Below, in pieces: positions 1 through 59,930 of a stretch of DNA of 59,930 bases; the stretch's first letter is position 1; each line of letters starts with the position of its first letter. The notes under the pieces are model-generated. The model was not told the DNA's origin. It did no database searches and was given only the letters and a program-made list of their open reading frames with translations. A program made the position numbers and the translations under genes. The stretch is from Fibrobacterales bacterium (GTDB lineage: Bacteria > Fibrobacterota > Fibrobacteria > Fibrobacterales > JAOPTW01), in NCBI GenBank assembly GCA_051532055.1, contig JAOPTX010000053.1, forward strand, positions 1 to 59,930, given 5' to 3'.

Positions 1-20
1 GTTGCTGTTTGCGTCTCTCA

Positions 21-97
21 GCGCGGAGACAATAATACATTAAACGAAATACACCGTCAATAGAAATTGTTAAAATATTTTAAAATAATTTTTTTTT
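21..97 (-). promoter_or_regulatory. Sigma70-type promoter with GC-rich discriminator and A/T-rich UP region, probably for an rRNA/tRNA transcript outside the window
   Basis: Minus strand reads TTGACG (60-55), 17 nt, TATTAT (37-32), then TGTCTCCGCGC; A/T tracts at 61-97. Confidence 0.7.
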
Positions 98-112
98 GTT
101 GGTTGCCAGCGT

Positions 113-160
113 AAAAGCACCACATGTAGCACCCAGTAACACTAAAGGCACTACATGTGG
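113..160 (-). terminator. Hairpin downstream of miaA, putative intrinsic terminator
   Basis: Inverted repeat CCACATGTAG (120-129)/CTACATGTGG (151-160), followed by a short T-run on the minus strand. Confidence 0.5.
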
Positions 161-161
161 G

Positions 162-1061
162 TTATGAATTATTATTAGCCATTAACTCAACGCCCAATTC
201 AAGTGCTTTTTCGCTGAATGGATCCAAAATATGAGCCTCAAATTGATTTCTAAAAAACGTTAATTGTCTTTTAGCGTAATTTCGAGTCTCTTTTTTAATC
301 ATCTCAACTTCTAAATCAGCTATTTCAGGCCCTGAATCGGCAATTTGACGATATCCTATACTGTTAAAGCCGGGCAAATCAAGAGTCCCATAATAACTAT
401 AAAGATTTTGAACCTCTTTAAGCCAGCCATTTTCAAACATCGAATCTACCCTGAAGTTAATTCTTTCATAGAGAGCTTCTCTCTCTATAGACAACCAAAT
501 CATTGGTATTGAGCCAATTCCGCCCTCTTTGCTCTCTTTAAAGGAGGAAAATGCTAGACCGGTAATCTCATAGACCTCTAGGGCCCTTGTTACACGAATA
601 GTATCATTAGGGTGATATAATTTAAATGAAATAGGATCGATATCTTTCAATCGCTGATGAAATGGGACAATCCCATCCCGCTTTAGCTCACATTCTAATC
701 TAGATCGTCTCATAGTATCCGACGGAGGCGCAACCGAAACCCCTTCTATAAGAGACTTTACATATAGACCTGTTCCGCCTACAACAAGATATCGTGTTGA
801 GGGGTTTTTATCAACAAGCACTCGCACGTCATCAATAAACTTTTTTGCATTATACTGTTTATCTGCAGAGAGGAAGTCGAGTAGATGATGTCGAACTCCA
901 GCCATTTCTGTATCATCGATTTGACCGGTGCCAATTCGAAATCCTCGATACACCTGACGCGAATCAGCAGAAATTATTTCACAATTAAGTCGTTTGGCAA
1001 GCGATACTGCAAAGTGAGATTTACCCACTGCTGTTGCACCAACTATTGCACCCAATATCAT
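162..1061 (-). CDS. miaA: tRNA dimethylallyltransferase
   Basis: GATAVGKS P-loop, ISADSRQVYR, VVGGTGLY, RALEV and TRNYAKRQLTFF motifs. Confidence 0.96.
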   Translation of the reverse strand: MILGAIVGATAVGKSHFAVSLAKRLNCEIISADSRQVYRGFRIGTGQIDDTEMAGVRHHLLDFLSADKQYNAKKFIDDVRVLVDKNPSTRYLVVGGTGLYVKSLIEGVSVAPPSDTMRRSRLECELKRDGIVPFHQRLKDIDPISFKLYHPNDTIRVTRALEVYEITGLAFSSFKESKEGGIGSIPMIWLSIEREALYERINFRVDSMFENGWLKEVQNLYSYYGTLDLPGFNSIGYRQIADSGPEIADLEVEMIKKETRNYAKRQLTFFRNQFEAHILDPFSEKALELGVELMANNNS

Positions 1062-1116
1062 CTTTAGCCATAAAGGTTATGAACACCCCACGTAATCTAG
1101 TTATATTTTCAGCTGT

Positions 1117-2208
1117 ATGAATATATTAAAACGAATATCTGTAATTATTTCTTTGGTGCTCCTCTTTGCATTAGCAGGACACTACATCCCTTATCTCTTA
1201 AAGGTTGAGCCTACCCCTTTATTAAAGGAGTATCAATACCGTAAAAGAGATGTTAAAAAACACGAACTTGTCTACGCAACCCCTGACAGTACCCACTACT
1301 TAACACTCCTTGAAAGTGAATTTTCTCCACATAACGTCAAAACCAGAAGAGGCAAGCACACGTGGTTTTTAAGTAATGGAGTTGCACTCCCCGTACACGC
1401 CCTTGCATTTCAAAATGCAATCACAAAACACAATTGTACGGTGGACCAAGCAAAAGAAAGTAATAGAACACCCCGATCCCTTGCAACGATCTTTACCTGT
1501 CCCAATAAAAAAACATACAATGTGACTCTTAAAATAGGTGAAGCATTTACCGATGCAACAGCAAAAATCTCTATAGTTTTCCAAACAAAATCTCACATAC
1601 CCATTGGAGATATGAAGCTCCTTGATGACTTACACATCCCCTTTACCCTACTTATTGACCCATATTCAAGCAAAAAAACCATATTCTATGACATTAAAAA
1701 ACTACAATCTAAGTTTGAAACCGTTCTTCTTGTCCCTATGGAGCCAATACGATACCCCTATGTAAACCCAGGAAAACATGCTTTATATATTCATAACACC
1801 GAAAATGAGCTTGAAGAGAAACTTGATGATGCCTATTCGAAAATACCCAATGCCATTGGATTTGCCACTATAAATGGAACGCGCGCAATTGTTCATGACA
1901 AGCTACTCACCGCTATCCTTGGATACGCTGCCGACAAACAACATCTTTTTATTGACCTCACGAAATCTAGCAGAAGTAAAGCACCAGAAATCTGTTCCAC
2001 TCTTGACATTACTTGTCCAAAGATGAGACTCTATACCTTTGCCGACATGGACCGCTACCTCACTAAAAGTGTGAGCATAGCCCAAAAGAAAGGGGAACAC
2101 ACTATTGCCATTCCTCTCACAACCAAAAACTTACACGCAATCAAAAAAATTATTTCACAGAGTAATGAGACCGGAATTACCTTTGTAAAACTCTCATCTC
2201 TCTCTTAG
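1117..2208 (+). CDS. Divergent polysaccharide deacetylase family protein (YibQ-like) with N-terminal membrane anchor
   Basis: N-terminal hydrophobic helix; LLVPMEP..YP..NPG and FIDLTKS motifs. Confidence 0.7.
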
Positions 2209-2222
2209 AAAGGAGAACCCAT

Positions 2223-2957
2223 ATGTCAAAAAATCTCGGTGTAAACATAGACCATATTGCCACTATTCGCGAAGCAAGAAAGATTCGTGAACCCGATCCT
2301 ATAGCAGGAGCAGTTATAGCAGAACTTGCTGGCGCTGATGGCATTACCGTACATTTGCGCGAAGACAGGCGCCACATCCAAGAAAGAGATGTAAGGCTCC
2401 TTCGACAAACAGTACAAACTCATCTCAATTTAGAAATGGCTCCTACAGCAGCGATGGTACAAATTGCAATTTCGCTACTCCCTGATATGGTGACTCTTGT
2501 ACCAGAAAGCAGAGAAGAAATCACTACTGAAGGTGGACTCAATGTAGCTGGAAAAATTGATGAAATTAGTAAAGCTATTCAAGCCTTAAAAACACACGAC
2601 ATCGCCGTAAGCCTCTTTATTGATCCCGAAATTTCACAAGTTAAAGCAGCGAAAAAATCTGGTGCAGATTACATTGAAATTCACACCGGAGCTTTTGCCA
2701 ATGCCTATGATTTAGGTGAAGCCAAAGAGCTTGAACGAGAACTTATTCAGATTAAAGATCAAACGGTCCTCGCACAAAAATATGGGTTACGGGTTAATGC
2801 TGGCCATGGCCTGAATTATCAAAATGTAGGCTATATTGCAGCAATTGATGGCATTGAAGAACTTAATATCGGCCATTCAATAATTAGTCGCTCTGTTCTT
2901 GTAGGGCTCGATAGAGCTGTTAGAGAAATGAAAAGCGCTATCAGAGACGCAGAATAA
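2223..2957 (+). CDS. pdxJ: Pyridoxine 5'-phosphate synthase
   Basis: [29 protein letters not shown] and [17 protein letters not shown]. Confidence 0.98.
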
Positions 2958-2965
2958 GAATTACC

Positions 2966-3006
2966 ACCTGAAAATGGGGGATCATTACCCCATTTCTAGG
3001 TATTTA
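2966..3006 (+). terminator. Hairpin after pdxJ, putative terminator
   Basis: AAATGGGG (2972-2979)/CCCCATTT (2988-2995) flanked by ACCT/AGGT. Confidence 0.45.
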
Positions 3007-3079
3007 ACCCAAGTACATGGTTCAACCCCTCAAATTGTGATATACTACTAGGAAGTCATATCCCCATAAGAGTTGTGTA

Positions 3080-3247
3080 ATGCCAATATCATTACAAACA
3101 CCAGTTCCCACTTTTTGTTTATTAATAATTGCCTGCACCCACTTTCTATTTACAGAACAATACCCCACACAAGAAATCACACTCGTATCTTCATACACCA
3201 CAGCAGGCACAAGCGACATTTCCGCACGCCTTACTCTACGAAACTAA
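3080..3247 (+). pseudogene. 55-aa relic resembling the N-terminus of a TctC/Bug tripartite tricarboxylate transporter binding protein
   Basis: Hand translation MPISLQ...LLIIACTHFLFTEQYPTQEITLVSSYTTAGTSDISARLTLRN*; resembles the YP..PITLIVP..AGG.TD..ARL motif. Confidence 0.4.
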
Positions 3248-3290
3248 AAAACAGGAAGAGATGAAGCTGTATGGGCACGGAATTCCCCGA

Positions 3291-4472
3291 TTATATAAAA
3301 TGAGTCGTAACAAGTTTCACATACTTCTTTTCTAGCAGAGCCCCCAGCCTTTTAACAATATTTTTGCGTAAATCGAGGTCAGATAAGAAACGAGGATCTT
3401 GGTGTGCCTCATTAACTTTGGTCCCCACAAGAAATGTTATGCTATCTGACTCAATAATCTGTTTTCTCAATCTCCCTAAAACACTACTGGGCAAAACCGT
3501 CCCAGTGAAATCGCCCTCAAGAAGATCGATTAACCGCGAAAGAGTGATACACCCTTCGGTCACTAGCTCAAAACCAGAAAGCAGTGATGCCGGAGGCACC
3601 AGCCCACCTGTTTCATACTCCGCCATCTTAAGGGGTTTATTCATTTGAAAAGCCACTATATTTGCAGTAGTCCCACCACATATAATCTTAGCACCTTCGA
3701 ATTCATTGATAGATGTCATTAACTCCGAATCTCTACTCTTGTCATGGGGAGGTCCCGACACAACCAATAATTTTCGAGCACTTCTAAAATAATGCACAAG
3801 ACAACTGGTATCATCCTTTGGGCTACCCGCATCAATTGAGTTAGACTTTGTAACAATTGCTTGTGACAGATCTCGCGATGACATATCTCTATTTTTAGTC
3901 AGTTCGGTCTGAATATAATCTATAGGCAACTGCTCCCCCCAACCAAAAGGATAGTTACTCGTTCCGATACCCGCCTGAGTCACCCCATCAGAATAAGCCA
4001 CAATACGATCCCCTCGTGAAGCCCTAAAGGAATAGTAAGACACTCTATTTTCATAAGTATTTTTCGTATCAAACTCAATGTATTGCCTCGTCAGAGGTAA
4101 CAATTTACCCGCTCTAAGGACCAATGACGAAGGCGTAGAATACTCGATCACTTGCACAAAACCATCAGACCGGATATCAAAGACTATGAACGTTGAATAG
4201 GCTATTTTTCTGACACTACACTCGGGTAGTGTCTTCATAATTGTTTCGGCCACCTGTCGGATATCCATTTCACTTGATACACATTTTATCGCCATGGCAC
4301 TCGTCATAGAAGAGAGAACATTTGCCTTGATCCCACTCCCTAATCCATCGGCAAGTACTGATATAATCCGGTCTTCCGCCTTAATACACTCAACTAATAT
4401 CGTATCACCACATACGGCATTATTATTTTTATTAACACTACACCAATCAACTTCTACATGATACTCCTTCAT
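3291..4472 (-). CDS. SpoIIE/PP2C-family serine phosphatase, HfsC-like (hydrogenase-associated)
   Basis: VCGD, LADGLGSGIKAN, YSDGV and KDDTS PP2C motifs; C-terminal ICGGTTANI...VTEG domain; directly after the sensory hydrogenase. Confidence 0.88.
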   Translation of the reverse strand: MKEYHVEVDWCSVNKNNNAVCGDTILVECIKAEDRIISVLADGLGSGIKANVLSSMTSAMAIKCVSSEMDIRQVAETIMKTLPECSVRKIAYSTFIVFDIRSDGFVQVIEYSTPSSLVLRAGKLLPLTRQYIEFDTKNTYENRVSYYSFRASRGDRIVAYSDGVTQAGIGTSNYPFGWGEQLPIDYIQTELTKNRDMSSRDLSQAIVTKSNSIDAGSPKDDTSCLVHYFRSARKLLVVSGPPHDKSRDSELMTSINEFEGAKIICGGTTANIVAFQMNKPLKMAEYETGGLVPPASLLSGFELVTEGCITLSRLIDLLEGDFTGTVLPSSVLGRLRKQIIESDSITFLVGTKVNEAHQDPRFLSDLDLRKNIVKRLGALLEKKYVKLVTTHFI

Positions 4473-4475
4473 ACC

Positions 4476-6194
4476 TTACTCAATCATTTCACTCTTTTGA
4501 GGTGAATATGCCTGAGCAATGGTCCGTAACATAATTTCTGATTCCGCAGCATTCTCGCCGAGCAAAAAGGCAATTTGCTGTACCGCTTTACTCGTCTTAT
4601 GAATGATCTCTTCAGCGCTTTTGACAATACGTTTTTGCTGGACAACAGGTTCAGTCACATCTTCAATTATCGCACCAACTAACTCTCCAGATTCAATGGT
4701 AAAGAGTGTAAGACTGTATACCTTGTTGTTATAGCTAATATCTTTTTCGACCAAACCACCATCCCCATTAAACATCGACTGAAAATAATGATAGAACGGA
4801 ACTTTTTTAACCAAAGAGACCCCTTCTACCGTCCCTAACGTATTATAAATTTCGGCCATATCTCCACCCAGCATATCAACACACCTTTTATTCGACTCTA
4901 CAATCTTTAATTCATTATCTACTATCATTATACCTGATGGAATTGATTGAATGAGCGCGTGAGCTTTTCTTTGTGCTCTTTTTCTCATGTATGATACACA
5001 CATCTCCCTTTCAGCTTTTTCAGTTACCACCGCCTCTACAAAACTCCGACAACTATCGTATCCACACCCACTACAATCAAGCTCATCTTCAGGTGTTGTT
5101 TTTCCGATACTCGAAAGGGTTTTCATAATCGTAGACTGGCTATATTTATGATGTACCACCGGCAAGGGAATACGATCACAGTTGACGAATGTACTATTGC
5201 TCGGCTGAAAGCTCTTTCCGCCTGTATTACTTCTTTCAAGATTTTGATGTAACAGGCTTTTTAGAACCATTGAATCTCGATCTTTGGCGAGAGGCCCCCG
5301 CAAACAGCCCCCATCACATGCGAGAAGCTCAACAAAAAGTGGATTTTCACTAAAGCTCTGTAAGGATTCAAGCACTGAAATGACCGTTTTGGGGCCAGAA
5401 TATGAAACACCCTGAAATCCATACCCTTCGAGAAAAGGCATGCCTTTAAGCATTCCTCCCTCTTGGGGATAATAGACACCTTCTTGTGCTGTGGCAGCCA
5501 TTTCTGTATTTTCTCTACCAATGCAAGATAGAGCTTCTTGAAGAGGTCTTTGTTCAATTAAACATTGTAACTCTTCAAACCCAAGCACAGCATCTACCGC
5601 CGAATCTTCTGCAGCAGCCTCATACTTCTTTGCAATGCATGGCCCCACAAAAACTACTGCAATGTCATCCCCATACTTCTCTTTGAGTAAACGCGCATGA
5701 ATCTCCATTGGTGACACATACTGAGATAGATACGGCATAAGGTGTGGAAAATATTTTTGTACCAACACCACCACTGACGGACACGCAGCGCTTATAATTA
5801 ATGATTTTTTATTTTTAAGTTCCTCTTCATAAATCGTATTTAAAACATCCGCCCCTGTCGCAGTTTCTGAAACAGCTACAAAACCAATTGATTTACAAAC
5901 ATCAAATAATTGTTTTTTTGTGTATTGAGTAAATTCAGACACATAACTTGGCGCAATTGAGAGTATTACCTGAGTCGTATCCAGATATTCATTAACCACA
6001 GCTATTTCGGACCTTACTCGCTTTGCACTCGGAGGGCAAACAAGATAACACTCACCACAGTAAAGACATTGATCATCAAGTATCTCCGCCTTACCATCAT
6101 CTATCTTTATTGCCTTAACAGGGCATGCACGAACACACTTATAACAGTCTCTACACTCAACTAATTCCGTATAAATTGGCTTTGAATTTTTCAT
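4476..6194 (-). CDS. Group C sensory [FeFe]-hydrogenase (HydS/HfsB-like) with 2x[4Fe-4S], FeS and PAS domains
   Basis: Two CxxCxxCxxxCP motifs; variant H-cluster motifs SAACP, GPCIAKKYEA, ELLACDGGC; DCSGCGYDSC; C-terminal PAS (IPSGIMIVD). Confidence 0.9.
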   Translation of the reverse strand: MKNSKPIYTELVECRDCYKCVRACPVKAIKIDDGKAEILDDQCLYCGECYLVCPPSAKRVRSEIAVVNEYLDTTQVILSIAPSYVSEFTQYTKKQLFDVCKSIGFVAVSETATGADVLNTIYEEELKNKKSLIISAACPSVVVLVQKYFPHLMPYLSQYVSPMEIHARLLKEKYGDDIAVVFVGPCIAKKYEAAAEDSAVDAVLGFEELQCLIEQRPLQEALSCIGRENTEMAATAQEGVYYPQEGGMLKGMPFLEGYGFQGVSYSGPKTVISVLESLQSFSENPLFVELLACDGGCLRGPLAKDRDSMVLKSLLHQNLERSNTGGKSFQPSNSTFVNCDRIPLPVVHHKYSQSTIMKTLSSIGKTTPEDELDCSGCGYDSCRSFVEAVVTEKAEREMCVSYMRKRAQRKAHALIQSIPSGIMIVDNELKIVESNKRCVDMLGGDMAEIYNTLGTVEGVSLVKKVPFYHYFQSMFNGDGGLVEKDISYNNKVYSLTLFTIESGELVGAIIEDVTEPVVQQKRIVKSAEEIIHKTSKAVQQIAFLLGENAAESEIMLRTIAQAYSPQKSEMIE

Positions 6195-6421
6195 AGACGT
6201 TCTTGAATGTAATCAATCAATTGATCTGGATTTGAAACGAGAACCTCAGTACCATCTAAATAAATATTTGGCCCTCCACTACAATATTCGCAACAGAGCT
6301 CTCCCTTCACTTCCAGTGCTTCACAAGAGTGCTCGAGTATAAACCCTTGCACTCTTGTGAGCATTTTATCATTGCCACGAGCAAAACATGCACTTCCCAT
6401 ACAGAGCACCAATTGTTTCAT
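6191..6421 (-). CDS. Thioredoxin-like [2Fe-2S] ferredoxin, HfsA-like
   Basis: LCMGSACFARGN and LCCEYCSGGPN; ATGA overlap with the downstream gene. Confidence 0.85.
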   Translation of the reverse strand: MKQLVLCMGSACFARGNDKMLTRVQGFILEHSCEALEVKGELCCEYCSGGPNIYLDGTEVLVSNPDQLIDYIQERL

Positions 6422-6431
6422 ACGTCATTCC

Positions 6432-8150
6432 TTATATTTCTCTCGGTGTATACGTTGTGTGAAATATATCATGCGCAGCATGGCCACCAATACTTCCCAC
6501 ATGCTTTTCGTACAACGATGCCGCATACATATTCTCTTGGGGCTTATGTAGCTGACTCGTAGCATCTGCGTTGTAGAGTGCATCTTTTCGTTTAATAATA
6601 TGATCAAGGCTCTCTGGTACCGGCTGACCAGCCCCTCCCACACAACCATTAGGACATGACATTACCTCTACAATATGATAGGGTGACTCGCCCGCCTTGA
6701 TTTCTTCACATACTTTTTTGGCATTACCCAAGCCATGAACAATTGCAAGACGAATTTCATTACTACCGATAGTAATTGATGCTTCACGGAGACCTTCATT
6801 ACCGCGCACTTCATCAAATACTATCTGTTCGTTAGTCTTGCCCGTAAGCTTCTCTTGTACATACCTTAATACCGCTTCGCTCACACCACCACTATTTCCA
6901 AAGAGTACTGCACCCCCTGTTTTGAAGCCAAGGGGCAGATCGATAGAAGAGGGAGTAAGAGATGCACAGTCTATTCCTGCTTGTTTGAACATATCTCCAA
7001 GCTCTTTTGTTGTAACGACATAATCGGTATCTTGGAACCCGTCTTTTGATAATTCAGGGCGATCAGCTTCAAACTTTTTGGCCGAACAGGGCATTATTGC
7101 AACTGTTACCATATCTTTACGCGCAATTGAATCCTCTTTATTATGATATTCTTTAATCATTGAACTCATCATTCCTTGAGGAGATTTACAGCTCGATAGA
7201 TTGGGGAGCACCTCATGATAATTATGCTCTACATATTTGACCCATGCAGGACAGCACGATGTCATTATAGGGAGTACTCCATCATTTTCGATACGACTAA
7301 TACACTCAGTTCCTTCTTCCCATACCGTCATATCAGCACCAAAGGAGGTATCATAGACTTTATCAAATCCAAGCATTCTCAGACCTGTAACAATTCTACC
7401 GACAATGTCATCTTGTGGCCCTAAGTTAAACATCTCTCCAAAAGCCGCTCGAACGGCGGGCGCAATGTGTGCGTATACTGTTTTGGAACCATCTGATAAA
7501 GTATTCCATACATCATTATTTTGTGATTTTATGTTTATCCCATCAGTTGGGCACACGCGAGCGCACTGCCCACAATAAACACACTCAACTTCACTCATCT
7601 TTTTCCCGAATACTGGCTGGACTACACACTCTGATCCTCGATACGCAAAGTCAATCGCCCCAATCCCCTGTACCTCTTTACAATACCGAACACAATCACC
7701 ACACAAAATACATTTGTTTGGATTTCGCGTGACCGGCGCACTGTCATCAATGGGATGCTTGGGAGTATTTTGTTTATACCGAATTGACTCAACACCTACC
7801 TTAGCAGATATTTCTCTTAATTTACAGTCACTATTTTTACTACAAGAAGTACAGTTATTATCATGATTAGCAAGTAACAGTTCAAGAGATATTTTTCTCA
7901 TTTCTCGTAATTCTGCAGTATTAGTTTTAACGACCATCCCATCTTTAGGGGCTATAGAGCACGAGGCCTGAACTGATTGACCATTGAGTTCAACGACACA
8001 AAGCCTGCAGGCCCCATAGATGCTCAGTTCTGAGTGGTAACAAAATGTAGGAAGATCGACATTACCTTTACGAATTATTTCTAAGACATTTCTCTCATTA
8101 TCTATCGGTACTTTTAAAGTATCTACTGTCACAAATCCTTTATTACTCAT
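6432..8150 (-). CDS. hydA: Group A3 [FeFe]-hydrogenase catalytic subunit
   Basis: H-cluster motifs TSCCPAW, MPCSAKKFEA, EVMSCPNGCVGGAGQP; N-terminal 2Fe-2S, HxxxCxxC and 2x[4Fe-4S]. Confidence 0.95.
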   Translation of the reverse strand: MSNKGFVTVDTLKVPIDNERNVLEIIRKGNVDLPTFCYHSELSIYGACRLCVVELNGQSVQASCSIAPKDGMVVKTNTAELREMRKISLELLLANHDNNCTSCSKNSDCKLREISAKVGVESIRYKQNTPKHPIDDSAPVTRNPNKCILCGDCVRYCKEVQGIGAIDFAYRGSECVVQPVFGKKMSEVECVYCGQCARVCPTDGINIKSQNNDVWNTLSDGSKTVYAHIAPAVRAAFGEMFNLGPQDDIVGRIVTGLRMLGFDKVYDTSFGADMTVWEEGTECISRIENDGVLPIMTSCCPAWVKYVEHNYHEVLPNLSSCKSPQGMMSSMIKEYHNKEDSIARKDMVTVAIMPCSAKKFEADRPELSKDGFQDTDYVVTTKELGDMFKQAGIDCASLTPSSIDLPLGFKTGGAVLFGNSGGVSEAVLRYVQEKLTGKTNEQIVFDEVRGNEGLREASITIGSNEIRLAIVHGLGNAKKVCEEIKAGESPYHIVEVMSCPNGCVGGAGQPVPESLDHIIKRKDALYNADATSQLHKPQENMYAASLYEKHVGSIGGHAAHDIFHTTYTPREI

Positions 8151-10078
8151 GCTCCCACTCCTACAATTGCTTCAAATTTACACGCTGCAGCACATGCCGC
8201 ACATTTTATACATTTTTCTGCATCTATCACATGCACTTCTTTTTTCTCGCCAGAGATCGCATCCACAGGACACTTCTTTTTACACACTCTACAACCAATG
8301 CACTTATCTGCCAGAATTTCTGGGTCAGCAAGGGCTGCACATTTTCCTGCTACACATTTGCCATCAACAATATGAGTGACAATTTCATCATAAAAGGTTT
8401 CTAACGTTGATAACACAGGGTTAGGAGCTGTTTTACCCAGTCCACACAGTGACCCCTTCTTAACGGCACCTGCCAAGTCTTTTAAAACAACAAGGTCTTC
8501 CATTTGAGCAGTACCTTCAGTAATGTCTGTCAGAATTGCAAGCATCTGCTTAGTGCCCTCTCTACAGAGTACGCACTTACCACACGACTCTGTCTGGGTA
8601 AACTCCATAAAAAACTTTGCAATTTTCACCATACAGGTATCAGTGTTCATAACAACAAGACCACCAGAACCTACCATCGCTCCAATCCCTATAAGCGAAT
8701 CAAAGTCAAGAGGTAAATCGAGGTCCTTTTCTGTTAAACACGCCCCTGAAGGTCCTCCAATTTGAACCGCTTTAAATTTACTATTATCCACTAAACCATC
8801 GGTACCCGTAACCCCACCGCCAATATCAAATATTATTTTTCGCAGAGTGACTCCAAACGGCACCTCTATGAGACCTGTGTTTACCACATGCCCCGTAAGA
8901 GCAAAAGTTTTTGTCCCCGGAGAGCCTTCTGTTCCTACCGCTCTATAGGCTTCGACTCCTCCATTAAGAATCAATGGTACCGATGCGAGGGTTTCTACAT
9001 TATTAATAACTGTTGGTTTTCCGAACAGACCTTTTTCTGCTGGGAAAGGTGGCTTCGGTTTTGGCATTCCTCTTTTACCTTCAATAGAGGCGATTAAGGC
9101 TGTCTCTTCACCGCATACGAATGCCCCTGCCCCTTCCATTACTTTAACCGTAAAATCGAAATCAGTACCAAAGAGATCACAACCCAATACTCCGAGCGCT
9201 TCTGCATCTTCAATAGCACGTTCAAGACGAGTAACCGCTAGTGGGTATTCAGCACGAACATAAATATATCCTTCGCTTGCCCCAATCGCTTTTGCAGTAA
9301 TCATCATACCTTCTATTACCGCATGGGGATTACCCTCCATGATACTTCGATCCATAAATGCACCAGGATCACCTTCATCACCATTACAGATCACATATTT
9401 TACTTCACTATTCTGGATACGAGTAAGATCCCATTTTGTTCCTGTTTTAAACCCACCACCACCTCGGCCACGAAGCCCTGATGCAATCATAGTTTTACAT
9501 ATTTCTAGATCTGCCATGACACTAATAGCTTTCCGAGCAGCAAAGTACCCTCCTTGTGCGATATACTCTTCTATACTCGCAGGATCTACACCCCCACACC
9601 CCTTTAATATTGTGCGCGTTTGCTGACTATAAAAAGGAACATCATTTTGCCCTTTACAGTTTTTGCCATCAGCATCGGTATACAATAGTCTCTCTATTAC
9701 TTCTCCATTCATCAGTGTCTTTTCTACCAGCTCAGTCACATCTTCAACTGCTACTTTTGTATAAAGAATATCATCAGGGCTTATAGTCACCAGGGGCCCC
9801 ATTTGACAAAACCCTTGACATCCACTTTCTGATAATAATAACGAGCCATTCGTTGGTTCTTCTTTCATCTCTACTACAACAGATATATTGAGCTCCGCAC
9901 ATTGTTTCTGAATTTCTGCGTACACTTTAAGAGCACCACTTGCGATACATCCGGTACCTGCACAGATCATCACTCTCTTCTTAATATTTTTGTTGTACGT
10001 ATTATATTGATCCTCATACCATTCGAGATCAATGTTCTTTTTCAGGTTCTGTTCTGCTGTCTTTACCATATTATCCAT
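8147..10078 (-). CDS. hydB: NuoF-like FMN/NADH-binding hydrogenase beta subunit
   Basis: GRGGGGF, CNGDEGDPGAFMDR, GAGAFVCGEETAL, CGKCVLCREG and C-terminal 2x[4Fe-4S]; start placed at ATG 10078 after GGAAGGAG. Confidence 0.93.
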   Translation of the reverse strand: MDNMVKTAEQNLKKNIDLEWYEDQYNTYNKNIKKRVMICAGTGCIASGALKVYAEIQKQCAELNISVVVEMKEEPTNGSLLLSESGCQGFCQMGPLVTISPDDILYTKVAVEDVTELVEKTLMNGEVIERLLYTDADGKNCKGQNDVPFYSQQTRTILKGCGGVDPASIEEYIAQGGYFAARKAISVMADLEICKTMIASGLRGRGGGGFKTGTKWDLTRIQNSEVKYVICNGDEGDPGAFMDRSIMEGNPHAVIEGMMITAKAIGASEGYIYVRAEYPLAVTRLERAIEDAEALGVLGCDLFGTDFDFTVKVMEGAGAFVCGEETALIASIEGKRGMPKPKPPFPAEKGLFGKPTVINNVETLASVPLILNGGVEAYRAVGTEGSPGTKTFALTGHVVNTGLIEVPFGVTLRKIIFDIGGGVTGTDGLVDNSKFKAVQIGGPSGACLTEKDLDLPLDFDSLIGIGAMVGSGGLVVMNTDTCMVKIAKFFMEFTQTESCGKCVLCREGTKQMLAILTDITEGTAQMEDLVVLKDLAGAVKKGSLCGLGKTAPNPVLSTLETFYDEIVTHIVDGKCVAGKCAALADPEILADKCIGCRVCKKKCPVDAISGEKKEVHVIDAEKCIKCAACAAACKFEAIVGVGA

Positions 10079-10580
10079 TCTCCTTCCCCACATTTTTTAA
10101 CACTGACTGAACCAGTGCAACACTCTCTTCAGGATTCATCTGTCCGTGAACATCATCGTTAATCATCAATACTGGAGCCAATCCACAAGCTCCTATACAT
10201 GCCACTGCCTCTACAGTTAACTTCATATCAGGCGTCGTATTTTCTTCCGAGGTGAGCTCAAGTTTTTTATACAAAGCATCCAGTATATCTTGAGAGCCTT
10301 TTACATTACACGCAGTTCCATTACATACTCGTACAACAGTCTCACCTTTTGGTTTGAGAGCAAAATGCCCATAGAAAGAGGCTACACCAAATACATTAGC
10401 AGGAGATGTATTAATTTTAATAGCAATCTCTTTTAAAACATCTTTGGGGAGCCATCGATACTCTCGCTGCACTGCCTGCAATATTGGGATCAGTTTTCTT
10501 TTATCGTAGCTGTAAGTATTAAGAATTTCTTCTAATTTCTCTTTTTTCGTTTCTTGACAACTGCATGTTGTTTCGACCAT
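10071..10580 (-). CDS. hydC: NuoE-like [2Fe-2S] hydrogenase gamma subunit
   Basis: LIPILQAVQ, GVASFY, VCNGTAC and CIGACGLAP. Confidence 0.93.
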   Translation of the reverse strand: MVETTCSCQETKKEKLEEILNTYSYDKRKLIPILQAVQREYRWLPKDVLKEIAIKINTSPANVFGVASFYGHFALKPKGETVVRVCNGTACNVKGSQDILDALYKKLELTSEENTTPDMKLTVEAVACIGACGLAPVLMINDDVHGQMNPEESVALVQSVLKNVGKENG

Positions 10581-10723
10581 AATTCAATTCCTTCTCTCAT
10601 TCATTACTCACTTTTGTCGAGTAACTATTACCGGGGACCCTATTCGATATTTTTATATCGATATATAATTATCGATAAAATTAACTCACACACAACACAT
10701 CTCCAACCTAAAAAGCCCTCAAT

Positions 10724-10754
10724 GCGTTATTTTGGTAACGTTAGTTTGTAACAA
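10724..10754. promoter_or_regulatory. Candidate Rex operator(s)
   Basis: Palindrome CGTTA-N6-TAACG (10725-10740) keeps the GTTA-N6-TAAC core of the TTGTTAA-N4-TTAACAA type Rex box; adjacent GTTA-N5-TAACAA. Confidence 0.35.
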
Positions 10755-10848
10755 CAAATCTATTCGTTACTTTTGTATCGATTAAATATGCCCTTTATGC
10801 GCATTTTTAAAAAGAAGTACTACATTTGATACAGACAAAGGAATCAAA

Positions 10849-11484
10849 ATGAACAGCAAGGCAATACCTTACAATACCATTAGAAGGCTCCCTAAGTATT
10901 TTCATTATATCAGTGAACTGATTAAAAACGGTGAGAACTATGTAACGTCAGACCAGATTGCCCACTATTTTAACATCCACCCGACTCAGGTCAGAAAAGA
11001 TTTGCAAATCGCCGGACTTGTAGGAAAACCCAAAGTCGGGCATGTAACTGTAGATGCAATAGCCACTATTGAAGAATTTCTTGGATGGAACAACCAAACT
11101 GATGCATTCATCGTCGGTGCAGGCAATTTAGGGTCAGCGCTTCTCGGCTACCATGGTTTTGATAAAACTGGTGTAAAAATTGTTGCGGCATTTGACTCTA
11201 ATCCCGACATTGTAGGCACAACTATCAAGGGAGTGAAAATACTACCCATAGATAAATTTACCGATCTCGCTCTAAGAATGCATGTTAAAATTGGAATCCT
11301 GACGTGTTCAGCAGACGCAGCCCAACAGGTTGCAAACACCATGATAGTAAGTGGTATAAAAGCAATTTGGAATTTCACTCCTACAAAGCTCTATGTTCCC
11401 GACGATGTTATATCTGAACACACCGAACTCTACTCAAGCCTTGCGGTACTTTCTAGAAAACTGAGCGAAGAATCTCAATCATAA
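10849..11484 (+). CDS. rex: Redox-sensing transcriptional repressor Rex
   Basis: TIRRLPKY, QVRKDL wHTH, IVGAGNLGSAL Rossmann fold, GIKAIWNFTP. Confidence 0.96.
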   Translation: MNSKAIPYNTIRRLPKYFHYISELIKNGENYVTSDQIAHYFNIHPTQVRKDLQIAGLVGKPKVGHVTVDAIATIEEFLGWNNQTDAFIVGAGNLGSALLGYHGFDKTGVKIVAAFDSNPDIVGTTIKGVKILPIDKFTDLALRMHVKIGILTCSADAAQQVANTMIVSGIKAIWNFTPTKLYVPDDVISEHTELYSSLAVLSRKLSEESQS

Positions 11485-11497
11485 TACCGATGAGTAT

Positions 11498-12397
11498 TTA
11501 ACCCACAATCCTCAAAGTCGCACGTGCAACTTCTGACGACGAAGCATACATCACCCCAAATCGATTCATAAATGTTGAGCGCTGATCATTCAATGGAAGA
11601 ACCTCACCCTTGATATCGGTAACGACTCCACCTGCTTCAACTATAATACATGCCGTTGCTGCAAAGTCCCAAATACTTCCTCCTCCTTCAGCCTCTTTGG
11701 GGAGTTTAATATAACATGCCGAGGAATGCTCCATTACCAGGCATCCATTTACTACAGCACCATACGTATCAATCACCGACCACGCTGTTCTCTCTTCTTC
11801 GCTGCTATATTTCATCAGTTGCTCTTTTATACCAAGGCACCGTGGGTGATTGACAAAACTTCGATCACTGATAAAAGTAAAACTCGGATTCTGTACTCCA
11901 TCATTCTCAACAGCACTTATTACAAAAGGGTTACCATTTTTAAAAGCCCCCTTCCCTGCTATAGCTTCATAGAGTATACTTCGAGCGGGGTCATACACCA
12001 CTCCAATAATAGGCTCACCAATTTTAGACACAAGAGCTATAGAAACTGCATAGCCTGGTATATTTTCTGTAAAAGGGAGCGTTCCATCAAGAGGATCAAC
12101 GCACCAAAAATAGTCCTTTATCAAGCGACTCTCATCATCAGTTGACTCTTCTGCGAGGAGCCCCAGATCATATCTCGAAATTGATTCAGCCAGATACTCA
12201 AGAATAATTTTTTGACACTCATCATCAACTTCAGTAACAATCTGTGATGCCACAGTATCACCACCACTTTTAGTACGCACAACAAATTGCTCATGCACAC
12301 GTTTCTTTATTATAGCTCCAGCAGCTTTTGCCGCAGTAACGGCATCACCCTGTAGCCCTTCTAATTGTACGGTGGTTAATTGCATATTCAAACTCAC
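11498..12397 (-). CDS. Inositol monophosphatase/CysQ family phosphatase
   Basis: [14 protein letters not shown] and WDFAA motifs; GTG start overlaps the upstream stop (alternative ATG at 12385). Confidence 0.88.
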
Positions 12398-13374
12398 TTT
12401 TTTAGTATACTGACTACATGCTGTGCTATTCGCTCTGAGTAACTATTTATTTTCCAGTGCCCTGGGCTCCACCCTTTAAGAAATCGATGAAAATCTGCCC
12501 AGGCAAAGGGATAGAGTGAGCGCCACTCAGATTCGATTGGTGTAATATCTATTTCAGACCTCAACTGCCCCATATACTCTTTTAATCGACCAAAATAAAA
12601 ATCTAATATTCTTGTTTCATATTGCTCACATTCATCTTCTGAGAGACAACTTCCTACAAAGTAGGCTACATCCTTCATGCCACATCCACCACCAACATAC
12701 TGAAAATCAACCGCAGCAACACTACCACCATCTGTGGCGAAACAGAAATTTGCAATTTTAGCATCACCATGAATGAGCGTTTTAAATTGAGCTGTTGAAA
12801 GTTTCTCATCTATAACGTGAGCATAGGTTTTTAATGGTTCGGCATCAGATAAAGCATCAAGCTCATCTGGACGGGTACCTAAATGCCAATAAGATCCGAC
12901 TTCCCACAACCCTTCAGTAGAGCGCCCCATTTGTGACGCATGAAAACCAGCCAACCAATCAAGACAGAGTTCTACATCCTGCCATTGCGCCGAAGACTTG
13001 CGTACCGGATACCCACTCTCATCTAAATCTTCAAGAACCATTATAACGTCATCATCAATAGTATGTAATGCAATACACTGAGGAATTTTACTTACAGAAG
13101 GAGTCAAATGCCCTACTGAACGATACCAGTGTGTCTCTACTTCGTAGGAATACAACTTCCTCATATGCGATATATCAGTAGCCCAACCTCGAGGGTGTTG
13201 TACTTTTCGAGGAAGTCGCACATGCTTTACCACTACTGAATCACACCGTGCCCCTGTAAGTGAATAACGAACGATTGAGCCATATCCACTCCAAAGAGCT
13301 TGTATTTCTTCACTAAAGACCGCCTCACTAGCACCCGTTGACTCTAAAATTATATCAATTACCTTTTGATCCAT
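12394..13374 (-). CDS. APH/choline/ecdysteroid-kinase-like phosphotransferase
   Basis: [18 protein letters not shown] and AVDFQYVG motifs. Confidence 0.85.
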
Positions 13375-13456
13375 GGTCCACCCTCATTTTTCAGTACCAC
13401 AAATATAATAGAAATCGAAGTCCTCAGCACAGACCCACAGTACTTATCACATTCAC

Positions 13457-14296
13457 TTAAAAAAAGAGTGTATAGCTTATTCCCGCAAGTAAAAAAGCAC
13501 CACTTATGGAATATGCCACATTGCGATTCAGCTCATTCACCTTAACATTTCTCCATTGAGTATTGTACACCTCTTGATCATCACTTTCAATGGTTGAATA
13601 TTTCGTGTATGCACTATTTACTTCCATCTCATAATATGTACCCACTCCAAATGCAAGTGCGCCGACAAGATAGAGACCAATAGTTAATCCGGAACTCTTA
13701 TCACTCTCTCCGATGCGCGTTATCGTAAGAGGTCGTACCCTTGAATTATTTGGTAACCTCCCAGAAAAAGAGTGTTGTAATTCAAGGGGAGTTGTTGCAA
13801 TTGAATATTGAGCAACAAGCGTCACCCCTTTTTTTATTGCGGTTATTAATGCGTTCCGCCTATAATTTGAAAAGTCAAATGAAAAAGCTTTTTCTATATA
13901 ACCCGTATTAATCTCAATAATTTCTATTTGAAAGGTCGAAAACCCAGTATAGGTGTATAGTGAACCAACAATAATTTTCTCTACCCCAAGGACCGCACCA
14001 ATGGTGATCTGGCACTGAATAGCCTTGCATTTTAACAAATGTCGATTTTGAGGCTCATTTAATACATCTTTCAAAATCCCTCGTTCAAAGAGAGTATACA
14101 CCATCTTTTTTTTGAGTTCGACTTCGAAGATATTTGCTATTTCTTTGCGAGAAAAAACCGATTCACTTTCTGTTTCAAAAAAGTCGAGCACCGCTAATCG
14201 ATACCCTCCAGAAGCAACAAGAGGGCACGATAAAAGCACTACAAGGCAACAGCACCATTTATACAATGTATTCCATCGGTACATACTACATATCAT
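13457..14296 (-). CDS. Exported/membrane protein with CsgG/TolB-N-like N-terminal domain
   Basis: Signal-like segment, then LAVLDF...ER...C...C...IGAVLGVEKIIVGSL; C-terminal hydrophobic segments; start uncertain (ORF extends to 14392). Confidence 0.55.
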   Translation of the reverse strand: MICSMYRWNTLYKWCCCLVVLLSCPLVASGGYRLAVLDFFETESESVFSRKEIANIFEVELKKKMVYTLFERGILKDVLNEPQNRHLLKCKAIQCQITIGAVLGVEKIIVGSLYTYTGFSTFQIEIIEINTGYIEKAFSFDFSNYRRNALITAIKKGVTLVAQYSIATTPLELQHSFSGRLPNNSRVRPLTITRIGESDKSSGLTIGLYLVGALAFGVGTYYEMEVNSAYTKYSTIESDDQEVYNTQWRNVKVNELNRNVAYSISGAFLLAGISYTLFF

Positions 14297-14681
14297 TTGT
14301 TTTACGCCTGTCTCACACCATAGTGAGCGCGCTCCTTTTATTATACCAAATCGACATCCATTTACAATCGTTAAAGAGTAACGCCAAACCAACGCTTACC
14401 TCACTTATAAAATGAAACAACCTATTGATTACCATCTCCCCCCATGTTCACGGGTATTATTGGTAAATACAAGGGATACATAGGTTAGTGTACAAATCCA
14501 CTCCAACAGGAATAAACATTGTTTTTTGCTGTAAATCCGCAGATTTATAGGGTAAATAAAACACTAACTACTGTGAATTAATGCAAGATAACGTTGTAAA
14601 ATAGCGTTTACTTTGTTTTAAAAAAAAGAGGTTATTCTATATTTTTGATACACATACATTAGAAAGAAATAATTACCACAC

Positions 14682-15179
14682 ATGCCATACAAACTCATCA
14701 TACTCATTTTGACTCTCGCTACTGTTAGCTTTGCACAGTTGAAGCAACAGCTATGGTTAACCATTGAGAAAAAAAATGATACTGTTACTGTACTAAAACA
14801 AAAAATTGTATCGGGATCCTTTAAGAAAAGTAGAAAGCGAGCTCATGCTCAAAAATTAAACCGGACATATCAATCATCAAAAATTTCAGACTTTTTCTAT
14901 CGGGTATTCGACGAAGAAGGCAGACTCCTTGATGTTATTTATCTTCCCGCTCTCCCTCATGATCATGCTTCTCCTGATTCAGACATTGAGACACCATCAC
15001 ATACGACAGAGCCAACAATCTATACCATTCGTATCGATATTGAGAACGCCCCTTCACACATTACCTTTTCAAAGGTTGAAGAAGGGAGCGCACCTACAGG
15101 AACCGGGCTTGCAAAACGTTCTGCAAGCACTTCATCAGAAATTGAGCTTGGATCATTTACATTAGAGACTGTTCAATGA
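14682..15179 (+). CDS. Hypothetical secreted protein coupled to the M64 peptidase
   Basis: Signal peptide; ATGA overlap with the next gene. Confidence 0.7.
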   Translation: MPYKLIILILTLATVSFAQLKQQLWLTIEKKNDTVTVLKQKIVSGSFKKSRKRAHAQKLNRTYQSSKISDFFYRVFDEEGRLLDVIYLPALPHDHASPDSDIETPSHTTEPTIYTIRIDIENAPSHITFSKVEEGSAPTGTGLAKRSASTSSEIELGSFTLETVQ

Positions 15180-17185
15180 AAATGATAACTCTCATTCTAA
15201 CGCTATTATTGTGTAACACTCTCTTTGCAGTCGAACTCATTGAACACTCTATTCAGGGTAACAAGGAACGACGCATCAACTTGGTGTTCTTTGCAGAAGG
15301 CTATACCGAAGGTGAGCAGGCGCTGTTTAAAGAAGACATGGACCGTTTTGTCGATGCAATCTTTCAGTTTGAGCCCCTCTCATTTTATGAGAATTTTTTC
15401 AATGTCTATGGCGTCTGGGCTGAATCTGATCAAAAAGGTCTTGGTGGATTCTTTGGCTCTAAAAAATGGCCCGATGTTGAGCGTCTAATTGTTGCCAATA
15501 ACCAAACGGTCTCCCAGCAAATTGAAACCCTCATACCTGAAACTGATATCCCTGTTGTCATTATAAATACAAAGGTCTACGGAGGGTCGGGTGGACAAAT
15601 TGCTGTTGCCTCCTCAAAACACCCTGAAATTGTTGCTCATGAAATTGGACACTCATTTGTAGGGCTCGGTGATGAATATGACTATGAGACAACAGGTCAA
15701 AAACCTCTCGAGATGCCCAATATTACTCAGAACCGAAATAGAGAAACTATTAAATGGAAACACTGGATTGATGACCTGACTCCTTTGCCAACACACAATA
15801 GCGAAAGTCACAACGATTCTGTAGGGCTCTTTGAAGGAGCCATGTTTAAGAAACAAGGATGGTTTCGACCAATGAGCAGCTGCCAGATGCGCTCCAACGG
15901 TGTGCCACTCTGTAAAGTTTGTGCAGAACAATACATTCTCACTTTTTACGACCATGTTTCTCCTATTGACACCCTTTTAACAAGTAACAAAACATTACTT
16001 GAAGTCGGTTCAAATGATAAAATCACCTTAGGTGTTAAACCTATGGAGCTCACCGGTGGGAAATCCATGAAAATCGAATGGTTCCACAATAACAAACTCA
16101 AGCCAATAACCGACCCATCGATATCTACCTATCTTTCAGCGGGCTCTCATGTTATTAAAGTTCGCGTTACCGATACCACTTCATTTGTACAAAAAGACAC
16201 CCTTGGCCTTCGCTCAGACTCAGCAACCTGGGTTGTCTATGTTAATGGCGCAGCTCCAGAAGAGTGTGAAATTGTTGATAGTACTAATATCCTAGAAAAC
16301 TCTTCATTCTGTGATGGGTTAACTCATTGGAAATCTGACAATAAATACAAAGGCAACGTAATCGATGGCCAGTTTTACATTACTACAAAAGAAGCGGGAG
16401 CCGTTCATGATGCGAACTTAAACTATACGCTCCCCCTCGATTCAGTCAAAGCTTTTACAGTGTCCTTTCGAGCAAAAGCATCTTCTGAAGAACCAATACT
16501 TGTTGGTCTGGGACTCAACGAAGCCCCATGGGATAACTTTTCAAAGAAAGTCACCCTCACAACTGACTGGACAGAATATTCTATTAATCTTGCTGCGCCC
16601 GTTTCTCACAGCAATAGTCGTCTCTTCTTTGACATGGGGCACACTGCTGGCACCGTATTTATAGATAACATCTCACTTACCGTTAACAACGCTCTCAATG
16701 GCCCTGAACTTATTGCCAGTGCCACTAAACTTGATGAGACTTTTGTTGGAGCCGCAACCCCCTTTCAATCTCCTTCGGACAAATCTGAAGTATCTCCTTC
16801 TATTACTACTCATGAAGAGCCAAGGACTGAGCAGTTCTTTTCAAATAAGGTTGAATCAGAACCAACACATGATGATGCAGAAGATGAGGAAGATGATGAG
16901 GAAGAAAAAGAAATTGAAGAGGATGATACCATTGAAGAGCATGAACCTTTACTCTCTCCATTAGCTCAATCACAGATGCCAACACTTTCGTTGAGCCCAC
17001 TCGGACTTACTGTGATTAAAGGCCACGAGACGTCACTCATCTCATTTTTGAACATTAATGGGGCTACCCGTCATTCTATTAAGCTATCAAGAGTTCGCAC
17101 ACTGATCGATATTAATCAACTCCCTATCCCTTCTGGACATTACTTAGTGAGACATGGTTCCCACACTATTTCAATAAAGAAATAA
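15176..17185 (+). CDS. M64-family metallopeptidase with CBM4/9-like domain, acidic linker and C-terminal sorting-like domain
   Basis: INLVFFAEGYT, YGGSG, AHEIGHSFVGLGDEY, CQMRS...LCKVC; NILENSSF...IDNISL CBM. Confidence 0.85.
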   Translation: MKMITLILTLLLCNTLFAVELIEHSIQGNKERRINLVFFAEGYTEGEQALFKEDMDRFVDAIFQFEPLSFYENFFNVYGVWAESDQKGLGGFFGSKKWPDVERLIVANNQTVSQQIETLIPETDIPVVIINTKVYGGSGGQIAVASSKHPEIVAHEIGHSFVGLGDEYDYETTGQKPLEMPNITQNRNRETIKWKHWIDDLTPLPTHNSESHNDSVGLFEGAMFKKQGWFRPMSSCQMRSNGVPLCKVCAEQYILTFYDHVSPIDTLLTSNKTLLEVGSNDKITLGVKPMELTGGKSMKIEWFHNNKLKPITDPSISTYLSAGSHVIKVRVTDTTSFVQKDTLGLRSDSATWVVYVNGAAPEECEIVDSTNILENSSFCDGLTHWKSDNKYKGNVIDGQFYITTKEAGAVHDANLNYTLPLDSVKAFTVSFRAKASSEEPILVGLGLNEAPWDNFSKKVTLTTDWTEYSINLAAPVSHSNSRLFFDMGHTAGTVFIDNISLTVNNALNGPELIASATKLDETFVGAATPFQSPSDKSEVSPSITTHEEPRTEQFFSNKVESEPTHDDAEDEEDDEEEKEIEEDDTIEEHEPLLSPLAQSQMPTLSLSPLGLTVIKGHETSLISFLNINGATRHSIKLSRVRTLIDINQLPIPSGHYLVRHGSHTISIKK

Positions 17186-17228
17186 CGGGCTCTATCCATT
17201 AAATATTAAACGATTATTATAGATTCCA

Positions 17229-17264
17229 TAAAAAAAGCCTCTACATATGTAGAGGCTTTTTTTA
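17229..17264. terminator. Bidirectional rho-independent terminator
   Basis: Perfect palindrome A7-GCCTCTACA-TA-TGTAGAGGC-T7 between convergent genes. Confidence 0.9.
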
Positions 17265-17281
17265 TTCATAATTTGATGTAA

Positions 17282-17893
17282 TTACACTATAGCAAGAAGC
17301 TCTACATCAAAACATAATGTCTCATTAGGACCGATCGCTTGACCAGCACCTTGAGCACCATAGGCAATTTCAGAAGGAATAGTCAAACGGTATTTTGACC
17401 CAACACTCATAAGTTGTAGTGCTTCAGTCCACCCTTTAATCACTCCTCCGACGGGGAATTGTGCTGGCTCTCCGCGCTTGTAAGAACTATCAAACTCTGC
17501 ACCATCAATGGTAGTACCTGCATAATGCACACGTACTGTTGATTCAGGAGTAGGTTTTTCGCCTTCACCTTCTTCAAGTACTTCATATTGTAAGCCACTT
17601 TCAGTAACAACAACGCCATCTTTCGCTTTATTTTCTTCGAGGAATGATACACCTTTTTCAAGGTTTACATCTGAAGATTCATTAAGAGCCTCAGCTTGTT
17701 TTTCTTGTATTTTTTTACCAAAAGACTCAAGATGAGTATTAATTTCTTCAGGAGATAATTTTGATTCACCACCACCCATAACATCAGTGATTGCTTGAAC
17801 GAGAGTTGGAATATCAAGCTCTAGTTTTGTTTGTACAAGAGACTCTGCAACATTGGTCCCTACTGCATAACTTTCATTTTCTAATTGTGTCAT
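17282..17893 (-). CDS. FKBP-type peptidyl-prolyl isomerase (FklB/FkpA family)
   Basis: SYAVG, TESGLQY, VHYAG, EFDSSY, VIKGWTEALQLM; start set at MTQLE (17893). Confidence 0.93.
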   Translation of the reverse strand: MTQLENESYAVGTNVAESLVQTKLELDIPTLVQAITDVMGGGESKLSPEEINTHLESFGKKIQEKQAEALNESSDVNLEKGVSFLEENKAKDGVVVTESGLQYEVLEEGEGEKPTPESTVRVHYAGTTIDGAEFDSSYKRGEPAQFPVGGVIKGWTEALQLMSVGSKYRLTIPSEIAYGAQGAGQAIGPNETLCFDVELLAIV

Positions 17894-18010
17894 AATACAT
17901 CCTACTATGTTTATTTTGGGTGAAAAAATAGAAAATATAACGATACACAATAGGTAGGTAGAGAAATAGTACAGCTTTAATGTAAATTTATTAGTTCAAT
18001 AGGATACCCC

Positions 18011-18370
18011 ATGGCAAACCATTTATACCAAACTATAGAGAAGAGCACCACCCTGACCCTTTTTCAAAAAAGGGTTTTTATTGCCCTTTTAGAGATCCCT
18101 AGAGGGAATGTCGTCACATACAAAGAGCTTTCAGCCCATATATCCTGTCGAAGTGCCCAAGCCATTGGGCAAGCATTGAAGTGTAATCCTTATTCGCCAG
18201 AGGTCCCCTGTCATCGTGTTATAAAAAGTGACCTCTCTTTGGGTGGATTTATGGGAGGAATTGAGAGCAAAAACATCCGAAAAAAGCGTGAGCTCCTCAT
18301 GAGTGAAGGAATAGAAATTGACGAAATAAACAAGATTAACCCACATTTTATCTATTTATTCCCCAAATAA
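18011..18370 (+). CDS. Methylated-DNA-protein-cysteine methyltransferase (MGMT family, single domain)
   Basis: IPRGNVVTY and PCHRV active site. Confidence 0.9.
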   Translation: MANHLYQTIEKSTTLTLFQKRVFIALLEIPRGNVVTYKELSAHISCRSAQAIGQALKCNPYSPEVPCHRVIKSDLSLGGFMGGIESKNIRKKRELLMSEGIEIDEINKINPHFIYLFPK

Positions 18371-18430
18371 TTGACTCAATAGGGTAACTATGATACACTC
18401 AAGGTATCGCTCCTTTCAAAAGGTACCTTT

Positions 18431-20062
18431 GTGTCTATACAACTACTCATTCTTGAGGATAACCCTGTAGACTTATCTCTTCTTCGAGGGCTCGTACACA
18501 ACATAACCTCCCTTGATTGTACTATTGAAACTGCAAAAACACTCCAAGAAGCACTCACGCACATTACTGAAACAACATTTGATATTATCCTCAGTGATTT
18601 AAATCTGCCTGACAGCAAAGGTCTCGACACTCTCAATAAGCTCACTACCAATACTGATGACACCCCTATCATTGTTATTACGGGAGAATTTGGAGGCGAC
18701 ATTGGAATAAAAGCAGTGTCTGCAGGTGCTCAGGATTACCTCTCTAAAGGCAAATTCGATGTGACCCTCCTCGAAAAATCTATTACCTATGCCATTGAAC
18801 GTAAGCAAGTGTCATTACAATACAACAAAAGTGAAGAACATCATAAAAAGCTCATTGACTCCCTCCCCATTGGGATAATGAACCTCGACAATAATGGCCA
18901 CATTCTTTTTGCCAACCCGCAAATGTTTACCATTTTGAAAACACCCCCTCCTCAAATGGTTGGGAAAAGCATTTTTGATTTCATGCCGAGTGATTTTGAA
19001 AAAAAGATGCTTCAGAAACAATTTGATATTATGCAAAATTCTAAAAACCCGAGTTATAACTATTCAGGGAAACGAATCACTAAAGAGAAAAAAGAGATTT
19101 CCGTTAATTGCTCCATTACAGGGTACGAATTTAAAGAAAGTGGTATACGCCATTTTACCGTATTAACTGAAGACGTAACCCACAAGCAAAAGTCAGAAGA
19201 CGAGAAGAAACGTCTTGAATCTCAACTCCTCCAATCTCAAAAAATGGAATCAATTGGAACTCTTGCTGCAGGAGTTGCTCACGAAATCAATACTCCTATT
19301 CAGTTTATCGGTGACAATACTCTTTTTATAAAAGACTCAATTTACAATGTTTTTTTACTCCTGAGAGAATATGAAAATACTGTAAAAGAGATAGTCCAAC
19401 TCTTTCCCGATCATGAATCAATTACCAAGCTTGAAGAACACCTTGAACAGACTGCTGAAGAGATTGACATTGATTTTTTAAAAAATGAAATGCCCACAGC
19501 CCTTACTCAATCGATGGAAGGAGTCTCACGCGTGACAAACATTGTAAAAGCAATGAAAGATTTCTCTCATAGTGGTTCTGAAAATATGGCTCTTGAAAGC
19601 GTCAATTCCGCTATAGAATCAACTATTGTTATTGCAAAGAATGAATGGAAATATTGTGCCGATTTGGAGACCACATTATCTGATTCACTCCCACTTGTGA
19701 AGTGTTACATCGGAGAAATAAAACAGGTCATTTTAAATCTCATAATCAATGCCTCTCATGCAATTATTGAGCGCTTTAAAGGGACTCATGAAAAAGGGTT
19801 TATTACTGTATCGACATCAGCTACAGAAACCCATATTGTTATTGTTATCACTGATAATGGATCAGGGATCCCAGAAGAAATTCAGGACAAAGTATTTGAT
19901 CACTTTTTTACGACTAAAGAGGTAGGGGTTGGCACCGGCCAAGGCCTCTCAATGGCCTACCAAACTATAACGGCAAAACACAAAGGCTCCATAGGCCTCA
20001 AATCTATTCCAGGTGAAGGTACAACATTTACTATCAAACTTCCCCTTGAGCAGAAGGATTGA
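18431..20062 (+). CDS. Hybrid sensor histidine kinase (REC-PAS-HisKA-HATPase), cytoplasmic
   Basis: ILEDN/DLNLPD receiver, PAS, AGVAHEINTP, FFTTKEVGVGTGQGL. Confidence 0.92.
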   Translation: MSIQLLILEDNPVDLSLLRGLVHNITSLDCTIETAKTLQEALTHITETTFDIILSDLNLPDSKGLDTLNKLTTNTDDTPIIVITGEFGGDIGIKAVSAGAQDYLSKGKFDVTLLEKSITYAIERKQVSLQYNKSEEHHKKLIDSLPIGIMNLDNNGHILFANPQMFTILKTPPPQMVGKSIFDFMPSDFEKKMLQKQFDIMQNSKNPSYNYSGKRITKEKKEISVNCSITGYEFKESGIRHFTVLTEDVTHKQKSEDEKKRLESQLLQSQKMESIGTLAAGVAHEINTPIQFIGDNTLFIKDSIYNVFLLLREYENTVKEIVQLFPDHESITKLEEHLEQTAEEIDIDFLKNEMPTALTQSMEGVSRVTNIVKAMKDFSHSGSENMALESVNSAIESTIVIAKNEWKYCADLETTLSDSLPLVKCYIGEIKQVILNLIINASHAIIERFKGTHEKGFITVSTSATETHIVIVITDNGSGIPEEIQDKVFDHFFTTKEVGVGTGQGLSMAYQTITAKHKGSIGLKSIPGEGTTFTIKLPLEQKD

Positions 20063-21261
20063 TCATGCCAGATAAACCGCGTATCATATTTGTTGATGAT
20101 GAAAAAAATATTATAGATGGCATGAAACGCATGCTCTACCCCATGAGAAAAGAGTGGGAGATGATTTTCACAACCAGTGGCCAAAAAGCCCTGGACTATA
20201 TGGCTGAACATCCGGTCAATGTGATAATTTCAGACATGCGAATGCCAGAGATGGATGGTTCTGAATTACTCAATACTGTTAAAGAACGACACCCTCAAAC
20301 TGCCCGCTATATTCTTTCTGGTTATAGTGATAAAGAGATGATTCTTAAAACTATTGACTCCGCAGACCAGTTTTTATCAAAGCCCTGTAATCCCAACTTG
20401 ATTAAACGTGTTATTAGAAAGGTTCTCGATAACGAGCACACAAAAAACAAACAACGCGCTATTGAGTATATTTCACAAATAGAAAAACTCCCCACTCTTC
20501 CGACGGTTTACGCACAACTTTCTAGAATCATGGAAGACCCTGAATGCTCAGCAAAAGTAATTGCTTCTGTAATACAACAAGACGTTGCTATCAGTGCCAA
20601 AATAATGCAACTCGTCAACTCCACCTTTTTCGGATTACAAAATGAAGTCAATGACCTCACACAGGCAGTTACCTATCTTGGGTTTGATGTCGTAAAAGCA
20701 GTTATAGTTTCGGTTGGCACCTTTAATCAATATACAGAAGAGGAAATGAAAACCTTTAATGTAGATATGCTCTACAAGCATGCTACTCGATGTAGCTGTC
20801 TATGCAAAGAGATTCTTGCCACACAAACTGACGATACAGATCTTTTAGAAAATGCCCTTATCACCGGACTCCTCCATGACATTGGTATATTAGTATTAGT
20901 TAAAAATGAACCACAAAAATACGCAACAGTATTTGAAGCGTCAGGCTCAAAAATGGACACCCTTATCCAAAGTGAAAAAATGATTATGGGTATAACCCAT
21001 GCAGAGGTTGGTGGTGTATTACTCGAGCAGTGGGGTTTTAGTGAACCCATTGTTAATGCCGTTTATTACCATCACAACCCCCAAGATGCACCAGAAGTAT
21101 CCTTCGGATTAACCCATGCAATGTATATCAGTGATGTATTAGAACGGAATTGTGACCTAGATCCTGATTCGCCAATACAATTAAACCTAAATCACCTAGA
21201 AGAGATGGGACTTACTGAGTCTATCCCTGAATGGCAAAAAAAAGTGAAGGAGTGTATCTAG
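20059..21261 (+). CDS. Response regulator with HDOD domain
   Basis: FVDDE, SDMRMP; LPTLP, QLVNSTFFG, GLLHDIG, THAEVG. Confidence 0.9.
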   Translation: MIMPDKPRIIFVDDEKNIIDGMKRMLYPMRKEWEMIFTTSGQKALDYMAEHPVNVIISDMRMPEMDGSELLNTVKERHPQTARYILSGYSDKEMILKTIDSADQFLSKPCNPNLIKRVIRKVLDNEHTKNKQRAIEYISQIEKLPTLPTVYAQLSRIMEDPECSAKVIASVIQQDVAISAKIMQLVNSTFFGLQNEVNDLTQAVTYLGFDVVKAVIVSVGTFNQYTEEEMKTFNVDMLYKHATRCSCLCKEILATQTDDTDLLENALITGLLHDIGILVLVKNEPQKYATVFEASGSKMDTLIQSEKMIMGITHAEVGGVLLEQWGFSEPIVNAVYYHHNPQDAPEVSFGLTHAMYISDVLERNCDLDPDSPIQLNLNHLEEMGLTESIPEWQKKVKECI

Positions 21262-21262
21262 T

Positions 21263-22402
21263 ATGGATGGACCAAAAATACTCTTTGTTGATGATGAGAT
21301 GAATATCCTTCAGGGGATAAAGCGAAAATTTCATAAACGCTTTAATATTGTCATTGCACAATTTGCTGAAAATGGTTTGAAAGAACTCGAAACAAACGGG
21401 CCCTTTGCTGCAGTATTTTCTGATATGAATATGCCAAAGATGGATGGCCTGGAATTTTTAAAAATTGTTAAGAAAAAATATCCTGACACGGTACGAACCA
21501 TGCTCACTGGCCTTGCTGATGTTAATACGGCAATGAGCGCAGTAAACGAAGGTGCTATATTTCGGTTTCTTACAAAGCCCTGCCCCGATGCTACTCTTGT
21601 CAACACAGTCAATGCAGCAATAGAACACCACAACCTTTTGACCGCAGAAAAAACACTGTTACAAAAAACATTTAGCGGTGCTCTCAAAGTGCTCGTCGAC
21701 ACACTCGGTCTCGCAAATCCAGTAGCAGCCACCCATGCAACACAAATACGAAATTATGTAAAACTGCTTTTGAAAGCTTCACCTCGCTCTGATGCGTGGA
21801 AAATTGAAATTGCCGGAATGCTCTGTCAAATAGGTTGTGTTACAATCCCACGGGATACTTTTGACAAAATTTATAAGACTGATGAACTCACATTGGATGA
21901 AAAAGATATTTGGAAGAGTTACCCCACTATTAGTCATGACCTCATTTCGAATATCCCCCGTCTAGAAGATGTTGCTCAAATATTAAAAATCCAGATGGAA
22001 GATTTTCCCGAAGGGGAAAAACGGACTGACATCTCTCAACTAGGCCCCATCCATTTTGGTCGCTGTGCACTAAAACTCGCCACAGATTTTGATATGTATA
22101 TAACCAAAGGAAGTACCGTAAAAGAGGCGCTTAATTATTTAACGGTGAATGCAAAAGGGTATCATCCTGAAATGTTATTTCAGTTTAAGCATTTAGAATT
22201 CCCAGAAATTCAAGAGAAGAAGCGTGCTATCAATGTACTTGATCTGCAGTTTGACATGCTTCTCGCCGAGGACCTCACTACTAATGATGGAGTACTCCTC
22301 GCTAAGAAGAATCAAGAAATTAGCAAAACTATGTGTCAGATGATCAAGAACTATTACTTTCAAGGTAAATTGAATGATGAAATATTCGTAGTGAATAGTT
22401 GA
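21263..22402 (+). CDS. Response regulator with degenerate HD-type output domain
   Basis: FVDDE, SDMNMP, FLTKP; MLCQIG in place of LHDIG. Confidence 0.85.
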   Translation: MDGPKILFVDDEMNILQGIKRKFHKRFNIVIAQFAENGLKELETNGPFAAVFSDMNMPKMDGLEFLKIVKKKYPDTVRTMLTGLADVNTAMSAVNEGAIFRFLTKPCPDATLVNTVNAAIEHHNLLTAEKTLLQKTFSGALKVLVDTLGLANPVAATHATQIRNYVKLLLKASPRSDAWKIEIAGMLCQIGCVTIPRDTFDKIYKTDELTLDEKDIWKSYPTISHDLISNIPRLEDVAQILKIQMEDFPEGEKRTDISQLGPIHFGRCALKLATDFDMYITKGSTVKEALNYLTVNAKGYHPEMLFQFKHLEFPEIQEKKRAINVLDLQFDMLLAEDLTTNDGVLLAKKNQEISKTMCQMIKNYYFQGKLNDEIFVVNS

Positions 22403-22464
22403 GTATCATAGATACGGAATATTAATTAAATCTACCAGGATACTATTCTGAGATTATTCGCCGC

Positions 22465-23565
22465 TTAACCTTTGTCTTGTTTTGTGTAGCTATCTATCAC
22501 AGCAATAAATGCTTCAGCATTTTTTACGAAGACATCAACCAATGTAGGATCAAAATGCTTTCCCCGTCCCATATGTATAATATCGATTGACTCATCGATA
22601 TTAAAGGCAGGCTTATACACACGCTGTGAAGTGAGCGCATCAAAGACATCAACAAGCCCAACAATCCGTCCACTTAACGGAATACTTTCACCTGATACCC
22701 CATAGGGGTACCCCGTACCATCCCAACGTTCATGGTGATTGAGCGCTATTTCTGCCGCTAATTCGGTTATCGGCGGTTGTTTTACCCCAGCCTTATGCAA
22801 TAGTTTGTATCCAATGAGAGAATGGCTTTTCATGGTTTCAAATTCGGTAGGAGTGAGTGCCGCTGGCTTTAACAGTATTGCATCAGGAATTCCTATTTTG
22901 CCCACATCATGCATGGGACTTGCACTCTCTATAAGCTCTGCGGTACTTTTGGGTACCCCCGCACAATCAGCAAGTAACCGACTCATTTTACTGATGCGCT
23001 CAATGTGAAACCCCGTTTCTACATCACGAAACTCAACAGCTTGGCCGAGTATATTAATTATTTCAACCTGTGCTTGCTGCAGTTCTATGTCTTTTTCGTA
23101 CACTTCATCCGAAAGTTTGTCATTTTGGATTTTAAGCTTATTATTCAAATGCCGTACGGTCAATAAATTAGTGAGGCGCTGGACTACTTCATGGGAATCA
23201 AATGGTTTTGTTAAAAAATCCAATGCACCCAGTGCCAATGCTTTATCACGAGATTCTGTATCAGTAAGGGCAGTGAGTACAAGAATAGGTACAATACTAT
23301 CTATTGAATCCATTGTGGTAAATTCTATAAGAAGATCAAACCCACTTAAATGAGGCATATTAAGGTCCAGTAGTACAATATCTGGTTCGAATGCCTGATA
23401 CATGCTCACCGCTTTTCGTGGGTCATTAATTGCAAGTACATTGGTATAACCACTACTATGCAGTACTTCCATAAGTAAATCAGTATTATCACTATTATCA
23501 TCAACAACTAACACTCGAGAAGCTTCGAGCTGTATATTATGTAATTTTGAAATCTGACTATACAT
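22465..23565 (-). CDS. RpfG-like response regulator, HD-GYP cyclic-dinucleotide phosphodiesterase
   Basis: Receiver; ETGFHIER, MHDVGKIG, HHERWDGTGYP, DVFDAL. Confidence 0.93.
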   Translation of the reverse strand: MYSQISKLHNIQLEASRVLVVDDNSDNTDLLMEVLHSSGYTNVLAINDPRKAVSMYQAFEPDIVLLDLNMPHLSGFDLLIEFTTMDSIDSIVPILVLTALTDTESRDKALALGALDFLTKPFDSHEVVQRLTNLLTVRHLNNKLKIQNDKLSDEVYEKDIELQQAQVEIINILGQAVEFRDVETGFHIERISKMSRLLADCAGVPKSTAELIESASPMHDVGKIGIPDAILLKPAALTPTEFETMKSHSLIGYKLLHKAGVKQPPITELAAEIALNHHERWDGTGYPYGVSGESIPLSGRIVGLVDVFDALTSQRVYKPAFNIDESIDIIHMGRGKHFDPTLVDVFVKNAEAFIAVIDSYTKQDKG

Positions 23566-23571
23566 ATATTC

Positions 23572-26526
23572 CTATAAGTAGGTATCCAATACCTTATAAA
23601 ACTCACTGATATTAATTGGTTTCGTTATGTAATCGTTAAAACCTGCTCGTTTTGCCTTTCGTTTCTCGGAGGGAAGTGCATTTGCCGTAAGGGCAACAAC
23701 ATATTGATCAGGGGATATTTCTCTTATTTTTTCAATTACTTCATATCCAGACATATCGGGTAATGAGATATCAAGGAGGACCACTTGCGGTGTCCTCGTA
23801 CTGTAGAGATCAATACCTGCCTGTCCATTGACCGCCTCCAATAATTCTATCCCTTTTCTACCACCAAGCAGCTCACGCACCAACTCCCTATTACTTTCAT
23901 TATCCTCTATGTAGAGAACGCGCATTAGCGACCCCCGCCTTGTCAAATCCCCCGTTTCTTTAACAGTCAACTGTTTTAGCTCTTCATCCGATCTCATAGA
24001 CCTCGGAAGTTTAATAGCAAAGGTCGAACCAGTACCCGATGTCTTACTCAATTCAATAGTACCATTCATAGCAGCCATCAATTTTTTACACAAGGTTAAT
24101 CCTATACCCGTCCCTTCAATGTTGGTATTTTCGATACCCAATCGATTAAAAGGTTCAAACACATTGGGAATATACTCAGGGGCAATACCGTACCCTGTAT
24201 CACTAATATTCAGCGTTATGGATTCGTCATTCTTATCAATGGACAACTCAATTTCACCCTTGCTGATATTGTATTTAACTGCGTTACTCAATACATTAAT
24301 CATTACTTGCTTAATGCGCAGATAGTCACCATGGACAAAGCAACCTTCTGCTGATGTGTAAAAGAGTTTTTCGTCCGCAATTTCGATACTGCGCTCATCG
24401 GCCATATGACGAATAACATCAAGTGCTTCACGCACCACATCATTCAGAGAAACTGATTCATTATCTAAGGCTATGGAGCCGGATTCGATCTTGGCTAAAT
24501 CAAGAATATCTGTAATGAGGCTTAGAAGATGTTCACCGGCAGTTCTAATTTTTTCTACAAACTGTCCCTCTTTTTTGAGCTTATTGGTAATGGCACGTTT
24601 TTCTAGAAGCTGGCTAAATCCAAGAATAGAATTGAGTGGTGTTCTCAATTCATGAGACATACTCGCAAGAAACGTTGACTTTGCTCTGTTTGATGCAACG
24701 GCTCTTTTTTTAGCATCCTGTAGCTCTCGAATGATCGCTTTTTGCTCAGTAATATCTTCTTTAACTGCTATGTAATGAGCAATGGAGCCATCACTATTTT
24801 TGATCGATGCAATAGCCGCCATTTCCCAAAAGAGTGAGCCATCTTTACGTTTATTACAGAGCTCACCATGCCACTCGTTACCACTCTCAATGGTCTCCCA
24901 CATCTCCTTGTAAAACTTCGTGGAATGTTTTCCCGATTTCAATATACTCATATTTTGACCAAGGGCATCATCAGAAGTATACAGAGTCACTTCAGTGAAC
25001 TTCTTATTAACATATTCTATTTTACCTAATGGGTCTGTCAGTCCAACACTTACCGGACTGAGCTCAACTGCCTGAGAGAATATTCCGGTCTCTTGTCGAG
25101 AAGTGACCAGTTCAGTAATATCTCTGATGATTACAATACAGTGATTATCTTCTAATGCATTAATCCGCGCCTCAAAATAGTGCATTGAAGAACCCATTGA
25201 TAATACATACTCTATGGTCACTAACTGATTCTCTGTAAAAACCTCTTCCAAGGCATGCGTAAACTGTGCACCCACTTCTGGTGGAACCATATCAATCATT
25301 TTTTTATTGAGAAACTGCTCTGGCTTCACATAGAGTTGTTCATCATCACTACAAAAATACGATTTTATTATTGAATTAGAATCAAGATGAAAAATAATAT
25401 CGGGTGATGCAGTGAGTACCTTTTGAAGCTCGTCCTTTTTTAAGCGCAAGCCTTCTTCAAGTATCTTTCTCATCTCAATCTGTTTATTCAACGATGTTGT
25501 TCGTTCTTCTACAATCTTTTCAAGTCCATTTTTATATTCTTCTAACTCTCTTTTCGCACTTTCTGAATCCGTGATATCCTGTGATGTTCCCAACAGGTGC
25601 AGTGCCTCTCCCGGTTGAGAAAGTACTTTTATCCGGTCACGGATATACTTCTCCTCACCACCCTTTGCTATAATCCGGTATTCAATGAGGTTTATTGGAG
25701 ATTTATCGGTAATTGCATCAAAAATTGTTGCAATTCGATTTCGATCATCGGGATGTACAAAACTAAGAAAGGAGTCAAAGGTCGATTCTCTCATTCCATG
25801 GACGAGACCAAAATTATCATACACTTGAGCGGACCAACTCATTGATCCTGAATACCCATACCACTCCCAACTCCCCACCAAGGAAATGGTCTGAGCTTCA
25901 TTGAGTAACAGTTGATTTTTTTCTAAGGCCTCAAATGCGGCGACACGAGCATTGATTTCGTTAAAGCTAAAAAAACCCCCACTAACCTCACCCTCTGTAT
26001 GGAAAGGGTATAACCACATCTCTGTATTGGTAATAGTTCCATCTTTACAGATGCATTGAGTATGGGGAGAGTAGTATTTTCTACCATCAGCAAGTGCACC
26101 TTTAACTCCTGATACTGTAGTGCCATTTTTTTCGCTTATTACTTTTGTAAAAATATCAATTTGAGAGAGCTCTGTAGTCGCATACCCCAGTATATTCTTA
26201 ATAGCACTATTTGAATAAAGTATCTTCCCCTCTTTATCGATCGTAATAATTCCTTCGTTGGTCAATTCATTAAACAGGTCATTTTGACTTTTCAAATTCT
26301 CTAACTCGAAAAAATTTTGTTTAAGCTTACGATACATCAGTATCATTAACGACACAAAGACGCCGAGAAGTAAAAAGACACCCTGAAAAGCTGGGAAAAT
26401 GAGATGCTCATTAAATTTAAGAATGTTATATGAATAAAAAATAAAACCAATAAGAGCAATAGCTGCAGATATGACGACAAATGAAATGAGTCCAATATTT
26501 ACAAATATCTTTTTAGGAGTAACCAC
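23572..26526 (-). CDS. Membrane-bound multi-PAS hybrid histidine kinase
   Basis: Two TM helices, four PAS-like domains, SMSHELRTPL, NAVKYN, GTGIGL, C-terminal receiver. Confidence 0.92.
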   Translation of the reverse strand: MVTPKKIFVNIGLISFVVISAAIALIGFIFYSYNILKFNEHLIFPAFQGVFLLLGVFVSLMILMYRKLKQNFFELENLKSQNDLFNELTNEGIITIDKEGKILYSNSAIKNILGYATTELSQIDIFTKVISEKNGTTVSGVKGALADGRKYYSPHTQCICKDGTITNTEMWLYPFHTEGEVSGGFFSFNEINARVAAFEALEKNQLLLNEAQTISLVGSWEWYGYSGSMSWSAQVYDNFGLVHGMRESTFDSFLSFVHPDDRNRIATIFDAITDKSPINLIEYRIIAKGGEEKYIRDRIKVLSQPGEALHLLGTSQDITDSESAKRELEEYKNGLEKIVEERTTSLNKQIEMRKILEEGLRLKKDELQKVLTASPDIIFHLDSNSIIKSYFCSDDEQLYVKPEQFLNKKMIDMVPPEVGAQFTHALEEVFTENQLVTIEYVLSMGSSMHYFEARINALEDNHCIVIIRDITELVTSRQETGIFSQAVELSPVSVGLTDPLGKIEYVNKKFTEVTLYTSDDALGQNMSILKSGKHSTKFYKEMWETIESGNEWHGELCNKRKDGSLFWEMAAIASIKNSDGSIAHYIAVKEDITEQKAIIRELQDAKKRAVASNRAKSTFLASMSHELRTPLNSILGFSQLLEKRAITNKLKKEGQFVEKIRTAGEHLLSLITDILDLAKIESGSIALDNESVSLNDVVREALDVIRHMADERSIEIADEKLFYTSAEGCFVHGDYLRIKQVMINVLSNAVKYNISKGEIELSIDKNDESITLNISDTGYGIAPEYIPNVFEPFNRLGIENTNIEGTGIGLTLCKKLMAAMNGTIELSKTSGTGSTFAIKLPRSMRSDEELKQLTVKETGDLTRRGSLMRVLYIEDNESNRELVRELLGGRKGIELLEAVNGQAGIDLYSTRTPQVVLLDISLPDMSGYEVIEKIREISPDQYVVALTANALPSEKRKAKRAGFNDYITKPINISEFYKVLDTYL

Positions 26527-26645
26527 CCTGACTTCCAGCTCATTAACTTATACTTTCAGTATATCACTTTTGCAGATCTAAAACAAAGATATTTAGTGTA
26601 TCAAATGCGATGAGCCATCTTATTTTTCTGGGATGCATGATCAAT

Positions 26646-27440
26646 TTAGAGCTGATCTCGTTGCTTGTGCGTTATAACGCCCTCTTCTTCCAAAGCATTG
26701 AGCATGAGAGTATCATACTCTGTATCGCTCGACTCATTTAAAATACGTTTTAAAAATTCAACAGACACACTTGTTTTCCAAAAAGCGTCTATCTCTGCAG
26801 GCTCAAGGTATTTTTTATCAACAAGGGTATCGACTACTCTCTTTTTATCATACAATTCAGAGAGTGAGCTGTATTGAAACATTGTGAGAAACTCTTCTGT
26901 CGCGTTGTTAATTTTCACCTCTTTTTCTGCATCAGTTATAATACCTCGCTTACACAGAGATTCATAGCGATTACACTCTTCAATAATATCACTAATGACA
27001 TTTTCAGAAGTGTCTCTTGTCATCTGAGTTAGGAATTGATGCTCTTTCTTTTTGTTATTAATATGATCACGTATATACATATCCTCTTGAATAATATGTT
27101 CACAGAGCCATGCGGTTACAAACTCCTCTATCTCATATATGTTAACGTAGTCAGTCGCACCAAGATGTTTAATTTTTACCATGAGATCATTAATCAAGTT
27201 TTTATGCAGTATTTTATGCGCTGCCCTTCCAGGATATTCTGCAATTTTCATCACCTCTTCTTCAGCGGCAAAATGATGCTTCACATACCCCACAAGAAAC
27301 TTCAGCACCTTAAGGATCTCAGTGTGAGTTGTTCCTTTTTTAAAAGAGCTTTCAATAAGATCAAGCATCTTGAATAACTCTTTATGCTGTTTATCTATTA
27401 TGGGTACATTTATTGCATAGGAATCAATCCACTTCATCAT
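26646..27440 (-). CDS. Bacteriohemerythrin with additional C-terminal domain
   Basis: W...IDKQH, HFAAEE, HKILH and HIIQED di-iron ligands. Confidence 0.9.
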   Translation of the reverse strand: MMKWIDSYAINVPIIDKQHKELFKMLDLIESSFKKGTTHTEILKVLKFLVGYVKHHFAAEEEVMKIAEYPGRAAHKILHKNLINDLMVKIKHLGATDYVNIYEIEEFVTAWLCEHIIQEDMYIRDHINNKKKEHQFLTQMTRDTSENVISDIIEECNRYESLCKRGIITDAEKEVKINNATEEFLTMFQYSSLSELYDKKRVVDTLVDKKYLEPAEIDAFWKTSVSVEFLKRILNESSDTEYDTLMLNALEEEGVITHKQRDQL

Positions 27441-27449
27441 TTACTCCTT

Positions 27450-28259
27450 TTATTCGGGTACTTCTGTAGTATGGGCAATTGCACTTGTATAGATTTGTTC
27501 ATTAATCGCCTCTTCTTTCTTCAGTACATCAAGAATTAACACAGCATAGGCCGGGTCTGTATGGAGTTCGGTACACTTGAGCACCAACGCTTCGGTTATA
27601 TACGCCGAAATAAGTTGCGTGATATCAACCTCTGTTATCCATTGGTGTTCTTGCAAAAACTGTAATAACATTTTTATATCATAAATTTCTGAGAGAGAGG
27701 TCATTCGTAACCCATCCAGAGATCTATGAAGGTTAACGAGCAAATTTTCTTTGTTCTCTTCTAAGTTTTCACCTGAGGCACCTTCCATAATTTCGGTACT
27801 CGTATTAAATATTGAGATAAAAAAACCAAAAGCAGGGACTCGCATCATTGCATTCTCAGACAGTACCCCTTCTTCTCTTTCAACCCATTCACGAATCTTA
27901 AGGTCATCTTGAATAAGGTGCACATTGACTACATCAATTAACATATCAAGAAGCTCCTGAGTATTGACCTCAATCTTTTCTCTTACCAGTGCAATTTTGG
28001 TATCTAGTAATTTTAGGAGTCTCCCATGATGCTCTGAATGCTCTTCTTCTTGAGGGTATCCCAGTGATTGCATCACTCGTTCTTCGGTATAAAAATGGTG
28101 AGTAATATACCCCATGAGAAAAGTGAGAGAGCGAACAGACTCACTATTGGTCGTTCCTTTTTTGAGGGACTCCCTCAACGTTTCAACGACATAAAAAAGT
28201 ATTTTATGTTGCATATCAACAATAGGAATATTGATCAAATGTAGCTTGAGCCATTTCAT
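27450..28259 (-). CDS. Bacteriohemerythrin with additional C-terminal domain (paralog)
   Basis: VDMQH, HFYTEE, HSEHH and HLIQDD; start set at MKWLK by alignment to the paralog. Confidence 0.85.
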   Translation of the reverse strand: MKWLKLHLINIPIVDMQHKILFYVVETLRESLKKGTTNSESVRSLTFLMGYITHHFYTEERVMQSLGYPQEEEHSEHHGRLLKLLDTKIALVREKIEVNTQELLDMLIDVVNVHLIQDDLKIREWVEREEGVLSENAMMRVPAFGFFISIFNTSTEIMEGASGENLEENKENLLVNLHRSLDGLRMTSLSEIYDIKMLLQFLQEHQWITEVDITQLISAYITEALVLKCTELHTDPAYAVLILDVLKKEEAINEQIYTSAIAHTTEVPE

Positions 28260-28356
28260 AGTATGAGCATACCACACTATCATGGGGCGGGCCACTGTAT
28301 TATCTAAATTTTGACCTTATTTACCCAAAATTTGGACTATTTAGTCTATAGACAAC

Positions 28357-28384
28357 AAAAAAGCCCTCTCATAGTGAGAGGGCT
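28357..28384 (-). terminator. Rho-independent terminator after the GH5 gene
   Basis: GCCCTCTCA/TGAGAGGGC stem followed by T6 on the minus strand. Confidence 0.85.
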
Positions 28385-28418
28385 GAATAAGAAAATTTGA
28401 ATGGTTACTCGTAAAAAA

Positions 28419-31400
28419 TTACTCTGAGCACCCTACGGTTGCACCACAAGGATCTGTTGTTCCTTCTACTAACCACATATTATCTACAGTTACTGTGTTT
28501 GCCCCATTGTTTCCAATGTTGAGCACGACACGTGCCGCAGCTGTTTGAGTCATAGTGAATGTATAGACATACCGTTGCATTGCCGTGGCTAATGCAGCCC
28601 CTGAACCAATATTTGTGTAATCGGTCCAAGGAGAGCCATCAGTTTCAATTTTGATATTCGCCAAACGAGACACGGATGCTTTGCCATCATAGGCAAAAGT
28701 ATAGGTTTTTCCTGTTTCGAGAGTAAAGCCAGCCTGTTTAGGCTGTACGTTCCAATCAGAAGTCCCTGGATTTGAAATTGCGATAGCATACTGACCAGAA
28801 AGAACTGCACAGGTTGCCGCTCCCCCATAGTTACTACATTCCCATCCTGAAGTTCCTCCAGAAAAGTCACCATTGCTCAGTAAATTGATTAATCGCACTT
28901 CTGAAGTTGTAATCGTGAGTGCTGCACTCTGAGTACTTGAACGATTCCCTGCTGCATCAATTGCCTCTACACTAAATCCATAAGAAGTGAGTGCCTGTAA
29001 CCCTGTAACACTCGCACTGGTACCAGACACTGTAGTCACCAACAATCCATCTTGATACACAGCATAGGCAGTAACGCCTACGTTATCTGACGCGGCATTC
29101 CAGTTAAGACTGACAGTCGATGCAGTCACACCCGCCTCGGATACTCCATTCACTACTGATGGTTTTTCGGTATCAGGAATCACTGGTACAAAACGAATCC
29201 AGTTAATGTTTTGACTTCCCGTTGTGAAATTCAGTCTCACGGTGTGTTGATCACCATTCGCTATAGTGAATGTTCCGCTTTCGGCAGTGTTCCATGTTTG
29301 GTATTTACTTCCCGAACCCGTATAGGTTGCTGAACCTTTTGTAAAGGTCGTCGCTTTTACTCCATCTATAAGCAGATCAAATGATCTGTTTGATTCCCAT
29401 GTTGCGAGGCGCGTCTCAAGTTTCCACTGACCCGGAGCCAATGTTTGATTGCTAAATGATACCCAGCGTCCTGCAGCGGTCCAACCAATATTTTCACCAC
29501 CACCAATATCGGCGGTTACTTCAGATTGAATACTGCTATGTTTAGTACTATACGACTCAGCTTGAATGAGAAGCGCTTCTTGTAATGGCTTTTCATCAGT
29601 GGTTACCAGAACCTCAGAACTCAAGCCAGAACGATTGTCCGATGGATCGACCGCTTCAACCTGTATTGAGTATTCAGTATTTGCTGTAAGACCTGAAAGA
29701 GTAATATTCAGTGCAGTACCTGCATCCTGTACTTCAACGCCATCAACATAGACAATGTACTTTTCAACGAAAATATTATCCTGTGAAGCAGTCCATGCGA
29801 CATCTACTGTTGTCATACCGGTAGTTGAAGCAGTAGTGATTACTGGAGCAGTTGGCGCTTCTGTATCTGCTTCTGTCGTTACGACAAGTGCAGCGCTCAC
29901 TGAAGAGATATTGCGTGCTGCATCAAGCGCATAGACTGTAATACTGTATTCAGTATTATAGCTCAGGCTGATGACTGTTGCGAAAAGGTTTGTCACCTCA
30001 TTGTAGTAGCCACCATTAACAAAAATCTGGTATGATTCTACTCCAACATTATCGGTTGCTGCAGTCCATGCAACATCAACTGTTGTCATAGAAACGCCGG
30101 TTGCCACAATAGGTCCCGGTTGAGAAGGTGCTTCGACATCAGGAGCCACATCTGTAGTTACTACAACAGCACTGCCTTGTACCGATTCATTCTCAGCAAC
30201 ATCAATAGCACTCACTGTAATACTATAGAGTGTTTCAGGAGTAAGGCCCGATACTACCGTTGAGAGTACATTCGAAAGAGTCCGTGCAAGGGTTCCATTA
30301 ATATAGAGGTTATACCCCTCAACGGCAACGTTATCCGTTGATGCATTCCACTGAAGTGCAATAGTGCTATGAGTTACTGTACCGGCAACTAATCCTGCTG
30401 GTACGGATGGCGCTTCACTATCAGAGAGTGTTCTAAAAAGTTGTGCACTGCTTTTTGCAGAACGATTCCCTGCAGCATCTTTTGCAACAATTTGAATAGC
30501 ATATTCGCTATCAATAGTAAGGCCATCGAGGGTAGTGTTTGGTGTATTCACCGATTGTACCAGCGCTGTTCCAACATACACATCGTACCCCACAACTGCG
30601 GTATTATCTGTTGAAGGATTCCAGCTTATCTCTAACGAGTTAAGGGTTGCGGTAGTGAGTGCAACATTTTGTGGTATCGATGGTGCTTCTGCATCTTGAG
30701 GAATACAGCTTTCTGTTTCTGCAAATACCACATCATCGATAATAACATCGTTTGTTCCATTACCACCCAGTTTAAAACCAACTTTTAAGTCAGCAAAACT
30801 AAACGCTGAGGTAAACGTGTGTGAATATTGAGTCATTGTTGTTGAGAGTGTATGTGCCGCTGATGTTACCGCTTGATACGGCGCACCATTTTGTTCAATC
30901 ATAAGAATGAGGTCACGAACACCCGTAGCGCGAGCGCGATATTTTACAACGTACTCTTTTCCGCTTTCAATTGACGTGGAGTTCCACACCTGAATCTGCC
31001 AGTCAAGTCCTGCCTGAGTAATATCAGCATGAAGCTCTCCTGATTGTTCGGTAAAGGTCCCTTGTCCACTCGTTCCTTCTACCCAATTGTCCCAGCCGGT
31101 CATTCCATCATCAAACGAACTATTGGTCAAGATATTTGTACACGGTTCAAAAGTAGATCCTTGTACATTGATAAGAACATTGTCGGTATGGGTACGCCCA
31201 TCATTATCTGTTACGGTTAATGAAATAGTGTGTATGCCATCATCAAGTGCTATTGCAATTGATGCACCCGTTCCGAGTACCACATCAGCCTCTTTCCATT
31301 CATACTGTTCGATAGTCCCATCAGTATCTACTGCTGAACCACTCAACGTCACCGGCTCACCAGGGAGCTGGTCACTATCAATGATGACTTGATCGACCCC

Positions 31401-32573
31401 TGCATTCGCGGTAGGGCGACCACTGCCCACACATGGATTACACGGCAGGTAGTTGTCTTTTTCTTCAGCTAAAAAGTCTTTTACATAGCGTCCCATATAC
31501 CCAGGGCCTTCAGCGAGTGTCGTAAATTGATCATCGGTAAACATAATTGACTCAAACGCATTATCAAATGCCCACGCAGTCCAACTCATATTGTGGTCTT
31601 TCATATACTGTTTAATAAACTGACCAAAGCCATCCTGATCAATCATTTTACCTGACCCATCACAGTTATTAAACGGACAAACGGTGCCATCTTGATAGCC
31701 AAATTCAGTTACAACAACAGGATAATTATTTACGGTTTCTCCTACTTTAGAAGCAAGGGTTGCGTCTTCGTACCAGTGCCATGGATACACATGCAGTGTA
31801 TAGGCGATACGCTCAACAGCGGCAGGATCTTCGATTGGATTATCATTAATGTCTTTGAGCATTTGCGTCCACCACGGTGAACTCACCAGAATAAGATTTT
31901 CTGTTGCTCCAATAGTATTACGTATAAAATCTACCATTGGCTGTGCAATATCATCTTTAAAGGTAGACCATGCAATATCCCCATTTGGTCCACAGTCATC
32001 GGAGCTACAGTTATCATCAGATACTGGTTCGTTATATATTTCGAAAATAACATTTGGATTATTACGGTAGCGGTCTGCTGCCCAGCTCCAGAACTCAGCT
32101 ACTTTTGCCCAACCCATGATAGAGTAGTTCCAGTTATTGATCGCATGATAATCAAGAATACAATAGATATCCTGAAGCTCGCACTCATCAACGGCTGCAT
32201 CAATAAATGACGTCCACTCTTCTGGTGCTTCGTTCCAGCCAGCAAAAGGCCAACCGCCCCCAATAGGATGTATTGGAACGCGTATGAGATTTGAATGCCA
32301 CCCTTTAGATGCATCACTCGCAAGACGAATGGTTGCACGGAGTTGATTTTCTGGTGTATCAGCAAGTTCGTTGCTGTAGTGTCCCGCGATTGGATTACGG
32401 AGTGTCCCAGTAAATTTTGCGTCTGCAATAGATACCCCACGTAATACAACGATATTATCATCACTATCACACAGTGTGTTCTCACAACGATGTAATTTCG
32501 ATACCGCCCCTTGTACCGCAGTAACAGTCCCACATATTAATGCCAGTATTAGTACTATTTTCTTTATTTTCAA
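28419..32573 (-). CDS. Modular secreted GH5 glycoside hydrolase (GH5-PKD-CBM4/9-FN3x4-CBM6-like-FN3-CBM4/9)
   Basis: Signal peptide; FEIYNEP acid/base, LHVY, VVTEFG nucleophile; five D.E.PS.P...W....DN FN3 repeats; TTG start. Confidence 0.9.
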   Translation of the reverse strand: MKIKKIVLILALICGTVTAVQGAVSKLHRCENTLCDSDDNIVVLRGVSIADAKFTGTLRNPIAGHYSNELADTPENQLRATIRLASDASKGWHSNLIRVPIHPIGGGWPFAGWNEAPEEWTSFIDAAVDECELQDIYCILDYHAINNWNYSIMGWAKVAEFWSWAADRYRNNPNVIFEIYNEPVSDDNCSSDDCGPNGDIAWSTFKDDIAQPMVDFIRNTIGATENLILVSSPWWTQMLKDINDNPIEDPAAVERIAYTLHVYPWHWYEDATLASKVGETVNNYPVVVTEFGYQDGTVCPFNNCDGSGKMIDQDGFGQFIKQYMKDHNMSWTAWAFDNAFESIMFTDDQFTTLAEGPGYMGRYVKDFLAEEKDNYLPCNPCVGSGRPTANAGVDQVIIDSDQLPGEPVTLSGSAVDTDGTIEQYEWKEADVVLGTGASIAIALDDGIHTISLTVTDNDGRTHTDNVLINVQGSTFEPCTNILTNSSFDDGMTGWDNWVEGTSGQGTFTEQSGELHADITQAGLDWQIQVWNSTSIESGKEYVVKYRARATGVRDLILMIEQNGAPYQAVTSAAHTLSTTMTQYSHTFTSAFSFADLKVGFKLGGNGTNDVIIDDVVFAETESCIPQDAEAPSIPQNVALTTATLNSLEISWNPSTDNTAVVGYDVYVGTALVQSVNTPNTTLDGLTIDSEYAIQIVAKDAAGNRSAKSSAQLFRTLSDSEAPSVPAGLVAGTVTHSTIALQWNASTDNVAVEGYNLYINGTLARTLSNVLSTVVSGLTPETLYSITVSAIDVAENESVQGSAVVVTTDVAPDVEAPSQPGPIVATGVSMTTVDVAWTAATDNVGVESYQIFVNGGYYNEVTNLFATVISLSYNTEYSITVYALDAARNISSVSAALVVTTEADTEAPTAPVITTASTTGMTTVDVAWTASQDNIFVEKYIVYVDGVEVQDAGTALNITLSGLTANTEYSIQVEAVDPSDNRSGLSSEVLVTTDEKPLQEALLIQAESYSTKHSSIQSEVTADIGGGENIGWTAAGRWVSFSNQTLAPGQWKLETRLATWESNRSFDLLIDGVKATTFTKGSATYTGSGSKYQTWNTAESGTFTIANGDQHTVRLNFTTGSQNINWIRFVPVIPDTEKPSVVNGVSEAGVTASTVSLNWNAASDNVGVTAYAVYQDGLLVTTVSGTSASVTGLQALTSYGFSVEAIDAAGNRSSTQSAALTITTSEVRLINLLSNGDFSGGTSGWECSNYGGAATCAVLSGQYAIAISNPGTSDWNVQPKQAGFTLETGKTYTFAYDGKASVSRLANIKIETDGSPWTDYTNIGSGAALATAMQRYVYTFTMTQTAAARVVLNIGNNGANTVTVDNMWLVEGTTDPCGATVGCSE

Positions 32574-32820
32574 TTCGCCCTCGATTGTTATCCCAGTTTA
32601 TAGTGCCCGCAAAGGTAGGAATTTCTTGGCTACAGCTCTTTCTGTTACTATCAATTTTACACTGGGAGACCATTACGCGACACCGTCTCATACTCCCCCT
32701 AAAAAGGGTATTAATTTTTAGTTATTTCACCCAACTATTTGTATTTTTTTAAACGTCAACTCTTGTTATATATTAATTCACTCCACCATTTTAATCGCTC
32801 CTATCCAATAAGGACTATTC

Positions 32821-33291
32821 ATGAGAACCCTTTCACTTCTGATTCCCCCACCTCTCGTCATGACTCTTTTTGGGGCACTTCAATGGGGCGTTACCCCCAC
32901 TCCTTTTCTATTCCCCTCCTCATCATCTCTTTTTTGGGTTTGCATAGGGCTTCTTCTTTTTCTGTCGGCAGTGTTTGGCCTTGGCGGAGTCATTCAATTT
33001 ATACGAGCGAAAACAACCGTAAACCCGCTGAAGCCCGAAACAACCTCATCACTCGTCACCTCAGGTCTTTACGCGCTAACCCGCAACCCTATGTATGTGA
33101 GTTTCTTATTCCTATTATGTACTTTGGGAATGTTCCTCTACTCTCTGTTAGCCATAATCCCGATTGTTGGTTTTATACTCTACCTCAATCGTTTTCAGAT
33201 TATCCCTGAAGAGTCGTATCTCAAAAAATTGTATGGCGAAACCTTCAGTGATTACTGTAAGACAACGCCTCGTTGGTTATTTTTAAAATAG
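32821..33291 (+). CDS. Isoprenylcysteine carboxyl methyltransferase/PEMT family membrane protein
   Basis: TTVNP, LVTSGLYALTRNPMY, FQIIPEE, TPRW. Confidence 0.9.
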   Translation: MRTLSLLIPPPLVMTLFGALQWGVTPTPFLFPSSSSLFWVCIGLLLFLSAVFGLGGVIQFIRAKTTVNPLKPETTSSLVTSGLYALTRNPMYVSFLFLLCTLGMFLYSLLAIIPIVGFILYLNRFQIIPEESYLKKLYGETFSDYCKTTPRWLFLK

Positions 33292-33328
33292 CACTCATCA
33301 GTACTCATCAACACTCACCAATATACTG

Positions 33329-36300
33329 TTATTTTCTTACGTAGCCAAAGCGCCTAATAAACGAACTCATAGGCGTGACTCCACCAGGAAAGTAATAGTT
33401 CACTTCGAGAATGGCGATATAGACACCAGTGCCCACGAGTCGTCCTCGACTACTCACGGGCTCCCACCCAAGCCACAGCCAGTGTGCCTTGTCTGGATCA
33501 GTACAGTCCCCATCAAAGAGTTTTGGATCACTACACTCAACAATATTGTGAGCACTTGATACATACCCTCCGATAGTACTATACACTATGATAGAGTATC
33601 CAATTGAAAGCTCACTTTTTAAGGATTCATATTCAAAAGTACTCAGGGTATCTTCATCAATCTGAGAGAGCACCATATCGAGCATATTGGCAGAAATGAC
33701 AATACCTACCTCATCAAAATCCTTACGCGCTTCTTCTACCACTTCTTCTAATGAACTATTGGGATCATCAGGAGAAATCCCCCGCAGGATAAACGATGAA
33801 TTGTCTCTATCGTGAAACCGTTCTAACACCTCTTCTGGATTATCATACTCTTTGAGAGCAACAGCACCACTCAAAGGAGTTACCGTCCCCGTAATCATAA
33901 TACTCAGCGCATGGTCGCTCGGTCTGTTTCCATGAATATCAGCGATGTATCCTCTCCCTACAACAAATGAGAGACTATCGCCGGGTGAAATCTGAAACTC
34001 TTTTTTAACTGAAGGATCATAATTGAGCCCATGCTCACTCTGCTCACCATTCAAGGTGATTACACTCTGCTCAGCCCTCAGCTGATGCTCTTCTGCATCT
34101 TTATATCTATGTCGAAACAAATAGTGTTCTCTGCCCTCTTTCTTACGGTCATTCTCTTCTACGGGCTCAGACAGTACTACCATCAGTACATCCCCTTCGG
34201 GCCGCTGAAACACTTCGGCGGTTACCAGAACCGGTGCCATACCGTCTTGCATCTCTATTGTATACTCGGCATCATCTTCTTCAGTCAGAGATGCAACCTC
34301 TATTTCGGCTTCAATAAAGGCATCATCTACGATACTTGTGGTGAAAGGCCGACAATCAATATCGTCAGAGAGATCCCAATAGGCCCGTCGCTCATCATCC
34401 GGGTCTGGGTGCCACTGGGAGGGTTTCACCTTGAACGACACGGTAGAATCTTCGCTATTGATCCACTTAAAATGCGCCGTGACCTCAGCAATATTATCAC
34501 CGATAATCACATCATTAAACAAAAGCTCAACACGGTCCATGATACCATCCTCATTAGTATCCCTAAAGTAGTGTCCTTCTTTTACTGGTTGCACCGGCCA
34601 GCCACCGATAACCCTGGGCATATTAGGGTTCCCCGGCCCATTACTCTTAAGATCAACCATATCAGTACGGTGATCGATTGCAATACTATCCCCCACAGCA
34701 AGGGAATATTTTTCTGCATCAATTGCAAAATCCCAAACGCGTTTTTTCGTGTACGACTCAGTATCCGTTGCGCTAACCGATGCACCCTCTATTAAAAAGA
34801 GCGCCTTTTGTACTTCCACCTCAGTGACGGGTTCAGAAAAAACAACCCGCACCGTATCGTGTGTATCCTCTCCATCTTTTTTAAGATAGGCACGCCGAAT
34901 CACCGGCCCAATCTCATCTTCAATTTCTTTCGAGTCTTCGAATACTGTATCACCTCTTTTATAAAACTGTACGGTCACTTCACCATGAACATCGGTTGCG
35001 ACATCATCAGCACCCGATGTAAAGGTATCAATGATCACTAATCGAGCACTGTTTGTAGGGTCAATAGTCCAGGTATCTGAATCATACTCCGTCTCGACAC
35101 AGCTCTTATCTGATACTCCCAGACAAATGGTGAGCTCCTTAGGGTCGCCTGACCAATTCTTAAAAATGACGACTAAACTATCGGCATAGCCATCCTTGAC
35201 CTCACTCACCCGCTCCCCTTTGGTAACAACTCCCGAATCAAAGAGCCTAACCGACTCAATAGAAGGTGTTGGGATTTCAGTAAATATAAGGAGAGGTGAC
35301 AATGCACTCTGCTCTTGATCAATCCGGGTCCCCTTGCCTGAATACTCAACTGATATGCGCAGATTATCGACACTCATTTCGCGCTCCATAGGAAGGACGG
35401 TGAAGGAAAAACGTCCCTGAGAGAGTGACTCGTTAAAAGGTTCAAGGTGTGCGTCTTCTCCCTCTGCAATAGAGAGGATTATGGCGTCATTACACGACTC
35501 ACAGAGTATCCGAGTACTATCATAGTCATAATCATAGATCTCCCCATAGAGCACTACTGCACTGTCAACCCGGGAGTAAATATCGTCATCAGACAGAGGG
35601 GTACCCAAAGAGTCGGTAAATACTATCTCGTATGGATACCGATCGGGTACCACAAACGATACTGACCCCTGATACTCAGTACTCTCGGTTGATGACTCTG
35701 AACGATGGATGAGATAATAGGTATGTCCAATTTCGAGCCTCTTAAGCTTTCCACGCTCTATGGTAAACTGGTATTTATTATTATCAATAGTGATACCGTC
35801 AAAATAAGTGTCACCGTGGTGTAACTGTATATCTTTTGATGTGCTTAATGTCTTTGAAACTGAAGAGAGGTCGAGGGTAGCATCATAGCTCAAATAAAAC
35901 TCTGATTCTTTTACTACTTCTCCTCCTTTGACATGGCACCCATTACCAAGAGATTTACCAGGCACCACATCATAATGAATAGCATCATCGGTTATATGAC
36001 CATATTCGGGCGGCATATCAAAGTCGATATCGGTTTGAATCTGTAGGTTTGAGGCAAGGGTATGTCGCTCACAGTAGAAGAGATCAAATTCATGGCTACT
36101 TCCGGCTGCTGCCCCACCTCGTTCGTTAAACAGCTGATCCAGATGCAGGGTCTCCCAAATAGGAGTATGGGTCCCGCCAAGGTCGACTGCTAGTTGTCCA
36201 TCAATAAAAATCCATAGGTCATCGTCACCATTAAAGGTAAACTGTTGACCCGGTCTATAATCAAACGTAAGCTCCGTTTTCATACAGTAGTGATAATTGT

Positions 36301-36865
36301 GAATGTACCCTGTTGTTGTTGCTTGGGGTTCATCATGGCGAGAAGAGTAGTGCTGATTCATTTGGTTTTTACCATTACGCACCTTATGAGTATTTTCCCA
36401 AAAGTCATCAAGGGGAAAGAACCCACTCTGTAGATCGATCTTCTCTGGGGAATTAGTTGGAGAATCATAGAACTGAGTGAGAGCGGTATATTCATATACC
36501 TTGTCGTGATCATTGTAATCGAGTTCAAGGTCGATACAGGTATAGTTTGAAGAGTCGACCTCTGGGCGAAACCATTCAGTCACGCGCTCGGCCCGGCAGT
36601 TATGACTGTCCCAAGAGTCAACCTTAACGGGTAACCGTTCATCATTGAGCCACTCACCAACCAGCCCCTTTGTGGGGCTGCCATTAAGCCCACAATCAGT
36701 ATCAAACTGAAAGGCGTCACCTAAGTCACCCGCATTCCAGTCATAGAATTCGGCGGGAAGCCGTGTCGTTAATAAGTGTTGTGTAGAATCACCCTCTGCA
36801 GAATAGAGTGAAGAAATTGCCATAAGCAACGAAATAGCGATTCCGCTATAGCGTAAAGTAAACAT
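33329..36865 (-). CDS. Fibro-slime domain protein
   Basis: Signal peptide; GFFPLD, HNYHYC, FTFNGDDDLWIFIDGQLAVDLGGTH, FYCERH; C-terminal GRLVGTGVY. Confidence 0.88.
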   Translation of the reverse strand: MFTLRYSGIAISLLMAISSLYSAEGDSTQHLLTTRLPAEFYDWNAGDLGDAFQFDTDCGLNGSPTKGLVGEWLNDERLPVKVDSWDSHNCRAERVTEWFRPEVDSSNYTCIDLELDYNDHDKVYEYTALTQFYDSPTNSPEKIDLQSGFFPLDDFWENTHKVRNGKNQMNQHYSSRHDEPQATTTGYIHNYHYCMKTELTFDYRPGQQFTFNGDDDLWIFIDGQLAVDLGGTHTPIWETLHLDQLFNERGGAAAGSSHEFDLFYCERHTLASNLQIQTDIDFDMPPEYGHITDDAIHYDVVPGKSLGNGCHVKGGEVVKESEFYLSYDATLDLSSVSKTLSTSKDIQLHHGDTYFDGITIDNNKYQFTIERGKLKRLEIGHTYYLIHRSESSTESTEYQGSVSFVVPDRYPYEIVFTDSLGTPLSDDDIYSRVDSAVVLYGEIYDYDYDSTRILCESCNDAIILSIAEGEDAHLEPFNESLSQGRFSFTVLPMEREMSVDNLRISVEYSGKGTRIDQEQSALSPLLIFTEIPTPSIESVRLFDSGVVTKGERVSEVKDGYADSLVVIFKNWSGDPKELTICLGVSDKSCVETEYDSDTWTIDPTNSARLVIIDTFTSGADDVATDVHGEVTVQFYKRGDTVFEDSKEIEDEIGPVIRRAYLKKDGEDTHDTVRVVFSEPVTEVEVQKALFLIEGASVSATDTESYTKKRVWDFAIDAEKYSLAVGDSIAIDHRTDMVDLKSNGPGNPNMPRVIGGWPVQPVKEGHYFRDTNEDGIMDRVELLFNDVIIGDNIAEVTAHFKWINSEDSTVSFKVKPSQWHPDPDDERRAYWDLSDDIDCRPFTTSIVDDAFIEAEIEVASLTEEDDAEYTIEMQDGMAPVLVTAEVFQRPEGDVLMVVLSEPVEENDRKKEGREHYLFRHRYKDAEEHQLRAEQSVITLNGEQSEHGLNYDPSVKKEFQISPGDSLSFVVGRGYIADIHGNRPSDHALSIMITGTVTPLSGAVALKEYDNPEEVLERFHDRDNSSFILRGISPDDPNSSLEEVVEEARKDFDEVGIVISANMLDMVLSQIDEDTLSTFEYESLKSELSIGYSIIVYSTIGGYVSSAHNIVECSDPKLFDGDCTDPDKAHWLWLGWEPVSSRGRLVGTGVYIAILEVNYYFPGGVTPMSSFIRRFGYVRK

Positions 36866-37096
36866 GATGCCCCGTCCGTTTACTGTGTGTTGTCAGAAAT
36901 CAAACCTTCCCCAAGTACCCATTGATCTCTGATGTGCTTATTTCTCTAGGTGCACTAATTTAGGAAGATGTACAATCAATTTCAAACAAAGAATTGTAAA
37001 ATCTACAGTACCCCACGAGGGAGAACGTGTATACAAAACGAGTACAGAAATTTTTATTATGGCTTTAACTAAAATAGGCTCAAAAGAAAGCAGAAA

Positions 37097-37498
37097 CTAC
37101 ATAAATTCTTTGCGTAACTCTTCGGGAATTCGCTCAACATTACTTTCACGAGGACCGACTCGTTCGCCTGTTGGCTCGGTAGTCGTCGCGATATGATTCG
37201 CATTAGGAAAGTCAGACCGCAAATTTGCATAGACGCGCTCTTCATTACGAAGGATATCTAAGAAATAGGGCATTTGGTCAATGTGACGATTTATGGAGGC
37301 AAAGCTCCCGTCTTCATTACAACTTGGTAAACGGGTAGTAGCATAGGGAGCCGCAAACATTATGATCATTTGTTGTCCATCGGCACCAGAACATTCGATA
37401 TACGCCTGGGAATGGCGACTTCCGCCCATATATGAGCCATCAAGGTCAAAGCCCATCCGTACAGTGTAGTCTATTATTTCATAAGTGATATGTGCCAT
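37097..37498 (-). CDS. Hypothetical protein
   Basis: 133-aa ORF with GGAG RBS; no recognised motif. Confidence 0.7.
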   Translation of the reverse strand: MAHITYEIIDYTVRMGFDLDGSYMGGSRHSQAYIECSGADGQQMIIMFAAPYATTRLPSCNEDGSFASINRHIDQMPYFLDILRNEERVYANLRSDFPNANHIATTTEPTGERVGPRESNVERIPEELRKEFM

Positions 37499-37660
37499 AG
37501 CTATCTCCGATCAATTAAGGGCCTTTCGGTCGATAATTGACTTCTGTGGTAAAACCGAAGGTCGTTATGTAAATATACTTAAGAATGGGTAGAATAAAAG
37601 TAAACAGTAGTTTGCATTTGTATCTGGTGATAAGGAAAATAAGTATGTGGATGGCATATC

Positions 37661-37697
37661 AAGGCGCCAGAGTGAGACTTATAGCGCTGGGCGCCTT
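37661..37697. terminator. GC-rich inverted repeat, possible terminator
   Basis: AAGGCGCC (37661-37668)/GGCGCCTT (37690-37697). Confidence 0.35.
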
Positions 37698-37763
37698 AAT
37701 GCTCTTCTTTGTATCTGCATTTTTCCTATTAATACGGCTCATTTAACACTATCTCAGCATGTA

Positions 37764-38891
37764 TCACCTAAGTGCACATGCACCCGGCTCAACAGCCCAT
37801 TCTTTTCTTAAGAAGATAACCCGTTGCGCTTCATAATCAATATTGATAAGTATTTCAGAAATACCCTCGCATTCGTATCCTATTTCAGAACCAATACCGA
37901 TCGTTCGTGGTTCATAAGAACCCACAGGCCATCTCGATTCCCCTATGATATCTATACTGTCAGGTCTGATTTCTTTTATCATTGCAGGGGCTCCAACCTC
38001 CATTACCGTATATTCAAAATCACCTACGGTTAAATAATATGAACGAAGTTCTACCACATTTTGGGGATTCAAACTTATAACCCCATAGTTTGTAATTAAA
38101 TAACTGCCCGTAGAAGAGTATTGCTGTTCTGTAGTGACAGAGCAATTACCCCCGGTGCATTGTTTCTCTACTATGTTTTCATTGGCGTCACCAAAATCAA
38201 AAAAGAACTCGGTATACGCTCTATCATTACTCACATTTTGATAAAATTTCACATTACGCGATTTGTGGGTATACACTCTCTCATCAGATGAGCTCAAGCT
38301 TACATTTTGTTGAGGACTATCCGTACAGACCACTTCATCTAATAATAAAACACCTCGACTTCCGCTCGTACGCCAATTCCCTTGTTTCGTTAACAAACTA
38401 TATCCAGTGCCTGTTGCCCTACTCACCTCAATCGATGATGCATACAGATAGCCGTTATCCTCACAAAACCGTTGCGCTGTTGCTTCTACAGTAGTCATAC
38501 CCACAAGACATCCAATTGGATACATAAGGCCATTTGCAGTTATTTGATTACGTGCACGGGTAAATGTTTCATAGGGAGCGTGTATGCGACAATCATTAGG
38601 TGCCACTTCACACTCTTTTTTATCAATTGGTTCAGGATCCATATCCGCTGAGCTCTCAAAATCTACAGTGCAATCCCAATCCAAACGGATATCTTCACTA
38701 CTTGATTCTTCAACAGAACTAGAATAAGTATCACCACTTGATGGACAGGATTCGGATGAATGGGGATAATCCTCAGGTATTGTACTTCGGTCTTCATTGA
38801 CTCCTTCAGGGTCAATACTTGCAGGGTCTTCTGTTATACATCCGCTCAGAAATGCGAGTACTATACATAGGCTTAAAATTAAATACTTCAT
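37764..38891 (-). CDS. Hypothetical Cys-rich lipoprotein
   Basis: Lipobox FLSGC, Ser-rich linker, multiple Cys. Confidence 0.75.
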   Translation of the reverse strand: MKYLILSLCIVLAFLSGCITEDPASIDPEGVNEDRSTIPEDYPHSSESCPSSGDTYSSSVEESSSEDIRLDWDCTVDFESSADMDPEPIDKKECEVAPNDCRIHAPYETFTRARNQITANGLMYPIGCLVGMTTVEATAQRFCEDNGYLYASSIEVSRATGTGYSLLTKQGNWRTSGSRGVLLLDEVVCTDSPQQNVSLSSSDERVYTHKSRNVKFYQNVSNDRAYTEFFFDFGDANENIVEKQCTGGNCSVTTEQQYSSTGSYLITNYGVISLNPQNVVELRSYYLTVGDFEYTVMEVGAPAMIKEIRPDSIDIIGESRWPVGSYEPRTIGIGSEIGYECEGISEILINIDYEAQRVIFLRKEWAVEPGACALR

Positions 38892-39204
38892 ATTATAACC
38901 TTTTATCTAATTAGTTAGTTTTGAATTAATAAGTGTACCGGTAATGGTGTACATGGTAAAGGTATATTAGAGTATTTCGACAGGATATAGTGAGAAGGAA
39001 TTGATCGGGATTAGTGGGGTCAAAATGCTCTCTCTTTGACCCTACTTATTTTGATTGTGGAATTGTTTCTTTAGAACACAGAATTAACATCAGAAAATAA
39101 ATGGGGGGATTACATAATTCCGATAGTGGCAGCAGTGAACTTCACCTAAATAGGAATGTATTGATGCCTTTTTGTGTCATGCGCAAGGTATACTCTTACA
39201 TCTC

Positions 39205-42200
39205 TTATTCCAGACATTGAAATTCTTGCCGTACAATCCCCATCTTGTCAGTAAAGTCAATTGTTTCACCAGATTCGAACTGAATAATCACACGCCAGAA
39301 ATACACTCCTGCGCCTGCAAGGCGACCATGACTATCCTGCATGTTCCAAACGAGATCGTGTATAAAAAAGTTCTCTAAATCACTCTGGCTTTTACGCTCT
39401 TCATTTTCAAAATCTTCACAATACCCAAATCGCTGTGTCCAGTTATGCATAAACTGCCCGAGATGATCATATACAAATACGGATACTGTGTAAGCTCCCT
39501 GATCCTTAAAGGTACCGATTACCAGTGATGCAAGGCAATCCCTATCAAAGGGAATCAGTTCTTGTGTATCGGTACACTCTTCATCCTCAACAAACGCTCC
39601 AAATGAGTTATTGTGGTAATTATATGGGGGCACCCAATGATCGCCGAGGACCGCTGTGCCGTATAGTATCTCATCAAGACGATCACCATCCAGGTCATAG
39701 ACGGGAACCAAATCCGTTGATACTGTAGGATCCGTTGAGTTTTGCACTCCTATTACCGATGTACGAAACTCTGAACTTGTGTGTCCTCTCGAATTTTCAC
39801 TTCCTTCAATTTCGACTGAAACCGGCATCGCACTATTGCCTTCAGTATCCGTTACTTCTGTTTCGGAACTGAATGAAATTCTGTCGCCAATCCTAATAAT
39901 AGTCGCAGTTACCGCTGTATCAAGAATAATTTTGAATGAATAGAGATCATCACCCTCCTCAGGTTTCTCTAAAAGAGAAAGGGTGTAGGGGCTCCCGGAT
40001 TCAGGATACATAGTAAACATGCTCTCCCAGTTTTCTTTGGGGAGAATCACTTCTTCTGATAGATATACCATTAAGGTATCCGGTTGCCGGCAATACGTAT
40101 ACTCACCGTTTTCATCTTTCACCGCATATTGAAGGGCTTGTGCCGGATGTTTACTCGACTCTACAACCATTGGGCCTATTTTATCTTCAATTGCAACTGA
40201 ACTCTTTCCATAGGTTAAAAATGGTGGTTCCACAGGGTCTGGCTGAGTTGCGGTGGTGAACGCGTCTTCAAGAACAATGCGTATTGTTAAGGAATCTATA
40301 ATTCCAACACTTTTTTTGTCGGCAGTAATGTTGTTCGCTCCTTCACGGGGCCAGTCAATTGAGGTAATATCATAGAGTAGTTCAGTTATCGGAGAATCGA
40401 AAGAGATAATAATCGTTTCGGCAGTTCCATCTTCATTGGTATCATATATCTCAGTTTTAATAATTTCTGGATCTGGAACTGGGTCCGGATCCGGAAGACA
40501 GTCTAAAACAGTAACCGTAGTCTGTGCAGGACAATATTGATCAGGATCCCAATCGAAGCTTGCCTCTTGTTTTATCGCATTATTATATCGCACGGTATAA
40601 GTAGTGGTTACTTCAGGGCTCACTTCTAGTGAAGCCTCTGTTTTTGTAGTGGTGGTCCCATTTTCTTCATACTGCCAATCGTAAAATGTTCCTCTCCCTT
40701 CTGCAGAAAGAGTGACAGTCTCCCCTCTGCAAATGGACTGGTCTTCAGACGCCTCAACATCACATTCTCCGCAGTTCTCCATTGTTATTTCAATTTCCTT
40801 CTCCATTTTGCAGTGTCCATCATCATATGCTACATGAAAAAGTGCATCTTCGTGTACTGTTACTTTGGGTGACATCACCTGTATGTCATTTCTCAACTCA
40901 TCAGATGTCCAGAGATACCGCTCATCTATCGAGGTATACGCGTCATCCGAATCACTTACATCATTGAGGGATACCTCAAATCCTGCGCAGGTCTGAATAT
41001 CACCACCGAAATCCTCATCAATGGATTCTACAAATACAGAGAGCGCAATTGTTTTTGTTTCATCACACTCACTCCCTACAATAGTTACTTCAAACAGAAA
41101 TGGCCCCGCTCCTTCACTACTTTGTGGCGTAAACAACTGACTGTCGGGAGAAACAGAATCTACCATATGCATATGGCCCGATGGGCTACTCCAACTATAG
41201 GATCGCCCTCCAGAGGCAATAAGAGGAATTGCACGATCACATGCCAGAGTATAATTATGTTGACCTAAGTTTTTTATTCCTGCATCTCCGGTGAGGGATG
41301 CGAAGTTTGAAAAGTATCCGCCTTTATTCCCTGCATTATGCCCTTCGAGTATGCCAAGGTGAAAGAGTCCGTCACCATCATCCCCACTGGTTTCATTTCT
41401 AATGCGAAGGGTATTTCCACTATCGAGCTCAGTTCTGAATTTGCTCTTATTACTGAAATAGACCCAATCGTCGCCACCGGGAATTGAAACATCAGTAAAA
41501 TCTGCATTCAAAAATGACTGGAATGATGTACCATTGAGACTGTACTTAAATCCATTTTGATTTTGTTTTTTTGTAATCAAATACATATCAAACCGGTCAC
41601 CATTTTTATCGTTATTTTGTGTCCGTACGAGCGTTACATCTCGTGACCCGGTACATACAATGGGTGGTATAAGGTTCCCCCCAATTTCTCGAGGTGATCC
41701 GCTACCATGGAGTACATGCACAACATTGCCCGTTTCTTTAACAGAAAGATAATTGGCATCCTGAGTGAGAGGTATACCGATTATATCGCCCCGTCCTGAA
41801 AGCGAATACTCTGAACCATTATATTCAATGGTAGTGGTACCACTATTGACACTGGTTATAAACGCAGTCTCTCCGGATGTAGTTCCATCACTATACGTAA
41901 GCCCTCCCCGGATTACTATAAACTGATTTCCTGCTAATGCATCGGGAACCAGTTGATCACCAAGAGCATCCGAACCACTCATACCGTCATCTGTCACGCT
42001 ATCATCCTTAAACATAACAACGATTGGTTTACCAGAAACAACTATAGAGCCGCCAACATGCCCACTCGCTTTTGACGATACCGCCGAGGCATTAAATGAC
42101 TGACCTCGATGCAATGTAATGGTGAATGATTCAGCTGCCGGGTATCCGATAATAGCATTTTTAGGGGTGATGGTTATTTCGGTATTATCCTCTGTAGCTA

Positions 42201-42738
42201 CGATATCAAATGCATTATATGTCTCAACAAACCGATTATTTCTCCAACGATCTCTACCGGGAATCGTAAACTCATACCCTTCAGCGCTTTCTCCTTTGAG
42301 TGAGGTAATATCTCTGTTCACATCAGTAAATCTATCAATGTATGCAGAAAACCGAGCATCTCCACCGTTTGACTGTGGTTCTGCAGTAATTAATACGCCA
42401 CGATTTTGAATAATACCGTGCTGGTCGGGCAGACCGCTTTCCAGAATATTAGTATCGAAGTCACCACCATTTGATAATATAGTGGCGAGTGAAAGTTCTC
42501 CCGCTTCTCCAGCAGCGATATCCACTTCTCCTAACAGCCGATTATTGTCTGCCGGCATAGTAATGATCACGGTAATAGCATCACCTAACGAAGCAAATCG
42601 TAAGGCTGCCTGTGTATCATCACCGTGACCATTTTTAAATTCCGGAATTGCAGTCCAATATTGAGTATAGCCAGACTCTTGTGCATTCATTACGGTAGAA
42701 AGTAAAAGTAAAACAATAATCAGTAGTGACTGTTTCAT
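39205..42738 (-). CDS. Large secreted protein with IgGFc-binding-like N-terminal domain, Ig-like repeats and FlgD-Ig-like C-terminus
   Basis: Signal peptide MKQSLL...; DIVATEDNTEITITP, GSIVVSGKPIVV, DQLVP; ICRGETVTLSA; GRLAGAGVY; start reset to 42738. Confidence 0.75.
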   Translation of the reverse strand: MKQSLLIIVLLLLSTVMNAQESGYTQYWTAIPEFKNGHGDDTQAALRFASLGDAITVIITMPADNNRLLGEVDIAAGEAGELSLATILSNGGDFDTNILESGLPDQHGIIQNRGVLITAEPQSNGGDARFSAYIDRFTDVNRDITSLKGESAEGYEFTIPGRDRWRNNRFVETYNAFDIVATEDNTEITITPKNAIIGYPAAESFTITLHRGQSFNASAVSSKASGHVGGSIVVSGKPIVVMFKDDSVTDDGMSGSDALGDQLVPDALAGNQFIVIRGGLTYSDGTTSGETAFITSVNSGTTTIEYNGSEYSLSGRGDIIGIPLTQDANYLSVKETGNVVHVLHGSGSPREIGGNLIPPIVCTGSRDVTLVRTQNNDKNGDRFDMYLITKKQNQNGFKYSLNGTSFQSFLNADFTDVSIPGGDDWVYFSNKSKFRTELDSGNTLRIRNETSGDDGDGLFHLGILEGHNAGNKGGYFSNFASLTGDAGIKNLGQHNYTLACDRAIPLIASGGRSYSWSSPSGHMHMVDSVSPDSQLFTPQSSEGAGPFLFEVTIVGSECDETKTIALSVFVESIDEDFGGDIQTCAGFEVSLNDVSDSDDAYTSIDERYLWTSDELRNDIQVMSPKVTVHEDALFHVAYDDGHCKMEKEIEITMENCGECDVEASEDQSICRGETVTLSAEGRGTFYDWQYEENGTTTTKTEASLEVSPEVTTTYTVRYNNAIKQEASFDWDPDQYCPAQTTVTVLDCLPDPDPVPDPEIIKTEIYDTNEDGTAETIIISFDSPITELLYDITSIDWPREGANNITADKKSVGIIDSLTIRIVLEDAFTTATQPDPVEPPFLTYGKSSVAIEDKIGPMVVESSKHPAQALQYAVKDENGEYTYCRQPDTLMVYLSEEVILPKENWESMFTMYPESGSPYTLSLLEKPEEGDDLYSFKIILDTAVTATIIRIGDRISFSSETEVTDTEGNSAMPVSVEIEGSENSRGHTSSEFRTSVIGVQNSTDPTVSTDLVPVYDLDGDRLDEILYGTAVLGDHWVPPYNYHNNSFGAFVEDEECTDTQELIPFDRDCLASLVIGTFKDQGAYTVSVFVYDHLGQFMHNWTQRFGYCEDFENEERKSQSDLENFFIHDLVWNMQDSHGRLAGAGVYFWRVIIQFESGETIDFTDKMGIVRQEFQCLE

Positions 42739-42799
42739 TGTGTCCTCAACTATTTTAAACTCGGGTACAGAAGGAGTGCATCTCCTGTGATGGTAATAA

Positions 42800-44431
42800 C
42801 TATTTTGGACCTCGCAAATCAAACGATGCTATGATGTCAGATTTAAAAACTTCTATTTCTTCTTTCCATTTATCATAGAAGCTTTCATCTCCAACAAATT
42901 CAGTAACTTCTTTTTTAATTGCGGGATCCAGTACTGCTGCCCAAGTATCAATTTTATCAATGATATACTCTTCATTCATATAGGTTTGATAAAACTCCTT
43001 CTGAAGTACATTGTATTCATCTTCATAATAGGTCATCGTTTTAAAAATATTGTCACAGGCAGCTGAACGTTGTGGTGCAGATCCACCGGTCCCCGGAAAG
43101 ACATCACAATCATCAGTCACCTCATTCCAGTCATCTTGAACCCAGGTGAACTGATTATGGAGATTATTAACATTTACACTGGAAAAAGAGTGATCTAAAT
43201 CCCACGGTATCAGGTGCAGTTTTTTAGAGGTCGGTTCTTGATACCAAAAATAATTATGAGGATAACACAATTCGGCAATACCATTATGACAAAACCATTT
43301 CATCGCTCCATCATCATTTGCGATTGCTCTATCAACAACAATATACCGAAGCATCTTATCTATGGAAGCATAGCGACTGAGAATATCTTTACGATCTTCT
43401 CTGCTCTTTGCACGAGAGAATTGAGTGGTAAATTCAAGCATTGAGGACACATCCGGGGAATCTTCATTTGTCTTAAGACCTTTCACCAGATATTCCTCGG
43501 GCATTACGTCGCCTGCAGAAGTAAGGGGCCAGGTCTCCTTAAATAAATTTCCTTCAGAATCATTTGGAAAATGACGTTCAACAAATTCTTTATCAATCTG
43601 CTCAACATTACCATACAGCCCCATATAGGTATCATTAAAATAGAGTTCAGCATGTGAAGCCCGAGGAGCCGGGATATCAAACTTTCTGAACAGATGATAC
43701 CCAAGCTTATCATGCAGTTTCGTTCCATCTAAGCTAAGCGTATGAAACTGCAGTTTACGCAATCCATAAAAGCGCCCACTATTCCCCTTCCAATTAAATT
43801 TTAATTTAACTGAGCATTTACCTCCATCTATTTTAGGCCCATCAAAATTTTCAAATACTTTAATACATCCAATCCAGCCGCCCACTGAACCTTTATACCG
43901 CACACCAACAGGTTGAATTGTATCACCTTCGAAAACCAGTTTTGCTTCTACATACTCTTCGCGCGTTGGTTGTGCATCAAGAAACTCTAAATCAGCTTTA
44001 TCGATAAGTATCTGATACTTTCTAATGACATCGGACTCAAAAAGGTATGAGGCCTTTTTTTCATCTTCAACAACAATGGTTGAACTTGAGGACACTACTG
44101 AGTGAGACGAAACCCCTAATTGAGAAGAACTCGAAAGCCCACTATCAGATTCACCACTTTCACTACTTGCACTACTCACGTTTTTCTCATTACTACTCAT
44201 ACTACGAGTACTGCTACTCGTATTGCTATTAATCGACTGAGGGTCATTGGTAACAGAGAGATTGTGTGATGATTCTTGATTCGTATCATTTGAATTCTGT
44301 TCATAGGAGGAGTCACTGGTATTTGCAGATTCTCCAGGCACAGTGATATCACTTGGAGTTACATCTGTGCATGACATTAAAAACAACACCATATACATTG
44401 ATACAAATAGTATAAATCTGAATGCAGTCAA
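42800..44431 (-). CDS. CotH-family kinase lipoprotein
   Basis: Lipobox LMSC, Ser-rich linker; VGVRYKG, IPAPRAS, YMGLY.NVEQID, HNYFWY, IPWDLD. Confidence 0.85.
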   Translation of the reverse strand: MTAFRFILFVSMYMVLFLMSCTDVTPSDITVPGESANTSDSSYEQNSNDTNQESSHNLSVTNDPQSINSNTSSSTRSMSSNEKNVSSASSESGESDSGLSSSSQLGVSSHSVVSSSSTIVVEDEKKASYLFESDVIRKYQILIDKADLEFLDAQPTREEYVEAKLVFEGDTIQPVGVRYKGSVGGWIGCIKVFENFDGPKIDGGKCSVKLKFNWKGNSGRFYGLRKLQFHTLSLDGTKLHDKLGYHLFRKFDIPAPRASHAELYFNDTYMGLYGNVEQIDKEFVERHFPNDSEGNLFKETWPLTSAGDVMPEEYLVKGLKTNEDSPDVSSMLEFTTQFSRAKSREDRKDILSRYASIDKMLRYIVVDRAIANDDGAMKWFCHNGIAELCYPHNYFWYQEPTSKKLHLIPWDLDHSFSSVNVNNLHNQFTWVQDDWNEVTDDCDVFPGTGGSAPQRSAACDNIFKTMTYYEDEYNVLQKEFYQTYMNEEYIIDKIDTWAAVLDPAIKKEVTEFVGDESFYDKWKEEIEVFKSDIIASFDLRGPK

Positions 44432-44556
44432 AAGATTTCCTTAATGTGGATAGTACCGTTTTTTGCTCTATGAGCAGTACCGATTATTATAAGGAAAATA
44501 TATACTGTAATTGAGAGAATAGTATGAAAGCGAGTACCTATTTACAATCATTAACA

Positions 44557-44720
44557 CTGGAGAGCATCTTGAGAACAGTGAGATGCTAGCGGTGTTATTT
44601 TACAACCGAGAGGCTGAGCGGTAATGCCTAGTCAACCCATGCAACAATGATTCACATCAAAATACTCAATGATACACCCGGCTTTTACACTGGTTTACTC
44701 TGGAGAACAATCGGAGAACA
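44557..44720 (+). promoter_or_regulatory. Two copies of an 11-bp-period direct repeat, candidate regulator sites
   Basis: GAGAGCA-N4-GAGAACA (44560-44577) and GAGAACA-N4-GAGAACA (44703-44720), both preceded by CTG. Confidence 0.45.
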
Positions 44721-44793
44721 TTTTGTGATTCATTTTGACTAATATGGCAAAATATTTTTTGGTCTATACAGAAGTTCTACTTATATTAGTTCT

Positions 44794-45076
44794 ATAAAAG
44801 AAGAAACATTCCGGAATAATCGATGGGCACATTCTTTAGCAATGCCACCATTGGGTATTGAATAGCTCCGGTGATTCTTCACACTTAGGGACGGGACGAG
44901 AGTGACACACCTCTTGGCATTACAAAAATTACAGAATTAATTTGGGATATTTTCTCTCAAAAATCCAGCATAGAGGACTCCCCCAAAGCAAGCGCAAGTA
45001 CATATATTCATTTTCCCCGATGAGTGTCCCAGTGTGTGCTTGTGCTTGTTTATACTCATTCACCGCAATGAGTATA
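44794..45076 (+). ncRNA. Candidate structured non-coding RNA or leader, family not recognised
   Basis: Series of stems including a 19-bp helix with 4 G-U pairs and no mismatch (44986-45004/45033-45051); upstream TTGGTC-N17-TATATT. Confidence 0.5.
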
Positions 45077-45186
45077 ATACATTCTACCGATAGCTGATCA
45101 AGAAATATTATACAATACAAAAAACGTTTTTCATTTTTAATAATATAGATTCATACCGAGGTACTATTCAAAGTAACTCAAATAGG

Positions 45187-46710
45187 ATGCGTATAATGAC
45201 TCTGTCTACAAAATTTTTGATCGTTCCCTCAGTACTCTGGGGCAGTATACTTTTTATATCTGCATGTAGTGGTGATGCGAATCTTAATCCAGAATCCACT
45301 CTCGAAATATCTAGTTCACACAATGAACATTCTTATTCTTCAGGATTGGATACTGCACTCGACAAATCTTCAGTAGAGGCACTCTCTCAATCGGTATCAA
45401 TTGACGATACAGAGTCACATGCTTCGACACCAATGAGTAGTGACACTACAGAATCAGAGACAACCGCATCGTCGAGCCAAGATACCTCTGAGTCAAATAA
45501 TTCTTCAGAAGAGACGTCATCACAGGATAGTGCCACCCGTTCATCCAACACATCTACTCAGAGTTCTTCTACTGCCCAATCTCTTTCAAGTAGCAGTGAA
45601 CCCACAGCACTCCTTACATCAGACCCGGGAACAGAGCCATGGGTTCTTGTGGCCTCACAAGATGTAGCACGTGAATGTGGATTAGACCCGGATTTATTAG
45701 CCGCAGCAGATATCCAAATTGCGCGATCGTATGCAGTAGTGCGCTTTGGAAAACTGTGTCACGAATATTACCCCAATGGAGAACCCACCGTTGACGAGTT
45801 AACCCATGTGTATTCTGCTTCGAAAACTCTTGCTGCAGTGACCATAGGAACGGTTGCCTATGAAACAAAAGATATTACCACTGATGGCCGTAAAACAGGT
45901 CCCCTCTCTGAGCTCGACCGAGTAGATCATTGGCTCGATGCCAAAGATATCTCATACAACTCAAACGCCTATGTTGAACACCTTCTCGCTATGGTTGCCT
46001 ATAATGATGACCTCAGCCACGGTGCAAAAAGTTTTAGTTATGATGCCGACGGCAGCAGAGAAATCCAAACCCTCGCTACCATTATGGGCACAGCCATTGC
46101 GCAAGACGCAGAAAGACTCGGGAGCAGCGTCAAAGAATTTACTGAGAATTATATTTTTAAACCACTCGGCATGCATCACTCCAAATGGAATAATTCATGG
46201 GGATCAAACTACCCTCCTATGGCCTATGGGTGGAACACCACTGTACGAGATATGGCACGTCTCGGATTACTCATTATTCATGAAGGTGTATGGAATGGTC
46301 AGCGTATTTTAGACGAATCCTGGATATACAAAATGACGCACCCCGCGTTCGAAGATGCTCAAAAATCATATGGATACCTTACCTGGCTCGGTGCATCATG
46401 CGCTCCTTCTCCGATACACACTTCGTACCCTCATGGGTTATCAGAAGCAACAGACTGTGGAAGTTTTTGGGGATGTGATCAAGAGTATGATGTAGGAGTC
46501 TGGAGTGCAATCGGCATGTATGGGCAGATAATTATGGGCCATAAAGGCCTCGATCTCGTATTAGTCGTAAAGGATTATGACCCTAACGACGGTTCTGATT
46601 TATGGGAGGCAGTGCGCCCGGCATTGGTTAGCCATGACTCTGAATACAATGGTGATGAATCTGCATTTTGCGATGAGTATAGTGCCGGAAGGTATGCGCC
46701 CAATTTGTAA
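45187..46710 (+). CDS. Serine hydrolase (beta-lactamase-like) lipoprotein
   Basis: Lipobox ISAC, Ser/Thr linker, SASK (SxxK), IFKPLGM, RDMARLG, YGYLTW. Confidence 0.8.
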   Translation: MRIMTLSTKFLIVPSVLWGSILFISACSGDANLNPESTLEISSSHNEHSYSSGLDTALDKSSVEALSQSVSIDDTESHASTPMSSDTTESETTASSSQDTSESNNSSEETSSQDSATRSSNTSTQSSSTAQSLSSSSEPTALLTSDPGTEPWVLVASQDVARECGLDPDLLAAADIQIARSYAVVRFGKLCHEYYPNGEPTVDELTHVYSASKTLAAVTIGTVAYETKDITTDGRKTGPLSELDRVDHWLDAKDISYNSNAYVEHLLAMVAYNDDLSHGAKSFSYDADGSREIQTLATIMGTAIAQDAERLGSSVKEFTENYIFKPLGMHHSKWNNSWGSNYPPMAYGWNTTVRDMARLGLLIIHEGVWNGQRILDESWIYKMTHPAFEDAQKSYGYLTWLGASCAPSPIHTSYPHGLSEATDCGSFWGCDQEYDVGVWSAIGMYGQIIMGHKGLDLVLVVKDYDPNDGSDLWEAVRPALVSHDSEYNGDESAFCDEYSAGRYAPNL

Positions 46711-46878
46711 TGGTTGAATTGGTTTGTCTCAAGGCCATCTTTAAGAGCCTCCCACTCTCTCCAGTACAATTGCATAACCCTCCAACAGAATCAAGAGTGT
46801 ATTGTAATAGGGATTAATGTTCCTTTATTAAAAAGCGCTTTAAACCTTTTCTACACAGACAGAGCAATATGGTCACAA

Positions 46879-49356
46879 TCAATCCTTAACACACCTTATA
46901 GCATAAAGTGCACCTGAAGGAGTATATTTTCCTGGAAAAGTTGTACCCCTATTTAAACTTCGGTAATATGCACCAGACCCAGATTGAGTCGTCGTAGTAC
47001 TCCACCAATATGCATTGTCCATATCAACTCTCCCAGTCCAGTCGATATCATATCCTTCTAGTCCAGTAAAACCATAATCATCCGTACCAATACAACTATA
47101 ATAATTAGATGATGATGCAACCAAACACCAGCCATATTGAGCCTTGAGTTTGGCACCAACTCCTTGCCAATCATTATCCTTCCCATCCAACAAATCATGT
47201 TCAACGGCAACATAGTTGGCTAATTGATCCCATTCTGAATCACTGGGTAAATGCCATCCTGAAGGACATATGCCAGTAACTCCAGAAGGATTAAGATCAC
47301 TCGACTGCCCCCCATTCATTGCAACATCCCAACGATAAATCATTCCGAGCGCTTTAATATCAAGGTCTCTTATAAAACTATTCCCTCGGATATCACCTGC
47401 TTCAAATCTTAAATTTTCTGCCATCCATACTTGATTTCCAATGCTTACATATTTATAAACCTTACCATCACGACCATCAGTAAAAGTATTGAAACTATTT
47501 CCATTATTAGGCGGTATTGAAAGATACGGAGATACCGTTTCAATACCATTTTGATTAATAGCCTTCACCCGAACATAGAGTGTATCTGTTGACTCTTCTA
47601 CATACACCGGAAACGGCATAGAATAAAAATTCGTTTCGAAGGTAAGGGCTGTATCTATTGAAAAACCTGATGATGTACTTGAATAAATAAATAAGCTGCT
47701 ATTTTTTTCTGAAAGAGCACAGTGTACCTGTGCCAAATAACTCGATATTCTAGTTCCGCTACATTTTAAAAGTTTAGCGCTATCTATAAGCCATTTATCG
47801 TAATATAAGCTATCTCGGAAACTCTTGGGATCAATGTTAAAATTTATATATTGTGAATAGAATATTTTCATTTCATACCCAACATTAAAGTTCCACCAAG
47901 GTACATCAGTCATTCCATGGCTAAATGGGTCTACCAGTACAATTGTATCTCTAGGAAATGATTCAGCAATATTACTCGTTAATTCTGATTTTAAATCCAA
48001 GTAATAGAGAGATACCTCAGAGCTCATACTTTTAATCCCATTGATATATAAATCAAATACGGGCTTAACATAGGATTGAAAAGAAATTGAAGCCGGAACA
48101 GAGTCAATGTGAACACTTACATTGGGCTTCCCTGCACTAAATAAAGTACTTGGGGTAGTAATACTATGAGATACTTCTCCTTGAGCAGTGTAATCACCCA
48201 AAGACCTCAGAATAAAAGTTGATTTATATTCACCACTAAATCCAATATGATACGTTAGTATTGGCACAATACTAATCGGTATAGAGTACTCACTATTTTT
48301 TGAAAGGTTAATTGATATTGGTTTGAAGATAAATTTCCTGAGAGCAAATTCCTCATCTATCAAAGTTCCTGAAACGCCTTCAAAGGTAAGATCAATTGAG
48401 TTATCGAATGAAAACAGAGTATGCGTTTTATACTCAAACCTATCTCTATTAATAGTGAGTTTAAAATCACAAGTAACGCTATTCCTAATGATTCCACGTA
48501 CCCTTTGCTCACTAGTACCTTTAATAAAGGTGTCATCTATTTCTATATCTATTGAATTGACCAGCCCCCCAAATAACTGCAAATATTCCACATCTACAGC
48601 CCATTCATTTTGTTCAGTCAATAGTTTAACGGTATCAATATCTAAAAATGATAATGGGAGTATTGTATCAATTGTAATATTTGTAAAGGTCAGATCTAAT
48701 AGCGCATCTTCAACAGTCACACTGAGAACAGTGTCAGTGCGCACTGCATCTAAAATTTTTAAAAGTTTTCCATAAGGCACAGCATTTGTGGGAGGAAGTA
48801 TGAGCACTTTACCTTTAGAAAACAATGAATCGTTGTAAACTCCAACTCCAACAGTGATGGTTTTCATTGTATCATTATACTCTATCAGATCTTCTACGGA
48901 AAGACTATCTATGAGTATTGTTCCTGGTATTACTTCTAGCATATCATCCAAGTATTTTAATACTTTGATCTCTGCCTTATTTTGTTGTGAAGAAGTACCA
49001 TTATTATTTCCAACTCTCTCTATACCAGTACTACTTACTGTACTGTTACTATGTTCTTTTTTTATCGGGGCACTCCTCGAAGACAGGGCACTCTTTACTG
49101 AAGACGATGTTTGAGTTTTAATTGAGGAAGACAGCGATACAGAATCGACTACAGCTCGACCGGTATTAGTTGAATATGACGTAGAAAGAGAGCTACTTGA
49201 TACAATGTCAGTTTGCAACGTGTCTACTACCATTTCTGAATTTTCAGCGGGAAGATTGGTTTTATTATTAGAACTCCCAAATGGGTTACATGCCAAAATA
49301 CCACTTATGACAATAAGCATAACGATATATTTAAATAAATATTTTTTCATAACCAT
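46879..49356 (-). CDS. FISUMP (Fib_succ_major) domain lipoprotein
   Basis: Lipobox ILAC; FTDGRDGKVY...WMAENL, GICPSGWHLPS..EW, IRCVKD. Confidence 0.88.
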   Translation of the reverse strand: MVMKKYLFKYIVMLIVISGILACNPFGSSNNKTNLPAENSEMVVDTLQTDIVSSSSLSTSYSTNTGRAVVDSVSLSSSIKTQTSSSVKSALSSRSAPIKKEHSNSTVSSTGIERVGNNNGTSSQQNKAEIKVLKYLDDMLEVIPGTILIDSLSVEDLIEYNDTMKTITVGVGVYNDSLFSKGKVLILPPTNAVPYGKLLKILDAVRTDTVLSVTVEDALLDLTFTNITIDTILPLSFLDIDTVKLLTEQNEWAVDVEYLQLFGGLVNSIDIEIDDTFIKGTSEQRVRGIIRNSVTCDFKLTINRDRFEYKTHTLFSFDNSIDLTFEGVSGTLIDEEFALRKFIFKPISINLSKNSEYSIPISIVPILTYHIGFSGEYKSTFILRSLGDYTAQGEVSHSITTPSTLFSAGKPNVSVHIDSVPASISFQSYVKPVFDLYINGIKSMSSEVSLYYLDLKSELTSNIAESFPRDTIVLVDPFSHGMTDVPWWNFNVGYEMKIFYSQYINFNIDPKSFRDSLYYDKWLIDSAKLLKCSGTRISSYLAQVHCALSEKNSSLFIYSSTSSGFSIDTALTFETNFYSMPFPVYVEESTDTLYVRVKAINQNGIETVSPYLSIPPNNGNSFNTFTDGRDGKVYKYVSIGNQVWMAENLRFEAGDIRGNSFIRDLDIKALGMIYRWDVAMNGGQSSDLNPSGVTGICPSGWHLPSDSEWDQLANYVAVEHDLLDGKDNDWQGVGAKLKAQYGWCLVASSSNYYSCIGTDDYGFTGLEGYDIDWTGRVDMDNAYWWSTTTTQSGSGAYYRSLNRGTTFPGKYTPSGALYAIRCVKD

Positions 49357-49690
49357 CCCCTCTACACCTACAAACCAACCACCCCATACACAAATGCATT
49401 GACAAGCTCGTAGATTCCCCTTTCACACTAGAGTAAATATAGATCTTACGTGATGATCGTCAAAAGATTTAAGGGTGGTAGTACCGACCGACACCAATTC
49501 AAGCTTACTGATTGTAAGCACCTCATTTCTCATCATCGAATACGATTGAGACAAAAATGACCAAATGGGTATTGGTGGACTACTGCAGACAACTAGAGAA
49601 GGAGCATTTAAGGAGTTAAGACACACAAATCAATCGCCATTTACTCATTTATATTATATTAAAGGAAGCTCTATTCAAATAAAGTACCGC

Positions 49691-50668
49691 ATGAAATCGA
49701 GAATGCTCTTTACGTTTATCATAGCTTTTATGTTTGTTCAAAGCGTTACCCATGCCAAAAAAATACTTCTTATAGAAAGCTACCATGAAGATTACCAATG
49801 GAGCATAAGTGTCAGAAAAGGCTTACTTAAGGAACTATCACCATCAGATACTCTTATCTCTTTTTGTATGGATACGAAACGCCTCCCTGCTGACCAATTT
49901 CAGAGTCAAGCTGATTCAGCGTGGGCACAGTACGAAAAAACCAACCCTACTTTAGTCGTACTTGCCGATGATAATGCGTTGAAATATTTAGGAGAGCGTT
50001 TGGCAACAACCCGTACTCCTGTGATCTATCTCGGAATCAACAACAACCCACGCAACTATCTCACAAAGAGACATATGAATATTACGGGAGTGCTCGAAAG
50101 ACCACTTCTCAAACGATCTATTCGGTTCTTGTATGATATCTATCCATCAAAGAAAATCTTAATACTTCTCGACTCAGGGCTTACGTCAAACATCATGTTT
50201 CAAGAGGTATTTGACAATACCTACTCTCAAACACTGTTAGGTGCTCAAATCGACGTGGTGAACACCAAAGACTTTTCTCACTGGAAAGAAACTGTCGTAG
50301 GCTCAAAAAAGAAAGGCTACGATGCCATTATACTTGCACTCTACCAGTCATTATTCCATAAGGAGAAGCATATTCCTTCAAATGCCGTTATGGAATGGAT
50401 GCAAGACAATTCTCCCGTTCCCATGTTCGGATTCTGGGATTTTTCTATCAGTAAGAATGGCGCCATTGGAGGCTATGTTTTATTTGGAGAAACTCAGGGA
50501 AGGGCTGCAGGAAAAATGATTGTGAAAATCTTCAACGGAGCACAACCAGGAAGCCTCATTCCCGAAACTCCCGAAAAGGGCACGTTCCTGTTTAGCAGAA
50601 AACAACTCAAGAAATGGAATATCACACTCCCCAAGTACATTTCTGACTCAGCACAATTTATTGACTAA
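49691..50668 (+). CDS. ABC-type substrate-binding-like periplasmic protein
   Basis: Signal peptide, IESYH...W, MDTKR, DDNAL, ITGVLER, GAIGGYV; start reset to ATG 49691. Confidence 0.75.
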   Translation: MKSRMLFTFIIAFMFVQSVTHAKKILLIESYHEDYQWSISVRKGLLKELSPSDTLISFCMDTKRLPADQFQSQADSAWAQYEKTNPTLVVLADDNALKYLGERLATTRTPVIYLGINNNPRNYLTKRHMNITGVLERPLLKRSIRFLYDIYPSKKILILLDSGLTSNIMFQEVFDNTYSQTLLGAQIDVVNTKDFSHWKETVVGSKKKGYDAIILALYQSLFHKEKHIPSNAVMEWMQDNSPVPMFGFWDFSISKNGAIGGYVLFGETQGRAAGKMIVKIFNGAQPGSLIPETPEKGTFLFSRKQLKKWNITLPKYISDSAQFID

Positions 50669-50787
50669 CTTGAGATGGATCACTGACATACGTTCGATTG
50701 CAAAACCGATCACCTTTATTTAAGGGGTTACTGTCTTTCGCTGGCTTATGGTCTATGAGCAATACATTCAAATGCATATATTAAATA

Positions 50788-53451
50788 TCAATAATACCTT
50801 ACGACAACCGACCCAGTGCGCACATGTACCGGCACCGTTAAAACAGCATCTTTAACACGGCCCTCAAAGAGCTTTTGCCCATAGATAGAATAGAGTATAC
50901 CGTGCCGTGCCCCTTCTGGAAGCCTGATTTGAGGAGCAGTACTCCTGACAACCATCCACTGCCCCTCTGAAGTATACCTTGTGTTATTAACGGCTATTGG
51001 AGTTACAGGTGCTGAACTACTACTCGTCGCATTTGAAGATGCTCCGTAGCTATTCTCCTCTTCAGTAAATACAGATGAGCTGCTGCTTATTTCGATTGCT
51101 TCACTCGATTCACTATTGACTATAGCAATTGAGAATGGATCTACCATAAGTTCCTTTTTCATATATCCGTATCCATAGGAAAGAGTTACCGTATCTTCGG
51201 GGACACTTGTAGTATTGGTAAAGTATTCTGAATGTGCCGATTCTTCATAGAGGATTACCTGAGTGATCTCTCCATTTTTTGCCGTTACCTGAACCGTCAT
51301 TTGCTCCACTGCACTATAATCAAAATTAAGCGGTGCTTTTGCTCGTATTACCATGGAGCCCTGCATCTGTTTCACCGAAAGTTCTGTATCAAAATAGGCA
51401 AGATACGCCAGGGTGAGATTAAAGGGAAGATTGTGTTGAATCCATCCTTCGGTCCAACCAATGTCTTCAATTTCCGGATGATACGGATAGTGTTCATCTT
51501 TGGGACCGCCATCAATAACAAACCGAGCATCTGCCAATCGCCCGATCCCTCCTTGATAAAAGGAATACCACCCGACATCAACCCCTTCAATTTCTTTGGG
51601 TGCGTCATACGAAAAGTGCCGGCCTGTCGGGTTTCTTCCAAAGGCGTTGTCTATGTGTGCATACACTAATTGCGTGAGTCTTTCATGCATAGTGCTATCT
51701 GAAATTACCTGCAGAGCTGCCAGCATACAGGCGGGCGTTCCTACCACATTCCCGGGTTCGTTCCACGCAGTAGGAGCATCCCCTGTTGGTACCCAACCCT
51801 CAGTATCATCCACTTTTCGAAAATCCCACATGTTATCAGATCGATTGATTGCGGTTTGTGCCCAAGCCGTAATTTTTTCTTTCAAACCAGTCGGAGCTTT
51901 TGCGGGATATTCCTTGAGCATCATTGAAAGTCCAGTCATAGTGTGAAATTCACTGACACGCTGACCCTTGGTAGTGATAGGATCATTCCAATCAAGATTT
52001 TGGATCATCCATTCTACCTGATTAAAAGCTGCGGTAAAATACTTTTCTGCATCGGCAATGCCTTCGCGCTCTGCAACTGCATACATGAGTAGGTTGGGTA
52101 TAACGGTCCGGCCAGGTGGCAGTGCTCCCTTGGTGGTTCCCATTTTTGTTTTAAGAGCCAGAAGATTGTGTTCAGGGCTTTCGTCATACATATATGATTG
52201 ATCAGCACCACTGTTTTCCCATACCGATAGGGTAAAGTCTAATACCGTCTGATAGTTTTGCTCTGGCAACCATTGCTTTAGCTGTGGCCAGGCATATAAA
52301 AAATAGGCCAACTGCGCTTTCAGATTTTCATGGGTTCTCTGTTGAGTAACCAAAATGTCAGCACCCCAGTGAATCAATTTAACGATATCGGGTGCGTCTT
52401 CAGTATAAGCGGAAAGACTCCCCCAGAGCGAACTGTTAGTAGAGGGCGCATAGGTAATTTGTGAGGGCATTCTCATATAGGCATCGGGGTTGGATACATA
52501 TTGTGGCACAAGCACGTGAAGCTCCCAGCCAAAATGATGGTCGTCTCTCCAGCCAAAATTCTGACCCCCTGGATCCTCTGTAAAAGTCCCTACCCACATG
52601 CGGCTGTCAATCATAAAGTCGATGGAATTCTGATAGGAGACTCTTTCGAGCCACCAGGCCTCGATGCGAAACGGAAAAGAGGTACTGGTATCGGCTGTGA
52701 TTACATATTCAATACTTTCCGTTGGATTAACTGGGTTGAAGCTGGTAAAGTCACCCAGATTATTATTGATCACTCCTGTATAGAGTATAGTGCCCGAGTA
52801 TTCTTCTTTGATCGAAAAAGGCGTTCCGTCTGGCAGGGTGGGGGCAGTAAACCGCTTTGGTTTATTTAGATTATAGCCACTCTGGTTTATGTATATTACA
52901 GGCACTACCACAGGTTCATTACTCTGGTATCCGGTTACCCCCGTTCCGAGCTTCGGTATTCCTATATCAGAGAGCTCCCATACAGAAACTTCATGAACCC
53001 GTGCGATTTCTGACGGTGTCTTTGATATGATGATACGCAGCGTATCGGTTCGTACTTCGACCGTAGCATCAAAAGCCACAGAAACTCCGAGGGAAGTATT
53101 ACCCGTAACCACTGCTGACGGGATTGCGGTCCACGAACCGTTACTCGCGAACTCTATTCTAAAATCATTGACGGGGTCTCGCCCTTCGTATCCCGAATAG
53201 AAATGGATGCCACCCAGCACGGTAATGCTGTCTAGGGCAATGGTAATCCTCGACTCAGCTTCTGCCGCACTCAGCCAGCGGGATTCATCCGATATTACGC
53301 CATCAACTGCATTTTCTTTACTGTAGGTTGCGCCATACACAGAACTGACGATGACCGGCTGATTAAGAGCGAGGTTTTCCGGTGCAGAAATACCGTTACC
53401 ATACATAAAAAGCAACAGGAACATAATTAATGCATGATTAGAATTTCTCAT
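50788..53451 (-). CDS. Secreted discoidin (F5/8C) domain protein with cellulase-N-Ig-like and putative alpha-barrel catalytic domain
   Basis: NLALNQPV...AVDG...SRW; INQSGY..NKPKRF; AFGRNPTG; Ser linker and C-terminal tail. Confidence 0.65.
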   Translation of the reverse strand: MRNSNHALIMFLLLFMYGNGISAPENLALNQPVIVSSVYGATYSKENAVDGVISDESRWLSAAEAESRITIALDSITVLGGIHFYSGYEGRDPVNDFRIEFASNGSWTAIPSAVVTGNTSLGVSVAFDATVEVRTDTLRIIISKTPSEIARVHEVSVWELSDIGIPKLGTGVTGYQSNEPVVVPVIYINQSGYNLNKPKRFTAPTLPDGTPFSIKEEYSGTILYTGVINNNLGDFTSFNPVNPTESIEYVITADTSTSFPFRIEAWWLERVSYQNSIDFMIDSRMWVGTFTEDPGGQNFGWRDDHHFGWELHVLVPQYVSNPDAYMRMPSQITYAPSTNSSLWGSLSAYTEDAPDIVKLIHWGADILVTQQRTHENLKAQLAYFLYAWPQLKQWLPEQNYQTVLDFTLSVWENSGADQSYMYDESPEHNLLALKTKMGTTKGALPPGRTVIPNLLMYAVAEREGIADAEKYFTAAFNQVEWMIQNLDWNDPITTKGQRVSEFHTMTGLSMMLKEYPAKAPTGLKEKITAWAQTAINRSDNMWDFRKVDDTEGWVPTGDAPTAWNEPGNVVGTPACMLAALQVISDSTMHERLTQLVYAHIDNAFGRNPTGRHFSYDAPKEIEGVDVGWYSFYQGGIGRLADARFVIDGGPKDEHYPYHPEIEDIGWTEGWIQHNLPFNLTLAYLAYFDTELSVKQMQGSMVIRAKAPLNFDYSAVEQMTVQVTAKNGEITQVILYEESAHSEYFTNTTSVPEDTVTLSYGYGYMKKELMVDPFSIAIVNSESSEAIEISSSSSVFTEEENSYGASSNATSSSSAPVTPIAVNNTRYTSEGQWMVVRSTAPQIRLPEGARHGILYSIYGQKLFEGRVKDAVLTVPVHVRTGSVVVRYY

Positions 53452-53486
53452 TCAAACTCATTCTTTAATACATGAGTTTGAATGAG
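53447..53486. promoter_or_regulatory. Perfect 15-bp inverted repeat covering the start codon of the 53451 gene
   Basis: CTCATTCAAACTCAT-N10-ATGAGTTTGAATGAG. Confidence 0.6.
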
Positions 53487-53544
53487 GTCTTTATAGGTAC
53501 AGGTACTATCCATGTAATAAAACTATATCAGTGTACGTACAATG

Positions 53545-53757
53545 TCAATACCGATTTTTGGATGAGTGAGGAGTAGGTCTCATCCATAATTCCTCTTTTA
53601 ATGGAGCAACGATCTCTTCTGAACTCATACTCTCCGAAGAAGGCGCCGACATTACTTTACCCTCACTCGATGAAGATTCAGACAGTTCTGTATCGTCACT
53701 CAAAGAAGAGCTCTGAGTATCATCCTTTTCAGGAGTATCCCTTATGGAATTACCGCA
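53545..53757 (-). pseudogene. Orphan Ser/acidic linker relic of a lost secreted protein
   Basis: 70-codon open frame ...DDTQSSSLSDDTELSESSSSEGKVMSAPSSESMSSEEIVAPL..., in a different frame from the upstream gene. Confidence 0.4.
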
Positions 53758-55415
53758 TTAGGCGATTCTTCTTTCATGCAACGAAGCGTTATTTTAAAAT
53801 CAGAGTTAAGCCCATTCGTCTCCACTGAACCACTCAAACCTATCGAAAGCGGGTTCACATCCCCAGCATAACTCGGAAGATCATTTATAAGATACACATC
53901 TGTATCAACGCCCTTTCGAGTACCGTTATTATCCATATACCCAAGTAAACTCAAATTAAATCCAAAAAGATCACTACCACCCATATCTTCACTAAGGAGT
54001 TTGAGGCCGTACTTTACATACCCTGTATTATATGCTGCACTACTTATTGTTGAGTGCTGAGATATTGTGGGTATTTTCCATCCTTCGGGACACAACGTAA
54101 ATTCACCCTCTTGGTCTCTATTCCCATAGTCCGCACCATACATTCTTCCATGAACACCACACTCTTCTGCATCTACAGCCACATCATCGCTTGCACAAAT
54201 GCTCTCGTGTCCTTCAATAGAGTAATTCAAATTTTGTGCAAACCAATAATAGTTTTTAATTTTCACCCACCGATACTCATTGCCATCTCGACTATCAATG
54301 ATGGTTCCCGTAATATCTACCGTTTCTAGTTCTGTGATAGTAAATCCCGCTTTGAGCAAATTATTATAATGCGCTCCACTTTCTACCAACTCTTCAAGAG
54401 TGTACCCCATCTCTTTGAGATCAATTACGAGTCCTCCATTGTGTATAATATGATGTAAAGCAGCACCATTTTCAAGAAATTCACTCACATGATAACCAAC
54501 CTGTGCTAGTTGATTATATGAATAACCGATCCCTGCGACACTATCAAAACTCAGAGTAGTCTGTGCAAAATCATCAATGCCAAAACCAAACTTCTTGAGC
54601 TCTTTAAGTTGATATTCATACTCCAAAAATTTATCAATAGGGATCCCTGCCTCATATAACTCTGTGCCATCATGCCTTTTGACAAGGAGTGTATCGACGC
54701 CGATCGTTGAATTAATTATTTCCAATGATGGAACACCAATTGAGACCAGTGTATCATAGTTAGCACCATGAGTAATGAGCTCATTTGCAGTCAAACCAAA
54801 GGTATGCAAATATTTTAATTGTGTCGGCTCTATACTGTAAGAGGGGCTTACCACCCAAGCATCATTCTGTTTAACAAAATCAACCTGTGCCACTGTATCT
54901 CTGTAGGCATCACCTGGTTGTCCAATGGAATTATCGGGAAAGCCAATTCCTTGCAATTGAGAAGGGGCTGCTTCACTCGATGATACTGGAGTCGCTGAAG
55001 AGAGTGGGGTATCCGAAGAAAAAGCAGCACTTGACGATACTGGAGTCACTGAAGAGAGTGGGGTATCCGAAGAAAGAGCAGCACTTGACGATAATGGAGC
55101 ACTCGAGGAAACAGTCGATACTATTTCACTACTTGACAGGATTGGTACTGTTATGACGGTATCACCACTACTAAGCGGTGTCATTGCAACAGAAGAAAGA
55201 GGCAGGGCACTTGATGATGAGCTAGGGAGCGCCTGAGGCAGGCTCGAAGAGTTTTGGGGTGCAGTCGCGCTACTCGAAAGCGAAAGTAGCGATGATGAGA
55301 GCGCTACAGGGGCACTTGAACTCATAGATGTGGTATCTTCGTTAGAATCTACTGAAAACATATTACAACCACTTAAGATTGAGAGGGCCAATAAAGTTGA
55401 ATAAAGAGGTTTCAT
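53742..55415 (-). CDS. FISUMP domain lipoprotein with Ser-rich linker and short helical repeats
   Basis: Lipobox LSGC; IDSRDGNEY...WFAQNLNY, CPEGWKIP, LRCMKE. Confidence 0.85.
   Translation of the reverse strand: MKPLYSTLLALSILSGCNMFSVDSNEDTTSMSSSAPVALSSSLLSLSSSATAPQNSSSLPQALPSSSSSALPLSSVAMTPLSSGDTVITVPILSSSEIVSTVSSSAPLSSSAALSSDTPLSSVTPVSSSAAFSSDTPLSSATPVSSSEAAPSQLQGIGFPDNSIGQPGDAYRDTVAQVDFVKQNDAWVVSPSYSIEPTQLKYLHTFGLTANELITHGANYDTLVSIGVPSLEIINSTIGVDTLLVKRHDGTELYEAGIPIDKFLEYEYQLKELKKFGFGIDDFAQTTLSFDSVAGIGYSYNQLAQVGYHVSEFLENGAALHHIIHNGGLVIDLKEMGYTLEELVESGAHYNNLLKAGFTITELETVDITGTIIDSRDGNEYRWVKIKNYYWFAQNLNYSIEGHESICASDDVAVDAEECGVHGRMYGADYGNRDQEGEFTLCPEGWKIPTISQHSTISSAAYNTGYVKYGLKLLSEDMGGSDLFGFNLSLLGYMDNNGTRKGVDTDVYLINDLPSYAGDVNPLSIGLSGSVETNGLNSDFKITLRCMKEESPNAVIP
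54982..55100. repeat. 54-bp tandem repeat (about 2.2 copies) in the Ser-rich linker
   Basis: Units start at 54982, 55036 and 55090; encode SSSAA(L/F)SSDTPLSS(V/A)TPV. Confidence 0.85.
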
Positions 55416-55648
55416 ACTATTCCTATTATGATTAAGTTGTTGTTCTTATCACAATAGTACTCTGTTCAGTGTATCTTTCTGTGCAATTGTAACAGCTACG
55501 AGTACATAGCGTACCAGTAGCGTACCAAAATTGAATTACTCATTCATATCCTTCTACCATAAATATTACAGTATCGCTGGTACGAGTAATAGATCACTAG
55601 AACAGATACCCTGCCCGGAGGCCAAGTTGAATATTAGCTCGGGTTTGA

Positions 55649-55693
55649 GAGCGGACTGGCTTCAAACAGCACCGCTCCAATGAATTGTTATCT
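55649..55693 (-). mobile_element. Truncated attC-like integron cassette site
   Basis: Minus strand at the toxin stop: AGATAAC-AATTC-ATTGGAGCGG...CCGCTC; the expected closing L'/GTTRRRY half is absent. Confidence 0.45.
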
Positions 55694-56011
55694 CAACAAC
55701 CTTGTTTCCAACAAATCTTGAAGGTCACGCCGACGATCAAGAACAGCATGAACGTACACTTTTTTATTTTCTACTTCATAAATAATACGAAAATTTTTAT
55801 AGTGTATTTCCTGATATGACATAACACTTACTTTTGATAATTCAGGAGGAATATGTCCTCTATTTGGAAATATAGACAGATTCTTTATAGTCTGTTCAAT
55901 CTTATCCAACAACTCATCCGCCGACTGGGGTGAATCTTACATAAACAAATATTGATACACTTCTTTCAGATCCTGTTCTGTATCGTCAATTAATAAAACC
56001 TGATAAGTCAT
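55688..56011 (-). pseudogene. ParE/RelE-family toxin interrupted by an in-frame TAA
   Basis: MTYQVLLIDDTEQDLKEVYQYLFM*DSPQSADELLDKIE...FPNRG..PPEL...RIIY...VLDRRRDL; stop at 55937-55939. Confidence 0.85.
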
Positions 56012-56013
56012 TA

Positions 56014-56286
56014 TTAATTCTTCACAGATGAACGGATAGATTTGAACGATTTAGTAACTGACTGAAATCGTCCTTCACTCTTACTTTTTTGACTTTGAGC
56101 TAAAATCTTAAGCAACGCAAGACTATCTTGAAGTTTTTCATAAGACTCGAGATCTTGTACAATTACCTTTGCTTCACCATTTTGGGTGATAATTACCGAT
56201 TTGTGATCTTCACATATTTCTCTCACAATTTCTGATGCGTGGGCCTTCAAATAACTAATTGGCTTTACTTGTTGGGATAATTTCAT
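56014..56286 (-). CDS. Phd/YefM-family antitoxin
   Basis: VKPISYLKAHASEI, IITQNGEAK; AGGAG RBS before ATG 56286. Confidence 0.9.
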   Translation of the reverse strand: MKLSQQVKPISYLKAHASEIVREICEDHKSVIITQNGEAKVIVQDLESYEKLQDSLALLKILAQSQKSKSEGRFQSVTKSFKSIRSSVKN

Positions 56287-56302
56287 AATGTCTCCTGACC
56301 AT

Positions 56303-56331
56303 AACATAGACTTAATTAGGGGCACCGTCAA
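56303..56331 (-). promoter_or_regulatory. Promoter of the TA operon
   Basis: TTGACG-N17-TATGTT on the minus strand. Confidence 0.6.
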
Positions 56332-56502
56332 CAGAGCACATTGTAAAAAAAGCCATAAAAGCTAGCTCACGGACGAGCAGGCAGAACTGTGAAAGATTAT
56401 ATGAAAAGACACAAGTATAACAAATGCCTTTAATGATCCCGTTCCAACAATTATTATGCATCAATAGCCACCTACGAGTAAGGGCTCCACACTTACTCTT
56501 GA

Positions 56503-56886
56503 ATCAGTAGATACAACCCAGTAGGAAGTGACTGCATCGGTACCACTCCCCCCTCTGCCTCAGACCCTGAGACTGCCCAGTCAGAGTACGATGGTCTGAG
56601 GAATTTAATTCGTCAATATAACGGCGGAAATGACAAACCGGTTGTATCGAGTGAATGGGGATATTCAAATATCAATTGGGATGGTAATGCGCTCAGTGAC
56701 CATGAACAAGCGCGACGCTTAGTGAGAATGATGTTGACCAATATTTCAAAGGGAGTCAACCTCAGTATCTGGTATGACTGGCGAAATGATGGGAATACCT
56801 ATCCAATGCAGGCCGAGTACGATTGGATTCGGTACTATGAATTAGATACCCATCCCAATGACTGGGATGAAATTTTATTTGAGTAA
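56503..56886 (+). pseudogene. 5'-truncated glycoside hydrolase relic (clan GH-A-like C-terminal part with a GH16-like tail)
   Basis: Start-less open frame ...DPETAQSEYDGLRNLIRQY...KPVVSSEWGYS...SIWYDWRNDG-NTYPMQAEYDWIRYYELD...*. Confidence 0.6.
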
Positions 56887-56921
56887 TAAGAGTTAAGGGT
56901 AACGGTAACGCTTTGGAAGTT

Positions 56922-59747
56922 TTACCGCTTAATTAAATAGACTCCCGCATTCAGTACCGGTGCGCTATTTCCAATACCACTCCATACCTTAGTACCGAGA
57001 ACTGAATACACTTCGATCTGTTTACGTGCGAATGTTACCGGTACACTCTCTCCTGCGTTCGTAATATTGAGAATTTCATATTGATTTCTCAGAGAGATTT
57101 TATTTGATGGATCAATAGGAGAAACATCATGATCATCACTCGATACATTTACCTCACTACTCTCATCTGTATCCTCTGAACTTATATCTGCTGCAGACGA
57201 CGATGGAGTATCTTCAACAGAACTTTCATCAGCAGAACTTTCACCTACATCACTTGAACTCTCATCAACAACTTCAGGAAAAACAGGATATTCATATGGC
57301 TGACGGAGATACCCACCAACTTTAGCCGTGATAAACTCTGCGCTATTATTCTCTTCATAGGTTTCACTCTCTGTACCTTCTGAATCAACAACAACTTCAA
57401 TGGCAACAGGTGTGCTGCTACTTGGTGTCCAAAAACCTGATCCTGAAAGCTCTGGATCACTACTGACCATGATCATACCACCGGCAGGAATTGGCTCAGT
57501 AATCGGACGTGATTCAGCAACCTGCTGACCATCTATAACCCACGAAACAATAATGTCATTTGCTTTCGTTGCAACGGATCCATAGTTTTTAATGGTAGCT
57601 ACTAACTGAACGTTATCACCCACTGCAGGATACCGTGGATACATATAGAGATTAACGGGCTGCAGATCACTCTTCTCTTCTTGCGCATTCATGGTAAACT
57701 GCTTTGAGATGGGGAGGCTATCAGAAGAACCGCCAACAGACACGGTATATTCACCCGAGGCGACACTGTATCCTAAAATAGATTGTTTAAAGTGGAAGAA
57801 GTCTTCTACCTCAAGAGCGAGGGTCACCTGTTTTGTTTCACCTGCAGCAATCGCTACACGCTCAAATCCTTTAAGCTCTTTTTTAGGCATCCAAATTGGG
57901 CTCGCATCATTAGTCATATAGAGCTGTACCACTTCTTCGCCGTCAACGTCTCCTGTATTTGTCACATTAAACCGTACTGAAACTCTATCACCCACCGAAG
58001 GACTCGCCGGATACATCTCAATATCGCTATATGCATAGGTGGTATAACTTAAGCCATATCCAAAAGCAAATTGATACTCTTTTTCTGTTTCATCATAATA
58101 ACGGTAGCCATCAAGATAATCGTTCGTAAAGTCGAGATCCCAATCAGGCATAAAAGACTCAGCTTTAGGCAGAGTAACGGGTAATCGTCCTGCAGGATTA
58201 TAATCCCCAAAGATAATATCAGCCATTGCATGACCACCTTCTTGTGTGGTGTAGAACGCATAGAGTAACCCCTGAATTTGATCTATAAATGGGTCTACTC
58301 CAAGTATACCCCCACTCTGAAGTACTACAACAACATTAGAATTCACCTTAGAAACTTCATCAATCATCCACCGCTGTACTTCTGGCAGTTCAATTGTTTC
58401 ACGGTCATTGCCATCATGCTCACCTTCGTGTAAATCACTGAGCCCACCAACAAATACTACATAGTCATGGGACTCTGCAAGAGAAATGGCATCAGCAAAT
58501 TGTGAGATATCTTGACCATCAATTTCACATCCTTGTAAGTGTGTCACATTCTCGGCACCTATGGCCTCTTTGAATGCTTGATATGGTGTTATGGTATACG
58601 GAGGATTCACGTGAGACGACCCACCAATGTTATACCGGGTAACATCGGCACTTGGGCCAATGAGAGCCACCGTTTTATTCTTCGGTATCGGTAATACATT
58701 TCCTTCATTCTTCAGAAGTACCATCGCCTTCTGATCTGCCTTTCTGATAAACGCTTGATGCTCTTCACTATTTACTTGTGAGATATCTGCATCGGGAAAG
58801 TTCGTATCCATCATACCAAAAAGCATTTTTGTTTTTAACACACGTTTAACCGATGCATCAAGCGTTGCCATTGTTACCGTTCCACCATCCATAGCTCCCG
58901 GAAGTACATCCCGATATTGGTTCGGATCACCTTCACCCATCAGTACATCATTGCCGGCATTAATGGCACCAGCAGCATTCCACACCGCCCACCAATCCGA
59001 CATAACAAAGAATGGGAATCCCCATCGATCTTTTAAGATATCGGTTAACAATAGTTTTGATTCATTGGTGTGTACACCGTTAATAAGATTATATGATGAC
59101 ATGACCGAGAGAGCACCACCCTCTTGCACCGCTTTTCTATAGTGATAGCCATGCTGGTCCATCAACATCTGCTCGGTGATTGCTATATCACTCTGTTTTC
59201 GGTCCCACTGCTTATTCACTGCAGTATAGTGTTTTATGGTTGCAATTACTGGATTAATCTGAATACCCTGTACTACATTTTCTGCGTATTGTCCTATCAG
59301 GTACGAGTCTTCTCCCCCTGACTCTCCAGATCTGCCATTCCGTGGATCGTGGGATAAGTCAATACTTGGCCCAAGTTGGATGTGTAGATCTGCACCTGCA
59401 AACTCTTCACCCATTGCTACACCTGCTTGATACCACATATCGTGATCCCACATGGCCGCCATTGATATCGCTAATGGAAAAACAGTGGTAGCGGTGAGTC
59501 CCGGTGCCATATTTGGTCTCACTCCGTGAGGACCGTCACCCAATTTAAACCCGGGAATACCCAGTTCAACATCATCAGCGGTACTCATAAAACCATTGTT
59601 ATTGAGTTGCTCTATTTTTTGAGTGCGCGACATAAGTGCTACGATACTATCAATACGTTCATCAATTGTTTTGGCGTTACCAAACGAAACGAGCACCGGT
59701 ATTAAAAGCGCGATACCGGGAAGTTTTTTTACTATGGTACGAATCAT
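56922..59747 (-). CDS. Secreted GH3 beta-glucosidase/xylosidase with FN3-like and CARDB-like domains and C-terminal tail
   Basis: DGPHG, DPRNGR..ES.GED, KHY, VMSSYN, VMSDW nucleophile, FGYGLSYT, ELKGF. Confidence 0.93.
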   Translation of the reverse strand: MIRTIVKKLPGIALLIPVLVSFGNAKTIDERIDSIVALMSRTQKIEQLNNNGFMSTADDVELGIPGFKLGDGPHGVRPNMAPGLTATTVFPLAISMAAMWDHDMWYQAGVAMGEEFAGADLHIQLGPSIDLSHDPRNGRSGESGGEDSYLIGQYAENVVQGIQINPVIATIKHYTAVNKQWDRKQSDIAITEQMLMDQHGYHYRKAVQEGGALSVMSSYNLINGVHTNESKLLLTDILKDRWGFPFFVMSDWWAVWNAAGAINAGNDVLMGEGDPNQYRDVLPGAMDGGTVTMATLDASVKRVLKTKMLFGMMDTNFPDADISQVNSEEHQAFIRKADQKAMVLLKNEGNVLPIPKNKTVALIGPSADVTRYNIGGSSHVNPPYTITPYQAFKEAIGAENVTHLQGCEIDGQDISQFADAISLAESHDYVVFVGGLSDLHEGEHDGNDRETIELPEVQRWMIDEVSKVNSNVVVVLQSGGILGVDPFIDQIQGLLYAFYTTQEGGHAMADIIFGDYNPAGRLPVTLPKAESFMPDWDLDFTNDYLDGYRYYDETEKEYQFAFGYGLSYTTYAYSDIEMYPASPSVGDRVSVRFNVTNTGDVDGEEVVQLYMTNDASPIWMPKKELKGFERVAIAAGETKQVTLALEVEDFFHFKQSILGYSVASGEYTVSVGGSSDSLPISKQFTMNAQEEKSDLQPVNLYMYPRYPAVGDNVQLVATIKNYGSVATKANDIIVSWVIDGQQVAESRPITEPIPAGGMIMVSSDPELSGSGFWTPSSSTPVAIEVVVDSEGTESETYEENNSAEFITAKVGGYLRQPYEYPVFPEVVDESSSDVGESSADESSVEDTPSSSAADISSEDTDESSEVNVSSDDHDVSPIDPSNKISLRNQYEILNITNAGESVPVTFARKQIEVYSVLGTKVWSGIGNSAPVLNAGVYLIKR

Positions 59748-59930
59748 AATTTTCCTTAATGCAAAGAGTACCTTTCAATCCGTATATCTCTCACTGACTG
59801 AAAACTCATATGCAGTAAACTGCTATTTTAAATTATTATATTATAAAATACTAAAGACAGAATTGAGAATGTGTGCCTTTCTCACTTGTGCCCTTCATGA
59901 GTCTGTAGTTTTAATATATGTTCAGATTCA

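Follow-up and report, generated by a model that had tools for sequence, protein, structure and literature searches.

Organisation of the intergenic region

The gap at 44432-45186 (755 nt) separates a CotH kinase-like gene from a divergent lipoprotein gene, and only gene starts face it. The source genome (5.17 Mb, 39.6% GC, 181 contigs) contains an RNase III gene. The other genes of the window, by which we mean the whole stretch of DNA that was analysed (59,930 nt, about 60 kb), code for hydrogenase subunits, two-component proteins, a GH5 cellulase, a GH3 enzyme and FISUMP-domain proteins, and a scan of 35 ORFs (120 aa or longer, kept after overlap filtering) in the 60-kb window found no recombinase, transposase or phage gene. 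The features of the locus are given below, where the homolog is the corresponding allele of a congeneric genome.

42800-44431, minus strand: CotH kinase-like protein gene, divergent, upstream of the gap
44438-44579, minus strand: CotH upstream region, common to a second CotH-like gene elsewhere in the genome (nhmmer E 2e-17)
44700-44720, plus strand: direct repeat GGAGAAC-N4-GGAGAAC (11-bp period) resembling a response-regulator box, located where the gap has its longest run free of substitutions
44743-44764, plus strand: left arm of the outer inverted repeat, predicted closing helix with 45096-45117
44759-44789, plus strand: promoter candidate of an earlier note, TTGGTC-N17-TATATTAG, scoring 8/12 here and 9/12 in the homolog
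44800-44880, plus strand: rod-like 5' domain (GAAGAA/TTCTTC, CCGGA/TCCGG, CGATGG/CCATTG), marginal support
44881-44984, plus strand: middle segment with a G-rich GGGAC repeat, the promoter-like sequence 44914-44945 and a CUCCCCC tract, z about 0
44986-45051, plus strand: long hairpin, made of a 19-bp helix, a 6-nt bulge, a 7-bp inner stem and a C-rich loop
45050-45077, plus strand: hairpin 2, a perfect 11-6-11 palindrome with arms TTATACTCATT / AATGAGTATAA and loop CACCGC
45096-45117, plus strand: right arm of the outer inverted repeat, predicted closing helix (helix 1, 88.6% of cells paired)
45187-46710, plus strand: lipoprotein gene, with a Ser/Thr-rich linker and a beta-lactamase-fold domain, downstream of the gap

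To judge from its sequence, the 44438-44579 region is part of CotH regulation and lies outside the hairpin element. The GGAGAAC-N4-GGAGAAC repeat has a second copy at 44557-44577 and occurs three times genome-wide. The motif GGTACTAT, found close to both start codons, was discarded because it showed no enrichment: it has 303 genome sites, and 40 permuted 8-mers have 26-401. None of the small ORFs in the gap evolved like coding sequence in the two-genome comparison; a 51-codon frame was open in both species, with 12 of its 51 residues differing. These ORFs change in protein as fast as in DNA, which argues that they are not coding.

Folding of the gap

The earlier note, made from the letters alone, had proposed a single structured RNA of about 280 nt ahead of the lipoprotein gene. 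All the helices listed in it were present (6/6 pairs for GAAGAA/TTCTTC, 5/5 for CCGGA/TCCGG, 6/6 for CGATGG/CCATTG, 6/6 for TTTGGG/CCCAAA, 19/19 and 7/7 for the outer helix and inner stem of the long hairpin and 10/10 for the second hairpin). The outer helix (44986-45004/45033-45051) does form 19 pairs out of 19 with exactly 4 G-U, the inner stem (45005-11/45020-26) 7 out of 7 with 2 G-U, and the bulge reads UCCCAG. The similarity of the inner stem to the arms of hairpin 2 was also confirmed. The genome has 50 perfect palindromes of this format (6-nt loop, arms of 11 bp or more), hairpin 2 among them, and the arms of the 19-bp helix contain a tandem hexamer, GCTTGT twice.

When the 44794-45080 region was folded, the plus strand reached -81.4 kcal/mol (z -3.91) and none of 200 dinucleotide shuffles was as good, whereas the minus strand reached -74.1 kcal/mol (z -1.22) and was equalled by 22 of 200; the expectation that the region folds better than shuffled sequence was thus borne out on the plus strand and failed on the minus strand. 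The two hairpins (44980-45080) gave z -9.8 on the plus strand (0/200 shuffles as good) and -2.6 on the minus strand, the 5' rod (44794-44884) -2.5 (4/200) and -1.7, and the middle segment (44881-44984) -0.08 (88/200) and +0.18; the latter stayed at about 0 on both strands in both species. The excess folding is therefore almost wholly in 44985-45077, and what had been taken for a 280-nt RNA is really a tandem hairpin of about 95 nt with a marginal 5' rod.

A local-fold scan of both strands of the 60-kb window, with z-scores, placed the long hairpin third (z -6.4) among 68 hits below z -4; other similarly strong folds were mostly at gene ends, while this one is found where two genes begin. In the source genome the two-hairpin module folded to -40.4 kcal/mol on the plus strand versus -24.8 on the minus strand, an asymmetry of 15.6, and every imperfect pair of its long hairpin was G-U on the plus strand, with no A-C. 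RNase III substrates have some 20 bp of duplex RNA without a break, a length that the 19-20 contiguous pairs predicted in both species match. As sequence and predicted fold, then, we find the tandem hairpin to be real, non-random, very stable and previously unannotated.

The outer 22-nt repeat had 17/22 matches in the source genome, a value reached by 5 of 60 shuffles, and 19/22 in the homolog, reached by none of 60. Folds of 44738-45122 from both species contained the closing helix and both hairpins, in the minimum-energy as well as in the centroid structure, with plus-strand z of -4.0 in the source genome and -6.0 in the homolog; in the latter the minus strand of this 385-nt stretch was lower in raw energy (-107.4 vs -99.2), but not in z. 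No target-site duplication was seen by eye at the edges of the repeat, which could be an RNA closing stem or else the ends of an old insertion or invertible segment.

Neither flanking gene ends in the gap, so the hairpins are no terminator for them. An intrinsic terminator was rejected as well, since the scanner called neither hairpin and no U-run follows 45077. The usual long hairpins of this genome are terminators with an A-tract, a GC stem, a U-tract and loops of 3-4 nt. Our hairpin census, seeded with 7 Watson-Crick pairs, describes that terminator population only, and it missed the long hairpin because G-U pairs break every seed.

Promoter search

A genome consensus, TTGACA-N16/17-TAnnTTTG, was derived from 30 upstream regions of tRNA genes or gene-cluster heads. 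Scores of at least 10/12 against it were obtained in 19 of these 30 regions, compared with 21 of 600 shuffles and none of 30 opposite strands. The promoter put forward earlier, TTGGTC-N17-TATATT at 44759-44787, is present as a sequence, but its score is within the shuffle range, given that shuffled 120-nt sequences reached a score of 8 in 482 of 600 cases and of 9 in 149 of 600. The best promoter-like match in the gap was TTGGCA-N18-TAATTTGG at 44914-44945 (10/12, identical in the homolog), about 40 nt upstream of the long hairpin; by our estimate a scan of this size should give about half a match of score 10 by chance. A sigma-70-like sequence, TTTATA-N18-TATAAT, overlaps hairpin 2 and scored by hand about 7/12 against the genome consensus, below the reporting threshold of 9. 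No promoter candidate in the gap stands out from chance.

Distribution of the element

The absence of a known RNA family, as the earlier note had anticipated, held in Rfam scans of the window and of 44300-45300. With Rfam 15 (4227 models) at gathering thresholds there was no hit in the whole window, and a permissive scan of 44300-45300 (E up to 10) returned only 4 chance-level hits, which scored 11-20.5 bits where the thresholds are 50-100; the best of these had E of 1 or worse, and no sRNA family was matched. By BLAST, nhmmer (E up to 10) and a covariance model built from the two-hairpin domain, the element was single-copy in its own genome, where the covariance model recovered the locus and its own opposite strand only; the multiple copies that a MITE, IS end or REP would show were not found with any of the three. 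Among 41 relatives searched by BLAST only one congeneric genome (G001) matched, with 90% identity over all 755 nt, and across the order the covariance model found the element in 2 of 151 genomes (the source, G000, and G001). A metagenome scan with the lipoprotein gave three loci (48-49% identity), all from GC-rich organisms and all lacking the element, and no match to it was present in plasmid and phage collections. As far as these sequence searches indicate, the element is restricted to one genus.

One DNA run contains the stretch, and both alleles, that of the source and that of the homolog, co-occur there. Its contigs had no strand-changing joints, although contigs would miss a rare orientation. 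A loose end in this run, at position 44739, points to a possible third variant that is more diverged. No RNA run on record contained the stretch; a very small one derived from that sample (12 million letters) gave contigs only at 43870-44020, inside the CotH gene and outside the gap.

Divergence between the two alleles

Fourfold-site divergence was 0.168 in the CotH gene and 0.129 in the lipoprotein gene, and the gap (44432-45186) diverged by 0.098 with 1 gapped column. In the adjacent syntenic block, fourfold-site divergence was 0.51 (eight ORFs pooled), and its six gaps diverged by 0.32 with 115 gapped columns. Since the locus is far more alike than its surroundings and the two alleles occur together in one run, the tract made up of CotH, gap and lipoprotein gene has been exchanged recently. 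Divergence inside the gap was 0.097 for the element, 0.104 for the left part and 0.075 for the two hairpins, and the ratio of gap to fourfold-site divergence was 0.67 here versus 0.63 in the six other gaps. The element thus diverges at an ordinary intergenic rate, which indicates no special constraint.

Between 44794 and 45080 there were 30 differences, 15 of them within the 170 paired positions of the minimum-energy fold of the source, so that paired positions were not depleted. Outside the long hairpin domain, 9 pairs of that fold were hit by substitutions and none was kept in the homolog; of the 14 changed pairs listed in the comparison, 8 were outside this domain and all 8 were broken. Together with the confinement of the signal to about 95 nt and the middle segment of z about 0, this speaks against a single structured RNA some 280 nt long. 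In the long hairpin itself, pairing survived at 5 of the 6 pairs that changed, each with G in the source and A in the homolog opposite U. The 19-bp helix remained 19/19 through three G-U to A-U replacements (3 changes in 38 arm positions), one pair of the inner stem was broken, and hairpin 2 was 100% identical. The chance of keeping at least 5 of 6 pairs neutrally was about 0.015 if the homolog state is ancestral and about 0.28 if the wobble-rich state of the source is, figures of our own calculation that use a 19:11 split of transitions and transversions counted by hand over 44794-45080 in two sequences with no outgroup. A covariation shuffle control gave 234/500, a statistic that carries no meaning with two sequences only.

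Of the remaining helices, GAAGAA/TTCTTC kept 4/6 pairs in the homolog and TTTGGG/CCCAAA 5/6, CCGGA/TCCGG was unchanged, and CGATGG/CCATTG carried one compensatory change (G-C to A-U); the plus-strand z of the homolog 5' rod was -2.7. The alternative pairing claimed for ACACT..GGGAC with GTCCC..AGTGT was complete in the source (5/5 and 5/5), but in the homolog ACACT/AGTGT fell to 3/5 pairs with two C-A mismatches, GGGAC/GTCCC being kept with one wobble. The two-hairpin module of the homolog reached -37.4 kcal/mol on the plus strand versus -35.5 on the minus strand (z -10.05 vs -6.3; 0/200 shuffles as good on the plus strand); of the four G-U pairs in its outer helix, three were A-U. Full folding as a plus-strand transcript only, which had been advanced from the G-U pairs, was therefore found in the source genome (-40.4 vs -24.8) and not in the homolog; with the two strands nearly equal there, the strand argument is true for one allele only.

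A proposed hairpin module in the lipoprotein leader and its alternatives

Tentatively, and at something short of an even chance, we favour a model in which the lipoprotein mRNA has a long 5' leader and the hairpins form a static module in it, as plus-strand RNA. The lipoprotein gene has the same orientation as the module and begins 110 nt 3' of hairpin 2. The module (44985-77), possibly enclosed together with about 240 nt of upstream sequence by a long-range helix of 14-22 bp (44743-64 with 45096-45117), would offer a duplex of 19-20 bp that may be a processing or stability determinant for an RNase III-type double-strand RNase, or else a platform for protein binding. The module would govern how long the lipoprotein message lasts or how it is processed, and would neither sense a ligand nor switch. 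Transcription of the module and the start of its transcript, cleavage or binding of its duplex and an effect on the lipoprotein are what we infer from the fold and its position.

That the structure is instead a neutral relic, with nested inverted repeats left by an inverted duplication, template switching or an old insertion and now decaying without function, appears rather unlikely, but it is a serious rival. The element evolves at the rate of the rest of the gap, with the same gap to fourfold ratio as in the six other gaps, and it is confined to two congeneric genomes out of 151 in the order and absent from the metagenome loci. The arms of the homolog are near-perfect in Watson-Crick terms, as after a recent inverted duplication, and the source differs from them by transitions only; the tandem GCTTGT hexamer fits slippage and palindrome correction, and none of the 8 changed minimum-energy pairs that lie outside the hairpins was kept. 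A relic does not account as readily for plus-strand pairing kept in 3 of 3 changes in the helix arms and 5 of 6 in the whole hairpin, nor for an element present in one copy, in a 60-kb window where mobile-element genes were not found and with no sign of a target-site duplication, and a 19-20-bp repeat with z about -10 surviving in both lineages would be unusual for junk DNA. It is unlikely, though a serious rival too, that the repeats act as DNA, with hairpin 2 and its diverged copy in the long hairpin, about 48 bp apart, serving as two dyad-symmetric sites through which a dimeric protein, either a regulator or a recombinase, would control the CotH or lipoprotein promoter. The 11-6-11 dyad of hairpin 2 is perfect, fully conserved and overlaps TTTATA-N18-TATAAT, the inner stem has similar half-sites, and the same 22 arm bases occur upstream of an NTP_transf_8 gene in 8 alphaproteobacterial records. 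However, no regulator or recombinase gene is adjacent or in the 60-kb window, the overlapping promoter reaches only about 7/12 against the genome consensus, and the 19-bp outer helix is left unexplained, being 15/19 Watson-Crick in the source and hence a poor DNA repeat, but perfect as RNA. The cross-phylum match is itself near chance: the 50 such palindromes in the genome, when scaled to the collection searched, predict by our estimate about one coincidental lineage, so that the match is a lead and not evidence.

Two larger RNA readings were also considered. The whole 375-nt stretch 44743-45117 might be one lineage-specific non-coding RNA, closed by the 14-22-bp terminal helix, with four C-rich single-stranded tracts displayed on the tandem-hairpin scaffold. 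Its promoter would lie at the GGAGAAC repeat (44700-20) and depend on a response regulator, and its role would be that of a regulatory leader or of a trans-acting mimic of an anti-Shine-Dalgarno sequence, directed at surface-protein genes of a marine, cellulose-degrading lineage of Fibrobacterales. We regard this as decidedly improbable. The 280-nt switch of the earlier note, an sRNA or riboswitch-like leader at 44794-45076 driven from 44759-87 and toggling between the long helix and the ACACT..GGGAC/GTCCC..AGTGT pairing, is very improbable. All its pairings are present in the source, the whole stretch has a plus-strand z of -3.9, the C-rich unpaired tracts and the G-rich GGGAC repeat are conserved, and CGATGG/CCATTG shows its one compensatory change. 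Against this, one half of the alternative pairing is 3/5 in the homolog while the competing helix stays 19/19, the middle third has no excess structure and 4 of the 6 GAAGAA/TTCTTC pairs are left there; the promoter does not rise above noise, nothing in Rfam matches, and the switch has no attached terminator or start-site sequestration, the 110 nt between hairpin 2 and the ATG being AU-rich and outside predicted helices. In our view there is hardly any probability that the 22-nt outer repeat marks the ends of a MITE-like insertion or of an invertible promoter segment: the repeat is above chance in the homolog (19/22, 0/60 shuffles) and brackets the element exactly, but that of the source (17/22) is reached by 5/60 shuffles, no recombinase is encoded in the 60 kb, the element is single-copy and unmatched in plasmids and phages, and the DNA contigs, which would miss a rare orientation, have no strand-changing joints. 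In integrons, attC core sites are paired R''/R' sequences with the consensus RYYYAAC...GTTRRRY at the base of a hairpin, located at the 3' end of a cassette ORF. An attC site was rejected here, because the helix base AAAGC...GCTTGTTT and its flanks are, by eye, unlike these cores and lie between gene starts, not after an ORF.

Comparison with known systems

The rnc and pnp leaders of E. coli carry 5' stem-loops with long duplexes that are RNase III processing and stability determinants. The static leader module that we favour resembles them in having a predicted duplex of about two turns (19-20 bp) upstream of a co-oriented gene and no ligand-binding architecture. It differs in that its sequence is unrelated to the described leaders, it is found in one genus and its second, perfect hairpin has no counterpart in them; transcription and cleavage are here predicted only. 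C-rich unpaired motifs (UCCC) are characteristic of staphylococcal Rsa-type sRNAs, and at this locus, also in a low-GC genome (39.6%), a CUCCCCC tract, a UUCCCCG loop, the UCCCAG bulge and the CACCGC loop are predicted to be unpaired. Unlike those sRNAs, the element has no terminator after its hairpins and matched no Rfam sRNA family.

If transcribed and functional, the module would be one of the earliest regulatory RNA candidates from Fibrobacterota other than Fibrobacter itself, and would suggest post-transcriptional control tied to a surface lipoprotein gene; the titles and abstract openings covered by our literature search named no transcription-start or sRNA study for Fibrobacterota. The Fibro-purF motif, the one Fibrobacter-specific structured RNA among those titles and abstract openings, is presented in PMC7668255 as a candidate cis-regulatory RNA of Fibrobacter, upstream of purF, with about 30 representatives and comparative support. 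Going by that account, both are lineage-restricted candidate RNAs of the same bacterial group, but the present one comes from two genomes only and Rfam scans of its locus matched nothing. For now we regard the element as a genus-restricted hairpin whose function is putative and whose single homolog was recently exchanged. The by-products of the analysis, namely the promoter consensus and the exchange tract at CotH, gap and lipoprotein gene, may serve the annotation of the lineage better.

The dyads upstream of NTP_transf_8 genes (Bradyrhizobium-like) have the same 11-nt arms as hairpin 2 and, as here, a related dyad at a distance of some tens of bases. In the alphaproteobacterial records the dyad occurs alone or paired 58 nt apart, and its arms are invariant while the spacers vary, in an operator-like manner. 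The flanking genes are unrelated to those found here, where there is no adjacent regulator and the spacer is not palindromic, and the likeness is within chance. A further match to the hairpin 2 arms was the same element in one Fibrobacterales MAG record. For the looser core ACTCAT-N4-10-ATGAGT we counted 12 genomic sites, compared with about 4 expected from base composition by our own calculation.

A probable exchange tract around the tandem hairpins

The tandem hairpins lie between two divergent genes, in the following arrangement:

42800-44431 (-), CotH kinase-like gene
44432-45186, gap of 755 nt
44985-45077 (+), tandem hairpins
45187-46710 (+), lipoprotein gene

When the source genome (G000) was compared with the congeneric genome carrying the homologous locus (G001), the divergence at fourfold sites was 0.13-0.17 in the tract comprising the CotH-like gene, the gap and the lipoprotein gene (42800-46727), and 0.51 in the adjoining syntenic block (22465-37498). 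Synteny between both genomes stopped shortly 3' of the lipoprotein stop codon, and a single DNA sequencing run (X1) contained both alleles of the tract. The tract looks like the product of a recent recombination or transfer between two co-resident lineages.

A loose contig end from the same run, corresponding to 44739 onward, points to a third variant of the element's left edge, more diverged than the other two, which would provide the outgroup required for polarising the substitutions in the hairpins.

Within the syntenic block, a 156-codon ORF (32739-33209) differed from G001 in 58% of its residues but at only 3 of 31 fourfold sites; this reading frame probably does not represent a genuine gene.

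Promoter consensus and repeated motifs

The promoter consensus of the source genome, derived genome-wide from the regions upstream of 30 tRNA genes, was TTGACA-N16/17-TAnnTTTG, a hybrid of a σ70 -35 box and a -7 motif of the Bacteroidota type. Scores of at least 10/12 were obtained in 19 of the 30 tRNA upstream regions, as compared with 21 of 600 shuffles.

A direct repeat of the GGAGAAC-N4-GGAGAAC type, with an 11-bp period, occurred only three times in this genome, always in the 44432-45186 gap or upstream of a CotH-like gene, and is a candidate response-regulator box:

44557-44577, gap
44700-44720, gap
9534-9554 of contig C42, same genome

Two similar segments of about 17 nt (44441-44457 and 45160-45176; GGTACTATyCA..., 82% alike as an inverted pair) were located 18-19 nt upstream of the two divergent start codons; their 8-mer was not enriched across the source genome.

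Other hairpins and palindromes

The top-strength local hairpin of the window (53443-53488, z about -7) contained an ACTCAT...ATGAGT core, and one of its arms covered the ATG of an F5/8 type C domain gene (50788-53451, -).

An AT-rich palindrome, near-perfect over 28-30 bp (arms TTATACTCATT / AATGAGTATAA), was found upstream of an NTP_transf_8 nucleotidyltransferase gene in the alphaproteobacterial sequence records L026-L028 and L030-L034, and also in L035-L041; it probably serves there as an autoregulatory operator. Its hosts were GC-rich Bradyrhizobium-like genomes; it was often paired, 58 nt apart, and was confined to a single locus per genome in all five genomes searched.
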